A stretch of 64,000 nt of DNA from sequence record PP456877.1, one strand, 5' to 3'. The position numbers and the translations under genes are program-made. Positions within the stretch are counted from its first letter, which is position 1; each line of letters begins with the position of its first letter. The notes below the pieces were generated by a model that was not told where the DNA came from, did no database searches, and was given only the letters and a program-made list of their open reading frames with translations. Below, piece after piece: positions 1-64,000 of this stretch.

Positions 1-1098
1 TTCAAACATCGTATCAGTAATACGACGCATACCTTCAAGGGAAGTGTTGATTAATTGAACAGACTCACCAATAGCATCAATAGTTTCTTGACTATAATTA
101 CGTGATAGTTGCTTTAACTTACGTAGAGTATCACTGCTATTGCGATATGCTTTTAACAAATCATCAAGTGGTGCGACAAAACGATCTTTTAACAGATGTG
201 AGTTTTTCCAGAAATTCTTATCAGGGAAATCTGGAATGCTTGAACGATCAGGATACACTGTAGATAGTTCATTGCACCGGGTAGCTAGTTTACCAATCTC
301 ACGGATATTAGCGATAGGCATAAGTGCACGATAATCATCACCATTGTAATTAACATATTCAATGATAGTGCCAACTAGCTTTTCCATTGTACCTAGTTCA
401 GTACGTGCTTCATTATTAATATTAATGATTTCTTTCTGGTAGTATACACTACCAAATGCAGCAGCATATACACGACTGGCTAAGATTTTAGGATCGTCGA
501 TGATTGATTGTGCAATTGCATCAAACTTTTCTAGTAATGCATCCTTTCGATTACCTAATCGATTTTTAACTAGTAACTCTTGAAAGAGAGTACGTGCTTG
601 ATCAACTGCCCGGACAATCTTTCCATAACGAGTTGCTACAACAACATCACGCTTCTTAAAATCACTAATCCAACGTATCAGCTTAGCAAATAGTTCCATT
701 AGTTTCTCAAACCAAGTCTTAAGAGTATTAATGATGGTAGCCATCACTGCCTCTTGAGAAATAGTCACATTAAGAGTACTACGGGTTGGTGTAAACATAG
801 AAGCATATTGCTCAAGTGAAGCTACTGCTTTCTTAGGAGCTTCAAACCCTTCAGTGCTCATGCGCTTAACTAATGCTCGAATACCATCAACATCTGGTTT
901 TGATACGCCTTCAAGTTTAGTGATTGCATAAATATCAGATAGCTGATGAATCGCTTCGACAGCTACACACATCTTAGCTAAAATTTCAGGAGCCGAGGCA
1001 CTTGAAACAGTCTCTTCTTCGCCTTCAACCATCTTTGGTTGGTTCTCATCAAAGAAAAGTTTTTCCTCTTCGACATCTACTTCTTTAACATGAGACAT
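1..1098 (-). CDS. Partial phiKZ-type internal head/virion protein (runs off the window edge)
   Basis: Absent from the ORF track. Hand translation of the first ~125 codons from ATG 1098 gives MSHVKEVDVEEEKLFF...MSTEGFE...ASLEQY...TISQEAVMATIINTL: an acidic propeptide with S-x-E sites of the type cut by the phiKZ prohead protease. Confidence 0.7.
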   Translation of the reverse strand, partial: MSHVKEVDVEEEKLFFDENQPKMVEGEEETVSSASAPEILAKMCVAVEAIHQLSDIYAITKLEGVSKPDVDGIRALVKRMSTEGFEAPKKAVASLEQYASMFTPTRSTLNVTISQEAVMATIINTLKTWFEKLMELFAKLIRWISDFKKRDVVVATRYGKIVRAVDQARTLFQELLVKNRLGNRKDALLEKFDAIAQSIIDDPKILASRVYAAAFGSVYYQKEIININNEARTELGTMEKLVGTIIEYVNYNGDDYRALMPIANIREIGKLATRCNELSTVYPDRSSIPDFPDKNFWKNSHLLKDRFVAPLDDLLKAYRNSSDTLRKLKQLSRNYSQETIDAIGESVQLINTSLEGMRRITDTMFE

Positions 1099-1108
1099 GG
1101 GTTTAACC

Positions 1109-1558
1109 TCACTCATCAATACTACCGATTAATTGATTTAATGCATTACCCATGTCTGCTTGGATACGGTTATAATCTGGGCCATTAACAACGGCAGAGA
1201 CAATATTGATATCATCGACAGTTAGATAATCATTAGCGGTATCAGATGTCAGTACAGCTTTGACAAGACATGGATCAGTAATACCGTTGATAAGACTTTG
1301 GCGAATGCGAAGAATATTGTTAAAATATGTTACGGCTAGTTTAGTATCAACTGCAATATTCTCATTAACTTTACTTAAGATTTTCTTAAATTTAGCAACA
1401 GCTTTATCCTGTTGTTCATTGAAATCAAGTAAAATCTCAAATGGAATCTGTAATGCCACCGCATTAGCTAGGAGCATTGCGCGGGTTTTACGATCAGAAC
1501 CACCTAAGTTAGGCAGTTGCTTTAGAATACGGGAAAGTTCAAAACCTAATTGTTGCAT
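1109..1558 (-). CDS. Hypothetical protein, probably virion-associated
   Basis: 149-aa ORF, tightly co-oriented within the head-protein cluster. Confidence 0.65.
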   Translation of the reverse strand: MQQLGFELSRILKQLPNLGGSDRKTRAMLLANAVALQIPFEILLDFNEQQDKAVAKFKKILSKVNENIAVDTKLAVTYFNNILRIRQSLINGITDPCLVKAVLTSDTANDYLTVDDINIVSAVVNGPDYNRIQADMGNALNQLIGSIDE

Positions 1559-1569
1559 GATTTTTCTCT

Positions 1570-2811
1570 CTATTTAGTTAAGCGGTAGGCTCTTACAAAT
1601 AAGTCATTATTTAATAGACTTTCTAAAGTATCTTCTAATTCAGTAGCCCGTTTATCTTTACGACGCTGGGGACTAAGGAAATCTAAAATTTTATCAAAAA
1701 TGGTCCACTCATTAGCTAAATCATTTATCAATGAATCAATTACTTTAATGTCATCATCAATTCCTGGTTTTAGTGATGAGTCCTTTACCCATTTAAGTTG
1801 TGCTACTAGATCTTGTTTAATTTTCATTAAACGTTGTCGTTGTTTGTCATAACGTGAACTAATTGGATCATATCCAACTTTTAAATTACCGGCAATGATA
1901 CCTAGTGTAACAGGTAAACCAATGATCATAAATAGACCTTTGAATACCTCAGCAGTAATATGGCTAGAAACAGATTTATATTCACGGTCATTATAATACC
2001 GACCTGATTTAGTTAATGCCGTTGCCAGTGGCCTTCCATAACCTAATCGAGTGGCGAATAAATCAGCTAATTGTTCATCGCGTTTACGTGATTGAACATC
2101 ACCAGTTAAATGCGGACGTTGCGCTTTCTTAAATGATGATAGAATGACTTTACGAATATTTCCTTCAGTCCTATCATTAGCAAACTTCTCATAATCGGCT
2201 GGATCAACGTTTTTCTTTAACCATGTTTCATCCAATAATTGAATCTTATACTTATTAGCTTTCCTACCCTGTAAGATAAGTATACCTTCAGTAAGTGCAT
2301 AGTTAAGATAGACGTAGTCACCCATTGTAGCCAGTGTTTCCCAACAATGCCCAATTTCATGTAATGTAATGGCAGTAGCTTCTGCTATACTAACACGATT
2401 AATAGCCGATAATAAACCAATAGATAAACCGACCTTGTATTTAAAAGTTGAAACAGCCTCACCCGTAACTTTTAAATTTGTTAAATCAATATTAATGAAT
2501 GTATTGACACCTTGCTCAGTTGCTAAAGTAACTCGATTAATATTGTCAAATTTACTACCAGTATGTCCAACTGTAAAGGATGTGTATGCACCACCCATTA
2601 TACCCTGATCATCCAGGTGTGTAAACTCTATATTCATATTGAGGATCTTAGAAACATCATCACTCAGTGACCTAAAATCATTAATATCTATTCTCTGTTG
2701 ATTATCTAATTTATCACGAATCTTGGTTAGATGTTCTTCGATCAATGGACCTAAGTCACGCTTAACATTCACATCTAACACTTCATTAGAGATTTCTATC
2801 GTATGTAGCAT
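1570..2811 (-). CDS. Zincin-like (HExxH) putative metalloprotease, likely virion protein
   Basis: TLHEIGHCW motif plus downstream EQLADLFATRLGYG, a third-ligand-type motif as in M48-like zincins. Confidence 0.65.
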   Translation of the reverse strand: MLHTIEISNEVLDVNVKRDLGPLIEEHLTKIRDKLDNQQRIDINDFRSLSDDVSKILNMNIEFTHLDDQGIMGGAYTSFTVGHTGSKFDNINRVTLATEQGVNTFINIDLTNLKVTGEAVSTFKYKVGLSIGLLSAINRVSIAEATAITLHEIGHCWETLATMGDYVYLNYALTEGILILQGRKANKYKIQLLDETWLKKNVDPADYEKFANDRTEGNIRKVILSSFKKAQRPHLTGDVQSRKRDEQLADLFATRLGYGRPLATALTKSGRYYNDREYKSVSSHITAEVFKGLFMIIGLPVTLGIIAGNLKVGYDPISSRYDKQRQRLMKIKQDLVAQLKWVKDSSLKPGIDDDIKVIDSLINDLANEWTIFDKILDFLSPQRRKDKRATELEDTLESLLNNDLFVRAYRLTK

Positions 2812-2912
2812 TTTATATCTCTACCAGTATTAATTTATAATCATAAAGATAAGGCTGCGTTGTATAGAATTCAATCTTATGCACTACGTATTATAAAAGA
2901 GGCGCACACAAA

Positions 2913-4427
2913 ATGTTTGAGTTATTGTTGTCTTCTGGACTAACAAATACGCCTATATATTCCGATCCTTATCCAGGTCCTAAAACACTGATAGCTGGGA
3001 CAAGGGAATTAGGTTTGTATGGTGAAACAACATCTTCAGAATTATTTGGTTATGATGATGCAGCTAAATTAGTTAATATGACATTTGGAACAGTAATCAA
3101 TGATGGACAACCATGGTTAAAGTTCTCTAATAAAAATGTTACTTGTTACATACCAAAGAAACCAGCTCGTAAATCAATACAAAAATCACGGCTTAATAAT
3201 GCCGGACTCCGTAATGGTGACTATGAAGTTAGATTTATGGGGAACATTTATAAATTTGGTTTATTAACAATGGCTGGTGCCACATCAGAATGGCAAAGGT
3301 TACTTTATAATGTTCACGTATCTAATTTAAATGGTGCTAACTGGCCTTATAAATTTACAGATAATGACTTAGGTATTAACCAAGCGGTCGCTGGTGGTAT
3401 TAGCACTGATGGTACTACTAACTGGGGAAGAGACCCAGGTAGTGATCCAGTTAATGACCAGCTCTATCGTGGCTACTATGCGATTGATATAACTAGCTCG
3501 TCAAGTAGTGAAACGGGTGCTGCAACCCAAGGTTGGCGTCCAGTGGTTTATGCTAGTGGTACATATCCATTCGTTAAAGATAATGTTATTAAACTTACTG
3601 ATTTTGAAACTGATAACGAAATGGCAGCAGGTGCCCAAATAGGTAACTTAGTCTATTATTACGGTGGTAAGAATAATGCTAATACTGCTCTACGTACATT
3701 GAATTTAGCCACGGGTAAGTTAACAACATTACAACCAACTGGTACACCTATAGCAGTTAAACAATGCTCGGCTGTTGCATTTAATGGTAAAGTATATTTC
3801 TATGGTGGTGAAAATGCCACAGATGGTGTACTCACTAAAGGTATGCAGTGTTATGATCCTGCAACTAATACATGGGAAATAAAATCACCAGGTACGATAG
3901 CTTGTCGGTATGCACGTGGAACTAGTCTTAATGGGTTAATCTACATATTAGGTGCAGCTGATACAACTGCAACAAATAATCGTGGATTTACATTAATGTA
4001 CAATCCAACTACAGATACATATACCAGTGGTGCAGCATTTAATGATACTGGGGTATATACCCAAGATTATTCAGTGAGTGTTTATAATAATAGCGTATGT
4101 GTTATTGGTGGTATGGTTGGTGCCGGTGTTAATACTGGAATCATATCGTACAATCAAACCAACAATAATTGGTCTAAACCAATAACTACAGGTATACCTC
4201 TTGGTGCAGCTATTAATATACGCCCATCTGGTGAACTTTATGTAATCGCTGGTGAAAATCAAAATAATGCACCAATTAAGTATTATGAACCACGATTAGC
4301 ACGATGGATAAATTTAGGTAATTTAGAAACTGGTTTAGTGGATGCAGGTTTTGCCAATACGTTTAATAACGATGGTAAGATTTATGTTCTAAACGGTAAT
4401 CAGAATTTAAAATACCAAATTAGTTAA
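2913..4427 (+). CDS. Kelch-repeat beta-propeller protein with phage-type N-terminal domain
   Basis: Six Kelch-like blades: VYYYGG, VYFYGG, IYILGA, VCVIGG, LYVIAG, IYVLNG. Confidence 0.75.
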   Translation: MFELLLSSGLTNTPIYSDPYPGPKTLIAGTRELGLYGETTSSELFGYDDAAKLVNMTFGTVINDGQPWLKFSNKNVTCYIPKKPARKSIQKSRLNNAGLRNGDYEVRFMGNIYKFGLLTMAGATSEWQRLLYNVHVSNLNGANWPYKFTDNDLGINQAVAGGISTDGTTNWGRDPGSDPVNDQLYRGYYAIDITSSSSSETGAATQGWRPVVYASGTYPFVKDNVIKLTDFETDNEMAAGAQIGNLVYYYGGKNNANTALRTLNLATGKLTTLQPTGTPIAVKQCSAVAFNGKVYFYGGENATDGVLTKGMQCYDPATNTWEIKSPGTIACRYARGTSLNGLIYILGAADTTATNNRGFTLMYNPTTDTYTSGAAFNDTGVYTQDYSVSVYNNSVCVIGGMVGAGVNTGIISYNQTNNNWSKPITTGIPLGAAINIRPSGELYVIAGENQNNAPIKYYEPRLARWINLGNLETGLVDAGFANTFNNDGKIYVLNGNQNLKYQIS

Positions 4428-4431
4428 CGAA

Positions 4432-4461
4432 ATAAACCCTCCCATTACGGGAGGGTTTTAT
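4432..4461. terminator. Bidirectional hairpin
   Basis: TAAACCCTCCC-ATTAC-GGGAGGGTTTTA between convergent genes. Confidence 0.75.
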
Positions 4462-4529
4462 GATGTGTCGAAGTTTATATTAGCAGTAATGATCAATTGA
4501 TAATATTTAATTAGGAATACCTTCCATTT

Positions 4530-4898
4530 TTAATATCCTTCATTGAGTAGTTCTGCTAAAGCACGTGCCTGTGAAATATCAGTAGAAGCAAAAACATCAG
4601 AAAGATAGTTATCATGTTCTTTTGCATTCTGACGTAATTCATCCATTAGATGTTTATTAGATACAGCCCATACTTTCCACAGATTTTTATAATCATCATA
4701 TTTAGGATTATATCCGTCTAGTGGTGGTTTTCCTTTACCAGCTTTCCAGTGGTTGGAGTATTTGCGATATCCTTTACAATCTAACTGCCAAGCTTCCTCA
4801 ATTGTTCTACCATCAGGAAGCCTTGCGTAAAGAGCCGAGAATCTTTTGTCACCAACAGATGAGCATTCATATCCTCCTCGGCGCTTCCACTGATATAT
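4530..4898 (-). CDS. Hidden 122-codon ORF with ATA in place of the start codon
   Basis: Stop-free frame (ATA)YQWKRRGGYECSSVGDKRFSALYARLPDGRTIEEAWQ...SQARALAELLNEGY*. The ATA overlaps the upstream TAA as TA-ATA. Confidence 0.65.
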   Translation of the reverse strand: MYQWKRRGGYECSSVGDKRFSALYARLPDGRTIEEAWQLDCKGYRKYSNHWKAGKGKPPLDGYNPKYDDYKNLWKVWAVSNKHLMDELRQNAKEHDNYLSDVFASTDISQARALAELLNEGY

Positions 4899-6814
4899 TA
4901 CTTTGGGTTCTTATGGGTATTAATAAACTTCTCTAGTAGGGTGTCCATTTTAGGAGCGCCCATGATCTTCTGTGTGATTTCAATAGCGTTAACCCTACCG
5001 CCTGTTAAGTTTACACCAACTTCACGGCGATGGTGTTCACTAATTCCTTCCATCATTGAGAATTCCATCACACATGTTTCACGTGCAATATTTAGAATCT
5101 GACTAACGTTAGGATATGTCGACACGATGTCAAGGTCGGCGATATGACAGAAGATTAAGGTTTTATAATTTGGTAAATCTTTAACACACTGCAATCCATT
5201 TGGACCTGCCATGTAAGATGGCAATGTAACAATCCAGTCATTATGACCAATAACATACTGATCTAACTCATGTACCATCTGATCAGAACTCGAACCAATA
5301 ACACATGGATCTGGTCTATTTAGATACCAGAAATGCATGTCATCACATAGTCGTTTTGGGTTAGAGCTAAAGTTCTTATAATCGGATGCTTTAGAGAATA
5401 GACTTATAGAACGACCAAGATCATTTACTTGTTCATCAAGTTGTTCTAGTCGAATGGAGTCGATGATGTTATAAAGACCATATTTGATTTTATGCTTAGT
5501 TTGCATCTCACGGTGCCAATCGATACCTCCAAGATGCATCGTTTCCTCAAATGTTAATTTACCAAACTCCATCATGTATCTAATGGAATCACCATACGTA
5601 AAGTTATCATTTAATATAAAATCATCTACCCTGATCCATTCATTACTGCCTATATTTTTAATATATTTAGTAATAACACCACCAGGGCGGTCTACCAATT
5701 GTTTATTAAAACCTTCAATAAAATCTTCTAAGTCCTTATCATTTTTAATGGTCGTAGATTTATCGATGTTTAGTTCTTTTCTAAGAATAGACTCTAACCG
5801 ATAGTTAGGATCACGTCCTTTAGCTAATCGAGTTACTCGATAAGTTGACATAGAATCGATGCATTGAAAACTAGCGGGTGCTGTAATCCAATGCCATTGA
5901 TCCTCTGGTCCTTTAGATTTAGTGACCCCAGATGCAGTGGTGGTCATAGGCTCATCAATCTTAAAATGGAAATACCTATAATTCTTAGGTACCGATGGAT
6001 CAGAAAAAATATCAGCTGGATTAACGCCATAGTGTTCTAATGTTTTTAAGATTCTGCCAATGTCGAAGCTAATATTCCAGAATGCGAAGAAATCTGGTTT
6101 CCAGGTATGTAGTCGTTTAAAACATTCAATAATAATATCTACTGGTGTTTCAACAACCATTACTTCAATATCTAGACCACGTTCTTTAATTAGATGTGAT
6201 AGTACCTCTTCTTTTTGTGCTTGTTCTAATGTCTCTTTCACTGGATCTTCAATATCACTAACCCATCGTTTTAAATAGGCTAGGAAAGCTTTGTTCTTAT
6301 GTGTAACTGACATACAGATAATCTGGCCATCGTTCTCAGCTTCATAAACGTTGGTTTCGATGTCACCGCCAGCAACAGTGTTTAGAGAGATTAGACCAGG
6401 ATAACGTTCTTGATAATCATGCTTCAGATAACAGGTTGAACTAACATCACTGCCATATAGGTAAGGACTACGCGCTAGTTGACGAAGAGATCTAGCCGAA
6501 TAGTCACCTAGGATTTTACTAATCTTACGTTTCATGTCAATTTGAGTTGACATGTATTTAACTAAGTTACGCTCATATTCGTAATCTTTCTTTTCTTTAT
6601 GGTTACGCATTCCTTTTGCGGTAATCCAAAAAGGACGCTGGTAGTTTTCCCACATCCTTAAATTATTTGCAGTTGTACCATCTTCAAAATGAATTCGTTC
6701 TTTAACGAAATGTGCATCTGTAAACTTACCAAATTGATCAGTACAATAAGTAATATGTTTGGCTTCAATGCCCTTAATCTTTTTCTTATTTGTAACCTGT
6801 TGTTCATTAGACAT
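4898..6814 (-). CDS. Split family-B DNA polymerase, exonuclease + motif A half (phiKZ gp82-like)
   Basis: ExoI DIET, ExoII WNISFD, ExoIII YNIIDS, motif A DLDIVSTYP. Confidence 0.85.
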   Translation of the reverse strand: MSNEQQVTNKKKIKGIEAKHITYCTDQFGKFTDAHFVKERIHFEDGTTANNLRMWENYQRPFWITAKGMRNHKEKKDYEYERNLVKYMSTQIDMKRKISKILGDYSARSLRQLARSPYLYGSDVSSTCYLKHDYQERYPGLISLNTVAGGDIETNVYEAENDGQIICMSVTHKNKAFLAYLKRWVSDIEDPVKETLEQAQKEEVLSHLIKERGLDIEVMVVETPVDIIIECFKRLHTWKPDFFAFWNISFDIGRILKTLEHYGVNPADIFSDPSVPKNYRYFHFKIDEPMTTTASGVTKSKGPEDQWHWITAPASFQCIDSMSTYRVTRLAKGRDPNYRLESILRKELNIDKSTTIKNDKDLEDFIEGFNKQLVDRPGGVITKYIKNIGSNEWIRVDDFILNDNFTYGDSIRYMMEFGKLTFEETMHLGGIDWHREMQTKHKIKYGLYNIIDSIRLEQLDEQVNDLGRSISLFSKASDYKNFSSNPKRLCDDMHFWYLNRPDPCVIGSSSDQMVHELDQYVIGHNDWIVTLPSYMAGPNGLQCVKDLPNYKTLIFCHIADLDIVSTYPNVSQILNIARETCVMEFSMMEGISEHHRREVGVNLTGGRVNAIEITQKIMGAPKMDTLLEKFINTHKNPK

Positions 6815-6884
6815 TGCTATAACCTCAGCACATATTGATATTTATCTACGTACTATATTAGTGCCTAGTAAAAGTAATAATCAG

Positions 6885-6914
6885 CATAAAGCCTCCCCTA
6901 GGGGAGGCTTTATG
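6885..6914. terminator. Perfect 30-bp palindrome
   Basis: CATAAAGCCTCCCCTAGGGGAGGCTTTATG, immediately after the upstream stop codon. Confidence 0.75.
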
Positions 6915-6915
6915 T

Positions 6916-8337
6916 TTACATACCAGCTTTCTGCCGGAAGAAGTGTAGAACGAGTTGCCGCTTACCTTCAGGGATGAAACGTGCAAGATAGTTAATATCT
7001 ACCTGATAAAGCGCATCTGATACATCACTAGTAAATAGGCAGAATAGAGTAAGAAGATTAATGTGTGCTTCTTGACGGTTATTCTGAGTAGGTAGAGTAG
7101 CAACAAAGCGAAGTGCGTTAGATTCACTAAATAGAGTATTACGATTTTTCTTAACGAAATCAAAGATAATATCCATGCCTGATTTAAAGCCTTCAATATC
7201 TTCGATTGTCATTACGTAGTTGAATACATCATCTAGTTTCTTTTGTGCATCGCCACCACGTTCGATAGTGATATAGTCACCAGGTTTAGCACCAGTGGCA
7301 AACTGCTCTAGACGAGATTCGATAAATACTTGGTTCATTTTGGTCATACCTTTACGAAGTACAGGTTCATTAGATGTTGATTCACTATTCAAGATTTTAA
7401 CTTCCCCGGTTGGTTTAATATCATCTTTACCAGAGAATACTTTCCATTGTTCAACAATAGTTTCAATATCTTGACTAGTGGTAGGTAAGAATAAGCGATC
7501 GCGTAACTCAATAGCAATTTTAAAATCTTTTATCAGATTACTATTTTTAATAAGTCCTTCAGCCCAGTCTTCAAGCTCTGCTGTCGTCCAATCGGTAGGT
7601 GGAGCATTATCACGAATAACACTATTGACCCAACTACCACGTAGTGTTTTTGGTGGAGTAATACCTTGTTTAACAAAATCAACCACTTCTTGGGTAGACC
7701 AATCTAGTGGAATATTACTAGTGTGAATACGCAGTTGCTTGACTAATTCTTCAAGCTTGATACTGTCTTCAGTATTGCGAATATCTTGTTTCAGAGTATC
7801 TTCATTAACTACCGGTACAATTACTTCCTCAGTAGTCTCATTCTCTTTAGCCCGTTTAGTTAAAATATCATCAGCAATATCTGCGATATCATTAACTACA
7901 CCAGTTAGACGATGGTTAGCAGCATCGATTAGTTCATCATCTGACCATTCATCATAAGGACGATATTTACGGGTTGGGTCAAATACAAAGCTACCGAGTT
8001 CAGTTTTACCTTTAGCAATGCCATCATTGGTAAACCATTCAATGACATTTTCATCTGTCCATGTTTCAGGAATATCATAGCCAGTACGCAGTGCATCTAC
8101 GTTAACTTTAGCTAATTCTGAAGTATCGTTAACTGCATTAACTGATGAATTAATATCATCTGCTGTAGCATATACTTCCTCAGGAGATACTAATTCAATA
8201 TTTGTTAATCCTCGACCAATTTCAGAAGTTGGCTTTTCTTCAGTTTCTTCTGATAAAACTTCGTCTTTGACAATGGGTTTTTCAGGTAAACGATTGAGTT
8301 GAGGAAACTTTCCAAATCGTTGATTCTTTTTAGACAT
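6916..8337 (-). CDS. Hypothetical protein with internal duplicated W-rich module (gp81 position)
   Basis: 473-aa ORF with two similar IPxxW...DW modules. Confidence 0.75.
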   Translation of the reverse strand: MSKKNQRFGKFPQLNRLPEKPIVKDEVLSEETEEKPTSEIGRGLTNIELVSPEEVYATADDINSSVNAVNDTSELAKVNVDALRTGYDIPETWTDENVIEWFTNDGIAKGKTELGSFVFDPTRKYRPYDEWSDDELIDAANHRLTGVVNDIADIADDILTKRAKENETTEEVIVPVVNEDTLKQDIRNTEDSIKLEELVKQLRIHTSNIPLDWSTQEVVDFVKQGITPPKTLRGSWVNSVIRDNAPPTDWTTAELEDWAEGLIKNSNLIKDFKIAIELRDRLFLPTTSQDIETIVEQWKVFSGKDDIKPTGEVKILNSESTSNEPVLRKGMTKMNQVFIESRLEQFATGAKPGDYITIERGGDAQKKLDDVFNYVMTIEDIEGFKSGMDIIFDFVKKNRNTLFSESNALRFVATLPTQNNRQEAHINLLTLFCLFTSDVSDALYQVDINYLARFIPEGKRQLVLHFFRQKAGM

Positions 8338-8399
8338 TACTAGTTCCTTTCGGGTTATAATCTAAATAATGGAGAAGCTGAGTAACTTCTCCATCTATT

Positions 8400-9758
8400 T
8401 TAACTGATGCGATCGCGATAAGACCATTTAACAGTCTTAAGAACAGCACTGTGCATTTTAGACATGAAGATGGATAGGAATCGACCACCAACACCTGCTG
8501 CCGCTGCCGGTATGCCATTAGGGTTCTCTGACATTTGTTTACCCATACAGACAGCGCATACGTTCTTACCTCTACCTATTACACCATTAGCTGGATCACC
8601 ACCAGCCTTACATGTCATTGGACCACGTAGTTCAATCTCAGTGCCAACTAGTTCATCAATATTAGTTTCTTCAATAAGGATAGATTTCCCATTCTTAACA
8701 TAAGACAAGCCAATGAAATCTTTCTTATTAAATTGATGAACAGTGGTTGGAATACCTATCCATGTATTGCAGTCTTCCATAATAATCCTGACTGTACCAA
8801 CCATTCGATAAATCGTTTTAGTTGACTCACCGCCAAGGGCTGTTTGTGCACCACGGTTATATGAGCCATAACGTAATGAGTTATTCATTACTGGCATATG
8901 GTCAGTGTCAATGCCTTCTTCCAATGATTTACCGATATATTCAACTGATGTACCATCTTGGAATGGTGCTTCCCCACCAAACATACCAAATACTTTCTTA
9001 CGCACGCCACCAAATAATTTACTATGTTTAGTGTCATAGAACTCATAAGAAGGATCGTCTTTTAGATAGTCCTCATCTAGCTTGATTAATGCATTACCCA
9101 TTTCTGCAATAACAGCCGGATCATCTAACCGATCTTTATATTTCTCTTCTAGTTCTTTACGTAACTTATCTCTGTCTGGTGCGGAGGTCATTGATTTCTC
9201 AGTAATGGATGTTACCAAGGTACTAGCATATGCTGGCAATGCTAAACAATGATCTGCAAACATCCGATATTGCCATACATATAACTTACCATCAGTTGCA
9301 CGCGGTGGATTATCATCATCAATTGGATCATCGATCATGCGGTTAAGAATTTCTTTCTCAACTTTACCAATATCGAAATAACCAGATTGGAATGGGAACA
9401 GATCACCAAAAGGTAAACATAATACTAAATGGTTAACAAAAACGTTACCATAAGTTGTTCTTAATGCACCTGGTCCTTTATAGTTTTCAATTTCACCAGG
9501 TTGTAAAATGAATTCATCTCGAAATGCTAATGGTTGTTTACCTTCAATATAATCGTCGATATAAACAACTTCATCATTAGAATCGCCTTCTTTATAGAAG
9601 AACATTTTACCATCTTTGAAATATGGCTTGTATAGATATTCACCACCATCATTTGGGTTATAAACGATATTAAATAAAACGTTAACCCATGCTCGTTTCT
9701 TATCTAATCCAGCATTGATACCCATTAGAAAATAATCACGTAATTTCATTAGTATCAC
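8400..9758 (-). CDS. Virion RNA polymerase beta'-like subunit (phiKZ gp80-like)
   Basis: GGESTKTIYRM bridge-helix-like segment, Zn motif TCK...VCAVCMG, GVGGRFLSIFMSKMH trigger-loop-like segment. Confidence 0.85.
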   Translation of the reverse strand: MILMKLRDYFLMGINAGLDKKRAWVNVLFNIVYNPNDGGEYLYKPYFKDGKMFFYKEGDSNDEVVYIDDYIEGKQPLAFRDEFILQPGEIENYKGPGALRTTYGNVFVNHLVLCLPFGDLFPFQSGYFDIGKVEKEILNRMIDDPIDDDNPPRATDGKLYVWQYRMFADHCLALPAYASTLVTSITEKSMTSAPDRDKLRKELEEKYKDRLDDPAVIAEMGNALIKLDEDYLKDDPSYEFYDTKHSKLFGGVRKKVFGMFGGEAPFQDGTSVEYIGKSLEEGIDTDHMPVMNNSLRYGSYNRGAQTALGGESTKTIYRMVGTVRIIMEDCNTWIGIPTTVHQFNKKDFIGLSYVKNGKSILIEETNIDELVGTEIELRGPMTCKAGGDPANGVIGRGKNVCAVCMGKQMSENPNGIPAAAAGVGGRFLSIFMSKMHSAVLKTVKWSYRDRIS

Positions 9759-10626
9759 CTATGCTATTTAAAATCTTTTTAGCTTCATTTTCCATAATAG
9801 ATCGTTCAATATTGTTAGATGTGAAATCATCTATAATACCCATTACCGTTCTACTAATTTCATTCTGTTCAGTATTTGAAATTAATACCAATCCGACAAT
9901 TTCTTTAGCAACTTCAATAGGCGTCATAGCATCTAATGGGCCAAATGAAATTTGTAATAGGGCATCAATATTCCTTTTACCAACACGTAATCCTGCATTA
10001 ACTAGTTCCATAGCTAACTTAAATGATGCGCGCGTATGAATACGAATAAGGCGATTAATTAAATTAATCCGTTCGACATTACTTACATTTCCATATGCTT
10101 GACCACGGGTAGTAAGTACTGACTGAATAAATGATGTAATATTACTAATAAGTGTTGGTGATACACTTTCAATTAAGTCAATGATATTTAAGAAATCTAC
10201 ACTTGTATCGATAAGTTCTACTAGATGTGCTAATGTCTCTTCGGGTGAATATTCAGCTAACAGGATATCATTCACTTCATCTGGAATAATGTAATCTTCT
10301 AAACTAAGGAGTGTATTAACAACAGCTTGCCGTTCGGCCTGAGTTGCTTCATCACTAATTTTAATAAGATGTTCATTTAGAATTTCATCTTGTGCAATGC
10401 GAATGATATCATCAATGCGAGAAAGAAGCATTGCATTATCTGAGATACCTGATTGAATCTGACATACTGTATTTAGTTCATCTAGAGCTGCAACATAATT
10501 GATCTTTTCAAAAGATGCTACACAGTCTAGGATAACTTCTTTACGCTCTTCATGTATAAGAGGCGTAAGATAACTATCAATGAAATCTTTCATGACGATA
10601 TCCTTTTTATACGGAATTATTAACAT
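9736..10626 (-). CDS. Hypothetical protein (gp79 position)
   Basis: Long ORF coupled to the vRNAP subunit gene. Start probably at MKDF. Confidence 0.7.
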   Translation of the reverse strand: MLIIPYKKDIVMKDFIDSYLTPLIHEERKEVILDCVASFEKINYVAALDELNTVCQIQSGISDNAMLLSRIDDIIRIAQDEILNEHLIKISDEATQAERQAVVNTLLSLEDYIIPDEVNDILLAEYSPEETLAHLVELIDTSVDFLNIIDLIESVSPTLISNITSFIQSVLTTRGQAYGNVSNVERINLINRLIRIHTRASFKLAMELVNAGLRVGKRNIDALLQISFGPLDAMTPIEVAKEIVGLVLISNTEQNEISRTVMGIIDDFTSNNIERSIMENEAKKILNSIGDTNEIT

Positions 10627-10764
10627 AGGGTTGGACAGATAGTTATTCTTTAATATAGTGTAAAATTACCAAATGTGTTAAATATATGTTGAACTAATCA
10701 TTTTTTTCATTTGTCAATTTATATTGGCAAATATTAAATTAAGCCTCTATCGGAGTATAACAAG

Positions 10765-11259
10765 ATGTCAAATAAAGCTAAAGAACCAACTCTAACTAAA
10801 GAACAGGAAAAGACTCTACGTCTATTTGAACGTGCAGTTGGAGCATCAGCTGCGGCAGCTGATCATATTCTTAACCGTGATGGTTGGGATGTTGTCAATG
10901 TACTAGCAGGTTCTGTAGGTAAGCGTATTCTACAAACTGAAGTATTCATTAATCCAGTTATCAATAAGATCAATGAAATCATTCCGACATTATCTGATCC
11001 TACTGGATTCCAAAAGAACCTACAAACAGTTATTGCTGACCTTAATCGACTAACTAAAATTATCAGTGTCCTATATGCACAACATCAAGGTAAGGCTGGT
11101 CCAGCAAATAATGAAGATGAACTAAAACTCATCAGTGAACTTGTTACTAAATACACTGGTATTGAAGGTGCTATTGAACGCGGTATTGATGGTGTAATCC
11201 TAGCGATGATCGGCACTCTTCGAGAAGCTGGTTGGGACGAAAAACTAATTCAACAATAA
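10765..11259 (+). CDS. Hypothetical helical protein (gp78 position)
   Basis: 164-aa ORF with GGAG RBS, first gene of a + strand operon. Confidence 0.75.
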   Translation: MSNKAKEPTLTKEQEKTLRLFERAVGASAAAADHILNRDGWDVVNVLAGSVGKRILQTEVFINPVINKINEIIPTLSDPTGFQKNLQTVIADLNRLTKIISVLYAQHQGKAGPANNEDELKLISELVTKYTGIEGAIERGIDGVILAMIGTLREAGWDEKLIQQ

Positions 11260-11270
11260 TGGAGTTTTAA

Positions 11271-12872
11271 ATGGCTACTGCTGACTTCGATAATGAGTAC
11301 GATGATACTCCAGAAGAGAATTTACTAGATCAAATTGATGAGATCAATGCGCAACACGATCCTGACTCTAGTATTGAAAATAATGACGAGGTGGAAACTC
11401 CACCTTTCGTTTCTGATCAAAAAGAAATTAAACTACGTATTCCACGTAATGCTAAAACTGGAAATATCCGGGATGCTTCTGAACCGGCTATTAAAGATAG
11501 TGCTAGCATTCTTACTTTGCTACGTGAGAACCCCCAGACTGTTTATAATTTCCTGGATCACAATAAAGAACTATTTAAAGCATTTGCTGATAATAAAATA
11601 GATGACACTAGTGACGGTGTAAAGTGGACAGCTGCTATTCTGGAAGGCTTAGCTCACTCTATTGTTGAAGATGCACCAATCGGTGCAACTGCCCGAGAAG
11701 GTTCTGAATGGTCTAGTGAAATTCCTTATGGTGAAAAGATCATTCGCCCAGGCCGACCTGTATTTAATACCAATGGTCGTAAAATGACCGATGATGAAAC
11801 TCTAGTTTTCCTAACACGTAAAGCTAACATCGGTACGCCATATGATACTTTCCTACCTCATTCAGGTATTTGGGTAAAACTACGTGCACCTACTGGTACT
11901 GAAGTAGCTGCCCTACAAGCACGTCTAGCACAATTAAAGATCCGACTAGGTGCTGAATCAAAAGGTATGCTGTTCTCAAACATGGCAGCTGTATTACTTA
12001 ACATGGTTAGTAGTTTAGCACTTGCATGTGTTATTCAATCCAACTATAAGTTCAACACTCCAACTGACCTAGAGCATGTTATCTCAGTAGCTGATGAACC
12101 ATTCTTACATCATGCACTAGCAGCGACTATGTATCCAGATGGATTTAATTATAGTTATCCATGTATTGCAGATGCCAATACATGTAACCATATTGAAACA
12201 GCGAAACTTAATATGTCAACGCTTGTTCAATATGATCTACTGGCATTCTCAGAAGAACAAAAGAAATATATTGCACGTAAGTTTAATGCATGTACTGAAT
12301 CTGATCTTAAGACTTATAAAGAAGGATTCCGTATTGAAACTCAAGTAACTGAAATGTTTGGTGACGTTGGTGTTGTTCTTGAGATGTGCACAATTGCTGA
12401 CCGCCGAGAGTCTGGTGATAGTTGGATTAACTCAATTATCGATATGACTCAAGGTAGTTTTAATGAACCAGTTGATGGACCGCAACGTTCTCAGTATATT
12501 GCACGTTTACAAAAGATCTCTATTGCCCGTCAGTTCTCACATTTTGTTAAAGAGATTAAAGTACGTGAAGATGATGATGGTGAAAGTTCTGAGGATAATA
12601 TCCGCACTGCAACTACTAACCGTGAAACTATTGAAAAGTTCTTAACTAATATTCTATCCACACCGGAATATAATGATCGCTTTATTAATGCGGTAAGTAA
12701 CTTCATTGATTCACAACTAATTGGTATGATTGCAATTACAAGTTGGAATTGCCCAGTATGTGAGTCACCTGCCGCTACTAAATTTAAAGAACGTTTCCCA
12801 CACCTAATCCCTATTGACATGCTGTCAACTTTTTTTACTTTGGCGGCCTCGAAGTCAAACCGGATGGTGTAG
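11271..12872 (+). CDS. Putative tail/baseplate-hub assembly chaperone with Cys motifs (gp77 position)
   Basis: Acidic N-terminus, YPC...CNH and CPVC motifs reminiscent of T4 gp26-like hub chaperones; ends over a T7 run. Confidence 0.55.
   Translation: MATADFDNEYDDTPEENLLDQIDEINAQHDPDSSIENNDEVETPPFVSDQKEIKLRIPRNAKTGNIRDASEPAIKDSASILTLLRENPQTVYNFLDHNKELFKAFADNKIDDTSDGVKWTAAILEGLAHSIVEDAPIGATAREGSEWSSEIPYGEKIIRPGRPVFNTNGRKMTDDETLVFLTRKANIGTPYDTFLPHSGIWVKLRAPTGTEVAALQARLAQLKIRLGAESKGMLFSNMAAVLLNMVSSLALACVIQSNYKFNTPTDLEHVISVADEPFLHHALAATMYPDGFNYSYPCIADANTCNHIETAKLNMSTLVQYDLLAFSEEQKKYIARKFNACTESDLKTYKEGFRIETQVTEMFGDVGVVLEMCTIADRRESGDSWINSIIDMTQGSFNEPVDGPQRSQYIARLQKISIARQFSHFVKEIKVREDDDGESSEDNIRTATTNRETIEKFLTNILSTPEYNDRFINAVSNFIDSQLIGMIAITSWNCPVCESPAATKFKERFPHLIPIDMLSTFFTLAASKSNRMV
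12830..12836 (+). promoter_or_regulatory. Putative -1 ribosomal frameshift site T_TTT_TTT
   Basis: X_XXY_YYZ heptamer in the reading frame of 11271..12872. The -1 frame is open from 12818 to 13333. Confidence 0.6.
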
Positions 12873-13333
12873 TTAATGATCTGAGATATAGTCGTCTTGA
12901 GGCCACTTTCAAGGAAGATAGTGGCCACATCCTACATCCAAACTTTGGTTATGATAAGTTAACTGAAGATGATACACACTTAGATAGACTATTATCGACA
13001 GTAGGGGCAGTAAGACCGTCTACAGCAGCACGTTTAACAAGAGAAGCATATCTACTTGATTATGATATCGGTTCACCAGAAAACGGACCCATGTGGTTAA
13101 ATAAGGTGAATCCTAAAGAGGATTTTATCGAAGGTGGGTTGAGAAGGAGACTGACTAGAGATTTCTTCAAGTATAAAGTAGGTAGCTTATCTAATATGTC
13201 ATTAACTGAATTCTTTGAATTAGCTTATTCTGAGGTAGAATACATAATTGAATTATGTAGAAATATTACCCATAATGAAGCTGTTAATAACAATAATCAG
13301 TTAAATGAATTAAACAAGCCGTTAACTAAATAA
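12836..13333 (+). CDS. Frameshift extension (T-like domain); ORF track shows only 13091..13333
   Basis: Frame open for 85 codons before the first ATG: YFGGLEVKPDGVVNDLRYSRLEATFKEDSGHILHPNFGYDKL...; ends with SLTEFFELAYSEVEYII. Confidence 0.6.
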   Translation, partial: YFGGLEVKPDGVVNDLRYSRLEATFKEDSGHILHPNFGYDKLTEDDTHLDRLLSTVGAVRPSTAARLTREAYLLDYDIGSPENGPMWLNKVNPKEDFIEGGLRRRLTRDFFKYKVGSLSNMSLTEFFELAYSEVEYIIELCRNITHNEAVNNNNQLNELNKPLTK

Positions 13334-13344
13334 AAAAAAATAAA

Positions 13345-13380
13345 GACAGCCCCCTCTCCATGTGGAGAGGGGTTTATGTC
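13345..13380. terminator. Bidirectional hairpin
   Basis: CCCCTCTCCA-TG-TGGAGAGGGG between convergent genes. Confidence 0.7.
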
Positions 13381-13383
13381 GCC

Positions 13384-13527
13384 TTACTTACGTGCAAAGC
13401 TAGCTACAAGACCTTTGATAGCTAGAGCGACCATCCAGGCAGTTAACCCTTTCATTGGGCGGATATCAATCCGTTCTTCGATATCCAGATTGCCCTCACT
13501 ATTGATTACCTCAATTCGTACTTGCAT
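13384..13527 (-). CDS. 47-aa small protein with C-terminal hydrophobic helix
   Basis: GGAG RBS then MQVRIEVINSEGNLDIEERIDIRPMKGLTAWMVALAIKGLVASFARK*; below the ORF-track cutoff. Confidence 0.7.
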   Translation of the reverse strand: MQVRIEVINSEGNLDIEERIDIRPMKGLTAWMVALAIKGLVASFARK

Positions 13528-13586
13528 GGTCTACTCCTTATCAGGATGGGATATGATCTTCAAAAGTCTTTTGATATAAAGATGGC

Positions 13587-13619
13587 ATATTACCCCACCA
13601 ATAAAAGGCGGGGTAATAT
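13587..13619. terminator. Hairpin
   Basis: ATATTACCCC...GGGGTAATAT directly after the stop of 13623..13817. Confidence 0.55.
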
Positions 13620-13622
13620 TTA

Positions 13623-13817
13623 TTAAACCATCAGATATCCTAATGGAAATAAAGCAAAGAAGCCATATAAAACAACAAGCAGTGTCTTTTGGCGAACATA
13701 CCGGGATTTAATACTATCTTTATCTAAGTCAAACTTGACATAAAGATAAATCTGATAACATTTATATCCCATACTAGCCACAAGGGCTATTACTATAAGT
13801 TGACACAAAAAGACCAT
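13623..13817 (-). CDS. Small membrane protein (2 TM)
   Basis: Two hydrophobic stretches in 64 aa. Confidence 0.65.
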   Translation of the reverse strand: MVFLCQLIVIALVASMGYKCYQIYLYVKFDLDKDSIKSRYVRQKTLLVVLYGFFALFPLGYLMV

Positions 13818-13872
13818 AGTGGGATGCTCTTATTATTAGAGAACAATGATCAATTGTTCTTTCATAGCATGT

Positions 13873-14064
13873 CTATTTAATATGCATGATTATCATATTA
13901 AATAACCACAACCCTAACATAAGGGTAAACATGCTGCAAATCAAACCACCTATAATAATTGTTTTTTGTTTGATTGTTTTAGCAGCAGCAAGAAATATAA
14001 TTGAGGTTATTAATCCACTAAATGCAATTAATAGTGGTATCAGAAATAACAATACCCGAGCCAT
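13873..14064 (-). CDS. Small membrane protein (2 TM)
   Basis: GAGGT RBS; two long hydrophobic stretches separated by KTIKQK. Confidence 0.7.
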   Translation of the reverse strand: MARVLLFLIPLLIAFSGLITSIIFLAAAKTIKQKTIIIGGLICSMFTLMLGLWLFNMIIMHIK

Positions 14065-14076
14065 ATAGACACCTCA

Positions 14077-14334
14077 TCAAAATAGATAGGTTGTACATGT
14101 CAGTGAATAGTTAGTCCAGCAACTAACAATAGTGCTTACCCATATAGTAACTAATACAATGCTTACGGAGAGGAAAAGCATAGCGTACTGACATGCACTT
14201 TTATTAAAGATATCTTTAAACTCAAGATATGTTTTAATAATAAATAGCAGCATGCATGTTAGAAGAATATCAACTAAGATCAAAGTACTGACTAGAAGCC
14301 ATGTTGCACCAAAGATCTGATCAACTGTATACAT
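14077..14334 (-). CDS. Small membrane protein (2 TM), start MYTVDQ
   Basis: ATG 14334 overlaps the upstream TAA (TAATG); two hydrophobic helices. Confidence 0.7.
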   Translation of the reverse strand: MYTVDQIFGATWLLVSTLILVDILLTCMLLFIIKTYLEFKDIFNKSACQYAMLFLSVSIVLVTIWVSTIVSCWTNYSLTCTTYLF

Positions 14335-14399
14335 TATTTCCACTCCCATAGTTTATAAGCTATAACTACAATTGTAATCATAATCAATTTTTTCTTCAT
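14334..14399 (-). CDS. 21-aa single-pass micropeptide
   Basis: MKKKLIMITIVVIAYKLWEWK*, first ORF after the early promoter, TAATG-coupled to the next gene. Confidence 0.55.
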   Translation of the reverse strand: MKKKLIMITIVVIAYKLWEWK

Positions 14400-14428
14400 T
14401 GTAAATACCCTATAGTTTTATCACATTT

Positions 14429-14452
14429 GTAATATACCTTTTAAAAAGATTT
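14429..14452 (-). promoter_or_regulatory. phiKZ-type early promoter
   Basis: Exact TATATTAC on the - strand (the published phiKZ early consensus). Confidence 0.7.
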
Positions 14453-14474
14453 AAATGCAAAAAAATAAAAAAAA

Positions 14475-14512
14475 GCATAATCCCTCCCAACTAAGGGAGG
14501 GATCATTTATGC
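14475..14512 (-). terminator. Intrinsic terminator of helicase operon
   Basis: TCCCTCCC-AACTAA-GGGAGGGA followed by a long T-tract on the - strand. Confidence 0.8.
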
Positions 14513-14518
14513 CATTTA

Positions 14519-16057
14519 CTATAAACGCATCATGCGCATACTTTTAGTTTTACCCATGAAATGATTTTCTTTATTTCTGGCGTATCTGCAATGATGAGGT
14601 ATGTTATTACAAACCATGAATGTTAACCTTGGTATTACATCAGGCCAGTTCTTCAATGGTCTTAGTCGTCCAAGAATTTGGATGCTGTCCTTTTTAGAGT
14701 CAGTTGCTTGTAATAGAATAACTTCCCTTAAATTCCTAATATCAACACCAGTACCAGATGATTTAATAGTTGATACAGTGATGTCATTAGTCATTAATCT
14801 ATCATACGGACTACCCGAAACATGTCTATTAATCTGAAGATCTGGATATTGTTTCTTAAGATAATCTGTCAGTACATCGATAAAGTTTACAGTCGCGCAT
14901 AATAGCAAACATTTCTGACCTTCAATACGATCCTTTATATAAACACCATCTACAATACGTTTAACCATCTTTAGATAGAAGTCTAGTCGCCTAGGGTTCT
15001 TCATCATTACTGTTTCATAACGAGCATGGTTATATGTATTTTTAAATGGAGTTAAATAGTCCTTAGGTTTAATAGTTGGTTCACTATATAACAAGCCAAT
15101 AACATTGATGTATGAGTCATATGCAGGTAACCTACACTTTGTAGTAGCAGGTAGCATGACATCAATCATTTTAGTAACAAACTGATTACCAGTGTATGGA
15201 GTAGCTGATAAATAGATTTGTTTATTGACATTGGTATATAGATCAGTACGAAATACTAATCCTGGATCTTCTTGAATCTCATCATTGATCTGCCAACCTG
15301 CTCCAATAACCTCATGGAATCTAGGTGGTGGTACATTAAATCCAACTACATCGATTTTTTCACCTAATCGTTCGAAAGTATCGATATATGCACGGTATGT
15401 TGTAGAACTAATGAGAATAATTTCAACACCTTCTAAATCATTCTCTAGTCCGCGATTAATTAGATTCTGTAACTCAGCAGATCCAGATACTTTTAAATAT
15501 TTTATACCTAGCTGATCTTCATAACCAACAAATGTTTCTTTTAATGCTTTCTCCCAAATACCGAAATATTTAGGTGGAATCATAACAACACCACGTTCTT
15601 TCATTACTGCAACTGAAGCTAAACTAGTTAAGGTTTTACCTTTACCAGTCTGTAAGTCAACACGGGCTGAATGTAAATGTGGTCTTAGAATATCTTCGCG
15701 GATGGTTTCCTGATAATCCCTTAGAACATAATGTTCAAATAAAGTATAATCTACTTTAACAGCTTTTGGTACAGGAATATCTACAATTTCAATTCTAGTA
15801 GATGGTATATTCTTATCGGCCAGATAATTAATAAGTTCTTGAAGACATTCACGATGGATGAATACAGATTTACCATCTTCTGTTTCACCATAATATTTTT
15901 TCTTTATTTCCATTATGGTGCGTTGACCAGGTATCTTCTTAGGTTCTTTTAAAACCAGTTTATTAAGATATCCAGTCATCTTTAAGTATGTTTCCCGATC
16001 GTAACCGGATAAACGAACACCATGGGTGTATCGTTCTGCTGTAAGAATCGGTTTCAT
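14519..16057 (-). CDS. SF2 helicase (phiKZ gp75-like); start trimmed to MKPILT
   Basis: Walker A LQTGKGKT, motif II variant NDEIQ, SAT motif III, QILGRLR motif VI. Confidence 0.85.
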   Translation of the reverse strand: MKPILTAERYTHGVRLSGYDRETYLKMTGYLNKLVLKEPKKIPGQRTIMEIKKKYYGETEDGKSVFIHRECLQELINYLADKNIPSTRIEIVDIPVPKAVKVDYTLFEHYVLRDYQETIREDILRPHLHSARVDLQTGKGKTLTSLASVAVMKERGVVMIPPKYFGIWEKALKETFVGYEDQLGIKYLKVSGSAELQNLINRGLENDLEGVEIILISSTTYRAYIDTFERLGEKIDVVGFNVPPPRFHEVIGAGWQINDEIQEDPGLVFRTDLYTNVNKQIYLSATPYTGNQFVTKMIDVMLPATTKCRLPAYDSYINVIGLLYSEPTIKPKDYLTPFKNTYNHARYETVMMKNPRRLDFYLKMVKRIVDGVYIKDRIEGQKCLLLCATVNFIDVLTDYLKKQYPDLQINRHVSGSPYDRLMTNDITVSTIKSSGTGVDIRNLREVILLQATDSKKDSIQILGRLRPLKNWPDVIPRLTFMVCNNIPHHCRYARNKENHFMGKTKSMRMMRL

Positions 16058-16115
16058 AAAAAAATCAACGATCGGTAAGGGGAGCAGTGCTCCCCAAACC
16101 TCACGTCCTCCACGT

Positions 16116-18149
16116 CTATCGCAGTTTACCACCTTTAACTAGTAAGTCGTATGGATGGTCATTCCTCATCTTGTTAAGGAAACTGCCTGGGTTATTTAGT
16201 GGCTCATGCTGCTTTTCGAAAGCCATCGCACCACCTAAACTACGACATTGCATTAGCCTATTATATTTTTCAAATTGGCCATTAATACCGGGTTTAGGTA
16301 AGCGATAGTCTCGATATTGAGCTGAACGGATCATCATAGCGTATATCAAGATCTCACAATGGGAAATATTAAGGCTAATCTTTTCATTAGCCATTGTTGC
16401 AAATACAGGTAATGCTTCAATTGGCGACTTGTAGTTTTTAAGATACGTTTTAGACGTATATCCAACTTTCTCAGTGCTTAGTTTACCTGCCTCGGCTGAG
16501 TCACTACCGGAATGTAAGAAACTTTGGAATCGTTTCATTACTTCATACATGTTTACGTGCTTATTTGGTAGCGTCAAGAATGGTAGGTTAAAATCAAAAC
16601 CACGAAGACTAATGACGATATTGTCTCGCTGATCTAGTTCCCAACGGACCATCTTAATATGCTTTAGCATTTCAATAGATAGACTAGCCCTACGGTTATA
16701 CAGTGATACTGTCAGAACATCGCCACACTCACCATTCACCTCATCATCATAGACTAGGGCCAGGCTGGTTAGTTCAGTAGCTGAAGTAGCTGGATATGCA
16801 GTAAGATCATCAATCATTAAAATGTCAGCAAGGTTTTCTGCCTCTGACCGTGCGATTACTAAACGATAATCCTTCTGAGTAAGTTCTTTCTTTAGATATA
16901 GTGTCTCTGGGATTTCACCTGTTCTTAAATAATTGCTTTCAATTTTACCAAGTTTATATTGCTCTACAGCAGAAGATGCATCGGTGTGTTTAGTAGATAA
17001 TACTGCTGAAGTAATTTTATCCCCCATCGATACAGCTGCAACCTGACCGATATTAGTTCCTTTTGGAATATTGATACCTAGTCGGCCATAACAAGTCATA
17101 CAGATACCCTGGCTATCTGGATGATTGCATCCAAATACAGACCTGAATTTCTGTTTAGTTCCAATTAGGTGTGTTTCATTTCCACGGATCCAGTCTAGTT
17201 TACCATCTTCTTTTTGATAATATTTTCCTTTGAATGCTTTTAAAGTTAACTTAGTTACAGGATACTCAGCTAAGATTGTAGTCTTACAATCACCAGGATG
17301 TAGCCTTTGGACATATTGTGCAATAAGTTGAGATTTCCGGTTAAAGTATTCAGTTACTCGCAGTAGTTCTTTGTTATATAGTAGTGCTTTAGTACCTGAA
17401 CGAGATTCAATCATATTCTCATACAGATTCCAAATACCATCAATATAGCCAGTCGTTACCGGATATTTAAAGATGTCTGAGTTAATATCAGTTGGGAAAC
17501 CCCGCCAAGCAAATGCCTGTAGAAGCTGTTCAGTTTTCTGAGTACCAGAACGAAGACCTTCAATGATGCTATTACCAATGAATTGGGTAGGATCATTAAA
17601 TACTTCTTTGACTTTACCATAACTAATTTTTTCGATACCATAAGTAGTTGGTTCGATATTATGGTTAGCCTCACGTACCTTGGGATGATTATATACTTCA
17701 GCAATATCAAACATTGACAAGGTCGCTAGATATTCAGACAGTTTCACAGTGGTCTGATTATACAGCCAGTTCTTACCTTCAATAGCCAGTTTAGATAATA
17801 CTTCAGGATCTACTGTTTCACCTGACCAATCATAGATATTCCAAATAGCCTTATTTAAATGCTTGACCATGGCTTTAGATGTTACTCGGCCACCTTCAAC
17901 ATTTAGATAATCTTTAGGATTATCAGTTAAGATGCGATTGAAATCGATATGGTGATCAGATGGGATTGGGCAATCTTTATAATGTTTAAGAGGATACCAA
18001 CACAGAACGGATAATTTGGTAATACGGTCAACTGACACAACCGTTTTACCATCATCAAATTCGATTAGATGCCATTCTGAAGGGAGTGACCATAAATCAT
18101 CATAACTTAGATTTAGAAGATCACGTGCTTTATAACGATTAAGATTCAT
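16116..18149 (-). CDS. Non-virion RNAP beta' C-terminal subunit (phiKZ gp74)
   Basis: CNHPDSQGICMTCYG Zn site; NIGQVAAVSMGDKITSAVLSTKH equivalent to RpoC region G. Confidence 0.9.
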   Translation of the reverse strand: MNLNRYKARDLLNLSYDDLWSLPSEWHLIEFDDGKTVVSVDRITKLSVLCWYPLKHYKDCPIPSDHHIDFNRILTDNPKDYLNVEGGRVTSKAMVKHLNKAIWNIYDWSGETVDPEVLSKLAIEGKNWLYNQTTVKLSEYLATLSMFDIAEVYNHPKVREANHNIEPTTYGIEKISYGKVKEVFNDPTQFIGNSIIEGLRSGTQKTEQLLQAFAWRGFPTDINSDIFKYPVTTGYIDGIWNLYENMIESRSGTKALLYNKELLRVTEYFNRKSQLIAQYVQRLHPGDCKTTILAEYPVTKLTLKAFKGKYYQKEDGKLDWIRGNETHLIGTKQKFRSVFGCNHPDSQGICMTCYGRLGINIPKGTNIGQVAAVSMGDKITSAVLSTKHTDASSAVEQYKLGKIESNYLRTGEIPETLYLKKELTQKDYRLVIARSEAENLADILMIDDLTAYPATSATELTSLALVYDDEVNGECGDVLTVSLYNRRASLSIEMLKHIKMVRWELDQRDNIVISLRGFDFNLPFLTLPNKHVNMYEVMKRFQSFLHSGSDSAEAGKLSTEKVGYTSKTYLKNYKSPIEALPVFATMANEKISLNISHCEILIYAMMIRSAQYRDYRLPKPGINGQFEKYNRLMQCRSLGGAMAFEKQHEPLNNPGSFLNKMRNDHPYDLLVKGGKLR

Positions 18150-18179
18150 TATTTACCTCTTGTATTATTAAACCCCTGA

Positions 18180-20282
18180 TCAATGATCAGGGGCATATTC
18201 TAATGCAATACCACTACATTCAAGCAGGTGATCAAACATAGCTACTGGACGAGATCCACCAAATGGGATCTTTTCACGATCAACTGCAACTGGTACAGAT
18301 GAAGGTTTTTCTGCTGTTAGCCAAGACTCAATAACCGCAGCATGTGCCAATGGGTTATTAGTTTGGTCTAAGATTTCAGCAGTCGGACCTGGACCAACTG
18401 TACAGTTATATGACCGAGTTTCAGATTCACCGAATGACCGGATAGCTGTTTCTCGACCAGGAGTGCTAGCCCTATCAGCATTGTTTAACTTAGAAGGTAG
18501 ACCAAATGGTTGTGTTTTTACAGATGCTGCTGCTGACCAGTCTTCACCAATCTTTTCTAGTAGCATCATGTAAAGTGGACCCATTAAGACATTGTCTTTA
18601 GTTGTTACCCACTTACCAGCTTGATCTCGATAAGATACCTTTCCATAGTGTGGTCGATACTTATCGCTATTAATTAATTTGTTGACTGCTGCCATTAGAT
18701 CCACTGGATCATCAACTGGTGCGTAGATATATGGGAATCCATCCATTAGTACTGTTTTAACATGTTCTGCTGGATTTGGGTGTTCCATCATTTTACTATG
18801 CATTGTTGGAGCAATGATCTCATAGAAACCTAATAGTTCTTTAAATGCATAATCAACCCATTGGGTGTTACTCATTACACTATTTAGCTGTTGCTGGGTT
18901 GGTTTAGCATGTCGATCTAGTCCAGCTTCAACGCGTAGGCGTTGAGCTAGATCTCGTGCAGCTGCGCCAAAACCATGTTCATAAATTCGACCATAATTTG
19001 AACGACGCATAGTTGAACCACCAAAGATAATTAGATCTGCCCTATTACCATTTTCGTCAATAGGCATATCTTCATCTTCCATTACCTTACAGATAACTCC
19101 CTTCCCTCCATGAAAATCAGTCATCTTAAAAGCACCAGCTGGCATCTTCTGAGCTTTATAGGTTACTTCAACTCGCCATTCATCCAGTGGATCTAGTCGA
19201 TAGAATCGAGATAGTTTACGGACATTATCAGGTTGAGGTAGGAACATCTGTGCAGTTACAATAAGACGTTCAAATTCCTCAGTGATATGTAGATCATCTT
19301 TACGACGTGCTAATAGACCACGATAAATCTTTAATAGTTCTCGATAATAACTGCTAAGATGAGTATGATATTTAACTAATTGTGCATCCATCCCTGTTGG
19401 AGTGGGTGATGGATTTACACGCTCATCTCGCCAGATATCAATATCAATAACCTTCGCACCAGGTGTGCCAATAACAGCTCTATCGAAAGTTCTATCTAGT
19501 GTACGAAGTGCCCTAGGAGTCATCTCGGCAGGAGCTAGATCATCATCATGGTCACGGATGGCGAAGATTACGCCATCTGGTCGGATAACATCACCAATGT
19601 CTGGGAATGGTTTATAGACCTTATCATCGCCATACATGTTTAAGAAGAAAGCTTTCCTACCAGCATTAGCTACAGCCGTGCTATAACTAGTTGGCATCAT
19701 CCTTTTAAGGAAATTCTTATTAGCTACGAATCCATCTTCAATGGTACCAGCGGCAGATAGGAATACAACATTAGCATTAACACCCATCCCTAAAGTACCG
19801 TCTTTCTTAACTGCACCAGACTGTGCAATCACTGTGTCTTTAGAGAACATTTCATTTGGGGCAATGGTTTCCCACACTTCTCGATTCTTTACAAGTTCAT
19901 AACCAAAGTCTTGGTGATGACTCATGTACTCGGGAACATGTAAGACACCAATGGTTTTATATTTGTCAAAATAGTTTTCGTAGATAATAGTTGTTACCGG
20001 GTTAGATCTAATACTGTCTTTACCAATACCCGTTGGATATTTTCTAAGAACATGTAGTACACGACAATCCTCAGGAAAACGAATATCATGTGTATACTTG
20101 GCATACTCTAATTCAGCACCCGTTAGGAAATAACGCGATTCATTTCCATTTACTTCTGGTGCCTGGCCAATATGTGTTACAAACATAGCACCCCGTGCAG
20201 ATGAGGTAGTGCCATACCAAGGATCTAAACCAGTATGCCCTAATAGGGTTAGATCAATTTCACGTTTACCTAGTTCAGCCAT
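18180..20282 (-). CDS. Non-virion RNAP beta C-terminal subunit (phiKZ gp71-73), uninterrupted
   Basis: KMTDFHGGKGVICKV...DMPIDENG...RRSNYG matches the RpoB catalytic region; RSFGESE matches region I. Confidence 0.9.
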   Translation of the reverse strand: MAELGKREIDLTLLGHTGLDPWYGTTSSARGAMFVTHIGQAPEVNGNESRYFLTGAELEYAKYTHDIRFPEDCRVLHVLRKYPTGIGKDSIRSNPVTTIIYENYFDKYKTIGVLHVPEYMSHHQDFGYELVKNREVWETIAPNEMFSKDTVIAQSGAVKKDGTLGMGVNANVVFLSAAGTIEDGFVANKNFLKRMMPTSYSTAVANAGRKAFFLNMYGDDKVYKPFPDIGDVIRPDGVIFAIRDHDDDLAPAEMTPRALRTLDRTFDRAVIGTPGAKVIDIDIWRDERVNPSPTPTGMDAQLVKYHTHLSSYYRELLKIYRGLLARRKDDLHITEEFERLIVTAQMFLPQPDNVRKLSRFYRLDPLDEWRVEVTYKAQKMPAGAFKMTDFHGGKGVICKVMEDEDMPIDENGNRADLIIFGGSTMRRSNYGRIYEHGFGAAARDLAQRLRVEAGLDRHAKPTQQQLNSVMSNTQWVDYAFKELLGFYEIIAPTMHSKMMEHPNPAEHVKTVLMDGFPYIYAPVDDPVDLMAAVNKLINSDKYRPHYGKVSYRDQAGKWVTTKDNVLMGPLYMMLLEKIGEDWSAAASVKTQPFGLPSKLNNADRASTPGRETAIRSFGESETRSYNCTVGPGPTAEILDQTNNPLAHAAVIESWLTAEKPSSVPVAVDREKIPFGGSRPVAMFDHLLECSGIALEYAPDH

Positions 20283-20394
20283 TTTGTTTATCACCATTAA
20301 TTAGACAAGATGCAGTACTACTATATTTCTTATTTGCGCTGTTTTTAGATATAGCCTTTTGTAAGACTTCAATGTCTGGTATCACCAATCTCAT
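20275..20394 (-). CDS. ~39-aa small ORF upstream of the nvRNAP beta gene
   Basis: GGAGGT then MRLVIPDIEVLQKAISKNSANKKYSSTASCLINGDKQNG*. The stop overlaps the next gene's start region; the true start may be the in-frame TTG or GTG. Confidence 0.45.
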   Translation of the reverse strand: MRLVIPDIEVLQKAISKNSANKKYSSTASCLINGDKQNG

Positions 20395-20421
20395 ACCTCC
20401 TGTTTACTAATTACAAATCAA

Positions 20422-20445
20422 TGATATAGATCTTAAATAAAATTT
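20422..20445 (-). promoter_or_regulatory. Early-type promoter
   Basis: AAATTTTATTTAAGATCTATATCA, variant of the repeated AGATCTATATTAC motif. Confidence 0.55.
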
Positions 20446-20446
20446 A

Positions 20447-20821
20447 TTGGAATTTATTATGGCATTCACACTGTTAGCTAATCAGCCAGATTCAGGTGAA
20501 TCTGTTTATTATGAACCAGGGTTCAGATTAATTATTGAGACTCATTTGAATATCTTACGTAATGTCAGATCCACACGTATTCAGATTCCACCTGAACTGT
20601 ATTACCAGTTCGAAGGAAACTTTTATGGATACATGGCAGAACGCCGTGTCAATCCTGATATGTGGTGGATTCAAATGCGTGTTAATGGTTTAGTTAGCCC
20701 TTATGATTTTGGTAAAGTTCTAAGGGATCCTTCAGCTAATGATTACACCAGTTATTTAATCATACCGAATAACGACATGATTCAACACCTCGTTAGCTTA
20801 TATCAAACTAAAAAGTTTTAA
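20447..20821 (+). CDS. Possible LysM/T4 gp53-like baseplate protein
   Basis: PDMWWIQMRVNGLVSPYDF resembles the gp53/tail-X WWxIxxxNxxxxP pattern. Confidence 0.45.
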   Translation: MEFIMAFTLLANQPDSGESVYYEPGFRLIIETHLNILRNVRSTRIQIPPELYYQFEGNFYGYMAERRVNPDMWWIQMRVNGLVSPYDFGKVLRDPSANDYTSYLIIPNNDMIQHLVSLYQTKKF

Positions 20822-20824
20822 AGC

Positions 20825-20853
20825 AAGCCAGGGGACCCTTAGGCCCCCTGGTT
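20825..20853. terminator. Bidirectional hairpin
   Basis: CCAGGGG...CCCCTGG between convergent genes. Confidence 0.65.
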
Positions 20854-20862
20854 TATGCCGTG

Positions 20863-22254
20863 TTACAGTAGACGACCCATCATTTGGTTTCCACCTAGAT
20901 TCATCATCGCAGTGTTACCATTGCCAGCTAGAGAGGGGTTTAGTGCTTGTGCAAATCCACCACCCATCGGCATTTGATTGCCCATGAGCTGCATCATCTG
21001 CGGATGCATATTAGCCATCATTGGTTGCTGTGGCTGCATCATCCCAGGCATTGCAAAGTTATTGTTCATCATAACAGGTTGTTGCATCATTCCGGGTTGA
21101 GCAAATTGGTTTTTCTGCCCAGCGTTTAGAAGATCTTGGATAGATGCTTTATTGCTAGTTTGAACTTGTTGTGCGGGACGTTGAGGTGCCTGAGTCATTG
21201 CTACAGCTTGACTCATAGATGGATTAACATTCACAGTTGTGCCTACTGGTACACGTGTAGAAGTAGTTTGTTCTTTAGCAGTATTACCCACTTTAACTAC
21301 ACTATCCTTTTTCTGGACAGGAATTTGGGCAACTGGGTTTACAGTTTCAGAAGCTTCTTCTTCTACTTCATTGCTGACTCCTTCATTACCATCAAGAGAG
21401 GGGATCTCACGTTGCATCTTTGCAAAATCAGCAATCACCTTCTCATCAACTTTTGAATAAGGTTGAATAGCATCATCGAAGATCAGGCGATACTTATCAA
21501 TAACACTATTTAGTTGAGTAGTGATTTTGTTAAATGCCTGGATAAGACATACAAAATAAGGTGCTACCCGCTCAACTGTTCCTGCTGAATATTCAGTTGG
21601 TGAATCACCAAATGGTACAACTAGTTTAAATAGTTCGATTAGAACTGGCCGCTGTTTCTTAGGTACATTTACTCCAAGGATATCATCTTTAGAATAAAGA
21701 TCCTCTACGATAGGGAACCGAATAACGCAGATACGGTTAACTGTCTTCCCATCAAATTTACCATTTGCTTTTAGATACACGCTTACAAAACGTGAACGTT
21801 TTTCAGCAGCTTTGACAACCTTATTAAACCACTCAATGGTATCTGGCTTAGCACCGGATAGTTTCTTTAGGAAGTCTGAACATTCTGGTGGAATGTCTTT
21901 ATGCAGAGTGGAGTCGGCAGCTACTTCTAAAATACGTGAAGTAAGATACTTCACAGTAAACATTAGATTAGCCTTAACTTGACGCTGCATATGCTGTAGT
22001 ACTTGAGAAGTACCTAGCCGAGAGATCTTTTCAGATAGCGGGTGGAAGGCGATGTAATCATCGCCTAGCCCTTTACGAAGCCAATCTTTAGTAGGTACCA
22101 CTAGTCGCTTACCATCTACCTTTGCAGGTGCAGGTCGACCAAGTGGATCGAGAATACTGATCATATCCTCTTCACCTACTTTGTATCGGAAAGCAGGTAA
22201 TACTTGATCACTATAGAACTTGGAAAGAGAAATCGTAGGCATTGTTATCACCAA
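20863..22254 (-). CDS. Conserved nucleus-block protein (gp70 position) with Q/M/P/G/N-rich tail
   Basis: 463-aa ORF; the last ~90 aa are low complexity. Confidence 0.75.
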   Translation of the reverse strand: MVITMPTISLSKFYSDQVLPAFRYKVGEEDMISILDPLGRPAPAKVDGKRLVVPTKDWLRKGLGDDYIAFHPLSEKISRLGTSQVLQHMQRQVKANLMFTVKYLTSRILEVAADSTLHKDIPPECSDFLKKLSGAKPDTIEWFNKVVKAAEKRSRFVSVYLKANGKFDGKTVNRICVIRFPIVEDLYSKDDILGVNVPKKQRPVLIELFKLVVPFGDSPTEYSAGTVERVAPYFVCLIQAFNKITTQLNSVIDKYRLIFDDAIQPYSKVDEKVIADFAKMQREIPSLDGNEGVSNEVEEEASETVNPVAQIPVQKKDSVVKVGNTAKEQTTSTRVPVGTTVNVNPSMSQAVAMTQAPQRPAQQVQTSNKASIQDLLNAGQKNQFAQPGMMQQPVMMNNNFAMPGMMQPQQPMMANMHPQMMQLMGNQMPMGGGFAQALNPSLAGNGNTAMMNLGGNQMMGRLL

Positions 22255-23884
22255 ATTTAGGATTGATTTGAGCAGGTTGAGCTACAGGATGCTGATACGG
22301 TTGCATGTTAACCGGCTGACCACTACTGTTTAGAATGTTTTGTTGAGTCTTAGTGGGGATAACATTCTTAACAAGATAGGTAAGGTCATTAGAGATCATA
22401 GCCGGTGCAGATGCGTCCCGAGTGATGACTGGACTAAACAGACTATCAATGAAGGTCGGTGCGATGAATCGTTCTACCGATTCATGATTTAGACTGATAT
22501 CAATAACAGTATCACCAGCTAAGTCAGAGTGCATGGAGATTTTAAACGGAATCTGGTTACCATAAGAGATACTGTTAATCGCATCGGTAATGAGACGACG
22601 TTCAAAGTCATTGATCTGAGGAGTCATATCAATTCCATCCATGATACTCCTGGTACCATTTGGATGCATTTCGAATAGATAGTTATTCGCTCCATGTCCA
22701 TTTGTAATTGCAAAGGAGGTTACCCGGAAATAGTTATCCATCATGATTGCTGGAACTACTTGTGCAAGTAGAGATGCTGCAACAGTGTGATGATCTGCAC
22801 CACCCCAATGCATGGAATGCTCTGCTCGGTTAACGAAGCGTTGAGAATTACCATTATCCATACCAGCTTTAACTACACCATCAACCAGTAGTTCAGGGAA
22901 TACTCGTTGTAGGTCAGCCAGTGTAACAAAGCCACGTTCCATGTAATTGCAGCGTTCTTTTAGAATGCGCATGAACATATTGGAATGGATATCTTGATTT
23001 CGAAGTACAGCAGATGCATCACCTAGCATCACTTCATCAGAGACACCTCCAAAGATATTATCGTTATCATTATTAGCCATCTCAGCTTCTTTAACAGAAT
23101 GCTGCCATGCATTAAGAGTACTAGATAGATAACGAGTAGGAGAAGTATCGCGGCGATTTGAATATTGGAAAGTACCTGCTTCACCAACACTGGAGCGTTG
23201 ATCAATGATCCGGTCAAATACGCCTTGATGTAGTCCAGTTGATTCAATGCGTTTAGCTACTTGCATCGTTTGCTGGATCTGGAAAACATCTTCTGGTCGT
23301 TGGAGATATGATGAAGTTCCAGTATACATGCTAAACCCGTTCTGAGGGATAGTAATATCACTCATGATATCGACGGGCGCAAGGATCTGGTTAGAACCTA
23401 GGATATGTGCTTGTTTGACTACACCGAACTCAGTTGGTCGTTGGCGCTCTACAATAACAGTTTCACTATTAAAATAGATACGCATGTTAGGATCTAGACT
23501 ATTGCTAAGCGGACTAATAGAGCAATGGTCAGAGCAACCAAATAGAATCCGGCAAGTACGGGTATTACCAAAGAAACGGTTATTCTCCCATACTTTCATC
23601 ATGAACCTAAACCGGCGCTCACCCCAACCATTGACGATAGGGACTTCACCTTGAGTTTGAGCACGTGGTGCAATCACATCAGCTGCAATTTGCTGCACAG
23701 CTGCAACACCTAGATTACGACCATCATTAGTTGCTTCTTTTAAACGTTCAATAGAGTTCTCAGTGACCTCTACCGTAAATGGTCGAACATGCTCAGGTTG
23801 ATAAGTACCAGTCTGTACTAGAATGAATGATTCAATCTGTACTTCAGTATTACCACCCATTGCTGAATTATTAAAACCTAACAT
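22211..23884 (-). CDS. picA: Phage nucleus import factor PicA/Imp1 (phiKZ gp69)
   Basis: Directly downstream of gp68 in conserved order; size and sequence consistent with my recollection of gp69. Confidence 0.75.
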   Translation of the reverse strand: MLGFNNSAMGGNTEVQIESFILVQTGTYQPEHVRPFTVEVTENSIERLKEATNDGRNLGVAAVQQIAADVIAPRAQTQGEVPIVNGWGERRFRFMMKVWENNRFFGNTRTCRILFGCSDHCSISPLSNSLDPNMRIYFNSETVIVERQRPTEFGVVKQAHILGSNQILAPVDIMSDITIPQNGFSMYTGTSSYLQRPEDVFQIQQTMQVAKRIESTGLHQGVFDRIIDQRSSVGEAGTFQYSNRRDTSPTRYLSSTLNAWQHSVKEAEMANNDNDNIFGGVSDEVMLGDASAVLRNQDIHSNMFMRILKERCNYMERGFVTLADLQRVFPELLVDGVVKAGMDNGNSQRFVNRAEHSMHWGGADHHTVAASLLAQVVPAIMMDNYFRVTSFAITNGHGANNYLFEMHPNGTRSIMDGIDMTPQINDFERRLITDAINSISYGNQIPFKISMHSDLAGDTVIDISLNHESVERFIAPTFIDSLFSPVITRDASAPAMISNDLTYLVKNVIPTKTQQNILNSSGQPVNMQPYQHPVAQPAQINPKFGDNNAYDFSFQVL

Positions 23885-23900
23885 AGAACTACCTCAATTA

Positions 23901-25466
23901 TTACTGATTAAGTTTACCCAGATGAATTACCAGTTCGGTGATCACCGACTTAATTGTGGCCGGTACAACAAGGACTTTATTCTGAGTTACCTGTTCTGCT
24001 TCTTTGAATAAACGATCGGGTCCATGATAGATCCAGTTACTAGATCTAATGGATGCATGTGCAGATTGCACAGCAATGCCCGCAATATTTACAGGTGCTA
24101 CTGGAACACCGTTAATAGCTCGTTGTTGTCGCTGATGTGGATAAAGTTCATCCATCACATCCTTATATTTAATTTGAATACGTGTACTATTACGTGGTTG
24201 AATGGACATTGCATGATCACCACTATAATACAACTCTACTTGCATAAATACAGCAACTTGTTGGAAACCCCAATGCCACATTAGTGACTGAGCTGCTGCC
24301 AACAAATGGTTAACTGCATTTTTATTAATGTGGCTGAATGCTCTTGCAGGGAAAGCTTTGTGCATTACCCATTGCGCAAGTAATATCTGGTGTGGATAGA
24401 TATCTTTAGTAGCTGTAACTGCAACGCAATCTAGACATTCCTGAATTAACTCTAGTGGGACAGTGTCATCGATTTTGTGAACAAGTTTAACTACATCAAG
24501 AGCATCTAAGTTATAAGCTACGATATCACCAGGAGTAACTCGCTGTTTAGTTTTATGCGATTCGATAAATGATGTTTTATCATCATCATCAATACCACCT
24601 TTATCTGGCCGTTTATCATTAACCCGGTCAGCAGTTGATCGTTCCGCAGGGTTTAGATTTGACTTAACATATCTAAACATATTTGAAACGATGGAATGTG
24701 AGGTGGCATCATTTAATGGCAGGATGGTTAATCGCCTAACCATAACTTTAGCCTGTAAGATATCCGGCACTTCAGCTGAACTCATACCTCTATAAAGGTT
24801 GGCTAAGGTGGGTGCTTCATCTTCTACACAAAACTTAACATATGCACTTAGCTTATCATAAGCTGTTTCTACTGGAGTTCCATCGATTGATATTTCATCA
24901 ACAGGCCAATGGTTAACCTCACAATCCGAGATGAGACTAATTACTTCACACTCTTTATGCATTTCCTGAGAAGTGCCCTGATCAATAAACTCGCCCCAAA
25001 TAGGTACTAAAGGACGAAGAGCTAGTGATACAGATGCAAGGTTAATATAGTCATGTTTCAGATATGTTTGATCTGGTCGATTATATCGTGAATCATCAGT
25101 GATAACTTCTTCAATATCTACTGGAATATAAAGTTTACCAATAGTTAGTAGCCATCGCCGAAAACTATTCATCGGCATGGCTTTATACATCTCTTTGATG
25201 TAATAGGATAGACTCATTGCAATCCTCATCGGATCCATAGCCATATCCATGATCTTACGAATTTCTACATAACAATTCCAGATATGTTGTTGTGTCTCAG
25301 CACTTAGGCCACTCCAATAATCATTGATTTCTTGGAATACTCGTTGTTGATCTTGTACACGGATTTTACTATAAGCCGTAGTTGTCCAAGTTAAACGTTT
25401 ACCATTGTGCTCTGTAGCCACTTCAGTAAAACCAGTACCTTGAACTCCTGTAACGATGATTTGCAT
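23901..25466 (-). CDS. Non-virion RNAP promoter-specificity (sigma-like) subunit, phiKZ gp68
   Basis: N-terminus MQIIVTGVQGTGFTEVATEHNGKRLTW recognised; 521 aa from ATG 25466. Confidence 0.85.
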   Translation of the reverse strand: MQIIVTGVQGTGFTEVATEHNGKRLTWTTTAYSKIRVQDQQRVFQEINDYWSGLSAETQQHIWNCYVEIRKIMDMAMDPMRIAMSLSYYIKEMYKAMPMNSFRRWLLTIGKLYIPVDIEEVITDDSRYNRPDQTYLKHDYINLASVSLALRPLVPIWGEFIDQGTSQEMHKECEVISLISDCEVNHWPVDEISIDGTPVETAYDKLSAYVKFCVEDEAPTLANLYRGMSSAEVPDILQAKVMVRRLTILPLNDATSHSIVSNMFRYVKSNLNPAERSTADRVNDKRPDKGGIDDDDKTSFIESHKTKQRVTPGDIVAYNLDALDVVKLVHKIDDTVPLELIQECLDCVAVTATKDIYPHQILLAQWVMHKAFPARAFSHINKNAVNHLLAAAQSLMWHWGFQQVAVFMQVELYYSGDHAMSIQPRNSTRIQIKYKDVMDELYPHQRQQRAINGVPVAPVNIAGIAVQSAHASIRSSNWIYHGPDRLFKEAEQVTQNKVLVVPATIKSVITELVIHLGKLNQ

Positions 25467-25499
25467 TTTAACCTCTTTTACCAATGTAGATACATGTTA

Positions 25500-25524
25500 G
25501 TAATATAGATCTCAAATTTTTTTT
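25500..25524 (-). promoter_or_regulatory. Early promoter
   Basis: AAAAAAATTTGAGATCTATATTAC. Confidence 0.75.
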
Positions 25525-25549
25525 AGTATAACGGCATTTAGTACTGAGG

Positions 25550-25588
25550 GCATATCGGTGCCTACTTCGAGAGTAAGCACCGAAATAT
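25550..25588 (-). terminator. Hairpin after chmC-like gene
   Basis: CGGTGCTTACT-CTCGA-AGTAGGCACCG on the - strand. Confidence 0.6.
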
Positions 25589-25591
25589 GTT

Positions 25592-26332
25592 TTAGAAGGA
25601 AGGCATATCCTCATCAAAAGCTGAGTCATTATAACTATTATTAGCCGGCTTAGCATAACTATTATTGCCGCCGTTGTTATAGTTATTGCGCTGACCACCG
25701 TTATTGTAACCGCCGCTATTACCATTACCCTGATTGAAATTAGCAGGGTTAGATACACCTTTAGCATCTGGATCGAATTCAGTTACTAGAAGATGCATTA
25801 CTAGTTTATATGCGGGGTCTAGGAAACCGTATGCATAAGCATCGGACATTTCCTTAGGTGATAGTTGACTACCATCTGCTTTGCGGATATCATGGAATTG
25901 GGATGGGCCAAAGAAGAATTTGATCTTTGGACGATCAGGTTGAGTGCTTAGCACTGCGATGTAAATTCGACCATCTTGTGCACGGCCAACATGTAGCTTA
26001 GAAAGCTCAATAAAATTATCACGCTTCTTACCAGCTACGAAGTTATTGCGGTAAACAAAGACACGTTCAGTATCTTCAGTTTTACCTTCAATTAAGTCCA
26101 TTGCAAACTTAATGAAACATGCAAAGGTTGCTAGGTCAGTATTGAACTCAATTTTACCATGGTCTTTATCACCAGGTACATTAGTACGAACAGTAACCCG
26201 TGGTTGGTTTTTAAACAGACCAAAACGCAGCGTCGGTCGTTTTTGAGAACCCTCACATGGTTTGGCATGTAGCCAAGTATTCATTACATTAAAAGGGTTA
26301 ACTACGGGTGCATTAGACTGCTGTTGTGACAT
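25592..26332 (-). CDS. chmC: ChmC-like nucleic-acid-binding protein (gp67 position)
   Basis: Folded domain plus N/G-rich disordered tail; immediately upstream of the sigma-like subunit and picA, as in Chimalliviridae. Confidence 0.6.
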   Translation of the reverse strand: MSQQQSNAPVVNPFNVMNTWLHAKPCEGSQKRPTLRFGLFKNQPRVTVRTNVPGDKDHGKIEFNTDLATFACFIKFAMDLIEGKTEDTERVFVYRNNFVAGKKRDNFIELSKLHVGRAQDGRIYIAVLSTQPDRPKIKFFFGPSQFHDIRKADGSQLSPKEMSDAYAYGFLDPAYKLVMHLLVTEFDPDAKGVSNPANFNQGNGNSGGYNNGGQRNNYNNGGNNSYAKPANNSYNDSAFDEDMPSF

Positions 26333-26419
26333 GATGTGATAACTCCAAATTAAAACTAGATTCTTTTTAACTAGATGGGAAATGATTTCTACGTAATATT
26401 ATCGCAACAAGTATTTCTT

Positions 26420-27250
26420 CTATTTGAATTTCTTGTATGCTTCTTTTAACTCTTTAGAACCATAAGCAGTAATGTCATGATGAACTTTATCTGGTGTTGT
26501 TAATCCTGTCCATTTTCTAGATTGTGCCAATTGTTTTAACTGTGCACGAATAGCTTTGTCTTGTGGTTCAAGTAATTGTTTATCGCCAAATATCTGTATA
26601 GCAAATGATGTAAAAGGAAATGGAGTATCTTCTTTTAAACCATTTAGTTTAGTATACCACATGTTGTATGTCTTTATTTTGCCCGTATGGGATTCCAATA
26701 AAAGAAGTCTATTAAAATGGGGTTTCCATAATAATTCATGTGGGAAATGGGTTAATAGTAAAACAGTACCTTCAACCTTTGGAGGTTTATTAGATATTTC
26801 CATTGTAATTAAATCTGTATCTTTTAACTTCTGATATAGTTCAATTGATACAAATCGTTCATAAACATCATAAGCTAATTGTTGCGGTGTTCGTGATACT
26901 TTAAATGTAGCTTTAGGGAATAACCACTTCACTGCATCTCGACCAGTAATGTAATATTTTACAGTTGCTTTTATCCCCGATTGCCGTAAAGCAACCGGGA
27001 TTGTTTGTGCTTCTTGAAATAAAACATCGACTGCTGCAACCAAGTTAATATTAGTTTGTTGTTCAGACTTCATAGCCTGCCACATATTTCTTGCAAGAGT
27101 ACGGACATTAATCCATATTTCTTTAATAGACTTAACATCAGTTGGTTGTCTAGGCTTTTGTGGATGTGTTCCTATAAGCCCTTCGAGAGCAAAAGAAGTT
27201 CCAATGCTAATTGGAATATTAGCACCTACATCTCTCTCGATAATATCCAT
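26420..27250 (-). CDS. Conserved hypothetical protein (gp66 position)
   Basis: 276-aa ORF in the core block. Confidence 0.7.
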   Translation of the reverse strand: MDIIERDVGANIPISIGTSFALEGLIGTHPQKPRQPTDVKSIKEIWINVRTLARNMWQAMKSEQQTNINLVAAVDVLFQEAQTIPVALRQSGIKATVKYYITGRDAVKWLFPKATFKVSRTPQQLAYDVYERFVSIELYQKLKDTDLITMEISNKPPKVEGTVLLLTHFPHELLWKPHFNRLLLLESHTGKIKTYNMWYTKLNGLKEDTPFPFTSFAIQIFGDKQLLEPQDKAIRAQLKQLAQSRKWTGLTTPDKVHHDITAYGSKELKEAYKKFK

Positions 27251-27262
27251 TATTATTGCCTT

Positions 27263-28429
27263 TTATTTGAACTCTGTCAATAATCCCAATACCCGTTGGA
27301 TCTGAGCAGCGTCCGCTGTAAATTTTTCAATATCTGGAATAATTAAATCAGAAATACTTTCTGGAGTTATATCCAAAAATTCTGATAAATCAAAATTCTT
27401 TAGGCTATCTGACACAGTATTTTTCTTTGTAGTAACTTTTTCAATTAAGATACTCCATGAAAAATTAGGATATTCATTTTGAAATGTATCGAGATCACCA
27501 GTAGCTACATCACCTGGATTACATCTTAACCTAATTGCAGAGTTAGTTGGTAGTGTCTTGATATGTTCTTTAACAGTGTAATTAAGTTGCTTAGTATCCA
27601 TTCCATGGACATTCAAAGTATCGTATCTACGCGCACCCTTATTCTCAAGGAATGTAGCAGTCCATTCGCCATTTTCTTTTACCACAACATCAAATAATCC
27701 TTTTGGAATTTCATCGTTGTGACTTAATCGATCAAATCCACCGGCAGCTAAAATGCGTTCATAGATAGACATCTCATGAACATGTCCACCATTGATCATA
27801 TATTTAGTTAATGCTAAATATTCGTCTGGATCATGTGTTGGCTCTTCCACAATACTTGGTAGCTGATGTTTAAATGCACCATGTAAAATAGTAAAGTCAA
27901 CTTGAGATATACCTTTCTTATGCATTAAATCTTTTACTTGATTTAAAGTCTCTGATGTGGATGGATTCCATTTATCAGGGACATAAAGGAAATATGCATC
28001 TAGTTTCTCAATATACTCAATATCGAGAATCTTTGAATAATGCAAATCAACTTTAATATTTGCATTATTTTTTTGTTCTACGAAAAACTGCATTTGCCCA
28101 CGGTCATGTGATGGGGTCCCTTCAACAATACGGATCATTACATTATACATTTCACATTTGTAGAGAAGTATTGTAATAAATCTATCAATTGCGTATGCAG
28201 CTGGATCGCCATTGTTTAATTGACGATCAAATAAATCCCCTGTAATAATCAGCATATCAATATCTTTTAAAATTGTATCAGGGACAGTTTTCCAAAAGTT
28301 ATTGATGATTAATTCAGTAGGGGTTTGGCGATGCCCCATATGGACATCGCCTACTGTTAAATATCGAAATATGCCAGGTTTCTTTGTTTTATCAGTCTTC
28401 ATATTCGTCACCGTAAACACATTCATCAT
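27263..28429 (-). CDS. sbcD: SbcD/Mre11-like metallophosphoesterase nuclease (gp65)
   Basis: GDVH, GDLFD, GTPSHD, HG and GHVH motifs. Confidence 0.85.
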   Translation of the reverse strand: MMNVFTVTNMKTDKTKKPGIFRYLTVGDVHMGHRQTPTELIINNFWKTVPDTILKDIDMLIITGDLFDRQLNNGDPAAYAIDRFITILLYKCEMYNVMIRIVEGTPSHDRGQMQFFVEQKNNANIKVDLHYSKILDIEYIEKLDAYFLYVPDKWNPSTSETLNQVKDLMHKKGISQVDFTILHGAFKHQLPSIVEEPTHDPDEYLALTKYMINGGHVHEMSIYERILAAGGFDRLSHNDEIPKGLFDVVVKENGEWTATFLENKGARRYDTLNVHGMDTKQLNYTVKEHIKTLPTNSAIRLRCNPGDVATGDLDTFQNEYPNFSWSILIEKVTTKKNTVSDSLKNFDLSEFLDITPESISDLIIPDIEKFTADAAQIQRVLGLLTEFK

Positions 28430-29024
28430 TCTCAGGTGTATCTACTTGCACACCTCCAGATTTAGATGAAGATGCATTCGGTAACTCATATAACGGAGTA
28501 CCATCAGTATTTTTTAATACCCGACCATATGCTGCTAAGATTTGGATTAACACTTGTAGAAGTTGTTTTTCTAATGGTTCATTATAAATACACCGCTCTA
28601 GGAATTGAGCCGCTTCTTTAGCAAACCCACCACGTGGATTGCGATTATGTTCTTTATTATAATAATCCATTACATTAGAAATACTAGCAACATTCTCACC
28701 AGATGAGATTGCAACACTTGGACGAGGATAAAGTGCTGGAACTGTAAAAAGTACAACTGCTTCTTTGGTATTAACACTTGCTACACGTAATGGATTTGAT
28801 AGCTCATGAACATATTTACGATATTCATCTAATGCACCTGGTGCCCATGGACATTCAAGTAACGGTAATATATTCTTTACAAAAACGTCCTCATGGACAA
28901 TAGGTATCTCTTTCTGATGAATGCTAACCATGGCTTGCATTGCATCCATGATCATGTTATCGCTATCTGTAACTCTAGTGTTCGGTTCCGGAGTTGCCAT
29001 CTTCTTTACCCATAACTTGTTCAA
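28392..29024 (-). CDS. Hypothetical protein
   Basis: ORF in a co-oriented operon; acidic C-terminus. Confidence 0.7.
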   Translation of the reverse strand: MNKLWVKKMATPEPNTRVTDSDNMIMDAMQAMVSIHQKEIPIVHEDVFVKNILPLLECPWAPGALDEYRKYVHELSNPLRVASVNTKEAVVLFTVPALYPRPSVAISSGENVASISNVMDYYNKEHNRNPRGGFAKEAAQFLERCIYNEPLEKQLLQVLIQILAAYGRVLKNTDGTPLYELPNASSSKSGGVQVDTPENDECVYGDEYED

Positions 29025-29532
29025 TCTGTTGTTTAGTCAGAGTAGTGATGATATTAAAACGAGCTTCTTCTTTGTTTTCCATTAGTTGAGGATTACTATT
29101 TAGGTAATCAATCAACGCATTGCAGTTTTCAGTAGTGAACTTATTAGGTGTTCCAACAGTAGCAAACATATAACCTTTATCACCGCCTTTACGAACAATG
29201 ACCGAGTCCATATGTTCTTTCTGATTAACTCCATCTACTTCAACTAGTGAGAATACTGGTTTAGTATCACCATTGATAACTCGCATTGCGTCATCAACTT
29301 CACGCCGAATACTTTCACCCATATTGCAAAGAATATCTGCAAGAACTCGACTAACGCGAATATTAAATGTTGCAGTTTCTTCAGCTTTAACTTTTACCAA
29401 TTGTTGGAAAGACTCATCTATAACTTTAGCATGTTTCGTTAGATTCCTAACTGTTACTTCTAGCATATGAATTCGTTTTAATAGCATGGAGTTCATAGCT
29501 TCGCTTTCATTTTGTTCAACTTCACTAGTCAT
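28975..29532 (-). CDS. Hypothetical protein with N-terminal coiled coil
   Basis: ORF with overlapping neighbours. Confidence 0.7.
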   Translation of the reverse strand: MTSEVEQNESEAMNSMLLKRIHMLEVTVRNLTKHAKVIDESFQQLVKVKAEETATFNIRVSRVLADILCNMGESIRREVDDAMRVINGDTKPVFSLVEVDGVNQKEHMDSVIVRKGGDKGYMFATVGTPNKFTTENCNALIDYLNSNPQLMENKEEARFNIITTLTKQQIEQVMGKEDGNSGTEH

Positions 29533-29976
<444 letters not shown>

Positions 29977-29983
29977 TTAAGAT

Positions 29984-30001
29984 GGGAGCCAAATGGCTCC
30001 C
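29984..30001 (-). terminator. Hairpin terminator
   Basis: GGGAGCC-AAAT-GGCTCCC with a downstream T-tract on the - strand. Confidence 0.55.
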
Positions 30002-30049
30002 TTTATATTACTTGATACATACAGTTAAATACTTATATTAACTAGTGTA

Positions 30050-30562
30050 CTAATATTTACTTGCAATTAATTCAATGTGGTATACGATAACAGTACCTTC
30101 TTTTTTCTTGAGTGTACTTGTTAAAACGATATCGTGTTCAGTAACACATGCGTGTACACTAATGGGCCTGGTAGCAATCTCGGCACCTGCCCCTGAAAAA
30201 TGAGTTGTAGCTACATATAACTGGGTATCATCAATTAACCCATTTGGATCCCTACCAACATGTACAAATGGTGGCCTGCTAGCCACCTTAGGATATTCGT
30301 CTTTAATAACAAGATGACCATCTTCAGATGGGTAAGCATAGTCATATCCAGTCACATAGATACGTAGAGTGCCATTCTTAAATGCTTCTTTAAGATAAGA
30401 ATATTCTTCAAGATTAAAACGAGTTGAATCAACTACAGCAGTAGTTAATTTAAGAATAGGGTGTAGTGGCATTGATGAGTCATTACGCTTAATTAATAGC
30501 ATCTGTATTTTCCTTAACGTAAAAAGCAATATGTGGATGGTTCCACAATGGACTCTCATCAC
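30050..30562 (-). CDS. Hypothetical protein (start probably MLLIKR)
   Basis: ORF track. Confidence 0.65.
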   Translation of the reverse strand: MMRVHCGTIHILLFTLRKIQMLLIKRNDSSMPLHPILKLTTAVVDSTRFNLEEYSYLKEAFKNGTLRIYVTGYDYAYPSEDGHLVIKDEYPKVASRPPFVHVGRDPNGLIDDTQLYVATTHFSGAGAEIATRPISVHACVTEHDIVLTSTLKKKEGTVIVYHIELIASKY

Positions 30563-30824
30563 AAAAACTATAACTATGTATTTCCTCGCCAGTATCTAAT
30601 TTAATAGAGACCACTTCACCTTCAATAACTGTGAAAATAAATTTAGTATCAGGTGAAACATAATCACCAGTTACATAGACATTATCAGGAAGATACAATA
30701 GTCGTGTTTGATTATCGTGTTTAAGTTCTATTCCATCTGTACTATTAAAATACATATATCCCGTACCATCTGGACTTTTTTGAAACATCTTTAGTTTATT
30801 TGGTACGAGTAGATCAATTGACAT
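30489..30824 (-). CDS. Hypothetical protein
   Basis: AGGAG RBS; 111-aa ORF. Confidence 0.7.
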   Translation of the reverse strand: MSIDLLVPNKLKMFQKSPDGTGYMYFNSTDGIELKHDNQTRLLYLPDNVYVTGDYVSPDTKFIFTVIEGEVVSIKLDTGEEIHSYSFCDESPLWNHPHIAFYVKENTDAIN

Positions 30825-30875
30825 AGATCTCTCCTAAACGATAGAAGAGAGCCCCTGTACGGGACTCTCATTTAT

Positions 30876-31487
30876 TTAACCTAGAAGATTACCTACGACT
30901 GAAGTTGGATCTTCTTCACCTGCGTCCAGATGCCCATCAATAGCATTCCACATACGGATGATGTCAACTTTTTCATGCAGACTAAGTTTACGATCACTCT
31001 TGATATCTTCGTGATAGTTTTTATAACCGAATTCTTTCTTATCGGTATACATAACTCCATCCATCACGCGACGATAATCAAACTGTCGTTCACCTACTGC
31101 ATCACCTTGGATGTTATTATAAGAACCACTATATCCATCAACTTCATTATTAAGATACATAGTTCTTAGACGCTCATGCGCCATAACCCAACGTTGCATA
31201 ATCGGACCAGCTGTTTGTAGTTCAGCTAAAGTCTCAAGATACACAATGTTGTTCGACTGCCATAAATTATCTTTCTTTGTGGTTAGATTCCGCAGTGCTT
31301 GAACAGCAGCTGATTCACTAATCATACTGTACATATTTTGTGCAGTATTGAAAAAGCTAGCAGCAGCAGTTGACATAGTTGAACGCAGTGCCTGACTACG
31401 CTCACCCAACCATTGGGTTGTTTGCTGTGTAAGATGGCCACCTGCACAGATGTCCAAGAGGTCTACACCATGTGCATCTACAATCAT
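30876..31487 (-). CDS. Conserved protein at phiKZ gp59 position (possibly import factor Imp3)
   Basis: 203-aa ORF. The Imp3 assignment is from recalled gene numbering only. Confidence 0.55.
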   Translation of the reverse strand: MIVDAHGVDLLDICAGGHLTQQTTQWLGERSQALRSTMSTAAASFFNTAQNMYSMISESAAVQALRNLTTKKDNLWQSNNIVYLETLAELQTAGPIMQRWVMAHERLRTMYLNNEVDGYSGSYNNIQGDAVGERQFDYRRVMDGVMYTDKKEFGYKNYHEDIKSDRKLSLHEKVDIIRMWNAIDGHLDAGEEDPTSVVGNLLG

Positions 31488-31543
31488 TATTCACCTCAGA
31501 TACTGTACTCATATACCCAGCACAGATTAAATAGACGTTGCAT
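31443..31543 (-). repeat. Copy B of a 101-nt diverged direct repeat (15-aa stub ORF 31496..31543 + start of the gp59-like gene)
   Basis: Ungapped alignment to 31809..31909, 76/101 identical by hand count. Confidence 0.85.
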
Positions 31544-31556
31544 AATAGGTTACCTC

Positions 31557-31739
31557 TTAAAGCTTAGAGATCATTTCGACATATGCATCGACAAACCTTC
31601 TGTTTACCACTACATCACCATTCCCACGAGTGATATATCTCCCAGTTAATATAGCTACCGATCTGGCTTCACGTTCATCTCGTTCGGCTTGTGATAAACG
31701 TTCCGGGTTACGTCGAATAATTTCACGAATATTAGACAT
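31557..31739 (-). CDS. 60-aa Arg-rich early protein lying between the repeats
   Basis: AAGGGG RBS; downstream of an early-type promoter. Confidence 0.7.
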   Translation of the reverse strand: MSNIREIIRRNPERLSQAERDEREARSVAILTGRYITRGNGDVVVNRRFVDAYVEMISKL

Positions 31740-31770
31740 TGGATATTCCCCTTATCACTATTGCACCTTA

Positions 31771-31795
31771 GTGATATAAATCTGAAATTGAATTC
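31771..31795 (-). promoter_or_regulatory. Early-type promoter
   Basis: TTTCAGATTTATATCAC, variant of the motif. Confidence 0.55.
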
Positions 31796-31808
31796 AGTGT
31801 AACTTCAC

Positions 31809-31909
31809 GGCACAGCTGTTCAAGAGATCCACACCATGGGCGTCTATAATCATTATACACTTCAGTTATTGGCTGTATATGACCAACATAGATTAAACGG
31901 ATGTTGTAT
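31809..31909 (-). repeat. Copy A of the repeat (end of 31862..32287 + truncated gp59-like stub 31794..31853)
   Basis: Encodes ...QHPFNLCWSY* then MIIDAHGVDLLNSCAVKLH*. Confidence 0.85.
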
Positions 31910-32287
31910 AGGTAGGTTAAATGTGTCTAGTTCCTGACCGATCCAATTGATAGCTTTTGTAACACCTTCAACAGTTACAGTTAATTCAACATGGATATCA
32001 TGTTCAGGTGCAGTCACCACAATAGTGATTGGATCATCATGTTTAATACGGAATCCAAACTTAGGGTGATGGAATCCCGCATATTCACCTTTAGTATTTT
32101 CTAGAATACATTCAAATAGATTAGTTTCTTTATTAAGTTTAAATGTAACTAGTTTATCTGAATCTTTAAGTAAACCATTATCCCCAAATACATTGAATCG
32201 ATAATGCTTATGGCAGATACCAAGTGTTTTTGGTACATCATGGGAATTATCGATTTGCTTAGTACATTCATTACATTTACTATTCAT
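31862..32287 (-). CDS. Hypothetical protein with N-terminal CxxC...C-H motif
   Basis: KCNECT...GICHKH. Confidence 0.7.
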   Translation of the reverse strand: MNSKCNECTKQIDNSHDVPKTLGICHKHYRFNVFGDNGLLKDSDKLVTFKLNKETNLFECILENTKGEYAGFHHPKFGFRIKHDDPITIVVTAPEHDIHVELTVTVEGVTKAINWIGQELDTFNLPIQHPFNLCWSYTANN

Positions 32288-32299
32288 CCTTATTTACCT

Positions 32300-32683
32300 T
32301 TAATAAATTTGCTTATCAAAAGAGCAATTAATTGGGATAGTGATAACTTCATTAGTAACTACATGTTTACCTGTCTTTTTAAAGAATTGTGCAAATTTTG
32401 AAGTAGCTGGAATTACAAAGGTATCATCCCGATCATTATTTGACATATTGTACAGAGTAAATTTACCGTCTAAATCAAACCTAATTTGCCATTCAATATC
32501 ACGTACTTTGAAATCTATACCAAACCTTAAGTGATCATCAATTAATTCAGAACCACCGTATTCATAAGCTCCGGTGAAATTCCAATTAATTTCTGCAAAT
32601 TGGAAAGTTACAGGATGTTCACCATATTCATCTTGTATATAGTAACCATCATGAGCTTTCCAATAGATAACTAAATCATGCAT
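32300..32683 (-). CDS. Hypothetical protein
   Basis: 127-aa ORF. Confidence 0.7.
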   Translation of the reverse strand: MHDLVIYWKAHDGYYIQDEYGEHPVTFQFAEINWNFTGAYEYGGSELIDDHLRFGIDFKVRDIEWQIRFDLDGKFTLYNMSNNDRDDTFVIPATSKFAQFFKKTGKHVVTNEVITIPINCSFDKQIY

Positions 32684-32703
32684 GCTACCAGCCTCAAAGA
32701 AAT

Positions 32704-32728
32704 AATAGGGGAGTTAGACTCCCCTATT
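32704..32728 (-). terminator. Hairpin after the nvRNAP beta' gene
   Basis: AATAGGGGAGT-TAG-ACTCCCCTATT. Confidence 0.7.
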
Positions 32729-32731
32729 AAT

Positions 32732-32935
32732 TTATTTTGCTTTTAGCCATTCTTCTAATGGCGGTAAATATTTCTCATGTGCCCAGTTAATAATTGTTTC
32801 TACAACAGGACCCTGTAATTCAAGGTTACCTGAGATTTCATGTGGTTCATCAATAGATAGAACCCATGTATGTGGCGCAATGCGTTCAGTTGCTTTAGTT
32901 AGATACACATCAGGCATTAACGTTAAATTAAGTTG
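32732..32935 (-). CDS. nvRNAP beta' N-terminal subunit (gp55/56.1), exon 4
   Basis: QLNLTLMPD...WLKAK*; begins right after the terminal G of intron 3 and continues DFDGD-Q as in RpoC. Confidence 0.9.
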   Translation of the reverse strand, partial: QLNLTLMPDVYLTKATERIAPHTWVLSIDEPHEISGNLELQGPVVETIINWAHEKYLPPLEEWLKAK

Positions 32936-33323
32936 CACTATCTTCGTACAGCATCGTCAGCATCATGTCTAAAAATCATCCATTGGAAGACATGTCGCTG
33001 CTGTACCGTCCACTTAATATCTCCCGACATTAAGTAACTGCTCTAGCTTTCACTAGATGGTGAGACTATATCTTCTTCCCAGAGGGAAGCCTTCTATTTC
33101 GGATCACTTAATCCTACTCTACTCCCTTGTCTGCTTTCGCAGTGGTTTCGATAGTCGTTGAACGTTCTTCCTATATTGCCTTACGGTAATACGTAGAAGC
33201 TTCGCTGCTGATTGTCCAATCCTAACACTTTTCAAACCGTTACATTTTAGCTTTCGCTATCTGCTTTGGTAGTTAGGCTCTAAGGAGGTTCCAGCAATTA
33301 AGAAGGTTAGGAGACCAATTAAA
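32936..33323 (-). mobile_element. Group I intron 3 (388 nt, no ORF)
   Basis: P AAUUGCUGG, Q AAUCAGCAG, R GUUCAACGACUA (33152-33163), S GAAGAUAUAGUC (33064-33075); exon GGAGAU pairs with IGS GUCUCC; ends in G. Confidence 0.92.
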
Positions 33324-33341
33324 ATCTCCGTCAAAATCAGC
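33324..33341 (-). CDS. nvRNAP beta' exon 3: 18-nt micro-exon encoding ADFDGD
   Basis: GCT GAT TTT GAC GGA GAT, between an intron-terminal G and a U-ending 5' splice site. Confidence 0.92.
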
Positions 33342-34714
33342 CGTGTTGTTCAGTATCAGTCGTTAATTGATACCCGCACCATTACGTGCAGCTCTAGCTT
33401 TCACTAGAAGACCAGACTATATCTTCACCCTTCCTTTCGGAGTGGGGTGTCTCCCATTTCGAGTCACTTGACCCTACATCCTATTTCTAGGACCGGTGCA
33501 CCTGATACCGTAATAGTCGTTGAACCTTCTCCTATTCCTAAATGGAATGTTACGGAGCTTGGCTGCTGATTGGCCCTACCTAATCTTTTTCAAACCTTGG
33601 CTTTGTCTTTCGACTCGCAGTGGTAGATTAGTTTAACAGGATATCCCAGCAATTAGAGAGAACTCAACCCAACGATTACTCATTGGGGGAACTAGACTTG
33701 ATTAACTTAATAAGGTATTTATCAAGCACCCCATTCTTTTCAAAGATTGCTCTTCGAACAGTATTCGGATGCTTAATACCGACATCTCTTGCAAAGTGTG
33801 GAATACTCGGATACACTTTGGTAGTGTTCAAGATGGTGTCAGTTACTTCAATTGGAGTACCTTTTCCATTACTAGGTTTTCCAAATGAGGCTTCAATTTC
33901 TTTTTGAGTGTATTTAGGAAAATCTTCAGGATTAGCGGTATATGAGAATACCAAACCATCCATGATTTCCTTACTACCTCTAACTAGATGGTAATAGGCT
34001 TTATTACGTTTAGTACCTAGTGCAAGTTCCATTTCAGCTAAGTTATGAAACACATGTAATGTCTTAGTCTTATAGTCTAAAACATAAACTGTCTTGGTAC
34101 TATCTCGATCAGCAATCTTAGTCTCACCGGTAATAAATTCAAATGTGAATCTATTTCTATACGGCTTAGTCTTATGATCACGTATAATAACCCAAACCGT
34201 ATTTTTATTAACTCCTAATGCCCGAGCAAGTTCACTCATCGAGTAATAAGTAGTCTTTTCACCAGTGGTAACATCAGTTGCAATTACTCGTCTATTTTCT
34301 TTTCTTAATCCATTTTTGTAAGCATGTTCTAAGTTTTCACCACGAGTCATCCACTCCAAATTAGATGGTAGATTATTATGTTTGTTGCCGTCTTTATGAT
34401 TGACTTCATAATTTGGTCCAGGTGATGGACCATGGAATGCAGTACAGATTAGAATATGTGATAATGTAGAATTACTTCTGCCATTATCATTCTTTGCACC
34501 TAGCTTCAGATATGAACCAGTTGAGGTAGGTACTTTGTATAACTTACATATCCTGTTTAACCGCTTATGACGAATTGTTCCTAGGTTACTAGCTTCATAT
34601 GCTGAGTATCCAGGAATATCCCGCCATTAAATTTTAAATGAAGCCGGATCAAAGACGGACACTACTCCGTTTTGTTCCATTGTTTTTACCCTTATTTAGT
34701 TATTTGCTTATCCG
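33342..34714 (-). mobile_element. Group I intron 2 (1373 nt) with HNH ORF in the P1 loop
   Basis: P and Q present, R at 33514-33525, S at 33415-33426; exon CCUAAU pairs with GUUGGG located just after the HNH stop. Confidence 0.92.
33676..34680 (-). pseudogene. NUMOD4-HNH homing endonuclease with in-frame TAA at codon 18
   Basis: MEQNGVVSVFDPASFKI*WRDIPGYSAYEASNLGTIR...HILICTAFHG...VNHKDGNKHNNLPSNLEW followed by three NUMOD1/IENR1-like repeats; TAA at 34627-34629. Confidence 0.85.
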
Positions 34715-34822
34715 ATTAGGCGCTTTCAAGCATAATACTGACATGCTGATAGAATTATCATTAATATCATCTTTTACTTTGGTAATAAAGAACTGCTGTG
34801 TAGATCCACGTTGAAGCGTTGG
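34715..34822 (-). CDS. nvRNAP beta' exon 2 (36 aa)
   Basis: PTLQRGSTQQFFITKVKDDINDNSISMSVLCLKAPN; joins HRN to give HRNPTLQR (RpoC NRAPTLHR). Confidence 0.92.
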
Positions 34823-35172
34823 CAATATCTTCAGTTAGTTCGTTAGGCTAACCCGCACCATTACGTGCAGCTCTAGCTCTCGCTAGACGTTGAGACTATA
34901 TCTTCACCTTTGGCTTTACCCAGTAAGGTGCTTCCCACTTCGAGTCCACTTGGACCCTACGTGCCAATGCACTAGTCGTTGAACTTTATCCATACCTTTC
35001 GGGTTAGGATCTTAGCTGCTGATTGACTCTATTCAGTTATTCTTAAGCATTCATAGAACCTTTCGGAACTATTGTAGCTAACTGACCTAACGAGTTGTTC
35101 CAGCAATTCAAGAAGTTTTGTCGAGCATCATTTCTGATACAAGGAAACCATTTAGTATTGATATACAAATTA
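34823..35172 (-). mobile_element. Group I intron 1 (350 nt, no ORF)
   Basis: P and Q present, R at 34973-34984, S at 34894-34905; exon GAAAU pairs with IGS GUUUC; ends in G. Confidence 0.92.
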
Positions 35173-36309
35173 ATTTCGGTGAAAAGTACAACCCATCCCT
35201 TTATAAGGGGCTGCTTCTGCAATTAGCTCTTTAAATAGATCTGCAATGATTTGGTTATATTGAAGTACATTCTCATATACAAATGAGAATGCTTCACGAG
35301 TTGTCATGTTAAACTTTGCTTTTAGTTTATTGGTTAGATGATACTTTAATAATTGACAACCTACCCCCCAAGGGATATGTAGTTCATCATAATCATGCGG
35401 GTCACTAATAGAAGTGATTACTGCACGTGCCGTAGCGTTGAGACGAGCACCAAACATGTGACGCCGAGCAAGACCAGGCTTTTGAGCAATTCGTGATTTT
35501 GCGTAGATCTCGTAGAACTGGCCATATAGTCTTAGTCCTCGCATAGTCCTATTCTGAGCTTTAATTGGACTAAGTGGTACAGATGATGCATCAATACTAG
35601 CGAAGGTTAAGGTAGCGTCAATTGCTGCTTCAATTGGTTTATCTAAGTAAGTACCAGATGTGGTTGATTCTGCTACGAAACAGAGTTTAGAAGGAACTGG
35701 TAAATATTTAGGGAATAACTTATCTTTATTCTGAGCAACGAATTGAGCGAATTCGGATTTATTATTAGAGATAATATTTGCATCTAGTAGGAATTGGAAG
35801 ATCTCATTGAAGTTATCAATGAAGTGATTTAATCCTCTTTCAAATCCTCGATGCAGTAGCCTATCTACTTTCCTGCGTGTTTCTTTAGAACCAATAGATT
35901 CTACATCGTACCGATAAGAAGTATCAGTTAGATAGGCTAAGAAATCGAATTCTTTAGTTACTAGATATCCGGTTAGCATAATGATTAAACGTGGGTTAAT
36001 TAGGCTACGTACATGTTTTGGTGTACGAACCCACATTGATGGTTCGATAGGGCGGCTAGAAGTATTGACAACTGGAGTATTACAAATATCACAGATTACT
36101 CCGAGTTTATGTGCGTCTTCGATTGCTCGACAATCACAGCTTACACTACTTTCAATTGCTTCTGAATCTTGGAAATGAGAATAGAAATGTCTATCAAATT
36201 CTTCTTTCTCATCTGAGTTACTCGTATTGTAATCATTGGCATAAATTCGTTTACCCGTAAATTGATCATGAACTTCATTATGATCAACAACTTTGGCATA
36301 AAGACCCAT
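35173..36309 (-). CDS. nvRNAP beta' N-terminal subunit (phiKZ gp55), exon 1; start MGLYAK
   Basis: AGGAG RBS; Zn finger CDC...CDIC; ARLNATARAVITS (RpoC region C); ends FHRN at the splice site. Confidence 0.9.
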
Positions 36310-36333
36310 ACCAAACTCCTGTTTATCGATTAA

Positions 36334-36378
36334 CAAAAAAAGGAGATATAAGCGGCCCCCGAAGGAGCCGCTTATATC
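36334..36378 (-). terminator. Strong intrinsic terminator
   Basis: GATATAAGCGGC...GCCGCTTATATC plus a T-tract. Confidence 0.85.
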
Positions 36379-36380
36379 AG

Positions 36381-36700
36381 TTTTTACAATGGACCACCAA
36401 CGGAGCCTGGCCCGAGCCTAGCGTCATCTACAAAGCTTAACCTCCGCTCTTCTTTGTAGCATACCGGCACTAGTCTCATTTACCATCCATTGTAGTTTTT
36501 GATCACACGTTACCTTTTGAGTAACTCCTTTCGGTTAAGTGATCTATCATCCTCGTGTAGTGATAGGTCGACCTAGACTAAGTCCACTAGTCGATTACTT
36601 CACGGAACCTACTCCTAACCGTTATCACCGAAGTGAACCAGGGTCGCAGTATTAGAATCGGGATGTTACTTATTTAACATCCCTATCTACCGAGGTATTT
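36381..36700 (-). ncRNA. Candidate structured RNA downstream of chmA
   Basis: ORF-free, GC-richer than flanking intergenic DNA, at least seven helices including C(UUCG)G and GAAA tetraloops. Confidence 0.6.
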
Positions 36701-36704
36701 CCTA

Positions 36705-38585
36705 TTAGTACCAGGTACCCGGTGCATTATAGGAAGGAGCGCCGTAAGTTTGACCCATGCTGCCAGCCATGCCAACTTGTGCACTACCAGAAACAGCCAT
36801 GTTACCCATACCGGTGTAACCAGCGAAGCGCTGTTGACCGAAGTTGGTAATTAGGTTTTCCATGGTTACAGTTACACCAGCTGCTGCTGCTGCGGCATCC
36901 ATTGCAGTGATGAATTTCGGGTTAAAGGTTAGACGACGAGCACGACCAGTATAGGTAACGTTACCTAGGTACATCTTGTCGAAGCCTTTACTGTTATTCA
37001 TACGACGCACAATGTGGTCATTACCTACCTGAGTAGCATACCAGGTCTTCCACTCTTGGTCATTACCTTCAGACATGTTCATGGCACCTAGAACGTCAAG
37101 ATCACGACGGTCGCTTAGTTCGCCATGCTCATCAGTGTAGTGACCGAGGTCTACTTCATGATGGTTGTCAAAGATAATCGGACCAGCTTCAGCTAGGTTA
37201 TAGAACTGACGGAAATCAGTGCCGTATAGGTTAGTTAGAGCTTGGAAGATCAGGCTAACTGCACGAGCTTGGTTTACGCCACCAGCTGCATCTAGGATGA
37301 CTTGCTCAATAGCTGAGTTGTCGCCCATTGGATCGATATCGATCTGGAATGCAGGGTTCTGGTTAACCATCTTGTTCATTAGCATTACGAAGTTGCTGTC
37401 GTCTGCCATGAATGCTTCGGTGCGAGTTTCAATCGCTTTACCTAGCTCTGAGTAATAACCAAGTGCACCAATATCACGCATCTTGCTAGTAGCGATCTTC
37501 GGCATTAGGGTACGAGCCCATGCCTGGGATGCAGTTGCACGATACGCATTACCGAGTGCGAACAGCCACATTTCTAGAGTCCATGCTTGGATCCAGGATG
37601 CCTTACGAACGTCAGTGATAACGATGTAAGGAGTGAACTGCGGAGGTAGAGCTGCACCAGGTAGAGTTACGCCAAACATACCTTGTTGCTGGCCAGTGGT
37701 CGGAGTCCAATGTAGATCTACGAATAGACTAACTTGGTTTAGCTGACTATCGGTATCATAGAACTCGTTCTCAGGTACGTTGGTTTTCTTACCACGGCTA
37801 GTGGAGATGACCATGTCAGAACGGATCGGATTACCACAGCTATCTTTAACCGGAATACCATTGTAGTCTAGGTTGCAGGTAAGCTGTTCGTTTTCTGCTT
37901 TGATGTGGGTCGCAATAGAGAACGGAGTCTCATTGTTACGACGTGCAATAGCATCTTCACAGATGTTAACAGATTCAACTAGTAGGTTCTTAACAGCTAG
38001 TTCATCTTTGAAGTCGAAGTCAGCATACACTGCACGTGGACCGGCAGATAGTACTTCTAGACCAGGGATGTTGTAACGGTTCCGTAGGAACTCGCCGATC
38101 TTGCTCCAGTATTGAGCAGTGAATACATCACGCGGTAGTACCTTCTCTTCAATGATGTCATCAGTTAGACCATTGTTGATTTTGTGGGTACGGGGACGGA
38201 TGCGAGTACCAGGTAGGTTATCGAGTACTAGAGTACGAACGAATGCCTTCATGGAACCATTGATATCTTTAGCTAGTTTAACAATGAGTAGACCAGCCAT
38301 ACCCACTTGTTGTGCATCGCGATCGAAACGATGGATATCGAAGTCATCAGGTAGGTCCTGATGGCGGATTGCTTCTTCTTTTACTTTAGTGAATACTTGT
38401 AGGGCATCTGCTGAACGAGCATCAGAGCCATCTAGCCGACCAGAGCGACGCATTAGATGGTTAATGCCAGTAGTGGACCCAGGTGCGCCAGCCGGACGTT
38501 GAGCTTGACGTTGTGCAGTGGGTTGCGGAGCCGGAGCGGTAGCTTGAGTTTGAACGGTGCCGATTTCGTTTTCGTTAACAGCCAT
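36705..38585 (-). CDS. chmA: Chimallin, major phage-nucleus shell protein (phiKZ gp54)
   Basis: Recognised sequence and size (626 aa); position upstream of nvRNAP beta'; strong high-expression codon bias. Confidence 0.9.
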
Positions 38586-38657
38586 TTTAAATACCTTTAC
38601 GATTATGGTTTCTTGATCAAGAAGAACCTAAGTACTTAGTATACTAGATTCAATTTA

Positions 38658-38681
38658 GTAATATAAATCTCAAATTTTTTT
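38658..38681 (-). promoter_or_regulatory. Early promoter of chmA
   Basis: AAAAAAATTTGAGATTTATATTAC. Confidence 0.75.
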
Positions 38682-38896
38682 CATTACAACATAGACGCTA
38701 TAATCTGCTATCAGCAGATCGTAACGAACACTATGTTCACTACATATTATTACAATCTGAGTATTATTTATTTTTCATCTTACAATTTCCATATCTTCTT
38801 TTTTGAGTTTATGGGTATAAAGTTTGAATCCAGAAACTAATTTACGTCAGTCCTGTATTAAATAATAACTATCAGTATTTTTATAAAATGCAGTTA

Positions 38897-39262
38897 TCAT
38901 TTACTTCGCATATACTTACGAACTGTTCCAAAAAGAGAATGATACAGTTTGTATAGTTTACTAACTGGATCAACTTTATTATTATCAGTTGTATCAAATT
39001 TAGCAATAAATGGTGAATGTGCCGAAGCAGATGTTTCATTTACTTTAACTACACTACCAAATCGATATGCGACTAATACCTTTATTAATTCCTCATGGAG
39101 TTTAGTAGCAGTTGCTAATGGATTGGGATCATTAGGATCTATCTTAATCCTACGCTCGACATTGAAAAAGTTTACTACAATTTCTTTGCTAGTCATGTAT
39201 ACAGTAAGATCTTTGTTATTACCTAAATATAGTGGCGGATCTTCAACATTATTTTTAGCCAT
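38897..39262 (-). CDS. Hypothetical protein
   Basis: 121-aa ORF with AGGA RBS. Confidence 0.7.
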   Translation of the reverse strand: MAKNNVEDPPLYLGNNKDLTVYMTSKEIVVNFFNVERRIKIDPNDPNPLATATKLHEELIKVLVAYRFGSVVKVNETSASAHSPFIAKFDTTDNNKVDPVSKLYKLYHSLFGTVRKYMRSK

Positions 39263-39304
39263 TGTATATTCCTATTTGTAATTACTACTGTTGTTACCAA
39301 ACTA

Positions 39305-39328
39305 TGATATAGATCTCAATTAATTTTT
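39305..39328 (-). promoter_or_regulatory. Early-type promoter
   Basis: AAAAATTAATTGAGATCTATATCA. Confidence 0.6.
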
Positions 39329-39343
39329 AATCGGATAATAACC

Positions 39344-40435
39344 ATGTATAATTTATTTAAGAATGCTCCGTCACGTAAATTGGGGCAGGTGGTTGATCCT
39401 AACATCCATTATATCCGACGAATCTACGCTGAGCAAATTAGGGACGTTAAAAGTTATTATAGACGGGCACCGAAGTATGTTGAATCTAAAAACATATTAG
39501 CACAAATGATTCGACATTTTAACGTAGAGTTACTAAGTGATGATGCTACTTTTATAAAGAACGTGGACGATCGTTCACGTGCTATTATTCGTTCATTTGG
39601 TATTACATCATCTTTAAATAAAGGTAAGGTTCATGTAGGTGGTGTTACACTTGGTCCTCAAACTGAAGAAGTTCTAGTATCCACATCAGAGAGCTTTGAT
39701 CTAAAAGATCTAAATAAAACATGGTATAAACTTTCCCCTGTTACGTATCTGTATCATACACGTACTGATACTAATTTACCTATCATGAACAATACCACAC
39801 AGGGTAGAGGCTATGGTGTAACTCTAGTAAATATACCAATGCTTCTTGTGATGTACCGTTACTGGTATCGATGGCAAGTTGAGAAGAATCCTGATGAAGT
39901 AGAAGACACTTATAGGTTTATAGGATCATTTGTATTGCCAAATATGGTTGACTCTTATTTAGATATTTCTTTCTTTAATAGGTTAGCAAGGAATGCTTTA
40001 GATATTAAAAATCCAACATTCCCTATACCGCATCCATTTTACATCACTGATATGAATCCACGTATTGATAAACTATGTACAACTATCAATAGAGAATCCA
40101 TATTAAAAGGTGTAGACATGGAAGGTTTATCATGGATAACACCAGCTATCGTACAATCTAATTTGTTCGATATGATGCGGCTCCCACGAGAACCTATTAA
40201 CAGGAATAATGAATGGGCTTATGTATTGGCTCGCACACCCTTCATTAAGTATCTTGTAGGGCAGCTTTTAAAGAATACTGGTTATGATCAATCTTCTGTT
40301 AACACTGTATTAATTGATCTTATAGAAGCATCTAATGATCAAGCATTTAAACAACAAGCAAATAGTGAGTTTGTAAAAGCTCAACAGGCACAAGTTGATT
40401 GGATGATAGATGCACTTAAAAGAAAAGAAATGTGA
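39344..40435 (+). CDS. Conserved protein, likely virion structural (gp52 position)
   Basis: Solitary + strand 363-aa ORF. Confidence 0.7.
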   Translation: MYNLFKNAPSRKLGQVVDPNIHYIRRIYAEQIRDVKSYYRRAPKYVESKNILAQMIRHFNVELLSDDATFIKNVDDRSRAIIRSFGITSSLNKGKVHVGGVTLGPQTEEVLVSTSESFDLKDLNKTWYKLSPVTYLYHTRTDTNLPIMNNTTQGRGYGVTLVNIPMLLVMYRYWYRWQVEKNPDEVEDTYRFIGSFVLPNMVDSYLDISFFNRLARNALDIKNPTFPIPHPFYITDMNPRIDKLCTTINRESILKGVDMEGLSWITPAIVQSNLFDMMRLPREPINRNNEWAYVLARTPFIKYLVGQLLKNTGYDQSSVNTVLIDLIEASNDQAFKQQANSEFVKAQQAQVDWMIDALKRKEM

Positions 40436-40470
40436 CATAAACCCCCTCCAATTTAGGAGGGGGTTATATG
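40436..40470. terminator. Bidirectional hairpin
   Basis: AACCCCCTCC-AATTTA-GGAGGGGGTT. Confidence 0.75.
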
Positions 40471-40478
40471 CCGTTTTA

Positions 40479-41201
40479 TTAGAAATTACCTTTCTTCATT
40501 TTAGAAAGTAATTTTCTACGTTCAGCTCGGTTAATTCCTGGGATAGCTGGTAATAGCATTTTATTACTAAACTTACCTGGCTTGCGGTCATGATTTAGTA
40601 ATTGATCAACTACAGCTTGGTCACTGCTTTTAACTCCATTATCCATTTCATCTAATGGGTCCATAATAGTTTTAGCAGTCAGTCTTAGATGAGTAACTAG
40701 TTCATCGAATGAACTATCAGTATTAATAAGTTGTTTATCAACACCTTCTTTAAGAGCTTGTTTAATAGTTACGTCTTTTACTAGAATATTATCACATTCC
40801 CAAAGAGTTGTATGATGGGTATTTAGCATTAATTCAAGTGAGACATTATTGTAATCGTTGTCAGCACTTGAGTGCCAATTGAATTCATCAATATAGTCAT
40901 TTAGACTCATTAACTTTGGTGGTTCGTTATTAGAGGTAATTAAACCAATTGGTTGAACATCATCTAGTGAACTTTTATCACTAGTAATTGCAGTTGTTTC
41001 AGTAGTAACATCAACTTCTTTTAATTCGTTGGTATAAGTTACATATACTAATTCTTCACTACCGTCATCCAAAAGAACATAGGCTGTTGCTTTGGTGGAA
41101 TCATCAGGTGCTAATCCATGGATCCTAATACGATTATCATTTACTAATTTACTATAATCATTCCAGGTAATTACGCGGACTTCTTTATTCTCTTTCATCA
41201 T
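40479..41201 (-). CDS. Hypothetical protein
   Basis: 240-aa ORF ending in NRAERRK, a SEC-C-like basic tail. Confidence 0.7.
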   Translation of the reverse strand: MMKENKEVRVITWNDYSKLVNDNRIRIHGLAPDDSTKATAYVLLDDGSEELVYVTYTNELKEVDVTTETTAITSDKSSLDDVQPIGLITSNNEPPKLMSLNDYIDEFNWHSSADNDYNNVSLELMLNTHHTTLWECDNILVKDVTIKQALKEGVDKQLINTDSSFDELVTHLRLTAKTIMDPLDEMDNGVKSSDQAVVDQLLNHDRKPGKFSNKMLLPAIPGINRAERRKLLSKMKKGNF

Positions 41202-41394
41202 TAGTTACCTCTTTTAATTTGTCTTTAATATAACTTCGGATAAATGCTCGTTTTTCTTCACGAGTTAACCCAGGTGGAGCGGTTGGTAATGTGATAGTAC
41301 CACTGTTAATTGCCTTCTTCATCCGATCTAAGTCAAAATTAAATTCGGTATGATTTGTCATTATATTGAACCATATTAAGTTAGTAATTGGCAA
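41185..41394 (-). CDS. Small hypothetical protein (start probably MTNHT)
   Basis: Overlaps the next gene; downstream of a promoter motif. Confidence 0.55.
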   Translation of the reverse strand: MPITNLIWFNIMTNHTEFNFDLDRMKKAINSGTITLPTAPPGLTREEKRAFIRSYIKDKLKEVTNDERE

Positions 41395-41398
41395 TCAG

Positions 41399-41424
41399 AC
41401 TATATAAATCTTAATTATTTTTTA
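41399..41424 (-). promoter_or_regulatory. Early-type promoter
   Basis: AAAAAATAATTAAGATTTATATAG. Confidence 0.5.
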
Positions 41425-41426
41425 GT

Positions 41427-41456
41427 ATATAAGCCTCCCACTAGGGGAGGCTATAT
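41427..41456 (-). terminator. Hairpin after DNA polymerase gene
   Basis: AGCCTCCC-ACTAG-GGGAGGCT. Confidence 0.7.
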
Positions 41457-41459
41457 TTC

Positions 41460-43655
41460 TTAATAGAAGTCAGAGATGAGTCGATCGTTATTTTTATCAA
41501 TAAGGAAAATACCTAGGGACTCTAAGGTTAGATAGAATACACCCATAGTGTTTCCAATGATTGTTCTAACGTCAGCAACACGCGTAATAACTTCTGGAAT
41601 ACGACCAGTTTCTACTACTGTACTAGGAATATGGAAATCACCAATACTGGTTTTATTTTCTTCAGTAACCCATGCTTGAATACGAGCAGCTAATTTCTTA
41701 TCTTCGATACCATCAATCCATTCTTTGATCGCAGTTTTATTATTAAGAGTAACTGAGATCTTTACATGTGAATAAGGTGGATCACCAGCTTCACCAAATG
41801 ACGGAGCAAATACAGTCTTCCACACCAATCCCTTTTTATGAGTTGAGTTATCTTCAGATTTATAAGATTCAGGTCGTTTAGTTTGACCACTTGTAAGATA
41901 CTCGGCTTTACCACTTCTAACAGACTCAATAATTTCTCTTTCGATATTACCGGCTTCTTTTAGAATTGAAGCTAAGTCGATTTTCTCTTCAGCCTTTACC
42001 GTCTTAATAATATCTTCCATGAGTTTTTTAGCACGACTATTAATCTTCTTAGGTACTTTACTATCCCTTAGCCCCACGCCTTTAATCTCCATCCGAGATT
42101 CATTAAACATCACCCCTTCTTGGGCATCCTGTGATGCAAAGTAATGTTTAGAACGAGTAGTTAAGGCCAGTACTGCGAAATAAAATTCGTTCTTCATTGC
42201 AAATAGACGAAGCTTATCTTTAGATACACCCATATTAGCGGATTGAATCGCTAAGATATGCATAACTACTTCAGATACTAGAAACACTAGTGCAAATACT
42301 AGTCGTTTAGCTTCATTGCTAAAAGTTACTTTACCAAAGAATTCCTCAACCCACCATTGTAATGTAAACATAGTGGAGTCAGTATCTGAAATAACAGCAG
42401 CTCGCCTATATACCGTTGGAAAAGCATGAATACTTGATGGTACACATTTAGTCAAGAAGAAAGCTTCAATCAATAGACGATATTCATTAAGAGTTTCAGC
42501 GATATTTCGACCAGTTGCAAAAATTTGATTCAGTGTATCTGGATCAGATTCTTTTAGTTTAGCTTTAGATCGACCTTTAACAGTATCAAAGCAAATAAAG
42601 CTAGCCAAAAGATCCATATCACCATCATAAGTTGAATATTCTTCTTCAGTGATGATTTGTTCTTTTGTTCCAACCTGGCTTAATTTAATTAGAAAGCTCT
42701 TGATTAATTCTTTATTGTATTTATATAAGTGATATAGATCACCTACATACATAACTGCTGCTCGTTCGACTGGTGTCATCCCAGTAGCTAGTTTTAAAAT
42801 CTGTGCCGTGTAATACTTATTTTGCCAATAGTGTTTAGTTGAATAAAGAACCATATCAACTACTTCTTCTGGCGTTGGGCAATGTAGATTAAAATTAGTT
42901 ACTGCTTTTTGAATTAACTCCATATCAGCTACATTAATAATATTTACTAAATTAGCTTTTGTGATTTCCGGAGTATAATAATGCCTATTACCCATAATGA
43001 ATTTTTCATTATTTGAGTTAGCATAAGAGGTACCAGTTCTACAAGTAGATGTTAAACTAGAGTGTGTGGACTTATAATAAAGAATAGTGGCAGCAGATAC
43101 CGTACCTCCTGAATATGAGTTATTGTTAATTTTGAAGTTTTCTTGTTCACCTTTACGTACTTGTGCAAGTTCTGTTTTAATTTGTGAATTCTCTTTATCG
43201 CCGGCCTGTAGGAAAGCAGCTGCTTCACGTTCAGCCTGCATCTGCTCACCTTTAACACGCTTACGGTTTTTCACACCTTCAGCAATATAGATGGAGTGCG
43301 TCGACTGTCTAACAGACTCTGGTAAATATGCGGTCATTGATGGAGATAATAATAGATTCTGTTTCTTAACACGGTTAAGGAAAGCCATAAATGAAACAGT
43401 CTTTAATTCCCTATCACCAAACTTATTTTTATCTAGGATAGTTGCTACTGGGTTACGAAGTGCATATTCGCCATTTTGACGTAATTGTTCTTTAACAAAT
43501 TCTTTACATTCTTCTAAACTAATATTTAATTCATCTTTTGTCATTAATTGAAGATATTTGGCATTATCATCAAGACATGCATTAATGATATCAATATCAC
43601 GATGGTAATCATTGACATCTTTTAAAAACGGATTTGGTTGGGCAAATGCGGTCAT
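41460..43655 (-). CDS. Split family-B DNA polymerase, motif B + C half (phiKZ gp50)
   Basis: Motif B KINNNSYSG; motif C SDTDS. Confidence 0.85.
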   Translation of the reverse strand: MTAFAQPNPFLKDVNDYHRDIDIINACLDDNAKYLQLMTKDELNISLEECKEFVKEQLRQNGEYALRNPVATILDKNKFGDRELKTVSFMAFLNRVKKQNLLLSPSMTAYLPESVRQSTHSIYIAEGVKNRKRVKGEQMQAEREAAAFLQAGDKENSQIKTELAQVRKGEQENFKINNNSYSGGTVSAATILYYKSTHSSLTSTCRTGTSYANSNNEKFIMGNRHYYTPEITKANLVNIINVADMELIQKAVTNFNLHCPTPEEVVDMVLYSTKHYWQNKYYTAQILKLATGMTPVERAAVMYVGDLYHLYKYNKELIKSFLIKLSQVGTKEQIITEEEYSTYDGDMDLLASFICFDTVKGRSKAKLKESDPDTLNQIFATGRNIAETLNEYRLLIEAFFLTKCVPSSIHAFPTVYRRAAVISDTDSTMFTLQWWVEEFFGKVTFSNEAKRLVFALVFLVSEVVMHILAIQSANMGVSKDKLRLFAMKNEFYFAVLALTTRSKHYFASQDAQEGVMFNESRMEIKGVGLRDSKVPKKINSRAKKLMEDIIKTVKAEEKIDLASILKEAGNIEREIIESVRSGKAEYLTSGQTKRPESYKSEDNSTHKKGLVWKTVFAPSFGEAGDPPYSHVKISVTLNNKTAIKEWIDGIEDKKLAARIQAWVTEENKTSIGDFHIPSTVVETGRIPEVITRVADVRTIIGNTMGVFYLTLESLGIFLIDKNNDRLISDFY

Positions 43656-43826
43656 TTCACATATCTCTCAGTATACTTATTTTTAATTATAGTGAATGAT
43701 TTCTCTCTCTTTAACTAAAAAAGAAAAGGAAAGAATGGGTACCCTATACGGGCACCCTAAATTGAGAGGTAGCACATCAACTTACATTCACATTAGATGA
43801 TGTAAGCAAGTAAAAATAATACAACA

Positions 43827-43852
43827 TAAAAGGAGCCATTATGGCTCCTTTA
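43827..43852 (-). terminator. Hairpin
   Basis: AAAGGAGCCA-TTA-TGGCTCCTTT. Confidence 0.6.
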
Positions 43853-43855
43853 TAG

Positions 43856-44281
<426 letters not shown>

Positions 44282-44306
44282 CTAAAATAGTTGGTTACAT
44301 AGGGTA

Positions 44307-44690
44307 TTACTCATCTAGTAATACAACTACACCAAACAGACCTTTTGTATCCATTGGCACTGTAATTAATACATGTCCATTTGGATATTTTTCTTTAAAG
44401 CTATTGATAAAGTCGGTACAATATTCAATAACATATCCTTTAGTAGAATAATTCTCTAACTCAATATCTTCGTCAGGATCATCAAATGAGTCATGTCCAT
44501 ACATCAGCATATGGATATATATGTCATTATTAAGCGTATCCATATAACTTAACTTACGTGATTCTTCAAATAAATCAAGTGGTGTTGGACAATCTGGATA
44601 TATCATTCGTTTTGTATATTCACGAAGCAAATGTTGCGAATATATTTCTGACTCTTTAGATTTAAATACGATAAATACTCGTTTTTCCAT
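44307..44690 (-). CDS. Hypothetical protein
   Basis: ORF with AGGA RBS. Confidence 0.7.
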   Translation of the reverse strand: MEKRVFIVFKSKESEIYSQHLLREYTKRMIYPDCPTPLDLFEESRKLSYMDTLNNDIYIHMLMYGHDSFDDPDEDIELENYSTKGYVIEYCTDFINSFKEKYPNGHVLITVPMDTKGLFGVVVLLDE

Positions 44691-44762
44691 ATCGGTTCCT
44701 AGTAGGAAGCCTATGTGAACCGATAGGCTTTCCTATTTACGTCAATTGTTAATATGTGTCAC

Positions 44763-45299
44763 TTAATCCACATCATTGTAGCAGTCCATACCAAAGTCTT
44801 CACCTTCTAGAATATAACCTTGATTATGTTGATCAACTGCTATTGATTGGATTCTTTCTACACCATATCCATTCTGATAAAGATACGCTATTTCAGATTG
44901 TAGTTTACTAGCCAGTGTTTTACACACAGCTGCAAACCACATATTAAGAATACTCAATGCATATTTATCTTGCATAATCACAGGCGCTACTGATGGAAAG
45001 TATTCTTGTAAATAATAGTCAACCCCTATAATTGGTTGAGTAGGCTGTTGTGCTAGAAATTCAATATATGCATTAATCGCCTGATACCATAACTGTTCTA
45101 TAGATTGGTGTTCAGTATATGGGTAAGGAGTATTGTAAGACTTATTGACAACTACATCAGCCATTTTATTAACAATGGGCCAGATATCACTGATGTTAAT
45201 AACTACGAAACTCGTCATTCCTTGTTGGCCTGGAGTTATGTTATTAGCATCATTTATCCGCTGCATTTCTTGTTGTCTATAAAGAAGTGGATGCATCAT
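44763..45299 (-). CDS. Hypothetical protein
   Basis: ORF, ATGA-coupled to the upstream gene. Confidence 0.7.
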   Translation of the reverse strand: MMHPLLYRQQEMQRINDANNITPGQQGMTSFVVINISDIWPIVNKMADVVVNKSYNTPYPYTEHQSIEQLWYQAINAYIEFLAQQPTQPIIGVDYYLQEYFPSVAPVIMQDKYALSILNMWFAAVCKTLASKLQSEIAYLYQNGYGVERIQSIAVDQHNQGYILEGEDFGMDCYNDVD

Positions 45300-45730
45300 G
45301 TTTGAGACCTCATAACTAATTTAGTTACCATCTTATATTTATCTACTTCTATACATTTAAGACTAGTAATAAGATTACCTGCTTGAATAACTTGTTTTTG
45401 GATTATCTCTAAGAAATCAGTTCCAAATAAATCCAATACCCTTTCGATAATCTCAGCAGATCTTAAGTGCCAATTGATAGTATTAGGATTTCCCTGATGA
45501 TCAAATACCATCATGCTCATCGGTCTATCTGGTTCTATATAGGTATCGCTTAAGTAATCTTCTAACCATTGCTCTAAAAAGGTAGGCCAATCTAATCTCT
45601 GCCAGTGGTTAAAGTATTCTACATATGCTGCTAGAAGTCTATTGATACACCACAGTACAAAGTCAGTCGGTTCATCTACACCTAGCTCTTCCGTAAAAGA
45701 ACGCGGTTTCAAAATTAGCAACAATTGCAT
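45296..45730 (-). CDS. Hypothetical protein
   Basis: ORF in an overlapping array. Confidence 0.7.
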   Translation of the reverse strand: MQLLLILKPRSFTEELGVDEPTDFVLWCINRLLAAYVEYFNHWQRLDWPTFLEQWLEDYLSDTYIEPDRPMSMMVFDHQGNPNTINWHLRSAEIIERVLDLFGTDFLEIIQKQVIQAGNLITSLKCIEVDKYKMVTKLVMRSQT

Positions 45731-46187
45731 ATTGACTCCACTCTTTACCAGTGACTATAGTTAATAGAACAACTTTGTTATCTATTACACTAATGAACTT
45801 ATAGTCTATTAAATTCTTCGGTGTTCTATGTAGTAATTGGATTCCAGTTGTATAGAACAAATTAATGAACTCATCCCAATCTGGACCATTTCCTAGTTGT
45901 ATTGATATATCCACAAAAGGAATAACCGTATTATCCTGTTGTAATTTAGACATCATCTTAACAACCCATTGAGTTAATAAGACGATGGCTGTAGCTTCAT
46001 CCTTATTTGTTAGGTAAGTAAATTTCTTTATCAATGTGATTAATTGTGGGAATACCACTTCGATTGGCAATACATATACCAGACGTTGTACTTCCTCCGA
46101 TGTACAATCCATCTCGTGCTTCTGTCTCATACCACAGTTCCTTAGTATTTGTTGGAATGAGGTGCATGATCTGCTCAGCGCCCTCAT
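45672..46187 (-). CDS. Hypothetical protein (true start probably downstream of 46187)
   Basis: ORF in an overlapping array. Confidence 0.6.
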   Translation of the reverse strand: MRALSRSCTSFQQILRNCGMRQKHEMDCTSEEVQRLVYVLPIEVVFPQLITLIKKFTYLTNKDEATAIVLLTQWVVKMMSKLQQDNTVIPFVDISIQLGNGPDWDEFINLFYTTGIQLLHRTPKNLIDYKFISVIDNKVVLLTIVTGKEWSQYAIVANFETAFFYGRARCR

Positions 46188-46455
46188 CGAGAAGTTCTAT
46201 TAGTTTATGCATGAAATGAATGTCTTTAGCATATTCATAGAACATTTCTTCTTTAACGACCATTTGCATAAGCTTCTGTTCTGCCAATGCAACAAGCAAA
46301 TGCATTGCTTCGATATAACTAATATCTAAAAAGTCCAATACAAATCTTAGATAGTTATCATCTTTAATAAGTTTACTTTTAGTCGCTCTTAGTAAAAAAC
46401 GAGGTTGTGGTGTGGGTAATGGTGACGTATAGATCTTCTGGTTTCTCAGTATCAT
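46003..46455 (-). CDS. Hypothetical protein
   Basis: ORF in an overlapping array; start uncertain. Confidence 0.6.
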   Translation of the reverse strand: MILRNQKIYTSPLPTPQPRFLLRATKSKLIKDDNYLRFVLDFLDISYIEAMHLLVALAEQKLMQMVVKEEMFYEYAKDIHFMHKLIELLDEGAEQIMHLIPTNTKELWYETEARDGLYIGGSTTSGICIANRSGIPTINHIDKEIYLPNK

Positions 46456-46768
46456 AAATAACCCTATTTAACTGGATGTTACCAGCTGATGGTAGAACTA
46501 CCCGGTTAGAACAATTATACAGATAAGTTGTTAAATTAATATCACAAATATCCCTATAACCCAGCATCTGATTAATTAGTTCTATGACATCATTAGATGT
46601 GCTACCCGATGCCCTCTCAGACGCTGCTGCCAATACAATTGTTAATGCATATTCTGCACCAATACTATTTTTTATAGATTTCCAAATATCAGAATGTTGA
46701 TCTTGTACAAAAGATCTTACTTCCATTCTGATACACATTGATGTGTCTTTATCATTAGATATGTTCAT
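46379..46768 (-). CDS. Hypothetical protein
   Basis: ORF in an overlapping array. Confidence 0.65.
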   Translation of the reverse strand: MNISNDKDTSMCIRMEVRSFVQDQHSDIWKSIKNSIGAEYALTIVLAAASERASGSTSNDVIELINQMLGYRDICDINLTTYLYNCSNRVVLPSAGNIQLNRVIYDTEKPEDLYVTITHTTTSFFTKSD

Positions 46769-46789
46769 TATAAAAACCTTATAATCGGT

Positions 46790-46817
46790 ATAAAGCCCCC
46801 CATAAGGAGGGCTTTAT
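46790..46817 (-). terminator. Hairpin
   Basis: ATAAAGCCC...GGGCTTTAT. Confidence 0.65.
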
Positions 46818-47891
46818 TTAGTATAGATTATTTTCTAAAATGTATCGCTCAGCTTGCGCTCGCTGATCATCAGGTAAATAATCACCACGTTGATATTCAA
46901 ATACTAATTTCTCAATAGGATAAGTTGCATTCTTATTCTTGTATACAGAAATTACATAGCTATGATACTCTAGTTCATACTTAACGTCATGCTCAATTCT
47001 GGTTGAAAAATATGCCATGTTAATAGAACTAACTAGAGGGCTAATATATTTCTCTTCAAATAGTAATAAATTATCAAGTCCTAAACTTGCAAAGAAATCA
47101 TGGTTAACCTTAGGTATTAGATAAGATACTTTAATATTACTATATTGTTTAACAATTACACCAATAAGTAATGCAGTTAACTGTTCTTGAATATATTCTA
47201 CTGCGATGTTATATGCATGGTTAGTGGTGATGTGGTCTTTATTTAAAGTATAGCTACCACCATTAGCAAGAGATAGCTGAGTTTTACGCCTAGATTCGTA
47301 GATACTATAACCTAATGTTTGTAAATTAATTCTGTCAAAGCCATGGAAGAATGTACGGAGAAATTCACTAAATAAATAGTTTAATGGGTTCAGTAGGTTA
47401 AGTGATACCACTGCATGATCATCACCATTATCAATCCCATGGACACGATCATATTCCGCGATACGATAATCTTTGCCACTGATTAAAGTTATAACTGAAC
47501 CAGCTTTAACTACATCCCATTGGATCCATGTACCGCTATCGATATATTTTGCTACTTGCTTATAGATATCTAGATAGATAGTTTCTAGATAAGGTAGTTT
47601 CATTAGATTTTCTACCCAAGCAACTTTATTACTATCTACGTCAGTTACAGCACAATTAAAAATAGCTGCTGCCATCTTAAGATTGGTGTACTGGTCTTTG
47701 GCTGTTTTATATGAAACTAAACTCTCTACTATATTTTCAACCATTAGATGTAAAAACTGTTGAGCCACATCTTTACTCAATTTCACCCCAATCGCTTCAT
47801 CAATTGAAGCTGAAGCTGTAAGCTGACCTAGTAAATCGTATATTGCTTTTTCTTGGTGGCGTGTATCAAGTACAATGAGCTTATTCGACAT
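46818..47891 (-). CDS. Hypothetical protein
   Basis: 357-aa ORF with GGAG RBS. Confidence 0.75.
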   Translation of the reverse strand: MSNKLIVLDTRHQEKAIYDLLGQLTASASIDEAIGVKLSKDVAQQFLHLMVENIVESLVSYKTAKDQYTNLKMAAAIFNCAVTDVDSNKVAWVENLMKLPYLETIYLDIYKQVAKYIDSGTWIQWDVVKAGSVITLISGKDYRIAEYDRVHGIDNGDDHAVVSLNLLNPLNYLFSEFLRTFFHGFDRINLQTLGYSIYESRRKTQLSLANGGSYTLNKDHITTNHAYNIAVEYIQEQLTALLIGVIVKQYSNIKVSYLIPKVNHDFFASLGLDNLLLFEEKYISPLVSSINMAYFSTRIEHDVKYELEYHSYVISVYKNKNATYPIEKLVFEYQRGDYLPDDQRAQAERYILENNLY

Positions 47892-47904
47892 TATATTTCT
47901 CCAA

Positions 47905-48333
47905 TTAATTTTTTGGAATAGCGATCCAAACTGTGTTCTTTAACCGATAGAATATTACAAACTTACCTGCATTTACTATAGGTATAATTTTTAATATATC
48001 CCAAAGATCAGATGCGGCTTCATAATTGTCATGAAACCATTGGATTTCTTGAGGGGTATTGTTTATTGGGCTATATCCAGTAGTATACATGAAATCAAAA
48101 GAGTCAATAGAGTATTTAAAGAAGTCATCAATTAAGCTGTCCTCTACTGATTTAAATATATGCTCTAATGTACCATAGTCATCTGGATGTATTCCAAAGC
48201 TTTGGCACCTAATTGCTAAACGCGCATTTATTAGCTCTTTTGGTGATCTTGGTACTAACTTGGCTATCACCCTTGTTACATCTATTACATACAGGTCAGC
48301 TACTTGGGGAGTAGTCACAGTACAATCTCTCAT
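47905..48333 (-). CDS. Hypothetical early protein
   Basis: First ORF after a promoter motif. Confidence 0.7.
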   Translation of the reverse strand: MRDCTVTTPQVADLYVIDVTRVIAKLVPRSPKELINARLAIRCQSFGIHPDDYGTLEHIFKSVEDSLIDDFFKYSIDSFDFMYTTGYSPINNTPQEIQWFHDNYEAASDLWDILKIIPIVNAGKFVIFYRLKNTVWIAIPKN

Positions 48334-48349
48334 TAAATGTTCAGGAACA

Positions 48350-48374
48350 TGATATAGATCTAAAAATATTTTTA
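48350..48374 (-). promoter_or_regulatory. Early-type promoter
   Basis: AAAAATATTTTTAGATCTATATCA. Confidence 0.55.
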
Positions 48375-48460
48375 GTCAAATCTGTTCGTGGTAAGCCGAT
48401 GTATATTATACCTTAGTTGGGTATTATCTCCATCGAAAAAACGCGTACAGCGCATTATAG

Positions 48461-49270
<810 letters not shown>

Positions 49271-49288
49271 AAAAAAATAAAAAAAAGA

Positions 49289-49320
49289 CATAATGCCCTC
49301 CCATTGCGGGAGGGCTTATG
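49289..49320. terminator. Bidirectional hairpin
   Basis: CATAATGCCCTCCC-ATTGC-GGGAGGGCTTATG. Confidence 0.75.
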
Positions 49321-49378
49321 CCATTAAGATAATATCTAAATAACACTATATTTAAAAACATACTGGTATAACCCATCA

Positions 49379-49684
49379 TCAATTAATACTGTTGAGAATC
49401 TTTTTGATGAGATCACCAGGTGCAATACCAATACCTGAACAATACCGTCTAAAGTTATTACACGGTTGACATGCTTTCTTTTCAACGATATTTAATTCAA
49501 AGCAAATATTGCCACGTGAATCTAGAATGGATATAAATGCTTTGTTACCTGTTACGCGATATGTCTTACCGAATACAACAGTTGTTTTATATGCAAGGCT
49601 ATTCATGATTATTCCTTTAACATGGATTATTATCATGTTTGTAATATAGCCTTTAAATGTATTTAAATATTTATTAAACCCCAT
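49379..49684 (-). CDS. Small hypothetical protein (start probably MNSLAY)
   Basis: ORF track; CxxC near the C-terminus. Confidence 0.55.
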   Translation of the reverse strand: MGFNKYLNTFKGYITNMIIIHVKGIIMNSLAYKTTVVFGKTYRVTGNKAFISILDSRGNICFELNIVEKKACQPCNNFRRYCSGIGIAPGDLIKKILNSIN

Positions 49685-49961
49685 AGCGATGAGCTATATA
49701 TGTTTTTAATACCTCATATGCCTTATCAGTTGCCATGGAACTATTGACAAAATCAGAATGATCAATCTTAATAATCTTACCGAATGAATCATAATCGATA
49801 GTTGTAACTGCTATTCGATCACTATCACGGATCAATAGTTTATTTTTATTTAAAACAAAAATATTCCATTTCTCGCCATCGGCTAAAATAACATCCTCAT
49901 CTTTAAGATTAAGACGAACAAACTGTTTTACATAAATACTTAACTGAGCAACTGTTGACAT
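49674..49961 (-). CDS. Small hypothetical protein
   Basis: ORF track. Confidence 0.6.
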   Translation of the reverse strand: MSTVAQLSIYVKQFVRLNLKDEDVILADGEKWNIFVLNKNKLLIRDSDRIAVTTIDYDSFGKIIKIDHSDFVNSSMATDKAYEVLKTYIAHRYGV

Positions 49962-50272
49962 AATGATTTCTCGATATCTGTTAATGAAATAATCATATCT
50001 TGGACATTGATGGTAATAACATTTTTATAAGTTAAATAAGTTGGATATGAACCCATAAATGTAATAGTCCCACAGATATGATTTTTATATCTAATATCAA
50101 CACATCCGTCATATCTCCAGATAAAATCAAATGATCCTTTAGTGTGGTGTTCAAGTGAAAGAATAGAACCACTAACTAATTTAGGATATTGTTCAAATTC
50201 AGACATTACATAATCTGCCAGTTCCTTAACCTCAGGATAATCAATCAATAATAGCATATACGTAAATCTCAA
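49940..50272 (-). CDS. Small hypothetical protein
   Basis: ORF track. Confidence 0.6.
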   Translation of the reverse strand: MRFTYMLLLIDYPEVKELADYVMSEFEQYPKLVSGSILSLEHHTKGSFDFIWRYDGCVDIRYKNHICGTITFMGSYPTYLTYKNVITINVQDMIISLTDIEKSLCQQLLS

Positions 50273-50742
50273 TTAGTTAATATAACACCCCATCCAGGGT
50301 GGACTCTTTCGAAAAATGGTAATGTATTATTTCGTATACTGTCTGCATCAATATTTGGAATGTGGATGGTACAACAGTGGGGGTTACTGTCAATCTTGAA
50401 ATAGAAATTATCTTTTAAATCTTCAACCTTGGATGTTTGTAATGGATATAAAATACCATTCCCCCAAACATACCAACGTCTATACAGCTTATCGTTTAAC
50501 CGCTTCTCAATAACCGAATGCGATTTGAAACGAGGAACTCGCAAACGCATCCCGTTTACTTCAGCCCATTTGTCTACCCGATCATAGCTAATAATTCCAT
50601 CCTTAACCATTACAAAGATAAATCCCTCAACTATGTTGGGGAGACGAACTACGTGTTTCAGAACCATAGTAAACGGAGATAACGTCAGATCAAGTTCAGC
50701 TGCCATTTGCTCGTCGAGCTTTTTAGCAGTGTTCTTTGCCAT
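50269..50742 (-). CDS. Hypothetical protein
   Basis: AGGAG RBS; 157 aa. Confidence 0.7.
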   Translation of the reverse strand: MAKNTAKKLDEQMAAELDLTLSPFTMVLKHVVRLPNIVEGFIFVMVKDGIISYDRVDKWAEVNGMRLRVPRFKSHSVIEKRLNDKLYRRWYVWGNGILYPLQTSKVEDLKDNFYFKIDSNPHCCTIHIPNIDADSIRNNTLPFFERVHPGWGVILTN

Positions 50743-50781
50743 CGGTTATCTCCTAATATACAGATTATTAATTATCGCTAG

Positions 50782-51264
50782 TTATTTAATATCTGCAAAA
50801 TTCTGATTTACTTTACCCATAAAAATACCATCGGCTCTATCGTCATAATAAAGCTTCCCTGCTTTAGCATTACATAAAACTCCATAAATGTGACCATTGT
50901 AACCATCAAAATTAAATAAAGATGGATTATACGGTACGTGAATGAATCCCATTTTATCGCACAGAAACTTAGCTACAGCAGCCGATCGGCTAATACCGGC
51001 CTCACAGTGTACGAATAGGTGTTGATCCTTACCAAGAGCTTCACAGAACGAAATAATACGTTGTGCATGACGATGATCAAATAGATCATAAGAAGAATCA
51101 ACATAATCCTCAATGTCGTCAACATTGATACGTAAATAATTAAGATGTCTTGCTGAATAAAGTGGGACTCTACCTTTCTCCAGTAGACAGATCATATTTC
51201 TAGGGGAATAAAATGATTCAGCTACATGTAAAGGAATATAAGTAACTGTATTTACTGGCTTCAT
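50782..51264 (-). CDS. Cys-based protein tyrosine/dual-specificity phosphatase
   Basis: FVHCEAGISRSAAVA is the HCx5R P-loop. Confidence 0.85.
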   Translation of the reverse strand: MKPVNTVTYIPLHVAESFYSPRNMICLLEKGRVPLYSARHLNYLRINVDDIEDYVDSSYDLFDHRHAQRIISFCEALGKDQHLFVHCEAGISRSAAVAKFLCDKMGFIHVPYNPSLFNFDGYNGHIYGVLCNAKAGKLYYDDRADGIFMGKVNQNFADIK

Positions 51265-51279
51265 ATTACACCTCGTTAC

Positions 51280-51310
51280 AAAAAAAATAAAAGGAGCCCC
51301 GAAGGGCTCC
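51280..51310 (-). terminator. Intrinsic terminator after phuZ
   Basis: GGAGCCC-CGAA-GGGCTCC plus a T-tract on the - strand. Confidence 0.75.
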
Positions 51311-51317
51311 AGTTATA

Positions 51318-52301
51318 TTAATCGAATACAAGACCACTACTAGTCGCTTGGTCATCCACATCTAGAGTAGACTGACGCTTACGCATATTAGCTTTGGCTC
51401 GATTCATCATTTCACGACGTTCTTCTAATCGTTTTCGAATATCTTCAACAGATAGACTAGTGATCACAAAATGCATTTGATCGAAATCATATTTCTCGGG
51501 ATCAGCATAACCAGTAGTACGAGTTAAAACAGTGTTAATGGATACTTCGCGATCAGGGTCAGTGTATAGTGAAGCAATAGAAATTGGATCCAGAATAGCC
51601 TGGGCTTCTTGACGATCAAAACACACGTGTAATTGGACAGTCTGTACAGGTACATCATGGTGTTTATGGAAGTGTGCCCAGTTAGTGATATCCATTAGAT
51701 CAAGACTTTGGTGTTCTTGATTAAATAGAGTTACTAGTGCATCTAGCACTTCAAGAATGTTTTGGTTCACCATTGACTGCGGTACACCTTCAACATTCTC
51801 ATGGTAGTTAATAATCATCGGAACTTTACTAACAGAGGAAACCCCTTCAAACGTCTTAAGGCTACCACTACTATTTCGAAGACTAATATCACTGTCGTAA
51901 GATCCAATGACTACACTTACAACTACTTCACCTTGTTGTTGTAGATGACTAACAAGGGAAGGACCAATAGTTGAACCAGAAGCGCCACCCATTGAATACA
52001 CTACAATGTTAGCATCCCCTGCTGGGAAATGATGGGCAATGGCAGGAATGTGTGAAGAGATTAGTTCTGCGGCTGCCTTACGATCTTTACCCATACCGAT
52101 AGCCCGTTTACGTGCGGTCTGGTCAGCTAGCTTAGTATCCGCTTCAATAATGATCGTATTATCATCAGTATTATGTTTGTGTTTATTTTGTACACTGGTA
52201 TCAATGTAGCAAACATCCTCATGATAGCCATGGAATAGTTCACCAATACGGAAACCAGCACCACCACAAAAGTAAATTCGAGTTTTTACTTTAGACATCA
52301 T
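51318..52301 (-). CDS. phuZ: Phage tubulin PhuZ (phiKZ gp39)
   Basis: CGGAG, GMGKDR, GGASGS tubulin signature; C-terminal SSGLVFD. Confidence 0.95.
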   Translation of the reverse strand: MMSKVKTRIYFCGGAGFRIGELFHGYHEDVCYIDTSVQNKHKHNTDDNTIIIEADTKLADQTARKRAIGMGKDRKAAAELISSHIPAIAHHFPAGDANIVVYSMGGASGSTIGPSLVSHLQQQGEVVVSVVIGSYDSDISLRNSSGSLKTFEGVSSVSKVPMIINYHENVEGVPQSMVNQNILEVLDALVTLFNQEHQSLDLMDITNWAHFHKHHDVPVQTVQLHVCFDRQEAQAILDPISIASLYTDPDREVSINTVLTRTTGYADPEKYDFDQMHFVITSLSVEDIRKRLEERREMMNRAKANMRKRQSTLDVDDQATSSGLVFD

Positions 52302-52351
52302 TACACCTCATTGTGTTTAATATAAATTCATATACCAACTTGTAAATGGTA

Positions 52352-52864
52352 TTAGTGCTTAAAAGTAACGATCTCTTCATGAGTTCGTTCTTGATGAACA
52401 ATTAATTCATTAACCACTTTACCAATATCTGATTTAAATTCAATTGCAAGCTTATCTCGACACATATAGGTTTGCCAAGTGCCACCTGACTTAACACAAT
52501 CAATAATCATGTTTAGTACATTCTTAACTTCAATCTTACTGACTTTATAACGGTAGATACTTAGAAGTTCAGTAAGCCATTTCGTTTTTGGGATTTTGGC
52601 ATTTTTACGTTCTTTAGAAATATCAAAAGGAATTAATGCAATGATCTCACCATCTTTGTTGGTGAATTCAAATACCATACCTTTTGTGTTAGCTAAAGGA
52701 CGAATGTTATAATTACCTTTAACACTGCATACTTCTTCAGATAACTTAACTAACCTATCTAGTTGAACATCAGATGCATGAATGTTATCTTCTTTAAATG
52801 CTTTCTTTAGTTCATCATGAGTTAGTGGAGTACGTACTAGAGTGTAATCTTTCTGTTCAGTCAT
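52352..52864 (-). CDS. Hypothetical protein (gp38 position)
   Basis: 170-aa ORF. Confidence 0.7.
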   Translation of the reverse strand: MTEQKDYTLVRTPLTHDELKKAFKEDNIHASDVQLDRLVKLSEEVCSVKGNYNIRPLANTKGMVFEFTNKDGEIIALIPFDISKERKNAKIPKTKWLTELLSIYRYKVSKIEVKNVLNMIIDCVKSGGTWQTYMCRDKLAIEFKSDIGKVVNELIVHQERTHEEIVTFKH

Positions 52865-53002
52865 TTTTCATTTTTTCCAATTTTTCTATTTTCAAATTAA
52901 ACGGTATTGGCTTTTTATAGCCAATCCCTTATTACTAAAAGTAATAGATTCTCGAACTAAGGATGGGTTATACCCCTTCTCTAATAATAAGGAATATTAT
53001 AT

Positions 53003-53023
53003 GGGACCCCCCCAAAGGGTCCC
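53003..53023. terminator. Hairpin
   Basis: GGGACCC-CCCCAAA-GGGTCCC. Confidence 0.5.
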
Positions 53024-53111
53024 CCCCACATAATATACTATTTATATAATTTTCTTTTTAGAAGAAAAGAGATAAATAAGAGAAATACAGTCTATTAAAG
53101 TAATGAATTTC

Positions 53112-53933
53112 TCAAAAATTAAATAGTACACCGCGCGTCCGTTGCGTCGGATTGGCCTGCCGGACGATGGTCCGGATGTGCGGTAATAGCGGGTTTTTCA
53201 AAAATACTTGCATCGCGGTTGAATTGAGCGGTTGATTATAACGTGTGATCTTAATAGTAAATAGAACTTCTTCAACATCTGAATGACATCCTTCGAAACT
53301 AAAATATACTTCAGTCCGATCAATAAACTGATACATTTCTACAGCTGGTTCAGCTGGATCTTTAAAGGCCAGCTTATTAGCGAAATAATCAGTATGGGCT
53401 AGAATTAATTCTTTTACATTAATTGCATTCTTCTTATCAACAAGGAATTCAAACTCTTCAAGGTTATCTGTTTTGAAAATACCTTGATAAGATGACGACT
53501 CGATTAGTTCATCACTGATATCATCAACATGAACGCCTGGCATAAATTCAATGACTGGTAGAATAAGCTTGTTACCTCCTACGCCGTCAGCGATATGAAT
53601 TCCAATCACATTACCATCACTAATGTATTCGTCATTACCGCAAATAACGGCACCAGCCGCTAGATATAAATTATCAACATATTTCAGATTATCGGCAATA
53701 ATGCGAGATAGTACATATTCTCGCACCATGGCATCATCTGGACTTGACTGCGGTTTAAAAGTATAGTGGGTGTTATGACTACTCATGGTCGCACATGTAA
53801 CAAAAACTGAAATATCTACTGGATTAAATACCCAATGAACGGAGATATCCTCTAATTTATGTGGATGATGTAAACCATCTAGCTTAGATAGGGCTTGGAG
53901 TTGTTCTTCCCAGGTGATGTTAAATTGAGTCAT
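53112..53933 (-). CDS. dip: Dip, RNA degradosome (RNase E) inhibitor (phiKZ gp37)
   Basis: Recognised N-terminus MTQFNITWEEQLQALSKLDGLHHPHKLED; 273 aa from ATG 53933. Confidence 0.9.
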   Translation of the reverse strand: MTQFNITWEEQLQALSKLDGLHHPHKLEDISVHWVFNPVDISVFVTCATMSSHNTHYTFKPQSSPDDAMVREYVLSRIIADNLKYVDNLYLAAGAVICGNDEYISDGNVIGIHIADGVGGNKLILPVIEFMPGVHVDDISDELIESSSYQGIFKTDNLEEFEFLVDKKNAINVKELILAHTDYFANKLAFKDPAEPAVEMYQFIDRTEVYFSFEGCHSDVEEVLFTIKITRYNQPLNSTAMQVFLKNPLLPHIRTIVRQANPTQRTRGVLFNF

Positions 53934-53969
53934 TTTTTCTAACCTCTTCATTTATTAAAAATAATACAC

Positions 53970-54782
53970 TTATTTTACTTTAGCAGTTGATACTTCACAT
54001 ACATTAACTAATTGTTCAAATAACGGTTCATTATCTGGATCATTAACTAATTTTGATGTATTAATAATAATACCAGAATACAGCATATCAGCTGCATCTC
54101 GATCACTTGTTTTGCTGGTTACACCTTCCCACTTCCATCCATAGTAAATTAAATCAAATGATGAACCAATGTTAAAGGTTGATTGAATAAATTTGCATGT
54201 ACCATTTTCTTTTAACCAATCAGGCCTATATGGTTCATTTTTATAAAATTCATGCATGAGTACTTTAAAATCAGTTTTAATGTTTTCATGAATAATGCAA
54301 TCAATAGAATTAAGAGCTTCATCAAGAGCTGATTTAGACTCAATAATGATTTCTGATACATTGGCAGATTTTAGTGTAATCATGCCTAGTTCATCTGAGT
54401 GTGCTCTTCCGATTTGAAATATATTGAGCTTACCAATTGGTAAGGTGGCTTTTAATGGCAGATTAGTATAGTGAGATACATCGCTTTTATAACTGTCTTC
54501 ATATGACTCAATTAAATTAAGCCATGCTCTTTCAATACGTGTATTCTCAAAATGCTGTTCTTCTTCTAGTAGTCTAGAAATTAGATGATTAATGTATTGA
54601 ACATTATGGCCAGTACCTGTAATTGAATTATATTTCGTATTACCGGTAATTCCCCATTTATTATTTTCTTTATTTATCCAACCGTAGATTACACTGTTTT
54701 TAGGATATTTATTTTTAAAATTATCGTATATTTCTTTTAGATGTGGATTAGGGGTAAAACTAAAAGTAGTTGATTCAGTCAT
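53970..54782 (-). CDS. AT-rich hypothetical early protein
   Basis: First ORF after an early promoter. Confidence 0.7.
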   Translation of the reverse strand: MTESTTFSFTPNPHLKEIYDNFKNKYPKNSVIYGWINKENNKWGITGNTKYNSITGTGHNVQYINHLISRLLEEEQHFENTRIERAWLNLIESYEDSYKSDVSHYTNLPLKATLPIGKLNIFQIGRAHSDELGMITLKSANVSEIIIESKSALDEALNSIDCIIHENIKTDFKVLMHEFYKNEPYRPDWLKENGTCKFIQSTFNIGSSFDLIYYGWKWEGVTSKTSDRDAADMLYSGIIINTSKLVNDPDNEPLFEQLVNVCEVSTAKVK

Positions 54783-54822
54783 TATAGATACCTATTTGAA
54801 TATTGTTTATTATTGCAAATAT

Positions 54823-54848
54823 GTAATATAGATCTTAAACTTTTTTTA
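54823..54848 (-). promoter_or_regulatory. Early promoter
   Basis: AAAAAAAGTTTAAGATCTATATTAC. Confidence 0.75.
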
Positions 54849-54854
54849 ACTCAG

Positions 54855-54884
54855 CATAAAGCCTCCCCTAGGGGAGGCAATATG
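54855..54884 (-). terminator. Hairpin; 28 nt (54851-54878) identical to 6881-6908
   Basis: TCAGCATAAAGCCTCCCCTAGGGGAGGC. Confidence 0.75.
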
Positions 54885-54885
54885 T

Positions 54886-55701
54886 TCATTTATCTATTTC
54901 AGCGTTTGGATCATACCAAGGTAATAAACTTAGTAATGCCGGTTGTTGTTTCTTCATATCCTCTAAGATTGTTGCTTCACTTGCACCTTCTAACATAGTG
55001 GTGAAAGTAATCATGTTCTTAGAGTTATATATCGGACGTAGACCATTACCAAAGAATTTTACCTGTTGAACCATTATTTTGAAATCAGGGTTATCGACTA
55101 CATCTGGGATATAGATAGCAGGTGGCGCACTGAAATAACGTTTAATTAACTCAATAGCCCAATACGTTGGTAAATCACCAAACTGTGATTTCACTGTAGC
55201 TAGGTTTAATTGGAATGCTTTAGGTTCTTCAGGCGGTGGTTCCACCGGATCAACTGGATCAGTGGGTTCTTCAGGGTCAGTAGGTTCAGTTGGCTCTTCA
55301 GGATCCTCTGGATCGCCTTCTGTTGGCTTTTCTTCAGATGTGCCACCATCAGGGTCACCTGAACCATCATCATCTTCAACGGGCTCCTCAGGCGTTTCTA
55401 TAGGCTCCTTCGGATCTTCCTGATTCTCCGATAGATCGGGCTCTTCTGATTCCCCATCTCCATTTGCTTCAGTAGAAGACGTGTCTTCTGATTCTTCATC
55501 TGTTGTCGAGTCAGTTGCGGCTGTGTTTTCTGAATCGGCAGTGGTATTTTCATTTTCACTTGATTCAGTAGAAACAATTTCAGTAGGAGTGGTTTCAAGT
55601 TCATTGACACTATCCTCTGCATTAGTTACTTCATTAGGGATTTCACTAATTTCTGATAATGTTACTGGTGCACTTACTGCGCGAGCTTTTCGTTTAGCCA
55701 T
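54886..55701 (-). CDS. Acidic low-complexity protein with Glu/Asp-Pro repeats
   Basis: PEDPEEPTEPTDPEEPTDPVDPVEPPPEEP. Confidence 0.75.
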   Translation of the reverse strand: MAKRKARAVSAPVTLSEISEIPNEVTNAEDSVNELETTPTEIVSTESSENENTTADSENTAATDSTTDEESEDTSSTEANGDGESEEPDLSENQEDPKEPIETPEEPVEDDDGSGDPDGGTSEEKPTEGDPEDPEEPTEPTDPEEPTDPVDPVEPPPEEPKAFQLNLATVKSQFGDLPTYWAIELIKRYFSAPPAIYIPDVVDNPDFKIMVQQVKFFGNGLRPIYNSKNMITFTTMLEGASEATILEDMKKQQPALLSLLPWYDPNAEIDK

Positions 55702-55710
55702 GGTTGTACC

Positions 55711-56490
<780 letters not shown>

Positions 56491-56542
56491 CTACAATTAT
56501 ATTTGAGTTATTGTACTACAGATGATAAAAGAGAAAATACAT

Positions 56543-56574
56543 CATAAGCCCTCTCCTTATGGAGAGGGCATTAT
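56543..56574 (-). terminator. Hairpin
   Basis: GCCCTCTCC-TTAT-GGAGAGGGC. Confidence 0.7.
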
Positions 56575-56576
56575 AT

Positions 56577-56780
56577 TTACATAGTGTTAAAACACGCATT
56601 AAATTTAGATAAAGAGCAACCAGTATAAATTAATGATTGCTCTAGTTGTATGATGACATCACCATTACTATCAAAATCAGCAGCAACAAAAGTAGATTCA
56701 GTTATCTTAAAAGTAGATGGTAGCATTTCTAAATAATTAAATATTGCTTGATTATCGATGTCATGAGGATTTAAATCCAT
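56577..56780 (-). CDS. Small hypothetical protein
   Basis: ORF track. Confidence 0.6.
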   Translation of the reverse strand: MDLNPHDIDNQAIFNYLEMLPSTFKITESTFVAADFDSNGDVIIQLEQSLIYTGCSLSKFNACFNTM

Positions 56781-56787
56781 ATGTTAC

Positions 56788-57657
56788 CTATACATAGATA
56801 GTTATGGACCAAATATTAACAGGGCTGCATAAGACAATTGTGATTAAATCTCCATGAGTTCTCTGATAATGGTTGGAACACATAACTTTGATTAACTTTA
56901 ATTTTTTAGTTTCTTTATTTTGAATTTCTTCGATAAGTGATTCAATAAGATCAGTAGTAATAAGTGAATGACCATCAATAAATGGTTTTATACTTACTAG
57001 CGAATCTTTGTTAAATAGAATTGCATCATCATATTCACATGTAGATGCGGTCTTGTATATGGATGCAACTTTATTAACTTTGTCATCAGTGACTATAGAA
57101 AAATTAAATTCATTCTTAGTTTTACTTAACGATGTTTCAAATAATTTATATTTATCAATAATAGTTTTATTATCAATAAATGATTTCATTCCAATATTTA
57201 AATCTATGTCCAGGGTATAAGAATTATGTATTAATCCAACTGATAGTTGAGTTTCATTACCACTATTGTTAAACTTAATATTATTAACTGAACATATCTG
57301 ATTATTAATAAATGATAATAATAATTTAGAAATAGTTTTAATAACATTAACTTCATAATCATTATTAGTACAAGCAAGTGCAGTTGTCATGTATCGACTA
57401 ACTTGACCAACATCTAGTTTCTGATAGGGACTATCACTATCTATCCATGGGTCAATAGTTAAATTAATCCTTAGACTAGCTAGAATATCGGAAGATGTTT
57501 CAGAATAAATGAAAAACACATTATTGTTAAGATCATCTTTTAGCCAACCACTAGTTCTAAGATTTTCTAGATCTTTTTCATTAGATACCGATTGACTTAA
57601 TTGCTGAATTAAACTAGGGTTAGCTAGGTTTAATAAACTAATCATTTTATAAACCAT
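56788..57657 (-). CDS. Very AT-rich hypothetical protein
   Basis: GAGG RBS; 289 aa. Confidence 0.7.
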   Translation of the reverse strand: MVYKMISLLNLANPSLIQQLSQSVSNEKDLENLRTSGWLKDDLNNNVFFIYSETSSDILASLRINLTIDPWIDSDSPYQKLDVGQVSRYMTTALACTNNDYEVNVIKTISKLLLSFINNQICSVNNIKFNNSGNETQLSVGLIHNSYTLDIDLNIGMKSFIDNKTIIDKYKLFETSLSKTKNEFNFSIVTDDKVNKVASIYKTASTCEYDDAILFNKDSLVSIKPFIDGHSLITTDLIESLIEEIQNKETKKLKLIKVMCSNHYQRTHGDLITIVLCSPVNIWSITIYV

Positions 57658-57747
57658 TTTATTATCCTCTAATTTATGTAATTACATGGAATAAATAACA
57701 TAAGTACTTTTATGACTTATGATTTGATTCTCCAGGAGGTTTTCCCA

Positions 57748-58986
57748 ATGGCAACTATTAAAGAAGTCCTTGATAGAAATTTTAAGGATGTTCAATTTGA
57801 TCGCGATTTATGTAAAAGAATTATTGACTTTACTATCAGTTTTATGAATAGGAATGCTGATCACTCTGCTTTCTTTGGTGGTGTATTACTAGGTGTACAA
57901 CAAGTTAAATTCTTCGATACGGATCGTGAGATTTGGTATGATGATGTTTTACGAATTGATGAAGCGCTGTTAGTCCAAGATTTTAAGTCAGTTGAATTCA
58001 TTGACCCTAACCATCGTGTAATGTCAGATGTATTCAATCATCTTCCTGCCTATATTTGTTCTAGGCTTTTAAAAACAACTAATGTTCCTTTGAATATTAG
58101 ACATGAAGCAATGGTTAGTTGTTTCATGGTGTTGCATTTTAAATATCTAACATCTTTACTTGTACCACGCTTTAAATATCCTGCACGTAAAGAAGTAGCC
58201 GAAGCTGCATTCGCCGCACTCAATTATCGATTTGACATTAAGACAATTGGGTCATGGGAGAAACTATTTAGGCAACGGGCTGAAGGTATCATTGCACCTG
58301 ATTCTATTTATGCACCTTTCTTAACTGGTAAAACACAAGAACTGGATTATTGGTCTGGTCGTGTAGTATCTGATACTCAAACACGTCTACGTGAATTAAT
58401 CAACAAGTACTATGATGTTTATATCAGAACACTGCAATCAGGTGGTAAATTAGTTATTTCATCAGACATGGCTATTAATTCTGATGGTGAGCAGATTCTA
58501 CGCGATAAGTCTACTGGGTATCGCTCATATCTTACTTATATCCATCAAGTTGCGCAACAAGAACAAAATTTCATTAGACCTGAGTTAGTCGGTATTATTG
58601 AAAAGATAATGCCCACAATGCCACCAGAAATGTTCATGGCGACACTTAGACACCTTTCCCGTAACATCGGTCAACCTAGGGCACAAAAGCTTGAGAAACT
58701 CGTAGATGAGTGCTTATTGTATGCTTTCGATTATATGCAATCACTCCGTACAATGGTTGCTAGAAATAATGATCTACAAACATTGCTTGTAAAAATACGA
58801 GCAAAGATAATGGCATCTAAAACAGAAAATGCTCAAGTTATTTTCATGCGTGAAGAAGGTGAGAAGTTAGTTAGGGATGCGACTAATTCTAGGGTACCTG
58901 CATATATCGCAGCAACTAGGACTGGGTTGATGTTGTATTTAATTCTACGTGCTATGACTAAGAATTACTATACAAAAACAAAATAA
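57748..58986 (+). CDS. Conserved virion structural protein (gp32 position); start MATIKE
   Basis: AGGAGG RBS before ATG 57748. Confidence 0.75.
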   Translation: MATIKEVLDRNFKDVQFDRDLCKRIIDFTISFMNRNADHSAFFGGVLLGVQQVKFFDTDREIWYDDVLRIDEALLVQDFKSVEFIDPNHRVMSDVFNHLPAYICSRLLKTTNVPLNIRHEAMVSCFMVLHFKYLTSLLVPRFKYPARKEVAEAAFAALNYRFDIKTIGSWEKLFRQRAEGIIAPDSIYAPFLTGKTQELDYWSGRVVSDTQTRLRELINKYYDVYIRTLQSGGKLVISSDMAINSDGEQILRDKSTGYRSYLTYIHQVAQQEQNFIRPELVGIIEKIMPTMPPEMFMATLRHLSRNIGQPRAQKLEKLVDECLLYAFDYMQSLRTMVARNNDLQTLLVKIRAKIMASKTENAQVIFMREEGEKLVRDATNSRVPAYIAATRTGLMLYLILRAMTKNYYTKTK

Positions 58987-58987
58987 A

Positions 58988-59019
58988 CATAATGCCCTCC
59001 CGCAATGGGAGGGCTTATG
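58988..59019. terminator. Bidirectional hairpin
   Basis: CATAATGCCCTCCC-GCAAT-GGGAGGGCTTATG. Confidence 0.75.
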
Positions 59020-59032
59020 CTGTTAAGTAACA

Positions 59033-59395
59033 TTAGCTAGATTGATCATTACATAAATTTTTCAGAGCATCGTAAATAGCCACATAAGTAAAAATAGTTA
59101 AACTATCTTTAATTTCCTTACGCGGGGTACCACTGAATCCACCCCATGATACATTTGTATTACTAACGCATACAGTGCTAATAGCTGGCTCATGATAGCC
59201 ACCATCTACTTTACGCTTTGCATAAACCTTAGCCGTAATTTCTCCACGTAACTTTTTGAAGAAAACTAGAGCACCCGGAACGACTATACGTTTATTACCA
59301 ATCTTCGTAATAAATTCTTTACGATTAGTAAAGTGCTCTTTTAATAAATCATTAATAATTTTAGTTAAACTATCAATTTCATTCTTCATCGACAC
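59033..59395 (-). CDS. Hypothetical protein
   Basis: Overlaps the upstream gene end. Confidence 0.65.
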   Translation of the reverse strand: MSMKNEIDSLTKIINDLLKEHFTNRKEFITKIGNKRIVVPGALVFFKKLRGEITAKVYAKRKVDGGYHEPAISTVCVSNTNVSWGGFSGTPRKEIKDSLTIFTYVAIYDALKNLCNDQSS

Positions 59396-60582
59396 GTTGT
59401 TAGTTCCTTACAAATAAACTTGATAACGTGATCACTTACAAATTTCAATGGACCAGAACAATTAGATTTCTCAATAGCGGTTCCAGTGTATGAAATTATT
59501 TGATTTCCACTTAAGGATAATGAATCAAATAATTCATAAGAGTTATTATTTTTATTCTTAAAGGATACTGCATATTGACTATTTTCACTATTGATGCAAA
59601 ATAGGTTAATAGCTGGGATAGATACAGAGTTATCTGAAGTATGGCTATTTTCCGTAATATTCCAATTACTGTATACAGTGAAAATATTTGCAGCTAGTAA
59701 AAGGTTGGCATTAACCGTTTCTAAACTAACATACTCCACAGAAGTACCTTTATGCCAATATAGTTCAATTGGATTAACCCAAGTATACCCAATGGTTTTA
59801 TAGAAGGCATGCATTACATATTCTCGCCAACGTGTGGGTTTCTTATTATCAGTTAAAACACACGTAATATTGCCTGACGGATAAATGTGGTGGATGCTAC
59901 ATGCATTAATTTCATCTCTAACATTAGTTGTTTCAGTAATATTAGAATGATCCTGTTTGAATAGCCATTTTAAATGACTATTAGTTGTGTCATCACCTTC
60001 CCCATTTGCAATGTCATTTTCTAACCACTTTTCAAATGTAGCTTGTCTATCAGGTGTTGGCATTCCCCAATAGGTAGCTAAAATGAAACGATAATAGTAT
60101 CGAATAATATCATCATCGTTAAGAATATTTTTATCCAGTTTCCAGTGATGTTGATACTCGTATACTTCGCTTGGAATATTATTTACTTGATACCATGTAT
60201 TAATTAATACTTGAATTGTTAATTGCCGAATACTCTCACTTGTTAGAGTGTAATATTCCCTGCTATGCGGCTCTTCAATTGTCACTTCTTGATCAGTATA
60301 ACCAATGTATTTAGGTTTACCATCGATGAGTGCAAAATTAACATTCCATGATGTATCATTACTAAAAGTGATATTAATAAAACCTTGTTCAAAGCTAGGC
60401 TTCACTACGAAACTGACATCATCCTTCTGATATGTCATTTGCGTTAGAATACCAAAATTAATTTTAGATGTAAATTCTTTATCGAAGTTATGTTTATAAA
60501 GTAATCCTAGTAAACAATCAATTTTATTAATAGTGTGGTTTTCTAATAATAAATCAGTATTTGTAAGTTCATTAATTTTCAT
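59386..60582 (-). CDS. AT-rich hypothetical early protein
   Basis: GAGG RBS; first ORF after an early promoter. Confidence 0.7.
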   Translation of the reverse strand: MKINELTNTDLLLENHTINKIDCLLGLLYKHNFDKEFTSKINFGILTQMTYQKDDVSFVVKPSFEQGFINITFSNDTSWNVNFALIDGKPKYIGYTDQEVTIEEPHSREYYTLTSESIRQLTIQVLINTWYQVNNIPSEVYEYQHHWKLDKNILNDDDIIRYYYRFILATYWGMPTPDRQATFEKWLENDIANGEGDDTTNSHLKWLFKQDHSNITETTNVRDEINACSIHHIYPSGNITCVLTDNKKPTRWREYVMHAFYKTIGYTWVNPIELYWHKGTSVEYVSLETVNANLLLAANIFTVYSNWNITENSHTSDNSVSIPAINLFCINSENSQYAVSFKNKNNNSYELFDSLSLSGNQIISYTGTAIEKSNCSGPLKFVSDHVIKFICKELTTCR

Positions 60583-60635
60583 TTTAACCTCTCTAAAATT
60601 TACAATCTAGTTTTACTTATTGAATAAGCAAACAT

Positions 60636-60660
60636 GTAATATATATCTTAATTATTTTTT
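60636..60660 (-). promoter_or_regulatory. Early promoter
   Basis: AAAAAATAATTAAGATATATATTAC. Confidence 0.75.
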
Positions 60661-60677
60661 AGCATAGTTTTTAACAA

Positions 60678-60707
60678 CATAAAGCCTCCCCGAAGGGAGG
60701 CGATATG
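60678..60707 (-). terminator. Hairpin ending the tail operon
   Basis: GCCTCCC-CGAA-GGGAGGC. Confidence 0.75.
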
Positions 60708-60709
60708 CT

Positions 60710-60891
60710 TTAGCTTTTTTGGTTAGTACCGACAGTCTGCTCATTCTTTTCAGTTTGAGCATTTCGCCGAAGTTGACTAACCAGACCATTGCCAGCCGCA
60801 ACTACATCGGGAGAAAAGAATGCATTGATATCAAAGTTCTGATCTTGGTTGCGAGTCTTCCCAGGTGGGACCATCGGATATACTTTTGCCA

Positions 60892-60892
<1 letters not shown>
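60710..60892 (-). CDS. Small protein coupled to the tail tube gene
   Basis: TAATG overlap. Confidence 0.7.
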
Positions 60893-61776
<884 letters not shown>

Positions 61777-61804
61777 ACTTTTCCTCATTCTGAAAGCCAC
61801 CCAC

Positions 61805-63943
<2,139 letters not shown>

Positions 63944-63955
63944 CTAACAGTCAAT

Positions 63956-63982
63956 CATAGATATTAATCATAGTTGACCATA
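63956..63982 (-). promoter_or_regulatory. Candidate late (nvRNAP) promoter(s)
   Basis: Three TATG on the - strand upstream of the sheath gene; a 4-mer, so weak evidence. Confidence 0.35.
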
Positions 63983-64000
63983 CTAGTTATTTTTTACTAT

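Follow-up and report, generated by a model that had tools for sequence, protein, structure and literature searches.

The window analysed here, a 64,000-nucleotide stretch of sequence record PP456877.1, belongs to a Phikzvirus and is 100% identical to phage KEN49. Positions 11271-12872 of its + strand hold gp77 (PHIKZ077), a 0-frame ORF of 533 aa that ends at a TAG stop codon (12870-12872). This gene is the Chimalliviridae core gene cg18, one of about 70 core genes, and a homologue search returned a family of 1700 clusters. Upstream of gp77, in the same + strand unit, lies a homologue of gp78 (10765-11259, 164 aa), which belongs to phrog_14050, a family without functional annotation. The gp78-gp77 partnership is kept in the same order in 201phi2-1, PhiPA3, Goslar, RAY, SPN3US and AgentSmith. 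Further neighbours of gp77 are gp79, the virion RNA polymerase subunit gp80, small ORFs and the helicase gp75, and the gene order is the same in other genera. Two pairs of conserved cysteines are encoded within gp77, one formed by C298 and C305 (12162-12185, + strand) and nearly invariant in gp77-family alignments, the other a CPxC motif (C494 and C497; 12750-12761, + strand). The AF2 model of the protein reached a pLDDT of 77 and a pTM of 0.80.

The last codons of gp77 read ACT TTT TTT ACT, followed by ten further codons and the TAG. The run of seven T's (T7) at 12830-12836 on the + strand has the phase T_TTT_TTT over an invariant Phe-Phe pair (F521 and F522, hereafter FF) and thus matches, in phase with the 0 frame, the slippery heptamer X_XXY_YYZ; it is the proposed site of a -1 shift. 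Past this site, the 0-frame tail comprises 11 codons and the TAG (12837-12872, + strand) and encodes the end of a conserved C-terminal helix (residues 517-532 in the AF2 model) with the pattern FFxL..(R/K)(V/L/I), in which L is invariant and R/K is found in 33 of 36 relatives. A TGA at 12815-12817 interrupts the -1 frame, which from 12818 stays open as far as a stop codon at 13331-13333; its first ATG, GTG or TTG is an ATG at 13091. Read after a slip, it would extend gp77 by 165 codons and a stop (12836-13333, + strand), giving a predicted fusion of 522 + 165 = 687 residues. The initial annotation of the window, made from the sequence alone, had already described the end of the 533-aa gene, the open -1 frame without an early start codon and the length of the fusion, and all three were confirmed.

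The extension belongs to phrog_12109, a conserved family without assigned function. In phiKZ, an 80-aa ORF named PHIKZ076.4 is annotated from the first ATG (13091-13333, + strand) and covers the last half of the extension. Conservation of the extension starts 84 codons upstream of that ATG, and PHIKZ076.4 is probably an annotation artefact. Directly after the -1 ORF stop, at 13351-13372, there is a terminator-like hairpin of 9 bp, 7 of them G-C; the stretch from the gp77 stop to the end of the -1 ORF showed no terminator-like site.

We then compared the junction across 36 non-redundant relatives (34 loci plus Goslar and SPN3US) originating from Pseudomonas, Erwinia, Salmonella and Escherichia phages and from metagenomes, and sharing 19-100% identity with the gp77 protein. 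The first Phe codon of the invariant FF is TTT in 36 of 36, although TTT accounts for only 7-82% of the Phe codons elsewhere in the same genes. Multiplying these TTT shares gives 10^-17 when loci are treated as independent, a figure that overstates independence because the loci are phylogenetically related. The full T_TTT_TTY is found in 22 of 34 non-redundant loci. In the other 12, the base preceding TTT TTY is G or A, which makes the heptamer non-canonical, such that only the second tRNA-Phe re-pairs perfectly. The 0-frame gene stops 30-69 nt past the TTT TTY site, and the homologous -1 ORF extends 138-171 codons beyond. In every locus the open stretch of the -1 frame starts ahead of the T-run, and the +1 frame is closed. 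The initial annotation had proposed checking whether orthologues keep the T-run and an open -1 overlap; they do so in every lineage examined. Among the best 150 of the 1700 family clusters, no representative carries an in-frame extension; 146 of these representatives have a terminal FF, which is followed by 7-26 residues.

The -1 ORFs are all homologous: 28 of them were used to make an HMM that finds the full set of 44, and the same HMM matches those of Goslar, RAY, SPN3US and AgentSmith with E values of 7e-10 to 2e-18. The RVTF4 record carries one extra frame change inside the downstream ORF. The first canonical start codon of the -1 ORF lies at a median of about 22 and a maximum of 122 codons past the 0-frame stop; 14 of 34 loci lack one for at least 30 codons, and in 7 of 34 it falls within 10 codons of the stop. 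The stretch without a start codon nevertheless evolves as a coding sequence, with 0.25/0.17/0.51 differences at the three codon positions, and its amino-acid identity is 34%, versus 26% for the rest of the extension.

As a control, we examined 35 T4-type gp26 genes, which share a C-terminal FF. Their FF is encoded by TTC TTT in 30 cases, TTC TTC in four and TTT TTT in one, so that the first Phe codon is TTC in 34 of 35; the longest T-run at FF is three in 30 cases and two in four, and the -1 frame is closed there. A conserved FF in the protein hence still leaves the first codon free to be TTC. Conversely, three relatives of gp77 that have lost FF retain a T-run of five or seven T's, namely AgentSmith (GTT TTT TTA) and the loci L052 (GTT TTT TTG) and L051 (GTT TTT ATC). 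The homologous FF, always beginning with TTT in Chimalliviridae and with TTC in 34 of 35 T4-type genes, offers a clean natural example of selection on a slippery pair: judging from codon usage, the pair is selected for in Chimalliviridae and apparently against in T4-type phages.

We also searched for RNA elements that could stimulate a shift. No conserved downstream structure was detected: the mean MFE z was -0.16 over 34 loci, RNAalifold gave -0.54 kcal/mol without covariation for 12 phiKZ-like loci, and an Rfam search matched no family. A hairpin 8-10 nt past the slip site is present only in a lineage-specific manner (L031, L033, L037, L039 and L040). The inverted repeat TTGACA-TGC-TGTCAA, to which the initial annotation had drawn attention just upstream of T7, is indeed present at 12814-12828 (+ strand). 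It is not conserved, and its arms differ and are non-complementary in 201phi2-1, PhiPA3, PA1C, Psa21, Phabio and Noxifer. As read from these alignments, the repeat merely encodes the conserved residues preceding FF and is probably irrelevant.

Comparison of the relatives provides strong support for a programmed -1 frameshift at the gp77 T-run that joins gp77 to the downstream ORF lacking a start codon, as the initial annotation had suggested. The anatomy of the junction and its conservation were read directly from the genomes; from them we infer that the shift is ribosomal. Ribosomes translating gp77 would reach TTT TTT at 12831-12836, preceded by a T, and a fraction of them would move one base backwards along the U-run as tRNA-Phe pairs anew with UUU. 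With 11 codons of the 0 frame still ahead of its stop, these ribosomes would change frame and read 165 codons to 13333, yielding the 687-residue isoform, in which the last part of the gp77 C-terminal helix would be swapped for a conserved, predicted helical domain. Ribosomes that do not slip would produce the 533-residue gp77. Selection appears to act on both products.

Other explanations of the same arrangement have to be considered. The long isoform could also arise by transcriptional slippage, the phage RNA polymerase adding an extra U on the T-run in some transcripts. Such a mechanism would suit a conserved element that is a homopolymer with no RNA stimulator found, and Chimalliviridae use their own unusual multisubunit polymerases. 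However, in bacterial and phage examples transcriptional slippage is usually productive only on runs of about 8-9 or more, and the run has only five T's in PA1C, Noxifer, L025, L044 and L051. The T-run is moreover always phased on the Phe codons, as a model of tRNA re-pairing needs, and we consider slippage of the polymerase very improbable. The possibility that the junction is an artefact or a sign of decay, with the homopolymer misread in sequencing or the gene disrupted not long ago, draws on the error-prone nature of homopolymers and on the further frame change in RVTF4. It is already refuted by the distribution of the arrangement, and its probability is close to nil. The 121-nt junction is free of any indel in all 47 independent Phikzvirus records, with T7 invariant, and T7 is therefore not a sequencing error; the same frame relation recurs in all distant lineages examined, and no in-frame version turned up among the best cluster representatives mentioned above.

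The two ORFs could instead encode two separate proteins. Translation of the downstream one would begin at a non-canonical start codon or resume once ribosomes have terminated at the gp77 stop, and the T-run would be preserved for the sake of the protein or for some other reason. In 201phi2-1, a TTG overlaps the 0-frame stop and the downstream ORF is annotated from there as gp135; since a start codon lies near the 0-frame stop in this phage and a few others, the downstream ORF could be initiated independently there. The seven loci whose first canonical start follows the stop by no more than 10 codons point the same way, as does the conservation of the FF dipeptide at the protein level, T4 gp26 included. 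This reading does not explain why the stretch without a start codon is conserved and coding-like in the 14 loci that lack a canonical start for at least 30 codons, or why, in every locus, the -1 frame is free of stops as far back as the T-run. The TTC codons of T4-type genes and the T-runs of relatives lacking FF speak against it as well, and we regard separate initiation as very improbable.

We next asked to which proteins gp77 might be related. Searches of Pfam, NCBIfam, PHROGs and PDB sequences, with single proteins and profiles, matched both gp77 and the extension only to families without assigned function. A Foldseek search of the gp77 model against BFVD returned seven matches named baseplate hub assembly protein, subunit or chaperone and one named "baseplate protein". 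These matches, which include a "baseplate hub assembly protein, T4-like", had E values of 8e-5 to 4.4e-3, a probability of 1.0 and TM scores of 0.50-0.56 on the target. A fold search against the PDB gave no match (best E value of 2.5), and no solved structure is available for comparison. gp77 and T4 gp26 share the motif order Cys pair, GD-h-x-h-K...P, CPxC and C-terminal FFxL, with C298/C305, P373, C494/C497 and F521 F522 L524 of gp77 collinear with C82/C84, P119, C187/C190 and F204 F205 of the gp26 family. The AgentSmith orthologue is annotated as "putative baseplate hub assembly protein" in an independent record.

At the level of sequence profiles, the HMM of PF12322 (T4_baseplate), which scores T4 gp26 and gp51 themselves at 216 and 178 bits, matched neither gp77 nor any of seven distant orthologues at E values up to 10. 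An hhalign comparison of the gp77-family and gp26-family alignments was non-significant (probability of 1.9%) and aligned only the GD-I-x-I-K...P motif; single-sequence runs aligned the CPxC and GD motifs, and the probability was 2-4% across hhalign runs. The resemblance to T4 gp26/gp51 hub chaperones noticed in the initial annotation is thus borne out by fold and motif order, with profile-profile comparison remaining non-significant. Fold (E of about 1e-4, TM of about 0.5) and motif order together suggest, with moderate strength, that gp77 is a distant and greatly enlarged relative of T4 gp26/gp51 (PF12322). For the extension, the structure predicted from a single sequence was a poor model (pLDDT of 39), and hhalign detected no relationship to T4 gp51, gp25 or gp28.

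gp77 is putatively a non-virion core protein. In the 201phi2-1 record, the mass-spectrometry note is absent for gp135-137 and present for the neighbouring gp138, and the Goslar virion-structure preprint makes no mention of gp81/gp82. For a non-virion relative of the gp26/gp51 hub chaperones, we infer that the two isoforms most likely cooperate in tail-hub or baseplate morphogenesis. Given the sequence evidence, we consider it likely, with good confidence, that a ribosomal -1 slip yields gp77 isoforms of 533 and 687 residues that act in this process in a G/GT-like manner. The slip site has been kept throughout the family without a conserved RNA stimulator in cis, and the shift may therefore have its efficiency set in trans. 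A phage protein binding the host ribosome or the state of tRNA-Phe during infection could play this part and make the long isoform a timed product, a speculative idea that we hold to be a long shot; to our knowledge, trans-activated frameshifting is known in some eukaryotic viruses and in no phage.

A literature search found no publication on this frameshift, on frameshifting in these phages or on PHIKZ077/076.4, in agreement with the initial annotation, which knew of no report in phiKZ-like phages. The search likewise turned up no proteomic or ribosome-profiling data for a trans-frame product. The proteins PHIKZ077/076.4 are not listed in the Grad-seq supplementary text, and no genome record annotates a gp77 frameshift product. 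Chimalliviridae such as phiKZ, PhiPA3, 201phi2-1, Goslar, RAY and SPN3US are intensively studied and used as therapeutic phages. If the proposed frameshift is real, a protein of about 690 residues has been overlooked in all genome records of the family, and these hold an arbitrary fragment instead (PHIKZ076.4, 201phi2-1 gp135, PhiPA3 gp073, Goslar gp082, SPN3US gp226 and RAY gp266), to which some records add spurious ORFs on the opposite strand. It would also provide a functional lead, in hub or baseplate assembly, for the orphan core gene gp77/cg18.

Several known systems can be compared with this locus. In T4, gp26 and gp51 are two paralogues of one family, whereas in phiKZ one gene would give two isoforms, and in a milder, likewise speculative variant of the idea of control in trans these isoforms may stand in for the two T4 paralogues. 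gp77 is 2.5 times longer than T4-type gp26/gp51, and the T4-type genes have no T-run at FF. In gene 10A/10B of phage T7, a -1 slip at a U-rich Phe-codon site near the gene end gives a minority of the capsid protein a C-terminal extension. Unlike gp77, this is a structural protein with a short extension, and the arrangement is not known to be a core feature of a whole family. A -1 frameshift is reportedly conserved in the tail assembly genes of dsDNA phages, and P2 E/E' also slips on a U-run. The initial annotation had called the gp77 locus a G/GT-like pair, and the part of this claim that stands is the arrangement: at both loci, a -1 slip shortly before the first ORF ends links it to a second, overlapping ORF, as deduced from the sequence on the gp77 side. 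Membership of gp77 in the lambda G/GT or P2 E/E' family was not supported, given its size, fold and genomic place. It has 533 aa, against roughly 100-150 aa for G/GT-type chaperones. No tail assembly chaperone (TAC) Pfam, NCBIfam or functional PHROG matched it, and TAC-named folds appeared in the fold search only at E values of 0.6-1.1. Lambda G/GT genes sit between the tube and tape-measure genes, whereas gp77 lies beside the virion RNA polymerase, gp79 and helicase genes. A further difference is that no stimulatory element was found at the gp77 site. Like lambda G/GT and P2 E/E', gp77 would be an assembly factor that stays out of the virion and comes in a short and a long form, an arrangement that persists well past recognisable sequence similarity. 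If so, the production of short and long assembly-chaperone isoforms by -1 slippage extends to an unrelated, gp26/gp51-like family encoded far from the tail genes, and the likeness to G/GT is one of logic, not descent.

Positions 10700-13500 match Pseudomonas phage vB_Pae3705-KEN49 at 100% identity; identity to 46 other Phikzvirus records is 98-99.5%. The 533-aa ORF at 11271-12872 (plus strand), whose phiKZ counterpart is PHIKZ077 (hereafter gp77), was confirmed in the sequence, as were the other elements of the shift site proposed in the initial annotation. A run of seven T's at 12830-12836 (the T-run) is phased T_TTT_TTT over two Phe codons (FF), 11 codons upstream of the TAG stop. An open -1 frame spans 12818-13333, with its earliest ATG, GTG or TTG at 13091. 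All 47 of 47 Phikzvirus records match a 121-nt junction over exactly 121 bases and thus contain the seven T's, which rules out a homopolymer error as their source. A -1-frame TGA at 12815-12817, exactly 13 nt before FF, has counterparts at the equivalent position of nine other lineages; it is a by-product of conserved (I/L)-D codons (NNT GAY). In these ten lineages, the frame change is therefore possible only within about 50-70 nt containing the T-run.

The gp77 unit is accompanied by gp78 on the same strand, by gp79 and the virion RNA-polymerase subunit gp80 on the opposite strand to its left, and by four small ORFs and the gp75 helicase to its right. The -1 ORF has been annotated in various ways. 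In phiKZ, only its last 80 codons are covered, as PHIKZ076.4. The KEN49 record places three small hypothetical proteins within it, CDS0335, CDS0336 and CDS0337, at 12835-12930 (minus strand), 13060-13170 (minus strand) and 13196-13333 (plus strand); these calls are probably spurious, because the plus-strand coding signal is conserved across the extension. In Erwinia phage RAY (3532-4080), the start of gp266 is a -1-frame ATG 79 nt upstream of the T-run, and the gene overlaps gp267 by 136 nt. The start chosen for the same ORF thus differs greatly between annotators of different genera.

We compared this layout with the loci of phages found by tblastn, 35 IMG/VR loci found by a gp77 family alignment search, and the phages Goslar, SPN3US, RAY and AgentSmith. 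With the downstream piece alone as a tblastn query, 32-41% identity was found in PhiPA3, the PA1C group, Psa21, D6, Phabio, Noxifer, 201phi2-1, Viktualia and RVTF4. Query coverage begins at residues 1-10 (48 in RVTF4), directly downstream of the T-run and far upstream of the annotated starts. At every analysable locus, the gp77 homologue carries FF close to its C-terminus, encoded by TTT TTY (with the second Phe replaced in AgentSmith and two other loci), the 0-frame stop follows 30-69 nt past FF, the -1 frame is open from upstream of the T-run to 138-171 codons beyond that stop, and the +1 frame is closed. The T-run and the open -1 overlap, whose conservation had been suggested as a check, were thus kept in all analysable loci. 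When 28 of the -1 ORFs were used to build an HMM, it retrieved 44 of 44, and Goslar, SPN3US, RAY and AgentSmith scored E-values of 7e-10 to 2e-18; on these comparisons, the downstream ORFs are one family. In Pseudomonas phage RVTF4 (PQ015378), the T-run and the beginning of the -1 ORF are kept, and one extra frame change, due to misassembly or a genuine break, splits the downstream ORF over two frames. AgentSmith (Bacillus phage vB_BspM_AgentSmith, MW749006) is a 200-kb phage with its host recorded as Bacillus; it carries a Chimalliviridae-type block of UvsX, a virion protein, gp78-like and gp77-like genes and the -1 extension, with the slip site T_TTT_TTA.

Codon usage at FF indicates that selection acts on the T-run itself in Chimalliviridae. 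The first Phe codon is TTT in 34/34 non-redundant loci, as well as in Goslar and SPN3US, with a TTT share of 7-82% among Phe codons elsewhere in these genes and a locus G+C content of 25-57%. Where the second Phe is replaced, in AgentSmith (GTT TTT TTA), L052 (GTT TTT TTG) and L051 (GTT TTT ATC), a run of five or seven T's is kept because the preceding Val codon is GTT, and a homologous -1 ORF is present in all three. As the decisive control, we used 35 distinct T4-type gp26 genes, C-terminal FF being common to both groups. Their FF is encoded by TTC TTT (30/35), TTC TTC (4/35) or TTT TTT (1/35), and the longest T-run is three in 30 genes and two in 4, so FF can be conserved as protein without a T-run. 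In these control genes, the first Phe is TTC in 34/35, yet TTT is at least as frequent as TTC elsewhere in most of them; FF lies a few codons upstream of the overlapping gene 25 start, which is in the -1 frame. This preference looks like avoidance of a slippery run near that start.

The start-less part of the -1 ORF bears the marks of coding sequence. The earliest canonical -1-frame start lies a median of about 22 and a maximum of 122 codons past the 0-frame stop, and none occurs for at least 30 codons in 14 of the 34 loci. Among related loci, differences per codon position are 0.25/0.17/0.51 in this stretch, matching the pattern of the remaining ORF (0.33/0.20/0.56), and amino-acid identity is higher (34% versus 26%). 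The 0-frame tail follows the pattern FFxL..(R/K)(V/L/I), with L invariant and R/K in 33/36, and the part past FF is predicted to end the C-terminal helix. An exhaustive HMMER search resolved the gp77 family into 1700 clusters at the 50% identity level. Each of the best 150 of these stops a short way past FF; for the 146 whose FF is terminal, the distance is 7-26 residues (median 13). An in-frame C-terminal extension occurs in none of the 150. With the fusion as the only important product, single-base indels would repeatedly have joined the two frames; with gp77 as the only one, neither the -1 ORF nor the T-run would have persisted. Both gp77 and the long form therefore look functional.

No conserved RNA structure was found downstream of the site: across 34 loci, the 80 nt past it had a mean MFE z of -0.16. 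RNAalifold on 12 phiKZ-like loci gave -0.54 kcal/mol and no covariation, and an Rfam search returned nothing relevant at the shift site. The inverted repeat noted just upstream is present at 12814-12828 and is not kept in relatives. Two metagenomic subgroups (L031/L033 and L037/L039/L040) carry an 8-10 bp hairpin 8-10 nt past the T-run, a spacing typical of frameshift stimulators; it is absent from other lineages. Within a subgroup the arms do not differ, leaving no covariation to test. Past the -1 ORF, a perfect 9-bp, G+C-rich terminator-like hairpin (13351-13372), reading on both strands, lies between the gp77-extension unit and the PHIKZ076.x genes, which are convergent. From the gp77 stop to the -1 ORF end, no terminator-like site was found, which is consistent with gp77 and the extension being on one mRNA.

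The best-supported reading of these sequence patterns is -1 ribosomal slippage, in which tRNA-Phe would slip on the U-run to yield, in addition to the 533-residue gp77, a minor isoform of 687 residues; the two most likely work together as a pair of assembly factors in hub or baseplate morphogenesis. The long isoform could also be made by transcriptional slippage on the T-run; this is less likely, since in several lineages a run of just five T's is enough, and the phase on the Phe codons is constant. Independent initiation of the downstream ORF cannot account for the codon bias, for the conserved start-less stretches or for a -1 frame that stays open as far back as the T-run, and the distribution among relatives rules out sequencing error or gene decay.

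gp77 is core gene cg18 of nucleus-forming phages, entered as a hypothetical protein (supplement of PMC10299810), and sequence libraries gave no information on its function. An AlphaFold2 model based on 19 family members was confident (pLDDT 77, pTM 0.80) and had no match in a PDB fold search. Against predicted viral structures, orthologues were retrieved at E-values of 1e-30 to 1e-20, followed at 8e-5 to 4e-3 by 250-285 aa proteins annotated as baseplate hub assembly protein (T4-like), baseplate hub subunit or hub assembly chaperone, whose TM scores on the target were 0.50-0.56; tail assembly chaperones appeared only at 0.6-1.1. Pfam places T4 gp26 and gp51 in PF12322, and the NCBI name of the gp26 family is baseplate hub assembly chaperone. 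gp26 and gp77 share the motif order Cys pair, GD-h-x-h-K...P, CPxC and FFxL at the very end. Profile-profile comparison of the two families aligned single motifs only (probability 2-4%), so the gp26/gp51 likeness proposed initially finds support in fold and motif order and not in sequence statistics. One record independently annotates the AgentSmith orthologue as a putative baseplate hub assembly protein. For the 165-residue extension, a low-confidence model predicts helices, and no relatives were detected outside its own family.

In agreement with the initial annotation, full-text searches of the literature on phiKZ, Chimalliviridae and jumbo phage frameshifting retrieved no earlier report of the gp77 frameshift; it is absent from the core-genome paper, a 2025 review, the Goslar structure preprint and the PCH45 Tn-seq preprint. 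The arrangement follows the same logic as lambda G/GT and P2 E/E', to which the initial annotation had likened it. gp77 itself, however, does not belong to that chaperone family, from which it differs in size, fold and genomic position. On fold and motif order, it is better described as a putative gp26/gp51-like hub-assembly factor with an acquired, frameshift-dependent C-terminal domain.

Follow-up and report, generated by a model that had tools for sequence, protein, structure and literature searches.

A moron-like promoter and small gene upstream of imp3 in Pseudomonas phage vB_Pae3705-KEN49, bracketed by two diverged copies of a gene junction

Morons are independent units of a promoter and a gene, with or without a terminator, that lie between two phage genes and are absent from close relatives; the concept comes from the lambdoid phages. 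Template-switch events of the MMBIR/FoSTeS type provide a second precedent, as they produce insertions with a flanking duplication. The moron concept has been discussed for the transcription units of phiKZ (PMC10914365). Arbiol et al. (2010, PMC2839356) describe PeSL (promoter-early stem-loop) cassettes of T4-type phages, through which modules are shuffled and mini-circles arise. Illegitimate and homeologous recombination are described as a source of phage mosaicism (Martinsohn et al. 2008, PMC2327257).

The locus analyzed here, in Pseudomonas phage vB_Pae3705-KEN49 (KEN49), can be compared with each of these. Like a moron, it comprises a small gene with its own promoter motif, which is situated between gp58 and gp59 and is absent from that position in some other Phikzvirus. 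Unlike a moron, the unit has no terminator and feeds the essential imp3 operon, it is probably the ancestral neighbour of imp3 in diverged relatives rather than a foreign addition, and it carries relics of earlier neighbours, which point to capture from another arrangement, together with a 101-nt flanking duplication. With the PeSL system it shares the setting, a hyperplastic stretch that conserved genes flank in a large virulent phage, in which near-identical early promoters are repeated and small non-essential ORFs come and go. However, the joints of the KEN49 unit fall at microhomologies in the coding sequence of gp58 and imp3 instead of in a promoter or stem-loop; the unit contains no stem-loop, and what is repeated is a gene junction rather than a regulatory cassette. 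Transposons differ from it in having an enzyme gene, terminal inverted repeats, and a fixed duplication length. Features expected of illegitimate recombination or template switching are joints at microhomologies, a templated insert, a flanking target duplication, and a viable product with both flanking genes intact, all of which are seen in KEN49; on the other side, such events are not known to have been demonstrated by experiment in jumbo phages, and for KEN49 the mechanism is a proposal drawn from the sequence.

The window under analysis is a 64,000-nt stretch of sequence record PP456877.1, belonging to KEN49, a phiKZ-type giant phage; over the region, identity is 100% to KEN49 and 97% to phiKZ. 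All genes of the locus are encoded on the minus strand, in the order gp56.1, terminator T2, gp57, gp58, PHIKZ058.1, gp59, gp60, and gp61 (Table 1). By tblastn, gp58 was detected in 47 Phikzvirus records and nowhere else, and a scan of IMG/VR with gp58 returned PA7 as its sole match. Transposon-sequencing data indicate that gp58 is apparently essential. The suspicion in the preliminary description that gp59 is Imp3 proved correct, as imp3 is orf59 in two preprints (bioRxiv 10.1101/2024.03.27.586873 and 10.1101/2025.11.23.690004). In protein import into the phage nucleus, Imp3 acts as a core and apparently essential factor. Phages differ from one another in a strongly mosaic fashion in the flanks of the locus. 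About 2 kb from the promoter-p18 cassette there is a gene for an HNH homing endonuclease.

Table 1. Features of the gp56.1 to gp59 region of KEN49, with positions in the 64,000-nt window.
Feature	Position	Strand	Basis and remarks
gp59 = Imp3, 203 aa	30876-31487	-	ORF; = PHIKZ059; phrog_3254 match
Repeat copy B	31444-31544	-	Repeat search; orphan gp58-tail half (stub B), TGA, 8-nt spacer, first 15 imp3 codons
Stub B ORF, 15 codons, MQRLFNLCWVYEYSI-stop	31496-31543	-	Stop 8 nt before imp3 ATG
Right-hand relic: p18 stop, ribosome-binding site, source imp3 first codons (ATG CAA)	31538-31559	-	L025/L026 alignment
PHIKZ058.1 = PHIKZ_p18, 60 aa, Arg/Glu-rich	31557-31739	-	ORF; phrog_31844 match
249-nt unit: gene X relic tail, promoter, 5' UTR, p18	31560-31808	-	BLAST against PA7 and alignment
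Early-type (virion RNA polymerase) promoter motif, AATTTCAGATTTATATCACTAA	31767-31789	-	Motif comparison
Left-hand relic VKLH-stop (last four codons and stop of source gene X)	31794-31808	-	L025 alignment
Stub A ORF, 19 codons, MIIDAHGVDLLNSCAVKLH-stop = imp3 codons 1-15 and X tail	31794-31853	-	ORF
Repeat copy A: real gp58 C-terminus, TGA, 8-nt spacer, orphan imp3 head	31810-31910	-	Repeat search
gp58, 141 aa	31862-32287	-	ORF; Phikzvirus only
Intrinsic terminator T2, between gp56.1 and gp57	32703-32729	-	Terminator search
gp56.1 = C-terminal piece of non-virion RNA polymerase subunit gp55	32732-32938	-	phrog_2987

The junction of gp58 with gp59 is present twice, as two ungapped 101-nt copies 366 nt apart. 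The repeat finder reported 76% identity between them and a direct count gave 77/101 identities. When the surrounding 2.5-kb region was shuffled (n=100), the best 101-nt match averaged 49 identities and never exceeded 53, so the repeat is real; in addition, copy A matched copy B of phiKZ by BLAST with E = 9e-19. Both copies had been read correctly from the outset, on the minus strand. Copy A consists of the gp58 C-terminus (ending in QHPFNLCWSYTANN), TGA, 8 nt, and the ATG of a 19-codon stub; copy B consists of a 15-codon ORF, TGA, 8 nt that contain the imp3 ribosome-binding site, and the ATG of full-length gp59. The repeat also brackets what the preliminary description said it brackets, namely an early-type promoter and a 60-aa ORF, PHIKZ058.1 (hereafter p18). 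In the literature searched, no mention of PHIKZ058.1 or the duplication was found; already published are an operon of p18-imp3-orf60-orf61 and a start of transcription that lies upstream of orf59.

Comparison of the gene maps of the 47 Phikzvirus records reveals three states of the locus. State 1, the KEN49 arrangement, is found in 14/47 records, which represent 12 phages including phiKZ, KTN4, OMKO1, and SL2. In state 2, comprising 26/47 records (including PA7 and U5), gp58 and gp59 meet at a single junction and the 249-nt unit is instead located between gp56.1 and gp57. The remaining 7/47 records (state 0, including 6B, 124.01, and PA02) have no cassette anywhere. gp58 and gp59 are thus separated by 8 nt in 33 of the 47 records, which means that a single-junction allele exists among the relatives and that carriage of both copies is not universal. 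In PA7 and U5, the state 2 cassette is part of a 338-nt insert at position ~32747, just upstream of T2, which includes a second terminator (T1) and a variant end of gp56.1 as well; its insertion site is marked by a short imperfect duplication of the gp56.1 end of ~14-20 nt. T2 follows the promoter-p18 unit at this alternative site, where the promoter-gene-terminator unit is complete. The state 1 and state 2 cassettes are distinguished by six fixed differences, from which it follows that each state arose once. A nonsense codon interrupts p18 at codon 20 in two of the five inspected state 2 phages (PA7 and KEN19), and is probably shared by the 16 records of an 87%-identity class. Because both state 0 phages and nonsense alleles exist, p18 is dispensable in nature.

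The relatives of p18 show that its association with imp3 is much wider than the KEN49 arrangement. Word and profile searches of metagenome assemblies recovered four diverged lineages (L025, L026, L040, and L041/L042) that encode a 60-aa p18 homologue with 66-83% amino acid identity. After a gap of 10-16 nt, this gene is followed by that of an Imp3 homologue of 203-204 aa, which has 46-51% identity to gp59. In three of these lineages (L025, L026, and L041), the same promoter motif precedes p18. This overturns the original claim that gp59 had acquired a new promoter, as the four relatives keep p18 beside their Imp3 homologue and three do so with the same motif. KEN49 and L025 share 83% amino acid identity in p18 and 49% in Imp3. 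Recent horizontal transfer, which the p18 value might suggest, was ruled out by a DNA identity of 76% and saturated dS (dN/dS 0.07). Across the comparisons with L025 and L026, dS was at least 1.25, with three of six pairs incalculable, and dN/dS was 0.06-0.11 where estimable; as dS is saturated, the linkage of p18 and imp3 is old and not the product of a recent transfer. By these comparisons, p18 is an old, strongly constrained gene in ancestral linkage with imp3. Its product has no match in Pfam. An AF2 model (pLDDT 75) predicts a helix-helix-hairpin-helix fold, for which Foldseek returned no significant match in the PDB, and the Atlas search gave no hit.

These relatives also make it possible to recognize what lies at the edges of the cassette. 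On the left, the 15 nt beside the promoter lead-in, which encode VKLH-stop, align with the end of a 171-aa gene of L025, gene X, which ends in VKFS-stop; over the gene X end and the promoter lead-in together, 20/27 nt match L025. On the right, the 20 nt past the p18 stop match the ribosome-binding site and ATG CAA of a relative's imp3. Phage fMGyn-Pae01 retains ACCTATGCAATAT exactly as in L025, and its stub B starts with MQY like the Imp3 of the relatives. The right joint is situated at a 9-nt microhomology, CCTATGCAA, common to the source imp3 start and the gp58 tail; the latter contains CCTATGCAAC, which places the joint within the microhomology. At the left joint, imp3 codon 15 is fused in frame to the tail of X, beside a TGTG/GTG motif. 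This joint has no clean microhomology and leaves a few extra bases unaccounted for. Homology between gene X and gp58 was not detectable. The 36-nt spacer to the left of the PA7-type cassette was considered as a longer relic and dropped, as neither the gp59 5' end nor gene X resembled it significantly, and the PA7-type left flank gave no match to L025 or L026. The presumed source, with the order non-virion RNA polymerase (nvRNAP) gene tail, T1, promoter, p18, imp3, was absent from all collections searched, including metagenomes; of two metagenome pattern scans for this arrangement, the first returned none and the second three unrelated AT-rich hits.

On this basis, we propose that the 101-nt repeat is probably the scar of a staggered-joint recombination in which a promoter-p18-imp3 piece was joined in. 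A piece of about 271 nt from an older promoter-p18-imp3 arrangement, with the final codons of gene X at one end and the opening codons of the source imp3 at the other, would have entered a phiKZ-type genome in which gp58 abutted imp3. If the exit lay at imp3 codon 15 and the re-entry 101 nt upstream in the gp58 tail, the junction would come to stand on both sides of the piece. This could come about if the template was switched twice in the course of replication or repair, or if co-infecting phages underwent a pair of illegitimate crossovers. The halves that serve full-length genes would then have stayed conserved, with the orphan halves free to drift. State 2 may represent a differently trimmed capture of a similar source, which keeps more on the left (the variant polymerase tail, T1, and the 36-nt spacer) and less on the right, where p18 ends in KLND-stop; the apparently sharp 249-nt unit would then be no more than the sequence that both captures have in common. 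The repeat, the three states, the relics and microhomologies, the promoter motif, and the lack of a terminator are observed, whereas how the piece was joined, which way the change went, and that the orphan halves decayed are inferred. State 0 could be ancestral or a deletion product, and the single-junction phages could themselves derive from the KEN49 arrangement by deletion. The failure to find the presumed source in the collections searched and the untidy left joint weigh against the proposal. What has held up of the gene-capture footprint first proposed is the recombination scar, with single junctions in 33/47 records, and the separability of the promoter-ORF unit, which occupies a second site in 26 records. 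The locus can be regarded as a clear, if fairly commonplace, instance of mosaic evolution in phages, a moron-like unit in what is probably a recombination scar.

The distribution of differences between the two copies bears on this proposal. Alignment of the relatives shows that the usual single junction corresponds to the left half of copy A and the right half of copy B. Against single-junction alleles, copy A has 1-4/56 differences in its gp58-tail half and 7-9/45 in its orphan imp3-head half; copy B has 10-13/56 in its orphan gp58-tail half and 1-2/45 in its imp3 half. Divergence is therefore concentrated in the orphan halves (Fisher p = 0.003-0.06 in copy B, 0.02-0.21 in copy A). Such clustering is as predicted for relaxed selection after duplication and may reflect drift after the event, which it suits better than two diverged parents. 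The claim that many of the differences are synonymous was accurate in part. It applies to the gp59-head half, where 5/8 differences occupy third codon positions (p = 0.09), and fails in the gp58-tail half, where differences are distributed 3/7/5 over the codon positions and the last six residues differ. The differences in stub B are also uneven, with 8/18 nt in the last six codons compared with 1-4/27 nt earlier, and in some haplotypes its first nine codons are nearly identical to copy A. Uniform drift alone would not predict this unevenness; gene conversion from copy A or a pre-existing PA02-like gp58 tail allele would.

A first alternative draws the left and right junction copies from two phiKZ-type parents that had diverged beforehand, with the cassette source between them, such that the 24% difference between the copies predates the event. 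This was the original interpretation, and we now consider it unlikely. In PA02, the stub B tail WVYEYSI-stop is the working C-terminus of a full-length gp58, and the gp59 body of this phage is identical to that of KEN49. Contributions from two parents would also suit the mosaic flanks of the locus. The differences in stub A lean to third codon positions (p ~0.08-0.09), which hints at either coding constraint or origin from a diverged coding allele. However, PA02 may equally well be a deletion product of exchange between the copies as the descendant of a parent with the WVYEYSI-stop tail. In addition, the gp58 tail of copy A is near-identical to other Phikzvirus alleles and is contiguous with the divergent imp3 head, the switch in divergence falls exactly at the boundary of functional and orphan sequence in both copies, and an imp3 head like that of stub A is absent from the sampled Phikzvirus. 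Two diverged parents are not needed to explain the 24% divergence, since the differences sit almost entirely in the orphan halves. On the alleles compared, exchange involving the two junction copies has occurred in nature.

The recombination-scar interpretation leaves the promoter itself to be considered. The 12-mer TTTATATYACTA occurs twice in the 64 kb, compared with 0.11 occurrences expected by chance. Its other occurrence precedes the chmA/gp54 ORF by about 70 nt, where the sequence is closely matched by the p18 promoter motif AATTTCAGATTTATATCACTAA, a near-copy of it; the chmA and p18 promoters have a 22-mer in common. An early promoter has been mapped for PHIKZ054 (PMC8244752), and the transposon-sequencing preprint cites a start of transcription ahead of orf59. 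Early promoters of phiKZ have a conserved AT-rich element some 10 bp upstream of the mapped start and are active early in infection. With a motif shared with the chmA/gp54 site and an orf59-upstream start in the literature, the p18 promoter is a putative member of the phiKZ early type. No terminator-like hairpin was found on the coding strand between p18 and imp3. The unit would accordingly be read as an early transcription unit of the virion RNA polymerase, with transcripts predicted to cross p18 and the 15-codon stub before reaching imp3-orf60-orf61. In the import preprint, p18-imp3-orf60-orf61 is handled as one operon, the whole of which was required for partial complementation of imp3 mutants. 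Most likely, the state 1 unit provides early, autonomous transcription of imp3; in states 0 and 2, transcripts of imp3 have to come through gp57-gp58. Contigs of four phiKZ-type RNA runs span 30800-32858 without joints, and contigs by their nature cannot show starts, ends, or rare deletions. phiKZ is without the extra intron of KEN49. A loose end at 32923 in all RNA runs was considered as splicing and rejected, as the runs are from phiKZ.

It is conceivable, if rather improbable in our estimation, that p18 is a dedicated partner or regulator of Imp3 and that the 15-codon stub of the scar may relay translational coupling to imp3. The idea is raised because the 10-16 nt adjacency of the two genes has been kept in at least five diverged lineages, p18 evolves far more slowly than Imp3, and the operon containing both is the sole complementing construct. 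A related proposal, compatible with an origin of the repeat as a scar, is that the stubs are functional: stub B would act as a coupling leader ORF and stub A would encode a micropeptide resembling the Imp3 N-terminus. Both ORFs are open with start codons in 12/12 state 1 phages, and stop-to-start distances of 8-13 nt are kept throughout. Stub B preserves the stop-8 nt-ATG spacing by which gp58 is coupled to imp3 where there is one junction only. The imp3 escape mutations described in the literature are located 10 bp upstream of the ATG; by our own reading, this position would be the G shared by the TGA stop of stub B and the GAGG ribosome-binding site. The three haplotypes of stub A differ at up to 10/57 nt, and 0/10 of these differences affect a second codon position. 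However, only 3-4 independent haplotypes are represented, a number at which chance alone would be expected to leave frames of 15-19 codons unbroken, and single-junction phages do without both stubs. Stub B may serve as a leader ORF; overall, we consider functional stubs unlikely.

Finally, the suggestion that the cassette is an autonomous mobile element, either transposon-like or homing, with target-site duplication can be drawn from the occurrence of the 249-nt unit at two sites with some target duplication at each and from the neighbouring HNH homing endonuclease gene, but is largely refuted and very improbable, given that the unit encodes no transposase, integrase, or endonuclease (p18 matches phage ORFans only), the repeat finder detected no terminal inverted repeats, the duplication length varies from 101 nt to ~14-20 nt, each site has a single origin with six fixed differences between the cassette groups, and the sharp ends can be read as the overlap of two differently trimmed captures.

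The value of the probable scar lies partly in its resolution. It is an unusually well-resolved novel joint, in which both breakpoints, the microhomology, relics of earlier neighbours, and later exchange between the copies are all visible. For the biology of these phages, the promoter and p18 before imp3 constitute a separable, naturally polymorphic unit. Nature provides an allelic series: the cassette is upstream of imp3 in 14 records, 1 kb away behind a terminator in 26, and missing in 7, and the series further includes a cassette with a nonsense codon. These alleles allow both the mode of imp3 transcription and the role of p18 to be addressed. Expression of imp3 is hard to reconstitute, and the published complementation took the whole p18-imp3-orf60-orf61 operon. 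If a partnership of p18 and Imp3 were true, these natural alleles would already supply the means of testing it genetically. The polymorphism also serves as a warning that phiKZ-like phages used in therapy, even when closely related, do not all regulate an essential gene in the same way.

In the phages phiHQ and PhiPA3 (records L004 and L005), the nvRNAP gp55 gene is unbroken and adjoins imp3 with a gap of about 20 nt. It follows that the phiKZ group alone has the whole stretch running from gp56 through p18, which is thus a hyperplastic spot flanked by two conserved genes, nvRNAP gp55 and imp3. The gp55 gene of the window contains three full-length group I intron matches (76-89 bits). It is interrupted directly behind ADFDGD by 388 nt at window 32936-33323 that are absent from phiKZ.

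Coordinates of intron, promoter and p18-family features
Feature	Position	Strand	Remark
Group I intron match 1	window 33041-33344	minus	Rfam RF00028
Group I intron match 2	window 33392-33713	minus	Rfam RF00028
Group I intron match 3	window 34871-35170	minus	Rfam RF00028
chmA promoter 22-mer	window 38649-38670	minus	upstream of 626-aa ORF 36705-38585 (chmA/gp54)
p18-family homologue, second class	L027:101-280		
p18-family homologue, second class	L033:3001-3192		
p18-family homologue, second class	L036:3001-3198		
p18-family homologue, second class	L037:567-758		
p18-family homologue, second class	L039:3001-3186		

Where p18 is relocated between gp56.1 and gp57, it is intact (62 aa) in U5, GUMS and Wadjak1, and is wrongly named ‘portal vertex protein’ in the U5 record. 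The relocated copies of PA7 (L003:3087-3335) and KEN19 (L024) lack annotation and carry a CGA to TGA nonsense change at codon 20. In PA02 (L009 2556-3001), gp57 appears to be disrupted: a 147-nt ORF is the sole annotation in an interval of unchanged length. The gp58 of this phage has a six-residue C-terminus of the alternative type.

The p18 family also occupies a second class of context. The contigs that carry these homologues (59-65 aa, about 60-65% identity) are richer in GC and as long as 267 kb. The neighbour downstream is in every case (L027, L033, L036, L037, L039) not imp3 but a DUF1353 gene (phrog_1158, ‘tail assembly chaperone’), after a gap of approximately 40-50 nt that holds a conserved hairpin-like sequence.

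At the 5' end of imp3, window 31440-31506 shares 84% DNA identity with positions 46233-46296 of Psa21 (NC_062581), a phage of a different genus whose Imp3 has just 53% protein identity. This tract, comprising the first ~45 nt of imp3 and its ribosome-binding site, may reflect local conservation or exchange.

The chmA and p18 promoters have the 22-mer AATTTSAGATTTATATYACTAA in common. Near-identical early promoters such as this pair could serve as recombination sites, as the PeSLs of T4-type phages do.

Follow-up and report, generated by a model that had tools for sequence, protein, structure and literature searches.

Where does the Pseudomonas phage vB_Pae3705-KEN49 (KEN49) encode the active site of its non-virion RNA polymerase (nvRNAP)? 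In the GenBank record of this jumbo phage of the Phikzvirus group (PP456877.1), zero proteins carry a polymerase active site. The phiKZ-type nvRNAP transcribes middle and late genes, and its catalytic beta'-N subunit is gp55 in phiKZ. The sequence analyzed here is a 64-kb stretch of the KEN49 record (hereafter the window), in which the homologue of gp55 occupies positions 36309-32732 on the minus strand and is annotated in fragments only, with a 379-aa piece corresponding to exon 1 named 'RNA polymerase beta subunit' alongside short 'hypothetical proteins'. We consider it highly probable that this gene is divided into four exons by three adjoining group I introns, that the arrangement is of mosaic origin, and that three splicing reactions are needed to yield an active polymerase. 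We point out that the KEN49 arrangement is known from one GenBank assembly and that a literature search on KEN49 returned nothing relevant.

Four exons and a collinear product

Exon identity was taken from a sequence search of the PDB, since Pfam gave no match for KEN49 exons 1, 2 or 4 taken singly. Exon 1 (36309-35173, minus strand) encodes amino acids 1-379, ends in ...FHRN, and is 100% identical to residues 21-399 of 7OGP_A, the solved phiKZ gp55 chain. Exon 2 (34822-34715, minus strand, 108 nt) encodes amino acids 380-415 (PTLQRG...LKAPN), corresponding to residues 400-435 with 100% identity. It supplies the catalytic double-psi beta-barrel with its first strands, the exon's protein sequence is identical across 11 relatives, and no ORF covers the exon. 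Exon 3 is a micro-exon of 18 nt (33341-33324, minus strand; GCTGATTTTGACGGAGAT) that encodes ADFDGD, amino acids 416-421, which holds the Mg-binding aspartates and is bordered on both sides by phase 0 introns. Exon 4 (32935-32732, minus strand) encodes amino acids 422-488 (QLNLTLMPD...WLKAK) and the stop codon, is 100% identical to residues 442-508 of 7OGP_A, and is the equivalent of phiKZ gp56.1; a GTG-initiated ORF spans it.

When joined, the four exons form an open frame of 1467 nt encoding a protein of 488 aa and 55.7 kDa (...FHRN/PTLQRG...KAPN/ADFDGD/QLNL...), and the peptides spanning its exon junctions are KAPNADFDGDQLNL. A sequence-only reading of this DNA had predicted both the 488-aa spliced product and the existence of ADFDGD as a free-standing exon, and each prediction holds: the joined product is collinear with 7OGP_A, and the gap left between the matches of exon 2 and exon 4 (residues 436-441) comprises six residues, the size of the micro-exon. 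DFDGD occupies residues 417-421 of the joined KEN49 product, and the motif is numbered 417-DFDGD-421 in the phiKZ gp55 structure paper (PMC8287921). The spliced size is equal to that of native phiKZ gp55, 56 kDa (PMC4666361). With its collinearity to gp55 and a DxDGD motif within the double-psi beta-barrel, the product has the features of a phiKZ-type beta'-N subunit.

All three introns are phase 0 and fall within 42 codons of the double-psi beta-barrel, after N379, N415 and D421. Each of them would halt translation of the unspliced RNA, with a TAA directly after exon 1 (the first codon of intron 1) and further in-frame stops 4 codons into intron 2 and 16 codons into intron 3. Between KEN49 and its relatives the exon protein sequence is 100% conserved and nucleotide changes are synonymous only, indicating purifying selection on the spliced reading frame.

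Three group I introns and their boundaries

The sequence-only reading had also claimed three complete group I introns in this gene, and had named an Infernal-type scan beforehand as a check. Searching the window with Rfam model RF00028 (gathering score 50) gave exactly three matches, one falling in each of the claimed intervals, all on the minus strand and each extending over model positions 1-253. Their scores are at least as high as those obtained for the corresponding introns of phiKZ, KTN4, fnug and PA7. In every intron the core elements P, Q, R and S occur once each, a U ends the 5' exon, and a G (omega-G) ends the intron.

Intron 1 (35172-34823, minus strand, 350 nt) matches RF00028 at 35170-34871 (89.1 bits, E 2e-21), with P at 35108-35098, Q at 35024-35015, R at 34984-34973, S at 34904-34894 and the terminal G at 34823. 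Its guide GGUUUCC (35149-35143) pairs with exon GAAAU, placing a U.G at the splice site, and the P1 hairpin is present in the minimum free energy (MFE) fold. The P2 of this intron is GAAA-capped. Intron 3 (33323-32936, minus strand, 388 nt) matches at 33344-33041 (76.1 bits), with P at 33299-33289, Q at 33213-33204, R at 33163-33152, S at 33074-33064 and the terminal G at 32936. Its guide GGUCUCC (33316-33310) pairs with exon GGAGAU, again with a U.G pair, and its P1 hairpin likewise appears in the MFE fold (z = -2.4).

Intron 2 (34714-33342, minus strand, 1373 nt) is the longest of the three, and its ribozyme core lies 3' of an endonuclease ORF. The match to RF00028 is at 33713-33392 (76.1 bits), with P at 33654-33644, Q at 33571-33562, R at 33525-33514, S at 33425-33415 and the terminal G at 33342. 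A putative guide, GUUGGG (33673-33668), could pair with exon CCUAAU as P1. This assignment is weaker than those for introns 1 and 3, since it comes from inspection by eye and consists of 6 bp formed across approximately 1 kb, a match for which the chance expectation is roughly 1 in 10.

In an alignment of the cores of 11 introns at the three sites, RNAalifold predicted 55 consensus pairs, of which 29 keep pairing through two-sided changes, and the helices with such compensatory changes include ones assigned by inspection to P3, P6 and P8. The P10 pairings of the KEN49 introns are weak, at 1 to 3 bp. The core scores, the U.G-containing P1 (weaker in intron 2), the omega-G and the collinear frame together identify all three as group I introns of the RF00028 family. 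IA2 is the usual group I subgroup in phages.

The exact junctions proposed earlier are confirmed by alleles in which the corresponding site is empty, namely phiKZ, KEN51, 30-1 and PA7 for site 1, fnug and PA7 for site 2, and phiKZ, KTN4 and others for site 3. These alleles join the flanks exactly at the KEN49 boundaries, and at none of the six could the junction be shifted by even one base, so that all are fixed and unambiguous. A twintron was considered for introns 2 and 3 and rejected: 18 coding bases separate the two, and among relatives these same 18 bases are continuous with exon 2 in fnug and PA7, and with exon 4 in phiKZ and others.

Distribution, endonuclease decay and probable mosaic origin

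Each KEN49 intron occurs in relatives, singly or in pairs. Site 1 is filled in 17 phages, and the remaining 29 Pseudomonas phage records have it empty. Sites 1 and 2 are both filled in KTN4, SL2, Churi and KEN19, sites 1 and 3 in fnug and OMKO1, and phiKZ has intron 2 only, as expected from the earlier suggestion that the arrangement is absent from phiKZ. The KEN49 intron 2 shares 95.6% identity with the phiKZ intron and 97.4% with the intron of KEN51. A survey of intron presence and absence across Phikzvirus genomes had also been proposed, and a probe across the micro-exon (end of intron 2, exon 3, start of intron 3) was fully covered only in KEN49 among 49 matching records; its intron 2 half was matched in 39 of these and its intron 3 half in nine. 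Introns 2 and 3 are thus mutually exclusive in 48 of the 49 records, with KEN49 the sole exception, and among approximately 50 related phage records KEN49 alone has introns flanking ADFDGD, the others carrying intron 2 or intron 3. The INPHARED phage set was the informative collection for this survey. Contigs of IMG/VR and the JGI metagenomes yielded no intron 2-exon 3-intron 3 junction; control patterns showed IMG/VR to contain almost no Phikzvirus, with a single PA7 contig only, and hence these metagenome nulls carry little weight. A fourth insertion site, in exon 4, was considered because a probe for the end of this exon failed in KEN51, KEN19, Churi, PA7 and T2P. It was rejected, as these phages have a divergent last ~15 nt and ~390 nt of extra DNA 3' of the gene; this DNA gave no Rfam match, does not occur in KEN49, and is no intron of the gp55-like gene.

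All three introns have lost an intact endonuclease gene. Intron 2 carries a homologue of phiKZ gp56 with HNH and NUMOD domains (34680-33676, minus strand), and this gene is interrupted at codon 18 (34629-34627), which is an in-frame TAA; phiKZ, KTN4 and KEN51 have GAA there. A domain search of the part after the stop detected NUMOD1 (7e-30), HNH_3 (4.5e-14) and NUMOD4 (5.5e-05). The domains of an I-HmuI-like HNH/NUMOD homing endonuclease are therefore present in an interrupted gene, of which GenBank calls only a 224-aa C-terminal piece. Intron 1 is without an endonuclease gene, and its bases 24-350 share 99.7% identity with the 3' 327 nt of the KTN4/fnug intron, which at this site is 1244 nt long and HNH-carrying. 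Likewise, intron 3 is 97% identical to bases 1-349 plus 1480-1524 of the 1524-nt fnug/PA7 intron, and retains an HNH remnant at 32993-32976 in which the start codon and 4 further codons are fused to the last codons of the gene. The HNH ORFs of 273 aa and 366-386 aa found in KTN4, fnug, PA7 and Brmt are absent from KEN49 introns 1 and 3. Introns 1 and 3 are deletion derivatives, and no KEN49 intron is now self-mobile, since none retains the intact endonuclease ORF of a homing-competent group I intron.

It is unlikely, in our judgment, that the triple-intron allele is an evolved state and not only selfish clutter. An inserted intron splits the target site of an endonuclease, and KEN49 keeps three inserts without the cost of any endonuclease. 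A functional role for real introns, either through splicing efficiency or skipping that gates the early-to-middle switch, or through filled sites that protect the polymerase gene, can be proposed, and we regard it as quite improbable. The lengths of exons 2 and 3 are divisible by 3 and every intron is phase 0, which would keep any skipped product in frame; ligation of exon 2 to exon 4, for example, would remove ADFDGD without shifting the frame. Among phage group I introns, the skipping of exons has been documented for Twort orf142 and for SIOphi, where it affects 47% of transcripts (PMC11878797). Protection would be directed against three homing endonuclease families of co-infecting relatives, and the HNH endonuclease of the PhiPA3 intron does cripple phiKZ by nicking an intron-less RNAP gene (PMC11620839). 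However, selfish accumulation together with endonuclease decay suffices for every feature, and nothing in the sequence demands a function. The presence of the arrangement in one of approximately 50 genomes also argues against a strong advantage, and HNH enzymes of the intron type can cut intron-containing alleles too. Were the allele nevertheless an evolved state, the three filled sites would give an essential polymerase gene immunity to three circulating HNH families, output of active polymerase would be tied to ordered and complete splicing, and skipped mRNAs would yield subunits without an active site that could tune or poison the early-to-middle switch. With all target sites filled and all weapons discarded, KEN49 offers a direct test of introns as immunity, following the PhiPA3 work (PMC11620839).

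In the preferred reading, KEN49 is a mosaic phage that collected all three introns at homing sites used in other phiKZ-like phages. Sites 2 and 3 lie 18 bp apart, and it is the filling of both that leaves ADFDGD as a stand-alone exon. The locus is a segment-wise mosaic in which each segment is closest to another relative, and the micro-exon itself is chimeric. Exon 2 and the 5' two-thirds of the micro-exon carry synonymous variants of intron 2 alleles (T3 and T9 within the micro-exon), A15 is as in intron 3 alleles, and the 3' GGAGAT, which pairs with the intron 3 guide, is of the intron 3 allele type. Exon 4 is also mosaic, its first 6 nt (CAACTT) being of the intron 3 allele type and the rest phiKZ/KTN4/SL2-like. 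The combination of intron 3-type variants at both flanks with intron 2-type variants upstream suggests that the likeliest origin is entry of an intron 3 allele into an intron 2 gene by homing or recombination at the DNA level. Upstream, the crossover would have occurred within a stretch of 5 identical nt (GACGG); downstream, the conversion tract would measure 6 to 33 nt. Reverse splicing was rejected as the main route for intron 3. The flanking exon bases are of donor type on both sides (A at -4 and CAACTT at positions +1 to +6), a pattern accounted for by DNA-level co-conversion but not by insertion of RNA. The exclusion between introns 2 and 3, together with a recombinant joined within five shared bases, constitutes a record of intron competition for adjacent sites.

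An assembly chimera we hold to be very improbable; in this case the lysate would have contained one phiKZ-like phage with intron 2 and a second with introns 1 and 3, the assembler would have joined them, and the micro-exon would exist in no real genome. In favor of this rival, the arrangement is unique to one record whose segments are each nearest a different relative, and different combinations of alleles are present in the sister isolates KEN19 and KEN51, which come from the same submitters. At the join, however, the two allele types share only the 5 consecutive bases GACGG, far under the k-mer or read overlap of an assembler, and the join is in frame and leaves the intron 3 P1 intact. Moreover, the exact endonuclease gene deletion of intron 3 and the nonsense codon of intron 2 were found in none of the 14 relatives' loci compared, indicating that the locus was not assembled from those 14 genomes.

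Predicted splicing requirement and known systems

With the locus taken as a real recombinant, its introns are predicted from their sequences to splice in vivo. The in-frame stops in unspliced RNA and the single gene copy in the window, where no second gp55-like gene was found, imply a need for three ribozyme reactions: an active polymerase, and hence middle and late transcription, would require three self-splicing reactions on one pre-mRNA, and the two reactions around the micro-exon would each act on a different end of its 18 nt. The sequence-only reading had made late transcription dependent on three ribozyme reactions. The stops and the single copy in the window favor that dependence, but its scope was drawn too narrowly, as middle genes would be affected too. 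The 56-kDa size of native phiKZ gp55 (PMC4666361) lends indirect support to splicing of intron 2 only. For phiKZ, Putzeys et al. 2024 obtained no spliced long reads (ONT) for predicted introns under the conditions used (PMC10914365), which leaves the single-intron case without direct cDNA support in the literature found. The idea that at least one intron is splicing-dead, leaving a pseudogene or separate small polypeptides with polymerase function supplied from elsewhere, draws on the fragmentary GenBank annotation and the GTG-initiated ORF over exon 4, but is scarcely credible given that six residues are impossible as a separate polypeptide, that exon 2 has no ORF, that the ribozymes score equal to those of functional relatives, that the spliced frame is under purifying selection with 100% conserved exon protein, that the window holds no other gp55-like gene, and that KEN49 forms plaques on MRSN 3705, the strain on which it was isolated according to its record.

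The six residues by which a multisubunit RNA polymerase holds its catalytic magnesium form an 18-base island of DNA between two ribozymes, the tightest packing of self-splicing introns around a phage enzyme active site among those we could document. The locus provides a natural substrate for studying two ribozymes acting on one very short exon, their splicing order and the rate of exon skipping. It also illustrates how annotation pipelines miss such a split gene.

Phage genes with several introns have been described before, as have organellar mini-exons; the triple combination is new among sequenced relatives. The closest system is phiKZ gp55/gp56/gp56.1, which is the same gene with the same 488-aa mature protein (7OGP) and shares the intron 2 site after N415. 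In phiKZ, however, the endonuclease is intact (334 aa) and ADFDGD belongs to the downstream exon, whereas in KEN49 codon 18 of the endonuclease gene is a stop and additional introns are inserted at N379 and D421. The two-intron Phikzvirus alleles have the same three homing sites, intron families and HNH-type endonucleases as KEN49, but none has sites 2 and 3 both filled, and hence none has the 18-nt exon. The gp210 intron of PhiPA3, in the virion RNAP beta gene, resembles the KEN49 introns in being a group I intron that adjoins conserved catalytic aspartates of a jumbo-phage multisubunit RNAP. The PhiPA3 intron is single, lies in another subunit of another polymerase, and carries an active HNH nicking endonuclease that functions in phage-phage competition (PMC11620839).

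Other systems share the stacking of introns. Staphylococcus phage Twort orf142 is described as a single gene with three group I introns and exon skipping (Landthaler and Shub 1999, as cited in PMC11878797 and PMC11620839); according to these accounts it is a structural (tail tube) gene and not an enzyme active site. In Bastillevirinae, the DNA polymerase, terminase and ribonucleotide reductase genes contain two or three group I introns, and in phiNIT1 rNDPL a small exon between two introns was detected by cDNA sequencing only, with exon skipping also seen (PMC11878797). These resemble KEN49 in having stacked introns in core enzyme genes, theirs being IA-type and many with HNH genes, but they belong to another phage family and other genes, and no metal-binding motif is reported there as an isolated exon (PMC11878797). 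Mitochondrial mini-exons (PMC10352661) likewise consist of a few codons encoding conserved residues, with self-splicing group I/II introns on both sides, and are routinely missed by annotation; the placozoan cox1 gene even includes a 1-bp exon (PMC5436844). These organellar exons depend on protein-assisted splicing, whereas the KEN49 micro-exon belongs to a virulent phage gene whose expression is due within minutes.

Three introns and the protein they interrupt

The 3.65-kb region under study matches Pseudomonas phage vB_Pae3705-KEN49 (hereafter KEN49; PP456877.1, genus Phikzvirus; record coordinate = window coordinate + 216231) at 100% identity; the phage was obtained from sewage using P. aeruginosa MRSN 3705. 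The chimallin gene (36705-38585; Pfam Chimallin_Phikzvirus, 1121 bits) lies upstream of the gp55 homologue on the same strand, which identifies the locus as the counterpart of phiKZ gp54-gp55-gp56-gp56.1. The gene product is the N-terminal beta' piece of the non-virion RNA polymerase (nvRNAP) and bears the catalytic double-psi beta-barrel (PMC4666361, PMC8287921).

The sequence-only reading had placed three group I introns in this gene and suggested a covariance-model scan. When the entire window was scanned with Rfam at gathering thresholds, exactly three matches were obtained, all to Intron_gpI, on the minus strand and spanning the model from end to end: 35170-34871 (89.1 bits, E = 2e-21) for intron 1 (35172-34823, 350 nt), 33713-33392 (76.1 bits) for intron 2 (34714-33342, 1373 nt) and 33344-33041 (76.1 bits) for intron 3 (33323-32936, 388 nt). 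The exons measure 1137 (36309-35173), 108 (34822-34715), 18 (33341-33324) and 204 nt (32935-32732). Each intron contains one copy of each classical core element (AAUUGCUGGRA, AAUCAGCAGC, GUUCAACGACUA and AAGAUAUAGUC), and, as had been noted, U is the last base of each 5' exon and G the last base of each intron. In relatives with an empty site the flanks meet precisely at the KEN49 junctions, and no base can be slid at any of the six, so that the boundaries do not depend on motif reading alone. The feature is real and was read correctly.

Joining the exons gives the anticipated 488-codon open frame (1467 nt), reading ...FHRN/PTLQRG...KAPN/ADFDGD/QLNL... across the junctions. The phiKZ protein in PDB 7OGP (chain A, named PHIKZ055 / PHIKZ056.1; 508 aa, the first 20 preceding the Met and presumably a tag) is 100% identical to exon 1 over residues 21-399, to exon 2 over 400-435 and to exon 4 over 442-508. 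The stretch left unmatched is exactly six residues, which fits the claim that ADFDGD forms a stand-alone 18-nt exon between introns 2 and 3. The predicted spliced protein is 55.7 kDa with DFDGD at 417-421; native gp55 from phiKZ-infected cells is 56 kDa (PMC4666361), and the cryo-EM numbering is likewise 417-DFDGD-421 (PMC8287921). Unspliced RNA could not yield this protein, since intron 1 opens with an in-frame TAA and further in-frame stops follow after 4 codons of intron 2 and 16 of intron 3.

Distribution, probable origin and endonuclease decay

Loci were taken from 14 other phages, and junction probes were run on a collection of 50,697 phage records. At site 1 (after N379) the KEN49-type intron is found in KEN49, SL2, KTN4, fnug, OMKO1, ANB1 and fMGyn-Pae01 and a variant intron in ten other phages; the site is empty in the remaining 29 Pseudomonas phage records, including phiKZ. 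Sites 2 (after N415) and 3 (after D421) were probed with a 96-nt sequence in which the micro-exon is flanked by the terminal 39 nt of intron 2 and the initial 39 nt of intron 3. Among the 49 records matched, 39 have only the intron-2 half and nine only the intron-3 half (among them PA7, fnug, OMKO1, Brmt, W10-2 and the Pawinskivirus phages PS119XW and phiLBG22), and KEN49 alone matches end to end. A probe of joined flanks found both sites empty only in other genera (PhiPA3, PA1C, BRkr, phiHQ, HHBS36_1, HPP-Temi and D6). Thus, in the records probed, every phiKZ-like phage has intron 2 or intron 3, both occur only in KEN49, and ADFDGD is a separate exon there alone, in agreement with the earlier remark that the arrangement is not known from phiKZ. 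Intron 3 is 93% identical to that of PS119XW (3519-3880 of its locus), whereas the flanking exons are merely 66-76% identical; the comparison points to a recent movement of this intron between Phikzvirus and Pawinskivirus.

Exon synonymous variants travel with the introns. Intron-2 alleles combine an exon 2 end ...GCGCCTAAT, a micro-exon region GCTGATTTTGACGGCGAT or close variants and an exon 4 start CAATTG..., and intron-3 alleles have ...GCTCCAAAC, GCAGATTTCGACGGAGAT and CAACTT..., respectively. KEN49 joins an intron-2-type exon 2 end to the micro-exon GCTGATTTTGACGGAGAT, whose positions 3 and 9 follow the intron-2 alleles and whose position 15 follows the intron-3 alleles, and to an exon 4 that starts CAACTT and is phiKZ/KTN4/SL2-like from about base 34. 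A15 pairs with U of the intron 3 guide, a position at which the C of the intron-less type would not pair. These patterns are most simply read as the entry of an intron-3 allele, by homing or recombination, into a gene already holding intron 2, with the upstream exchange point falling within five shared bases, GACGG, and a downstream conversion tract of 6 to 33 nt. Had the upstream tract been longer, intron 2 would have been erased, which explains the rarity of the double state. Reverse splicing of intron 3 would leave exon bases unchanged and is therefore ranked lower. An assembly chimera could also juxtapose the two allele types, but is unlikely: these have just five consecutive bases in common at the join, and the KEN49 intron 3 deletion and intron 2 nonsense codon occur in none of the 14 relatives' loci. 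The entire KEN49 locus is a mosaic, with intron 1 KTN4/fnug-like (99.7%), intron 2 KEN51-like in its 5' part and ORF and phiKZ/KTN4-like in its ribozyme, and intron 3 fnug/PA7-like (97%).

Relatives have, at all three sites, genes of HNH type whose products contain HNH_3 and NUMOD domains. KEN49 intron 1 lacks the ~890-nt segment bearing the 273-aa ORF of KTN4 and fnug; in intron 3, all that is left of the fnug/PA7/Brmt ORF is the start codon and four codons, joined directly to its final codons; and the intron-2 ORF is full length with TAA at codon 18 in place of the GAA of phiKZ, KTN4 and KEN51. PS119XW intron 3 has an independent, larger endonuclease-gene deletion. With all three genes lost or broken, the KEN49 introns are passengers unable to promote their own spread. 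An adaptive role, as immunity to three endonuclease families or as a splicing-gated transcription switch, is not required by the data and seems to us improbable. The KEN49 ribozymes score as high in Rfam as those of phages dependent on these introns.

Intron RNA anatomy and the predicted splicing requirement

The guide of intron 1 (GGUUUCC, 35149-35143, minus strand) pairs with exon GAAAU and that of intron 3 (GGUCUCC, 33316-33310, minus strand) with exon GGAGAU; each of these P1 hairpins, with its U.G pair at the point of cleavage, is seen in minimum-energy folds of short natural segments. Intron 2 is laid out as 5' splice site, endonuclease ORF and ribozyme. Its putative guide (GUUGGG, 33673-33668, minus strand), 13 nt before P3, is the sole well-placed complement to exon CCUAAU, and we infer that this pairing forms P1. 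The guide base facing the splice-site U is G in KEN49 (region 33674-33667), phiKZ and KTN4, and A, predicting U-A, in KEN51, 30-1, SL2, KEN19, Churi and T2P (loci L004:~3325-3335, L006, L007, L009, L011 and L012). A U.G wobble at the group I 5' splice site is near-universal; either U-A is tolerated in these six relatives or the intron 2 P1 assignment is incomplete.

RNAalifold predicted 55 consensus pairs in an alignment of 11 cores from three sites and six phages, 29 of which survive changes of both partner bases; among these are pairs in helices assigned by inspection to P3, P6 and P8. Likewise, two double changes in intron 1 P2 between KEN49 and KEN19 preserve pairing. The introns are related (66-84% identity over cores) and are distinct ribozymes, not copies of each other. 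With cores intact, an exon-encoded protein perfectly conserved through synonymous changes only, and six residues not suppliable as a separate piece, a pseudogene or split protein is contradicted. In the 3' region of intron 1, ~40 nt (~34830-34869) are 90% identical to sequences found both in E. coli phages of the Vequintavirinae (V5, FV3, FFH2 and others) and in a set of 'Campylobacter phage' records, and intron 2 has a similar stretch; a group I intron module seems common to unrelated phage families.

The nvRNAP transcribes middle and late genes (PMC10914365, PMC4666361), and three ribozyme reactions on one pre-mRNA would be needed before its catalytic subunit could be made. At the micro-exon the two ribozymes would work from different ends of the 18 nt, with its six 3'-terminal bases entering intron 3 P1 and its first bases serving as the intron 2 3' exon, and removal of introns 2 and 3 in either order would leave a normal substrate for the other. 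Simultaneous docking of two ~350-nt cores on 18 nt seems unlikely, and sequential splicing would thus be expected. Because every intron lies in phase 0 and the lengths of exons 2 and 3 are divisible by three, any exon-skipped product would keep frame and encode a subunit without its active site; skipping of exons has been reported with phage group I introns (PMC11878797). Splicing of predicted phiKZ introns went undetected in one long-read study (PMC10914365), yet the native size of gp55 argues that intron 2 is removed in phiKZ.

Precedents and the surrounding locus

phiKZ gp55 has a single intron, in contrast to the three in KEN49, and two-intron alleles are already known among Phikzvirus relatives. 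Three-intron phage genes include Twort orf142 and Bastillevirinae polymerase and terminase genes (PMC11878797, PMC11620839); PhiPA3 gp210 has an intron adjoining the catalytic aspartates of a jumbo-phage RNAP (PMC11620839), and mini-exons between organellar introns are known (PMC10352661, PMC5436844). The pieces of the arrangement are therefore known and the combination is not; a literature search found no paper describing introns 2 and 3 together. What is new in KEN49 is the catalytic motif isolated on its own exon, the recombinant nature of that exon, the broken mutual exclusion of introns 2 and 3, and the complete loss of endonuclease function. The locus offers good experimental leverage, and is not yet a new principle.

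In the GenBank record (window 32732-36309), exon 1 is named a 379-aa 'RNA polymerase beta subunit' and the remainder is filled, on the two strands together, by some ten short 'hypothetical proteins'; there the polymerase active site is in no annotated protein and no intron is annotated. The spacer after the chimallin gene (36310-36704, ~390 nt) is non-coding, 99.8% identical to phiKZ and without an Rfam match; it contains a terminator-like element (36334-36373, minus strand), a strong hairpin rich in GC with a T run after it, ending ~25 nt before the gp55 start codon. In KEN51, KEN19, Churi, PA7 and W10-2 (L004:3895-4285, L007, L009:4194-4584, L010 and L014) the last ~15 nt of the gp55 homologue are divergent and an additional ~390 nt, which neither KEN49 nor phiKZ has and which gave no group I match, lie between exon 4 and the gp57 homologue; a 189-nt ORF is annotated there in some records. 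The nvRNAP beta gene (phiKZ gp71-73 homologue; 18180-20297, minus strand) is a single uninterrupted 705-aa ORF collinear with 7OGP chain C. The site at which an intron/endonuclease is predicted in phiKZ (gp72) is thus empty in KEN49, yet its beta' gene has three introns.

Follow-up and report, generated by a model that had tools for sequence, protein, structure and literature searches.

PhiKZ is the model nucleus-forming phage and chmA its key early gene, and the locus described here raises the question of what lies directly behind that gene, ahead of the first non-virion RNA polymerase (nvRNAP) gene, and what it does there. The window, a stretch of 64,000 nucleotides from sequence record PP456877.1, is a phiKZ-type genome: the 381 bases at this locus match Pseudomonas phages PA02 and KEN49 at 100% identity and phiKZ (47,523-47,902) at 99.7%, and the chmA product is 100% identical to the KEN49 nuclear shell protein. 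The following features frame the interval.

36708..38585, minus strand: chmA (chimallin, nuclear shell protein; PHIKZ054 homologue; Pfam PF25677, E=0, full length)
36335..36378, minus strand: intrinsic terminator, with a 15-bp stem and UUCG loop at 36378-36345, then UCCUUUUUUU (U-run to 36335)
35173..36309, minus strand: exon 1 of nvRNAP beta' (gp55, PHIKZ055 homologue), placed by tblastn with the PA1C and PhiPA3 homologues and by the phiKZ annotation

The chmA stop codon (TAA, 36707-36705) is followed in frame by TAG, giving a double stop at 36707-36702, and gp55 starts at an ATG at 36309 with an SD motif, AGGAG, at 36320-36316. The gap between the two genes measures 394 nt at GC 0.44 and ranks third by length among 52 gaps in 49 kb of annotated phiKZ. 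Intergenic gaps in that stretch have a median length of 61 nt and GC of 0.33, which bears out the remark in an earlier note on this DNA that the other gaps are mostly short and AT-rich; the remaining G+C-rich gaps there are intron sequence. The two other longest unannotated gaps in that part of phiKZ (NC_004629) lie at 35,763-36,340 (578 nt, GC 0.34; roughly window 47,900-48,470) and at 62,629-63,100 (472 nt, GC 0.37; roughly window 21,100-21,600), the latter just upstream of the gp71-73 polymerase genes.

The interval had been described as ORF-free, which is nearly so: a 31-aa ATG frame (36384-36479, minus) and a 38-aa GTG frame (36539-36655, plus) exist, and neither is conserved in relatives, the ATG being gone in SL2 and Pawinskivirus and indels of 1-3 nt breaking both frames. 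Several recent GenBank records carry ORF calls inside the element, on either strand, that are probably spurious 'hypothetical proteins' (locus-sequence positions 1556-1672 and 1732-1827 in KEN49, 2474-2581 and 2727-2915 in HPP-Temi; not conserved).

The earlier note had proposed a structured RNA between the chmA stop codon and the terminator; its coordinates and context proved correct, and the fold is backed by covariation. Homologues occupy the equivalent site in 47 phiKZ-like phages (94.5-100% identical), in Pawinskivirus (about 85%; PA1C, PS119XW, HPP-Temi, BRkr and HHBS36_1) and, far more diverged, in PhiPA3. The region corresponds to 47,529-47,922 in phiKZ and to 41,455-41,969 in PhiPA3. 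From sets of 13-14 sequences from these phiKZ-like phages, Pawinskivirus and PhiPA3 we derived an RNAalifold consensus, built one covariance model for each half (A; B and C) and realigned all sequences. The fold comprises some 310-320 nt in three domains, spaced 6 nt from the terminator, with the following parts.

36552..36694, minus strand: Domain A, four-way junction (RNAalifold consensus; 47 pairs)
36694-36691 / 36555-36552, minus strand: Domain A closing helix CUCG/CGAG, with a U-A to C-G change in Pawinskivirus
36689-36653, minus strand: Domain A arm 1, containing GGGAUGUUA/UAACAUCCC, in which one pair changes from U-A to C-G to A-U
36651-36610, minus strand: Domain A arm 2, with the tip UCAC-UUCG-GUGA
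36609-36604, minus strand: Domain A junction GGUUCC, invariant
36603-36560, minus strand: Domain A arm 3, with the base GUGAAG/CUAUCAC, and UCGAC/GUCGA
36559-36556, minus strand: Domain A junction UACA, invariant
36501..36544, minus strand: Domain B, three-way junction, all pairs kept (consensus and realignment)
36385..36494, minus strand: Domain C, closed by the 9-bp long-range helix UACAAUGGA/UCCAUUGUA

Domain B consists of the closing helix GAUCAC/GUGAUC, the junction UUAA, a small CC-GAAA-GG hairpin and a GUUACU/GGUAAC hairpin. Domain C holds a stacked arm (CUAGUG/CGCUAG, then CUACAAAG/CUUUGUAG and an AGC/GUU tip) and a short hairpin (GCCAG/UUGGU, loop GCUCCG), and in Pawinskivirus and phiHQ an A-U pair of its closing helix has become G-C. 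Of the eight helices first listed for this RNA, seven lie within the covariation-supported consensus, including the long-range UACAAUGGA/UCCAUUGUA helix that encloses CUAGUG/CGCUAG and CUACAAAG/CUUUGUAG. The eighth, CUAUCA/UGAUAG, is not supported: in W10-2, Pawinskivirus and PhiPA3 only 4-5 of its 6 pairs can form. A mutually exclusive pairing, GUGAAG/CUAUCAC, is retained in both the phiKZ-like phages and Pawinskivirus, where compensatory changes turn U-A into C-G. Neither this helix nor the CUCG/CGAG closing helix, likewise kept in both groups, had been on the original list.

Covariation carries the case for the structure. In Domain A, 98.9% of the cells in the 47 pairs are paired, nine pairs have changed on both sides and none of 500 shuffles reaches the covariation score, with slid controls giving 0-1 both-side-changed pairs and 30-43% paired. 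Domains B and C together have 47 pairs with all 611 of 611 cells paired and three pairs changed on both sides (0/500 shuffles; zero such pairs in slid controls). Conservation and covariation across the chmA 3' regions of relatives, which had been named as a check, are thus both present, with 12 of the 94 consensus pairs in the whole element showing compensatory double changes, in a shallow alignment of three clades, one of them joined by lateral transfer, so that several 'compensatory' pairs trace to one event. Independent compensations in single phages are seen in arm 3 of W10-2 (A-U to G-C) and in the Domain B hairpin of HPP-Temi (A-U to G-C). Outside PhiPA3, pairing is broken by three single-sequence mismatches in Domain A and by none in Domain C, and unpaired positions are enriched in variable columns (Fisher p = 0.045 and 0.002 for the two halves). 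Pairs are therefore kept by compensatory changes beyond what relatedness or composition would give, the general criterion for a conserved structured RNA, within three clades only.

The strand is set by G-U pairs, which fill 53 and 115 cells in the two halves; on the opposite strand no more than 91% and 82.5% of the cells would pair, indicating that the functional molecule is chmA-sense RNA and not DNA or an antisense transcript. Folding energy was dropped as support, since the minimum for the 320 nt without the terminator (-98 kcal/mol, z = -2.47) does not discriminate the sense strand from the antisense strand (z = -2.63); it is the covariation, matched by none of the 500 shuffles, that places the structure beyond chance. 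The element is a genuine, evolutionarily maintained, chmA-strand-specific folded RNA of about 310 nt.

PhiPA3 shows which parts of the fold are held and which are replaced. Its copy matches the full Domain A model at 47 bits (E about 1e-11). The junction strings are there, as are arm 1 and the CUCG/CGAG closing helix, which is complete when the copy is placed on the structural model; the GUGAAG helix then keeps four pairs. The tip of arm 2 has become a GAAA-loop hairpin and arm 3 has gained roughly 150 nt, and the Domain B closing helix reads AACCAC/GUGGUU, with two compensatory changes. A conserved core with a replaceable periphery is the usual signature of a specific RNA tertiary fold or a specific partner, and the invariant junctions and replaceable helix tips in PhiPA3 are consistent with a partner that recognises a defined tertiary fold. 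In the terminator, the stem core GCGGCUCC-UUCG-GG(G/A)GCCGC (one stem position varies), the loop and the U-run are common to phiKZ, Pawinskivirus and PhiPA3, and the outer stem pairs differ among them.

We compared the element with known classes of RNA. Rfam 15 (4227 models) returned only terminator-like noise for 35800-37300 (E 0.8-7) and nothing at E up to 1 for seven related loci. The only gathering-threshold matches in the whole window are three group I introns, all outside the element, and since the same library finds these neighbours at 76-89 bits, the search is sensitive enough for structured RNA here. No match to the group I intron model (RF00028) appeared in the element even at E up to 10, and the element lies between the double stop and the terminator. 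ARAGORN found 0 tRNA-like or tmRNA genes in 30000-42000, and neither the element nor the related loci matched a riboswitch or T-box aptamer in Rfam. Compared with the rest of the window, introns included, the element gave one 28-nt chance match within a coding region and no second copy. The earlier note's statement that the RNA could not be matched to a known family stands now that an Rfam search has been run, with no family found here or in related loci. An antiterminator formed by the repeated GGCUCC (Domain C loop and terminator) was considered and dropped, as PhiPA3 is without the upstream copy.

The downstream nvRNAP beta' gene is split (window 32741-36309, minus). In alignment with its PhiPA3 and PA1C homologues it falls into 36309-35173, 34822-34715 and 32935-32741, and Rfam places group I introns between these segments at 35170-34871 (89 bits), 33713-33392 and 33344-33041 (76 bits each), 1.2-3.7 kb downstream of the element. 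These segments leave out about six nvRNAP beta' residues, in the stretch that separates the last two introns, which may form a micro-exon, and a 227-aa ORF with a TTG start (33676-34359, minus), between exon 2 and the second intron match, may encode an intron-encoded protein. The first intron of the phiKZ reference contains an HNH gene, gp56, that is missing from this window; a long-read study saw no splicing in phiKZ (PMC10914365). The Goslar record has a group I intron annotated directly 3' of the nvRNAP beta' ORF (locus-sequence 4061-4137), so that intron insertion in this gene recurs across distant chimalliviruses.

The element is restricted to chimalliviruses of P. aeruginosa, in three genera and one host species. 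The gene order chmA, terminator, nvRNAP beta' is general among the compared chimalliviruses, and in RAY, Goslar, LucasX, D6 and Noxifer the gaps are 85-250 nt and hold little beyond the terminator, so that the structured insert is derived and accessory. UUCG-loop terminators 3' of chmA also occur in D6, Noxifer, 201phi2-1 and others. The half-element covariance models gave no significant match in Psa21, 201phi2-1, D6, Viktualia, Noxifer, RAY, Goslar or LucasX, and in Phabio matched Domain B only, at a non-significant E = 0.13. A Domain-B-like three-way junction may, tentatively, occupy the corresponding spot in Phabio and 201phi2-1, whose hairpins MAFFT set out of register, leaving no clean alignment of the junction. 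A DNA-pattern scan of IMG/VR recovered PhiPA3 and PA7 themselves and nothing else, the pattern occurred once in metagenomes, by chance and in AT-rich sequence of no relation, and in GTDB genomes pattern 1 had 0 matches and pattern 2 had 2, about the chance number, neither of which fits the model beyond the pattern. On comparison of these loci, the element is an accessory insertion at the ancestral chmA - terminator - nvRNAP beta' junction. Many nucleus-forming relatives do without it, so neither chimallin expression nor shell assembly can depend on it in general; for the part in shell assembly that had been suggested we found no evidence, and D6, Noxifer, RAY, Goslar and LucasX form nuclei without the element.

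Other structured chmA 3' UTRs, of 190-440 nt, occupy the same site in 201phi2-1, Phabio, Viktualia and Psa21, in some cases followed by small ORFs. Psa21 and phiHQ share a second, unrelated 3'-UTR element (locus-sequence positions 4756-5150 and 2194-2500, respectively) with long identical strings such as AAAGGUCUGACG, UGACCUGCCAAAGUC and AUAGGUAAACCGUAUUA and with no match in Rfam. A third set comprises 201phi2-1 (locus-sequence positions 4756-4950), Phabio (4750-5010) and Viktualia (4759-4960): a GAAA-capped hairpin covaries between 201phi2-1 and Phabio, and a 9-bp hairpin with a conserved ACCUAAAU-CUGG loop shows three compensatory changes between 201phi2-1 and Viktualia. In this set the terminator is followed by extra small ORFs (gp106 and others) and then by the polymerase gene.

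Within the three genera, the element and the flanking genes differ in their relationships. Identity between phiKZ and PA1C rises to 80-89% in an island that begins at the chmA stop and reaches about 20 nt into gp55, against 50-65% in the coding flanks. The PA1C proteins are nearer to those of PhiPA3 (ChmA 65%, gp55 84%) than to those of phiKZ (ChmA 49%, gp55 66%), whereas the PA1C element is 85% identical to phiKZ and 53% to PhiPA3. This conflict between element and protein trees indicates that the element moved between the Phikzvirus and Pawinskivirus lineages, and the 85% element identity across genera whose ChmA proteins share 49% reflects lateral exchange and not only constraint. Domain C is moreover a divergence hotspot among phiKZ-like phages that are ~99% identical (162 nt of it hold 13-14 differences, compared with 2-3 across 303 nt of chmA); in SL2, T2P, W10-2 and PA7 it carries Pawinskivirus-type patches in a mosaic with phiKZ-type internal loops. 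PhiHQ has the 3' half of the element only (phiKZ-type domains B and C), fused to the 5' element that it shares with Psa21, and is thus a chimera. Both the hotspot and the chimera fit lateral exchange, and the exchange of an RNA module between phage genera sharing a host is relevant to phage evolution.

Published data bear on transcription through the locus and on protein contact there. PHIKZ054 has an early and a middle promoter (Wicke et al., PMC8244752), and chmA is co-transcribed with the downstream nvRNAP cistron PHIKZ055 (Gerovac et al. 2025, PMC12571901), so that the element would also be an intercistronic spacer in read-through transcripts; in 201phi2-1 the gp55 homologue is without a detected promoter (PMC11512511). 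The main text of the phiKZ transcriptome papers describes no RNA species from the chmA-gp55 gap. The placement in the chmA 3' UTR proposed at the outset agrees with a conserved structured RNA on the chmA strand that ends at the terminator. In PhiPA3, Enustun et al. found a ChmC eCLIP peak between chmA and gp54, which they read as a small regulatory RNA (PMC11077065), and this interval contains the homologous element. The suggestion of ChmC binding is supported to that extent by a peak at the homologous position, but ChmC has little sequence specificity and the peak may reflect abundance alone.

Based on these observations, we propose as the best explanation, with a probability of roughly 0.4, that the element is a protein-recognised 3'-UTR and intercistronic module of chmA. 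It would be made as the tail of the chmA transcript, ending at the strong intrinsic terminator, and a partner protein would bind the fold, ChmC being the leading candidate (it crosslinks at the homologous PhiPA3 place). Binding would make the chmA message, a very abundant one, more stable or mark it, or a stable 3' fragment with its end at the terminator would accumulate, and the terminator would set read-through into gp55 by deciding what share of transcription continues into the nvRNAP beta' gene. The effect of this protein-recognised module may be small, as relatives without the element make chimallin and nuclei normally.

Unlikely, though by no means negligible, is a processed non-coding RNA acting in trans. 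On this reading the 3' portion of the chmA transcript, cleaved from it or produced independently, would persist as a stable RNA ending at the terminator; it might, for instance, titrate a host factor or a host defence in the manner of a sponge or decoy, or give ChmC condensates a scaffold. 3'-UTR RNAs that share the terminator of their parent exist in phiKZ, where that of PHIKZ298 was detected by Grad-seq and Northern blotting (PMC8545117), and in PAK_P3 (PMC10914365); the element shares the intrinsic terminator and U-tail of its parent mRNA, as Hfq-type 3'-UTR-derived sRNAs do. The interpretation of the PhiPA3 peak by its authors points the same way, and the accessory spread, the exchange between co-infecting phages, the phiHQ chimera and the other cargo that the locus holds in relatives resemble accessory or counter-defence loci, which move fast. 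However, neither a processing site nor a 5' end or promoter of its own is known for such an RNA, and pairing in trans with the chmA 5' region or the gp55 ribosome-binding site is neither significant nor conserved (z -2.3 to +0.3; the regions differ per phage). At ~310 nt and with three structured domains the element is also unlike base-pairing sRNAs, and no repeat-like mimicry of a CRISPR repeat or an antitoxin was seen.

A bolder possibility, which we regard as more doubtful still, is that the element is the founding member of a laterally exchanged, modular RNA class at the chmA-nvRNAP junction that acts in trans as a specific ribonucleoprotein. If so, it could nucleate or tune ChmC-RNA condensates at the nuclear shell, or it could be a decoy for host RNA-directed defence or for an RNA-decay factor, and a decoy would explain the host-restricted, accessory and recombining distribution. 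The Psa21/phiHQ and 201phi2-1/Phabio/Viktualia elements would then be alternative versions of one strategy.

Control of termination in cis, in which the fold would bind a ligand, a protein or the polymerase and tune nvRNAP beta' dosage against that of chimallin, seems to us distinctly unlikely. The positions are suggestive: the element stops 6 nt short of the terminator, the conserved island spans the terminator, the ribosome-binding site and the first gp55 codons, gp55 relies on read-through (PMC11512511, PMC12571901), and with early and middle chmA promoters two different polymerases cross the site (PMC8244752). By inspection, however, the terminator 5' arm has no conserved upstream complement, no alternative pairing that sequesters it was found, and the sole competing helix pair seen lies within Domain A, far from the terminator. 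The repeated GGCUCC string is missing in PhiPA3, Rfam gave no riboswitch or T-box matches, and a bare terminator serves the same gene pair in relatives.

We consider it improbable that the element is a passenger, the laterally spreading remnant of a mobile element or older RNA gene, functionless now and conserved through recent transfer. Such a remnant would account for the tree conflict (element of PA1C 85% identical to phiKZ and 53% to PhiPA3, proteins nearer PhiPA3) and for the Domain C hotspot with its Pawinskivirus-type patches, and mobile group I introns are found in the neighbourhood. Against it, nearly all helix changes keep pairing at the 15% divergence between phiKZ and Pawinskivirus, paired columns are depleted of changes, and the PhiPA3 copy, at 50% identity, retains the junction core, which is not expected of neutral decay; nor is there a transposase, an endonuclease or repeat borders, and the window contains no second copy. 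The ribozyme considered in the earlier note, self-cleaving or otherwise catalytic, is very improbable, for although the size, the multi-junction architecture, the UUCG and GAAA tetraloops and the invariant junction nucleotides are compatible with one and three group I ribozymes lie within 3.5 kb, Rfam gave no ribozyme or intron family match at E up to 10 in the search that scored the neighbouring introns at 76-89 bits, and the element interrupts no gene and has no recognised conserved cleavage-site motif.

The element is in no Rfam family and carries no annotation, and the literature on it amounts to one sentence on the PhiPA3 eCLIP peak. It offers a small, genetically separable target for the handling of the most abundant message, for recognition by ChmC and for the dosage balance between chimallin and the polymerase. 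If its deletion proved harmless, the practical gain would be better annotation only.

Several known systems resemble the element in part. The group I introns of nvRNAP beta' share several traits with the element: both are structured, form G+C-rich islands against an A+T-rich genome background, belong to one transcription unit and are laterally mobile; the element differs in being intergenic and not intragenic, has no sequence similarity to them and gives no Intron_gpI score at E up to 10. By analogy, the 3' UTR elements of RNA viruses (tRNA-like structures, xrRNAs and 3' translation enhancers) may offer a parallel as multi-domain RNAs of the 3' end whose domains are gained, lost and exchanged as modules between related viruses, although genome type, host machinery and the 3' end, here a terminator hairpin, differ and the element has no tRNA-like or Rfam match. 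ROOL and GOLLD are phage-associated, and the function of ROOL, GOLLD, OLE and raiA is not deducible from sequence. The element has no sequence or structure match to these four in Rfam and a very narrow range, and it is much smaller than ROOL and GOLLD and embedded in a 3' UTR where they are free-standing near tRNAs, but it shares with all four a complex multi-junction fold with conserved junctions and variable peripheral helices.

The PHIKZ298 3' UTR RNA and the PAK_P3 RNAs ncRNA1 and ncRNA2 are shorter (about 100-210 nt), have about two stem-loops and are seen as discrete species, whereas the element has ~310 nt and three multi-helix domains with covariation. Like the element, they lie behind the stop codon of a highly expressed gene and ahead of its intrinsic terminator, are structured, have no strong small ORF and are conserved in related phages (PMC8545117, PMC10914365). 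The element founds a new RNA family, of a known general kind: the structured 3'-UTR or non-coding RNAs of phages.
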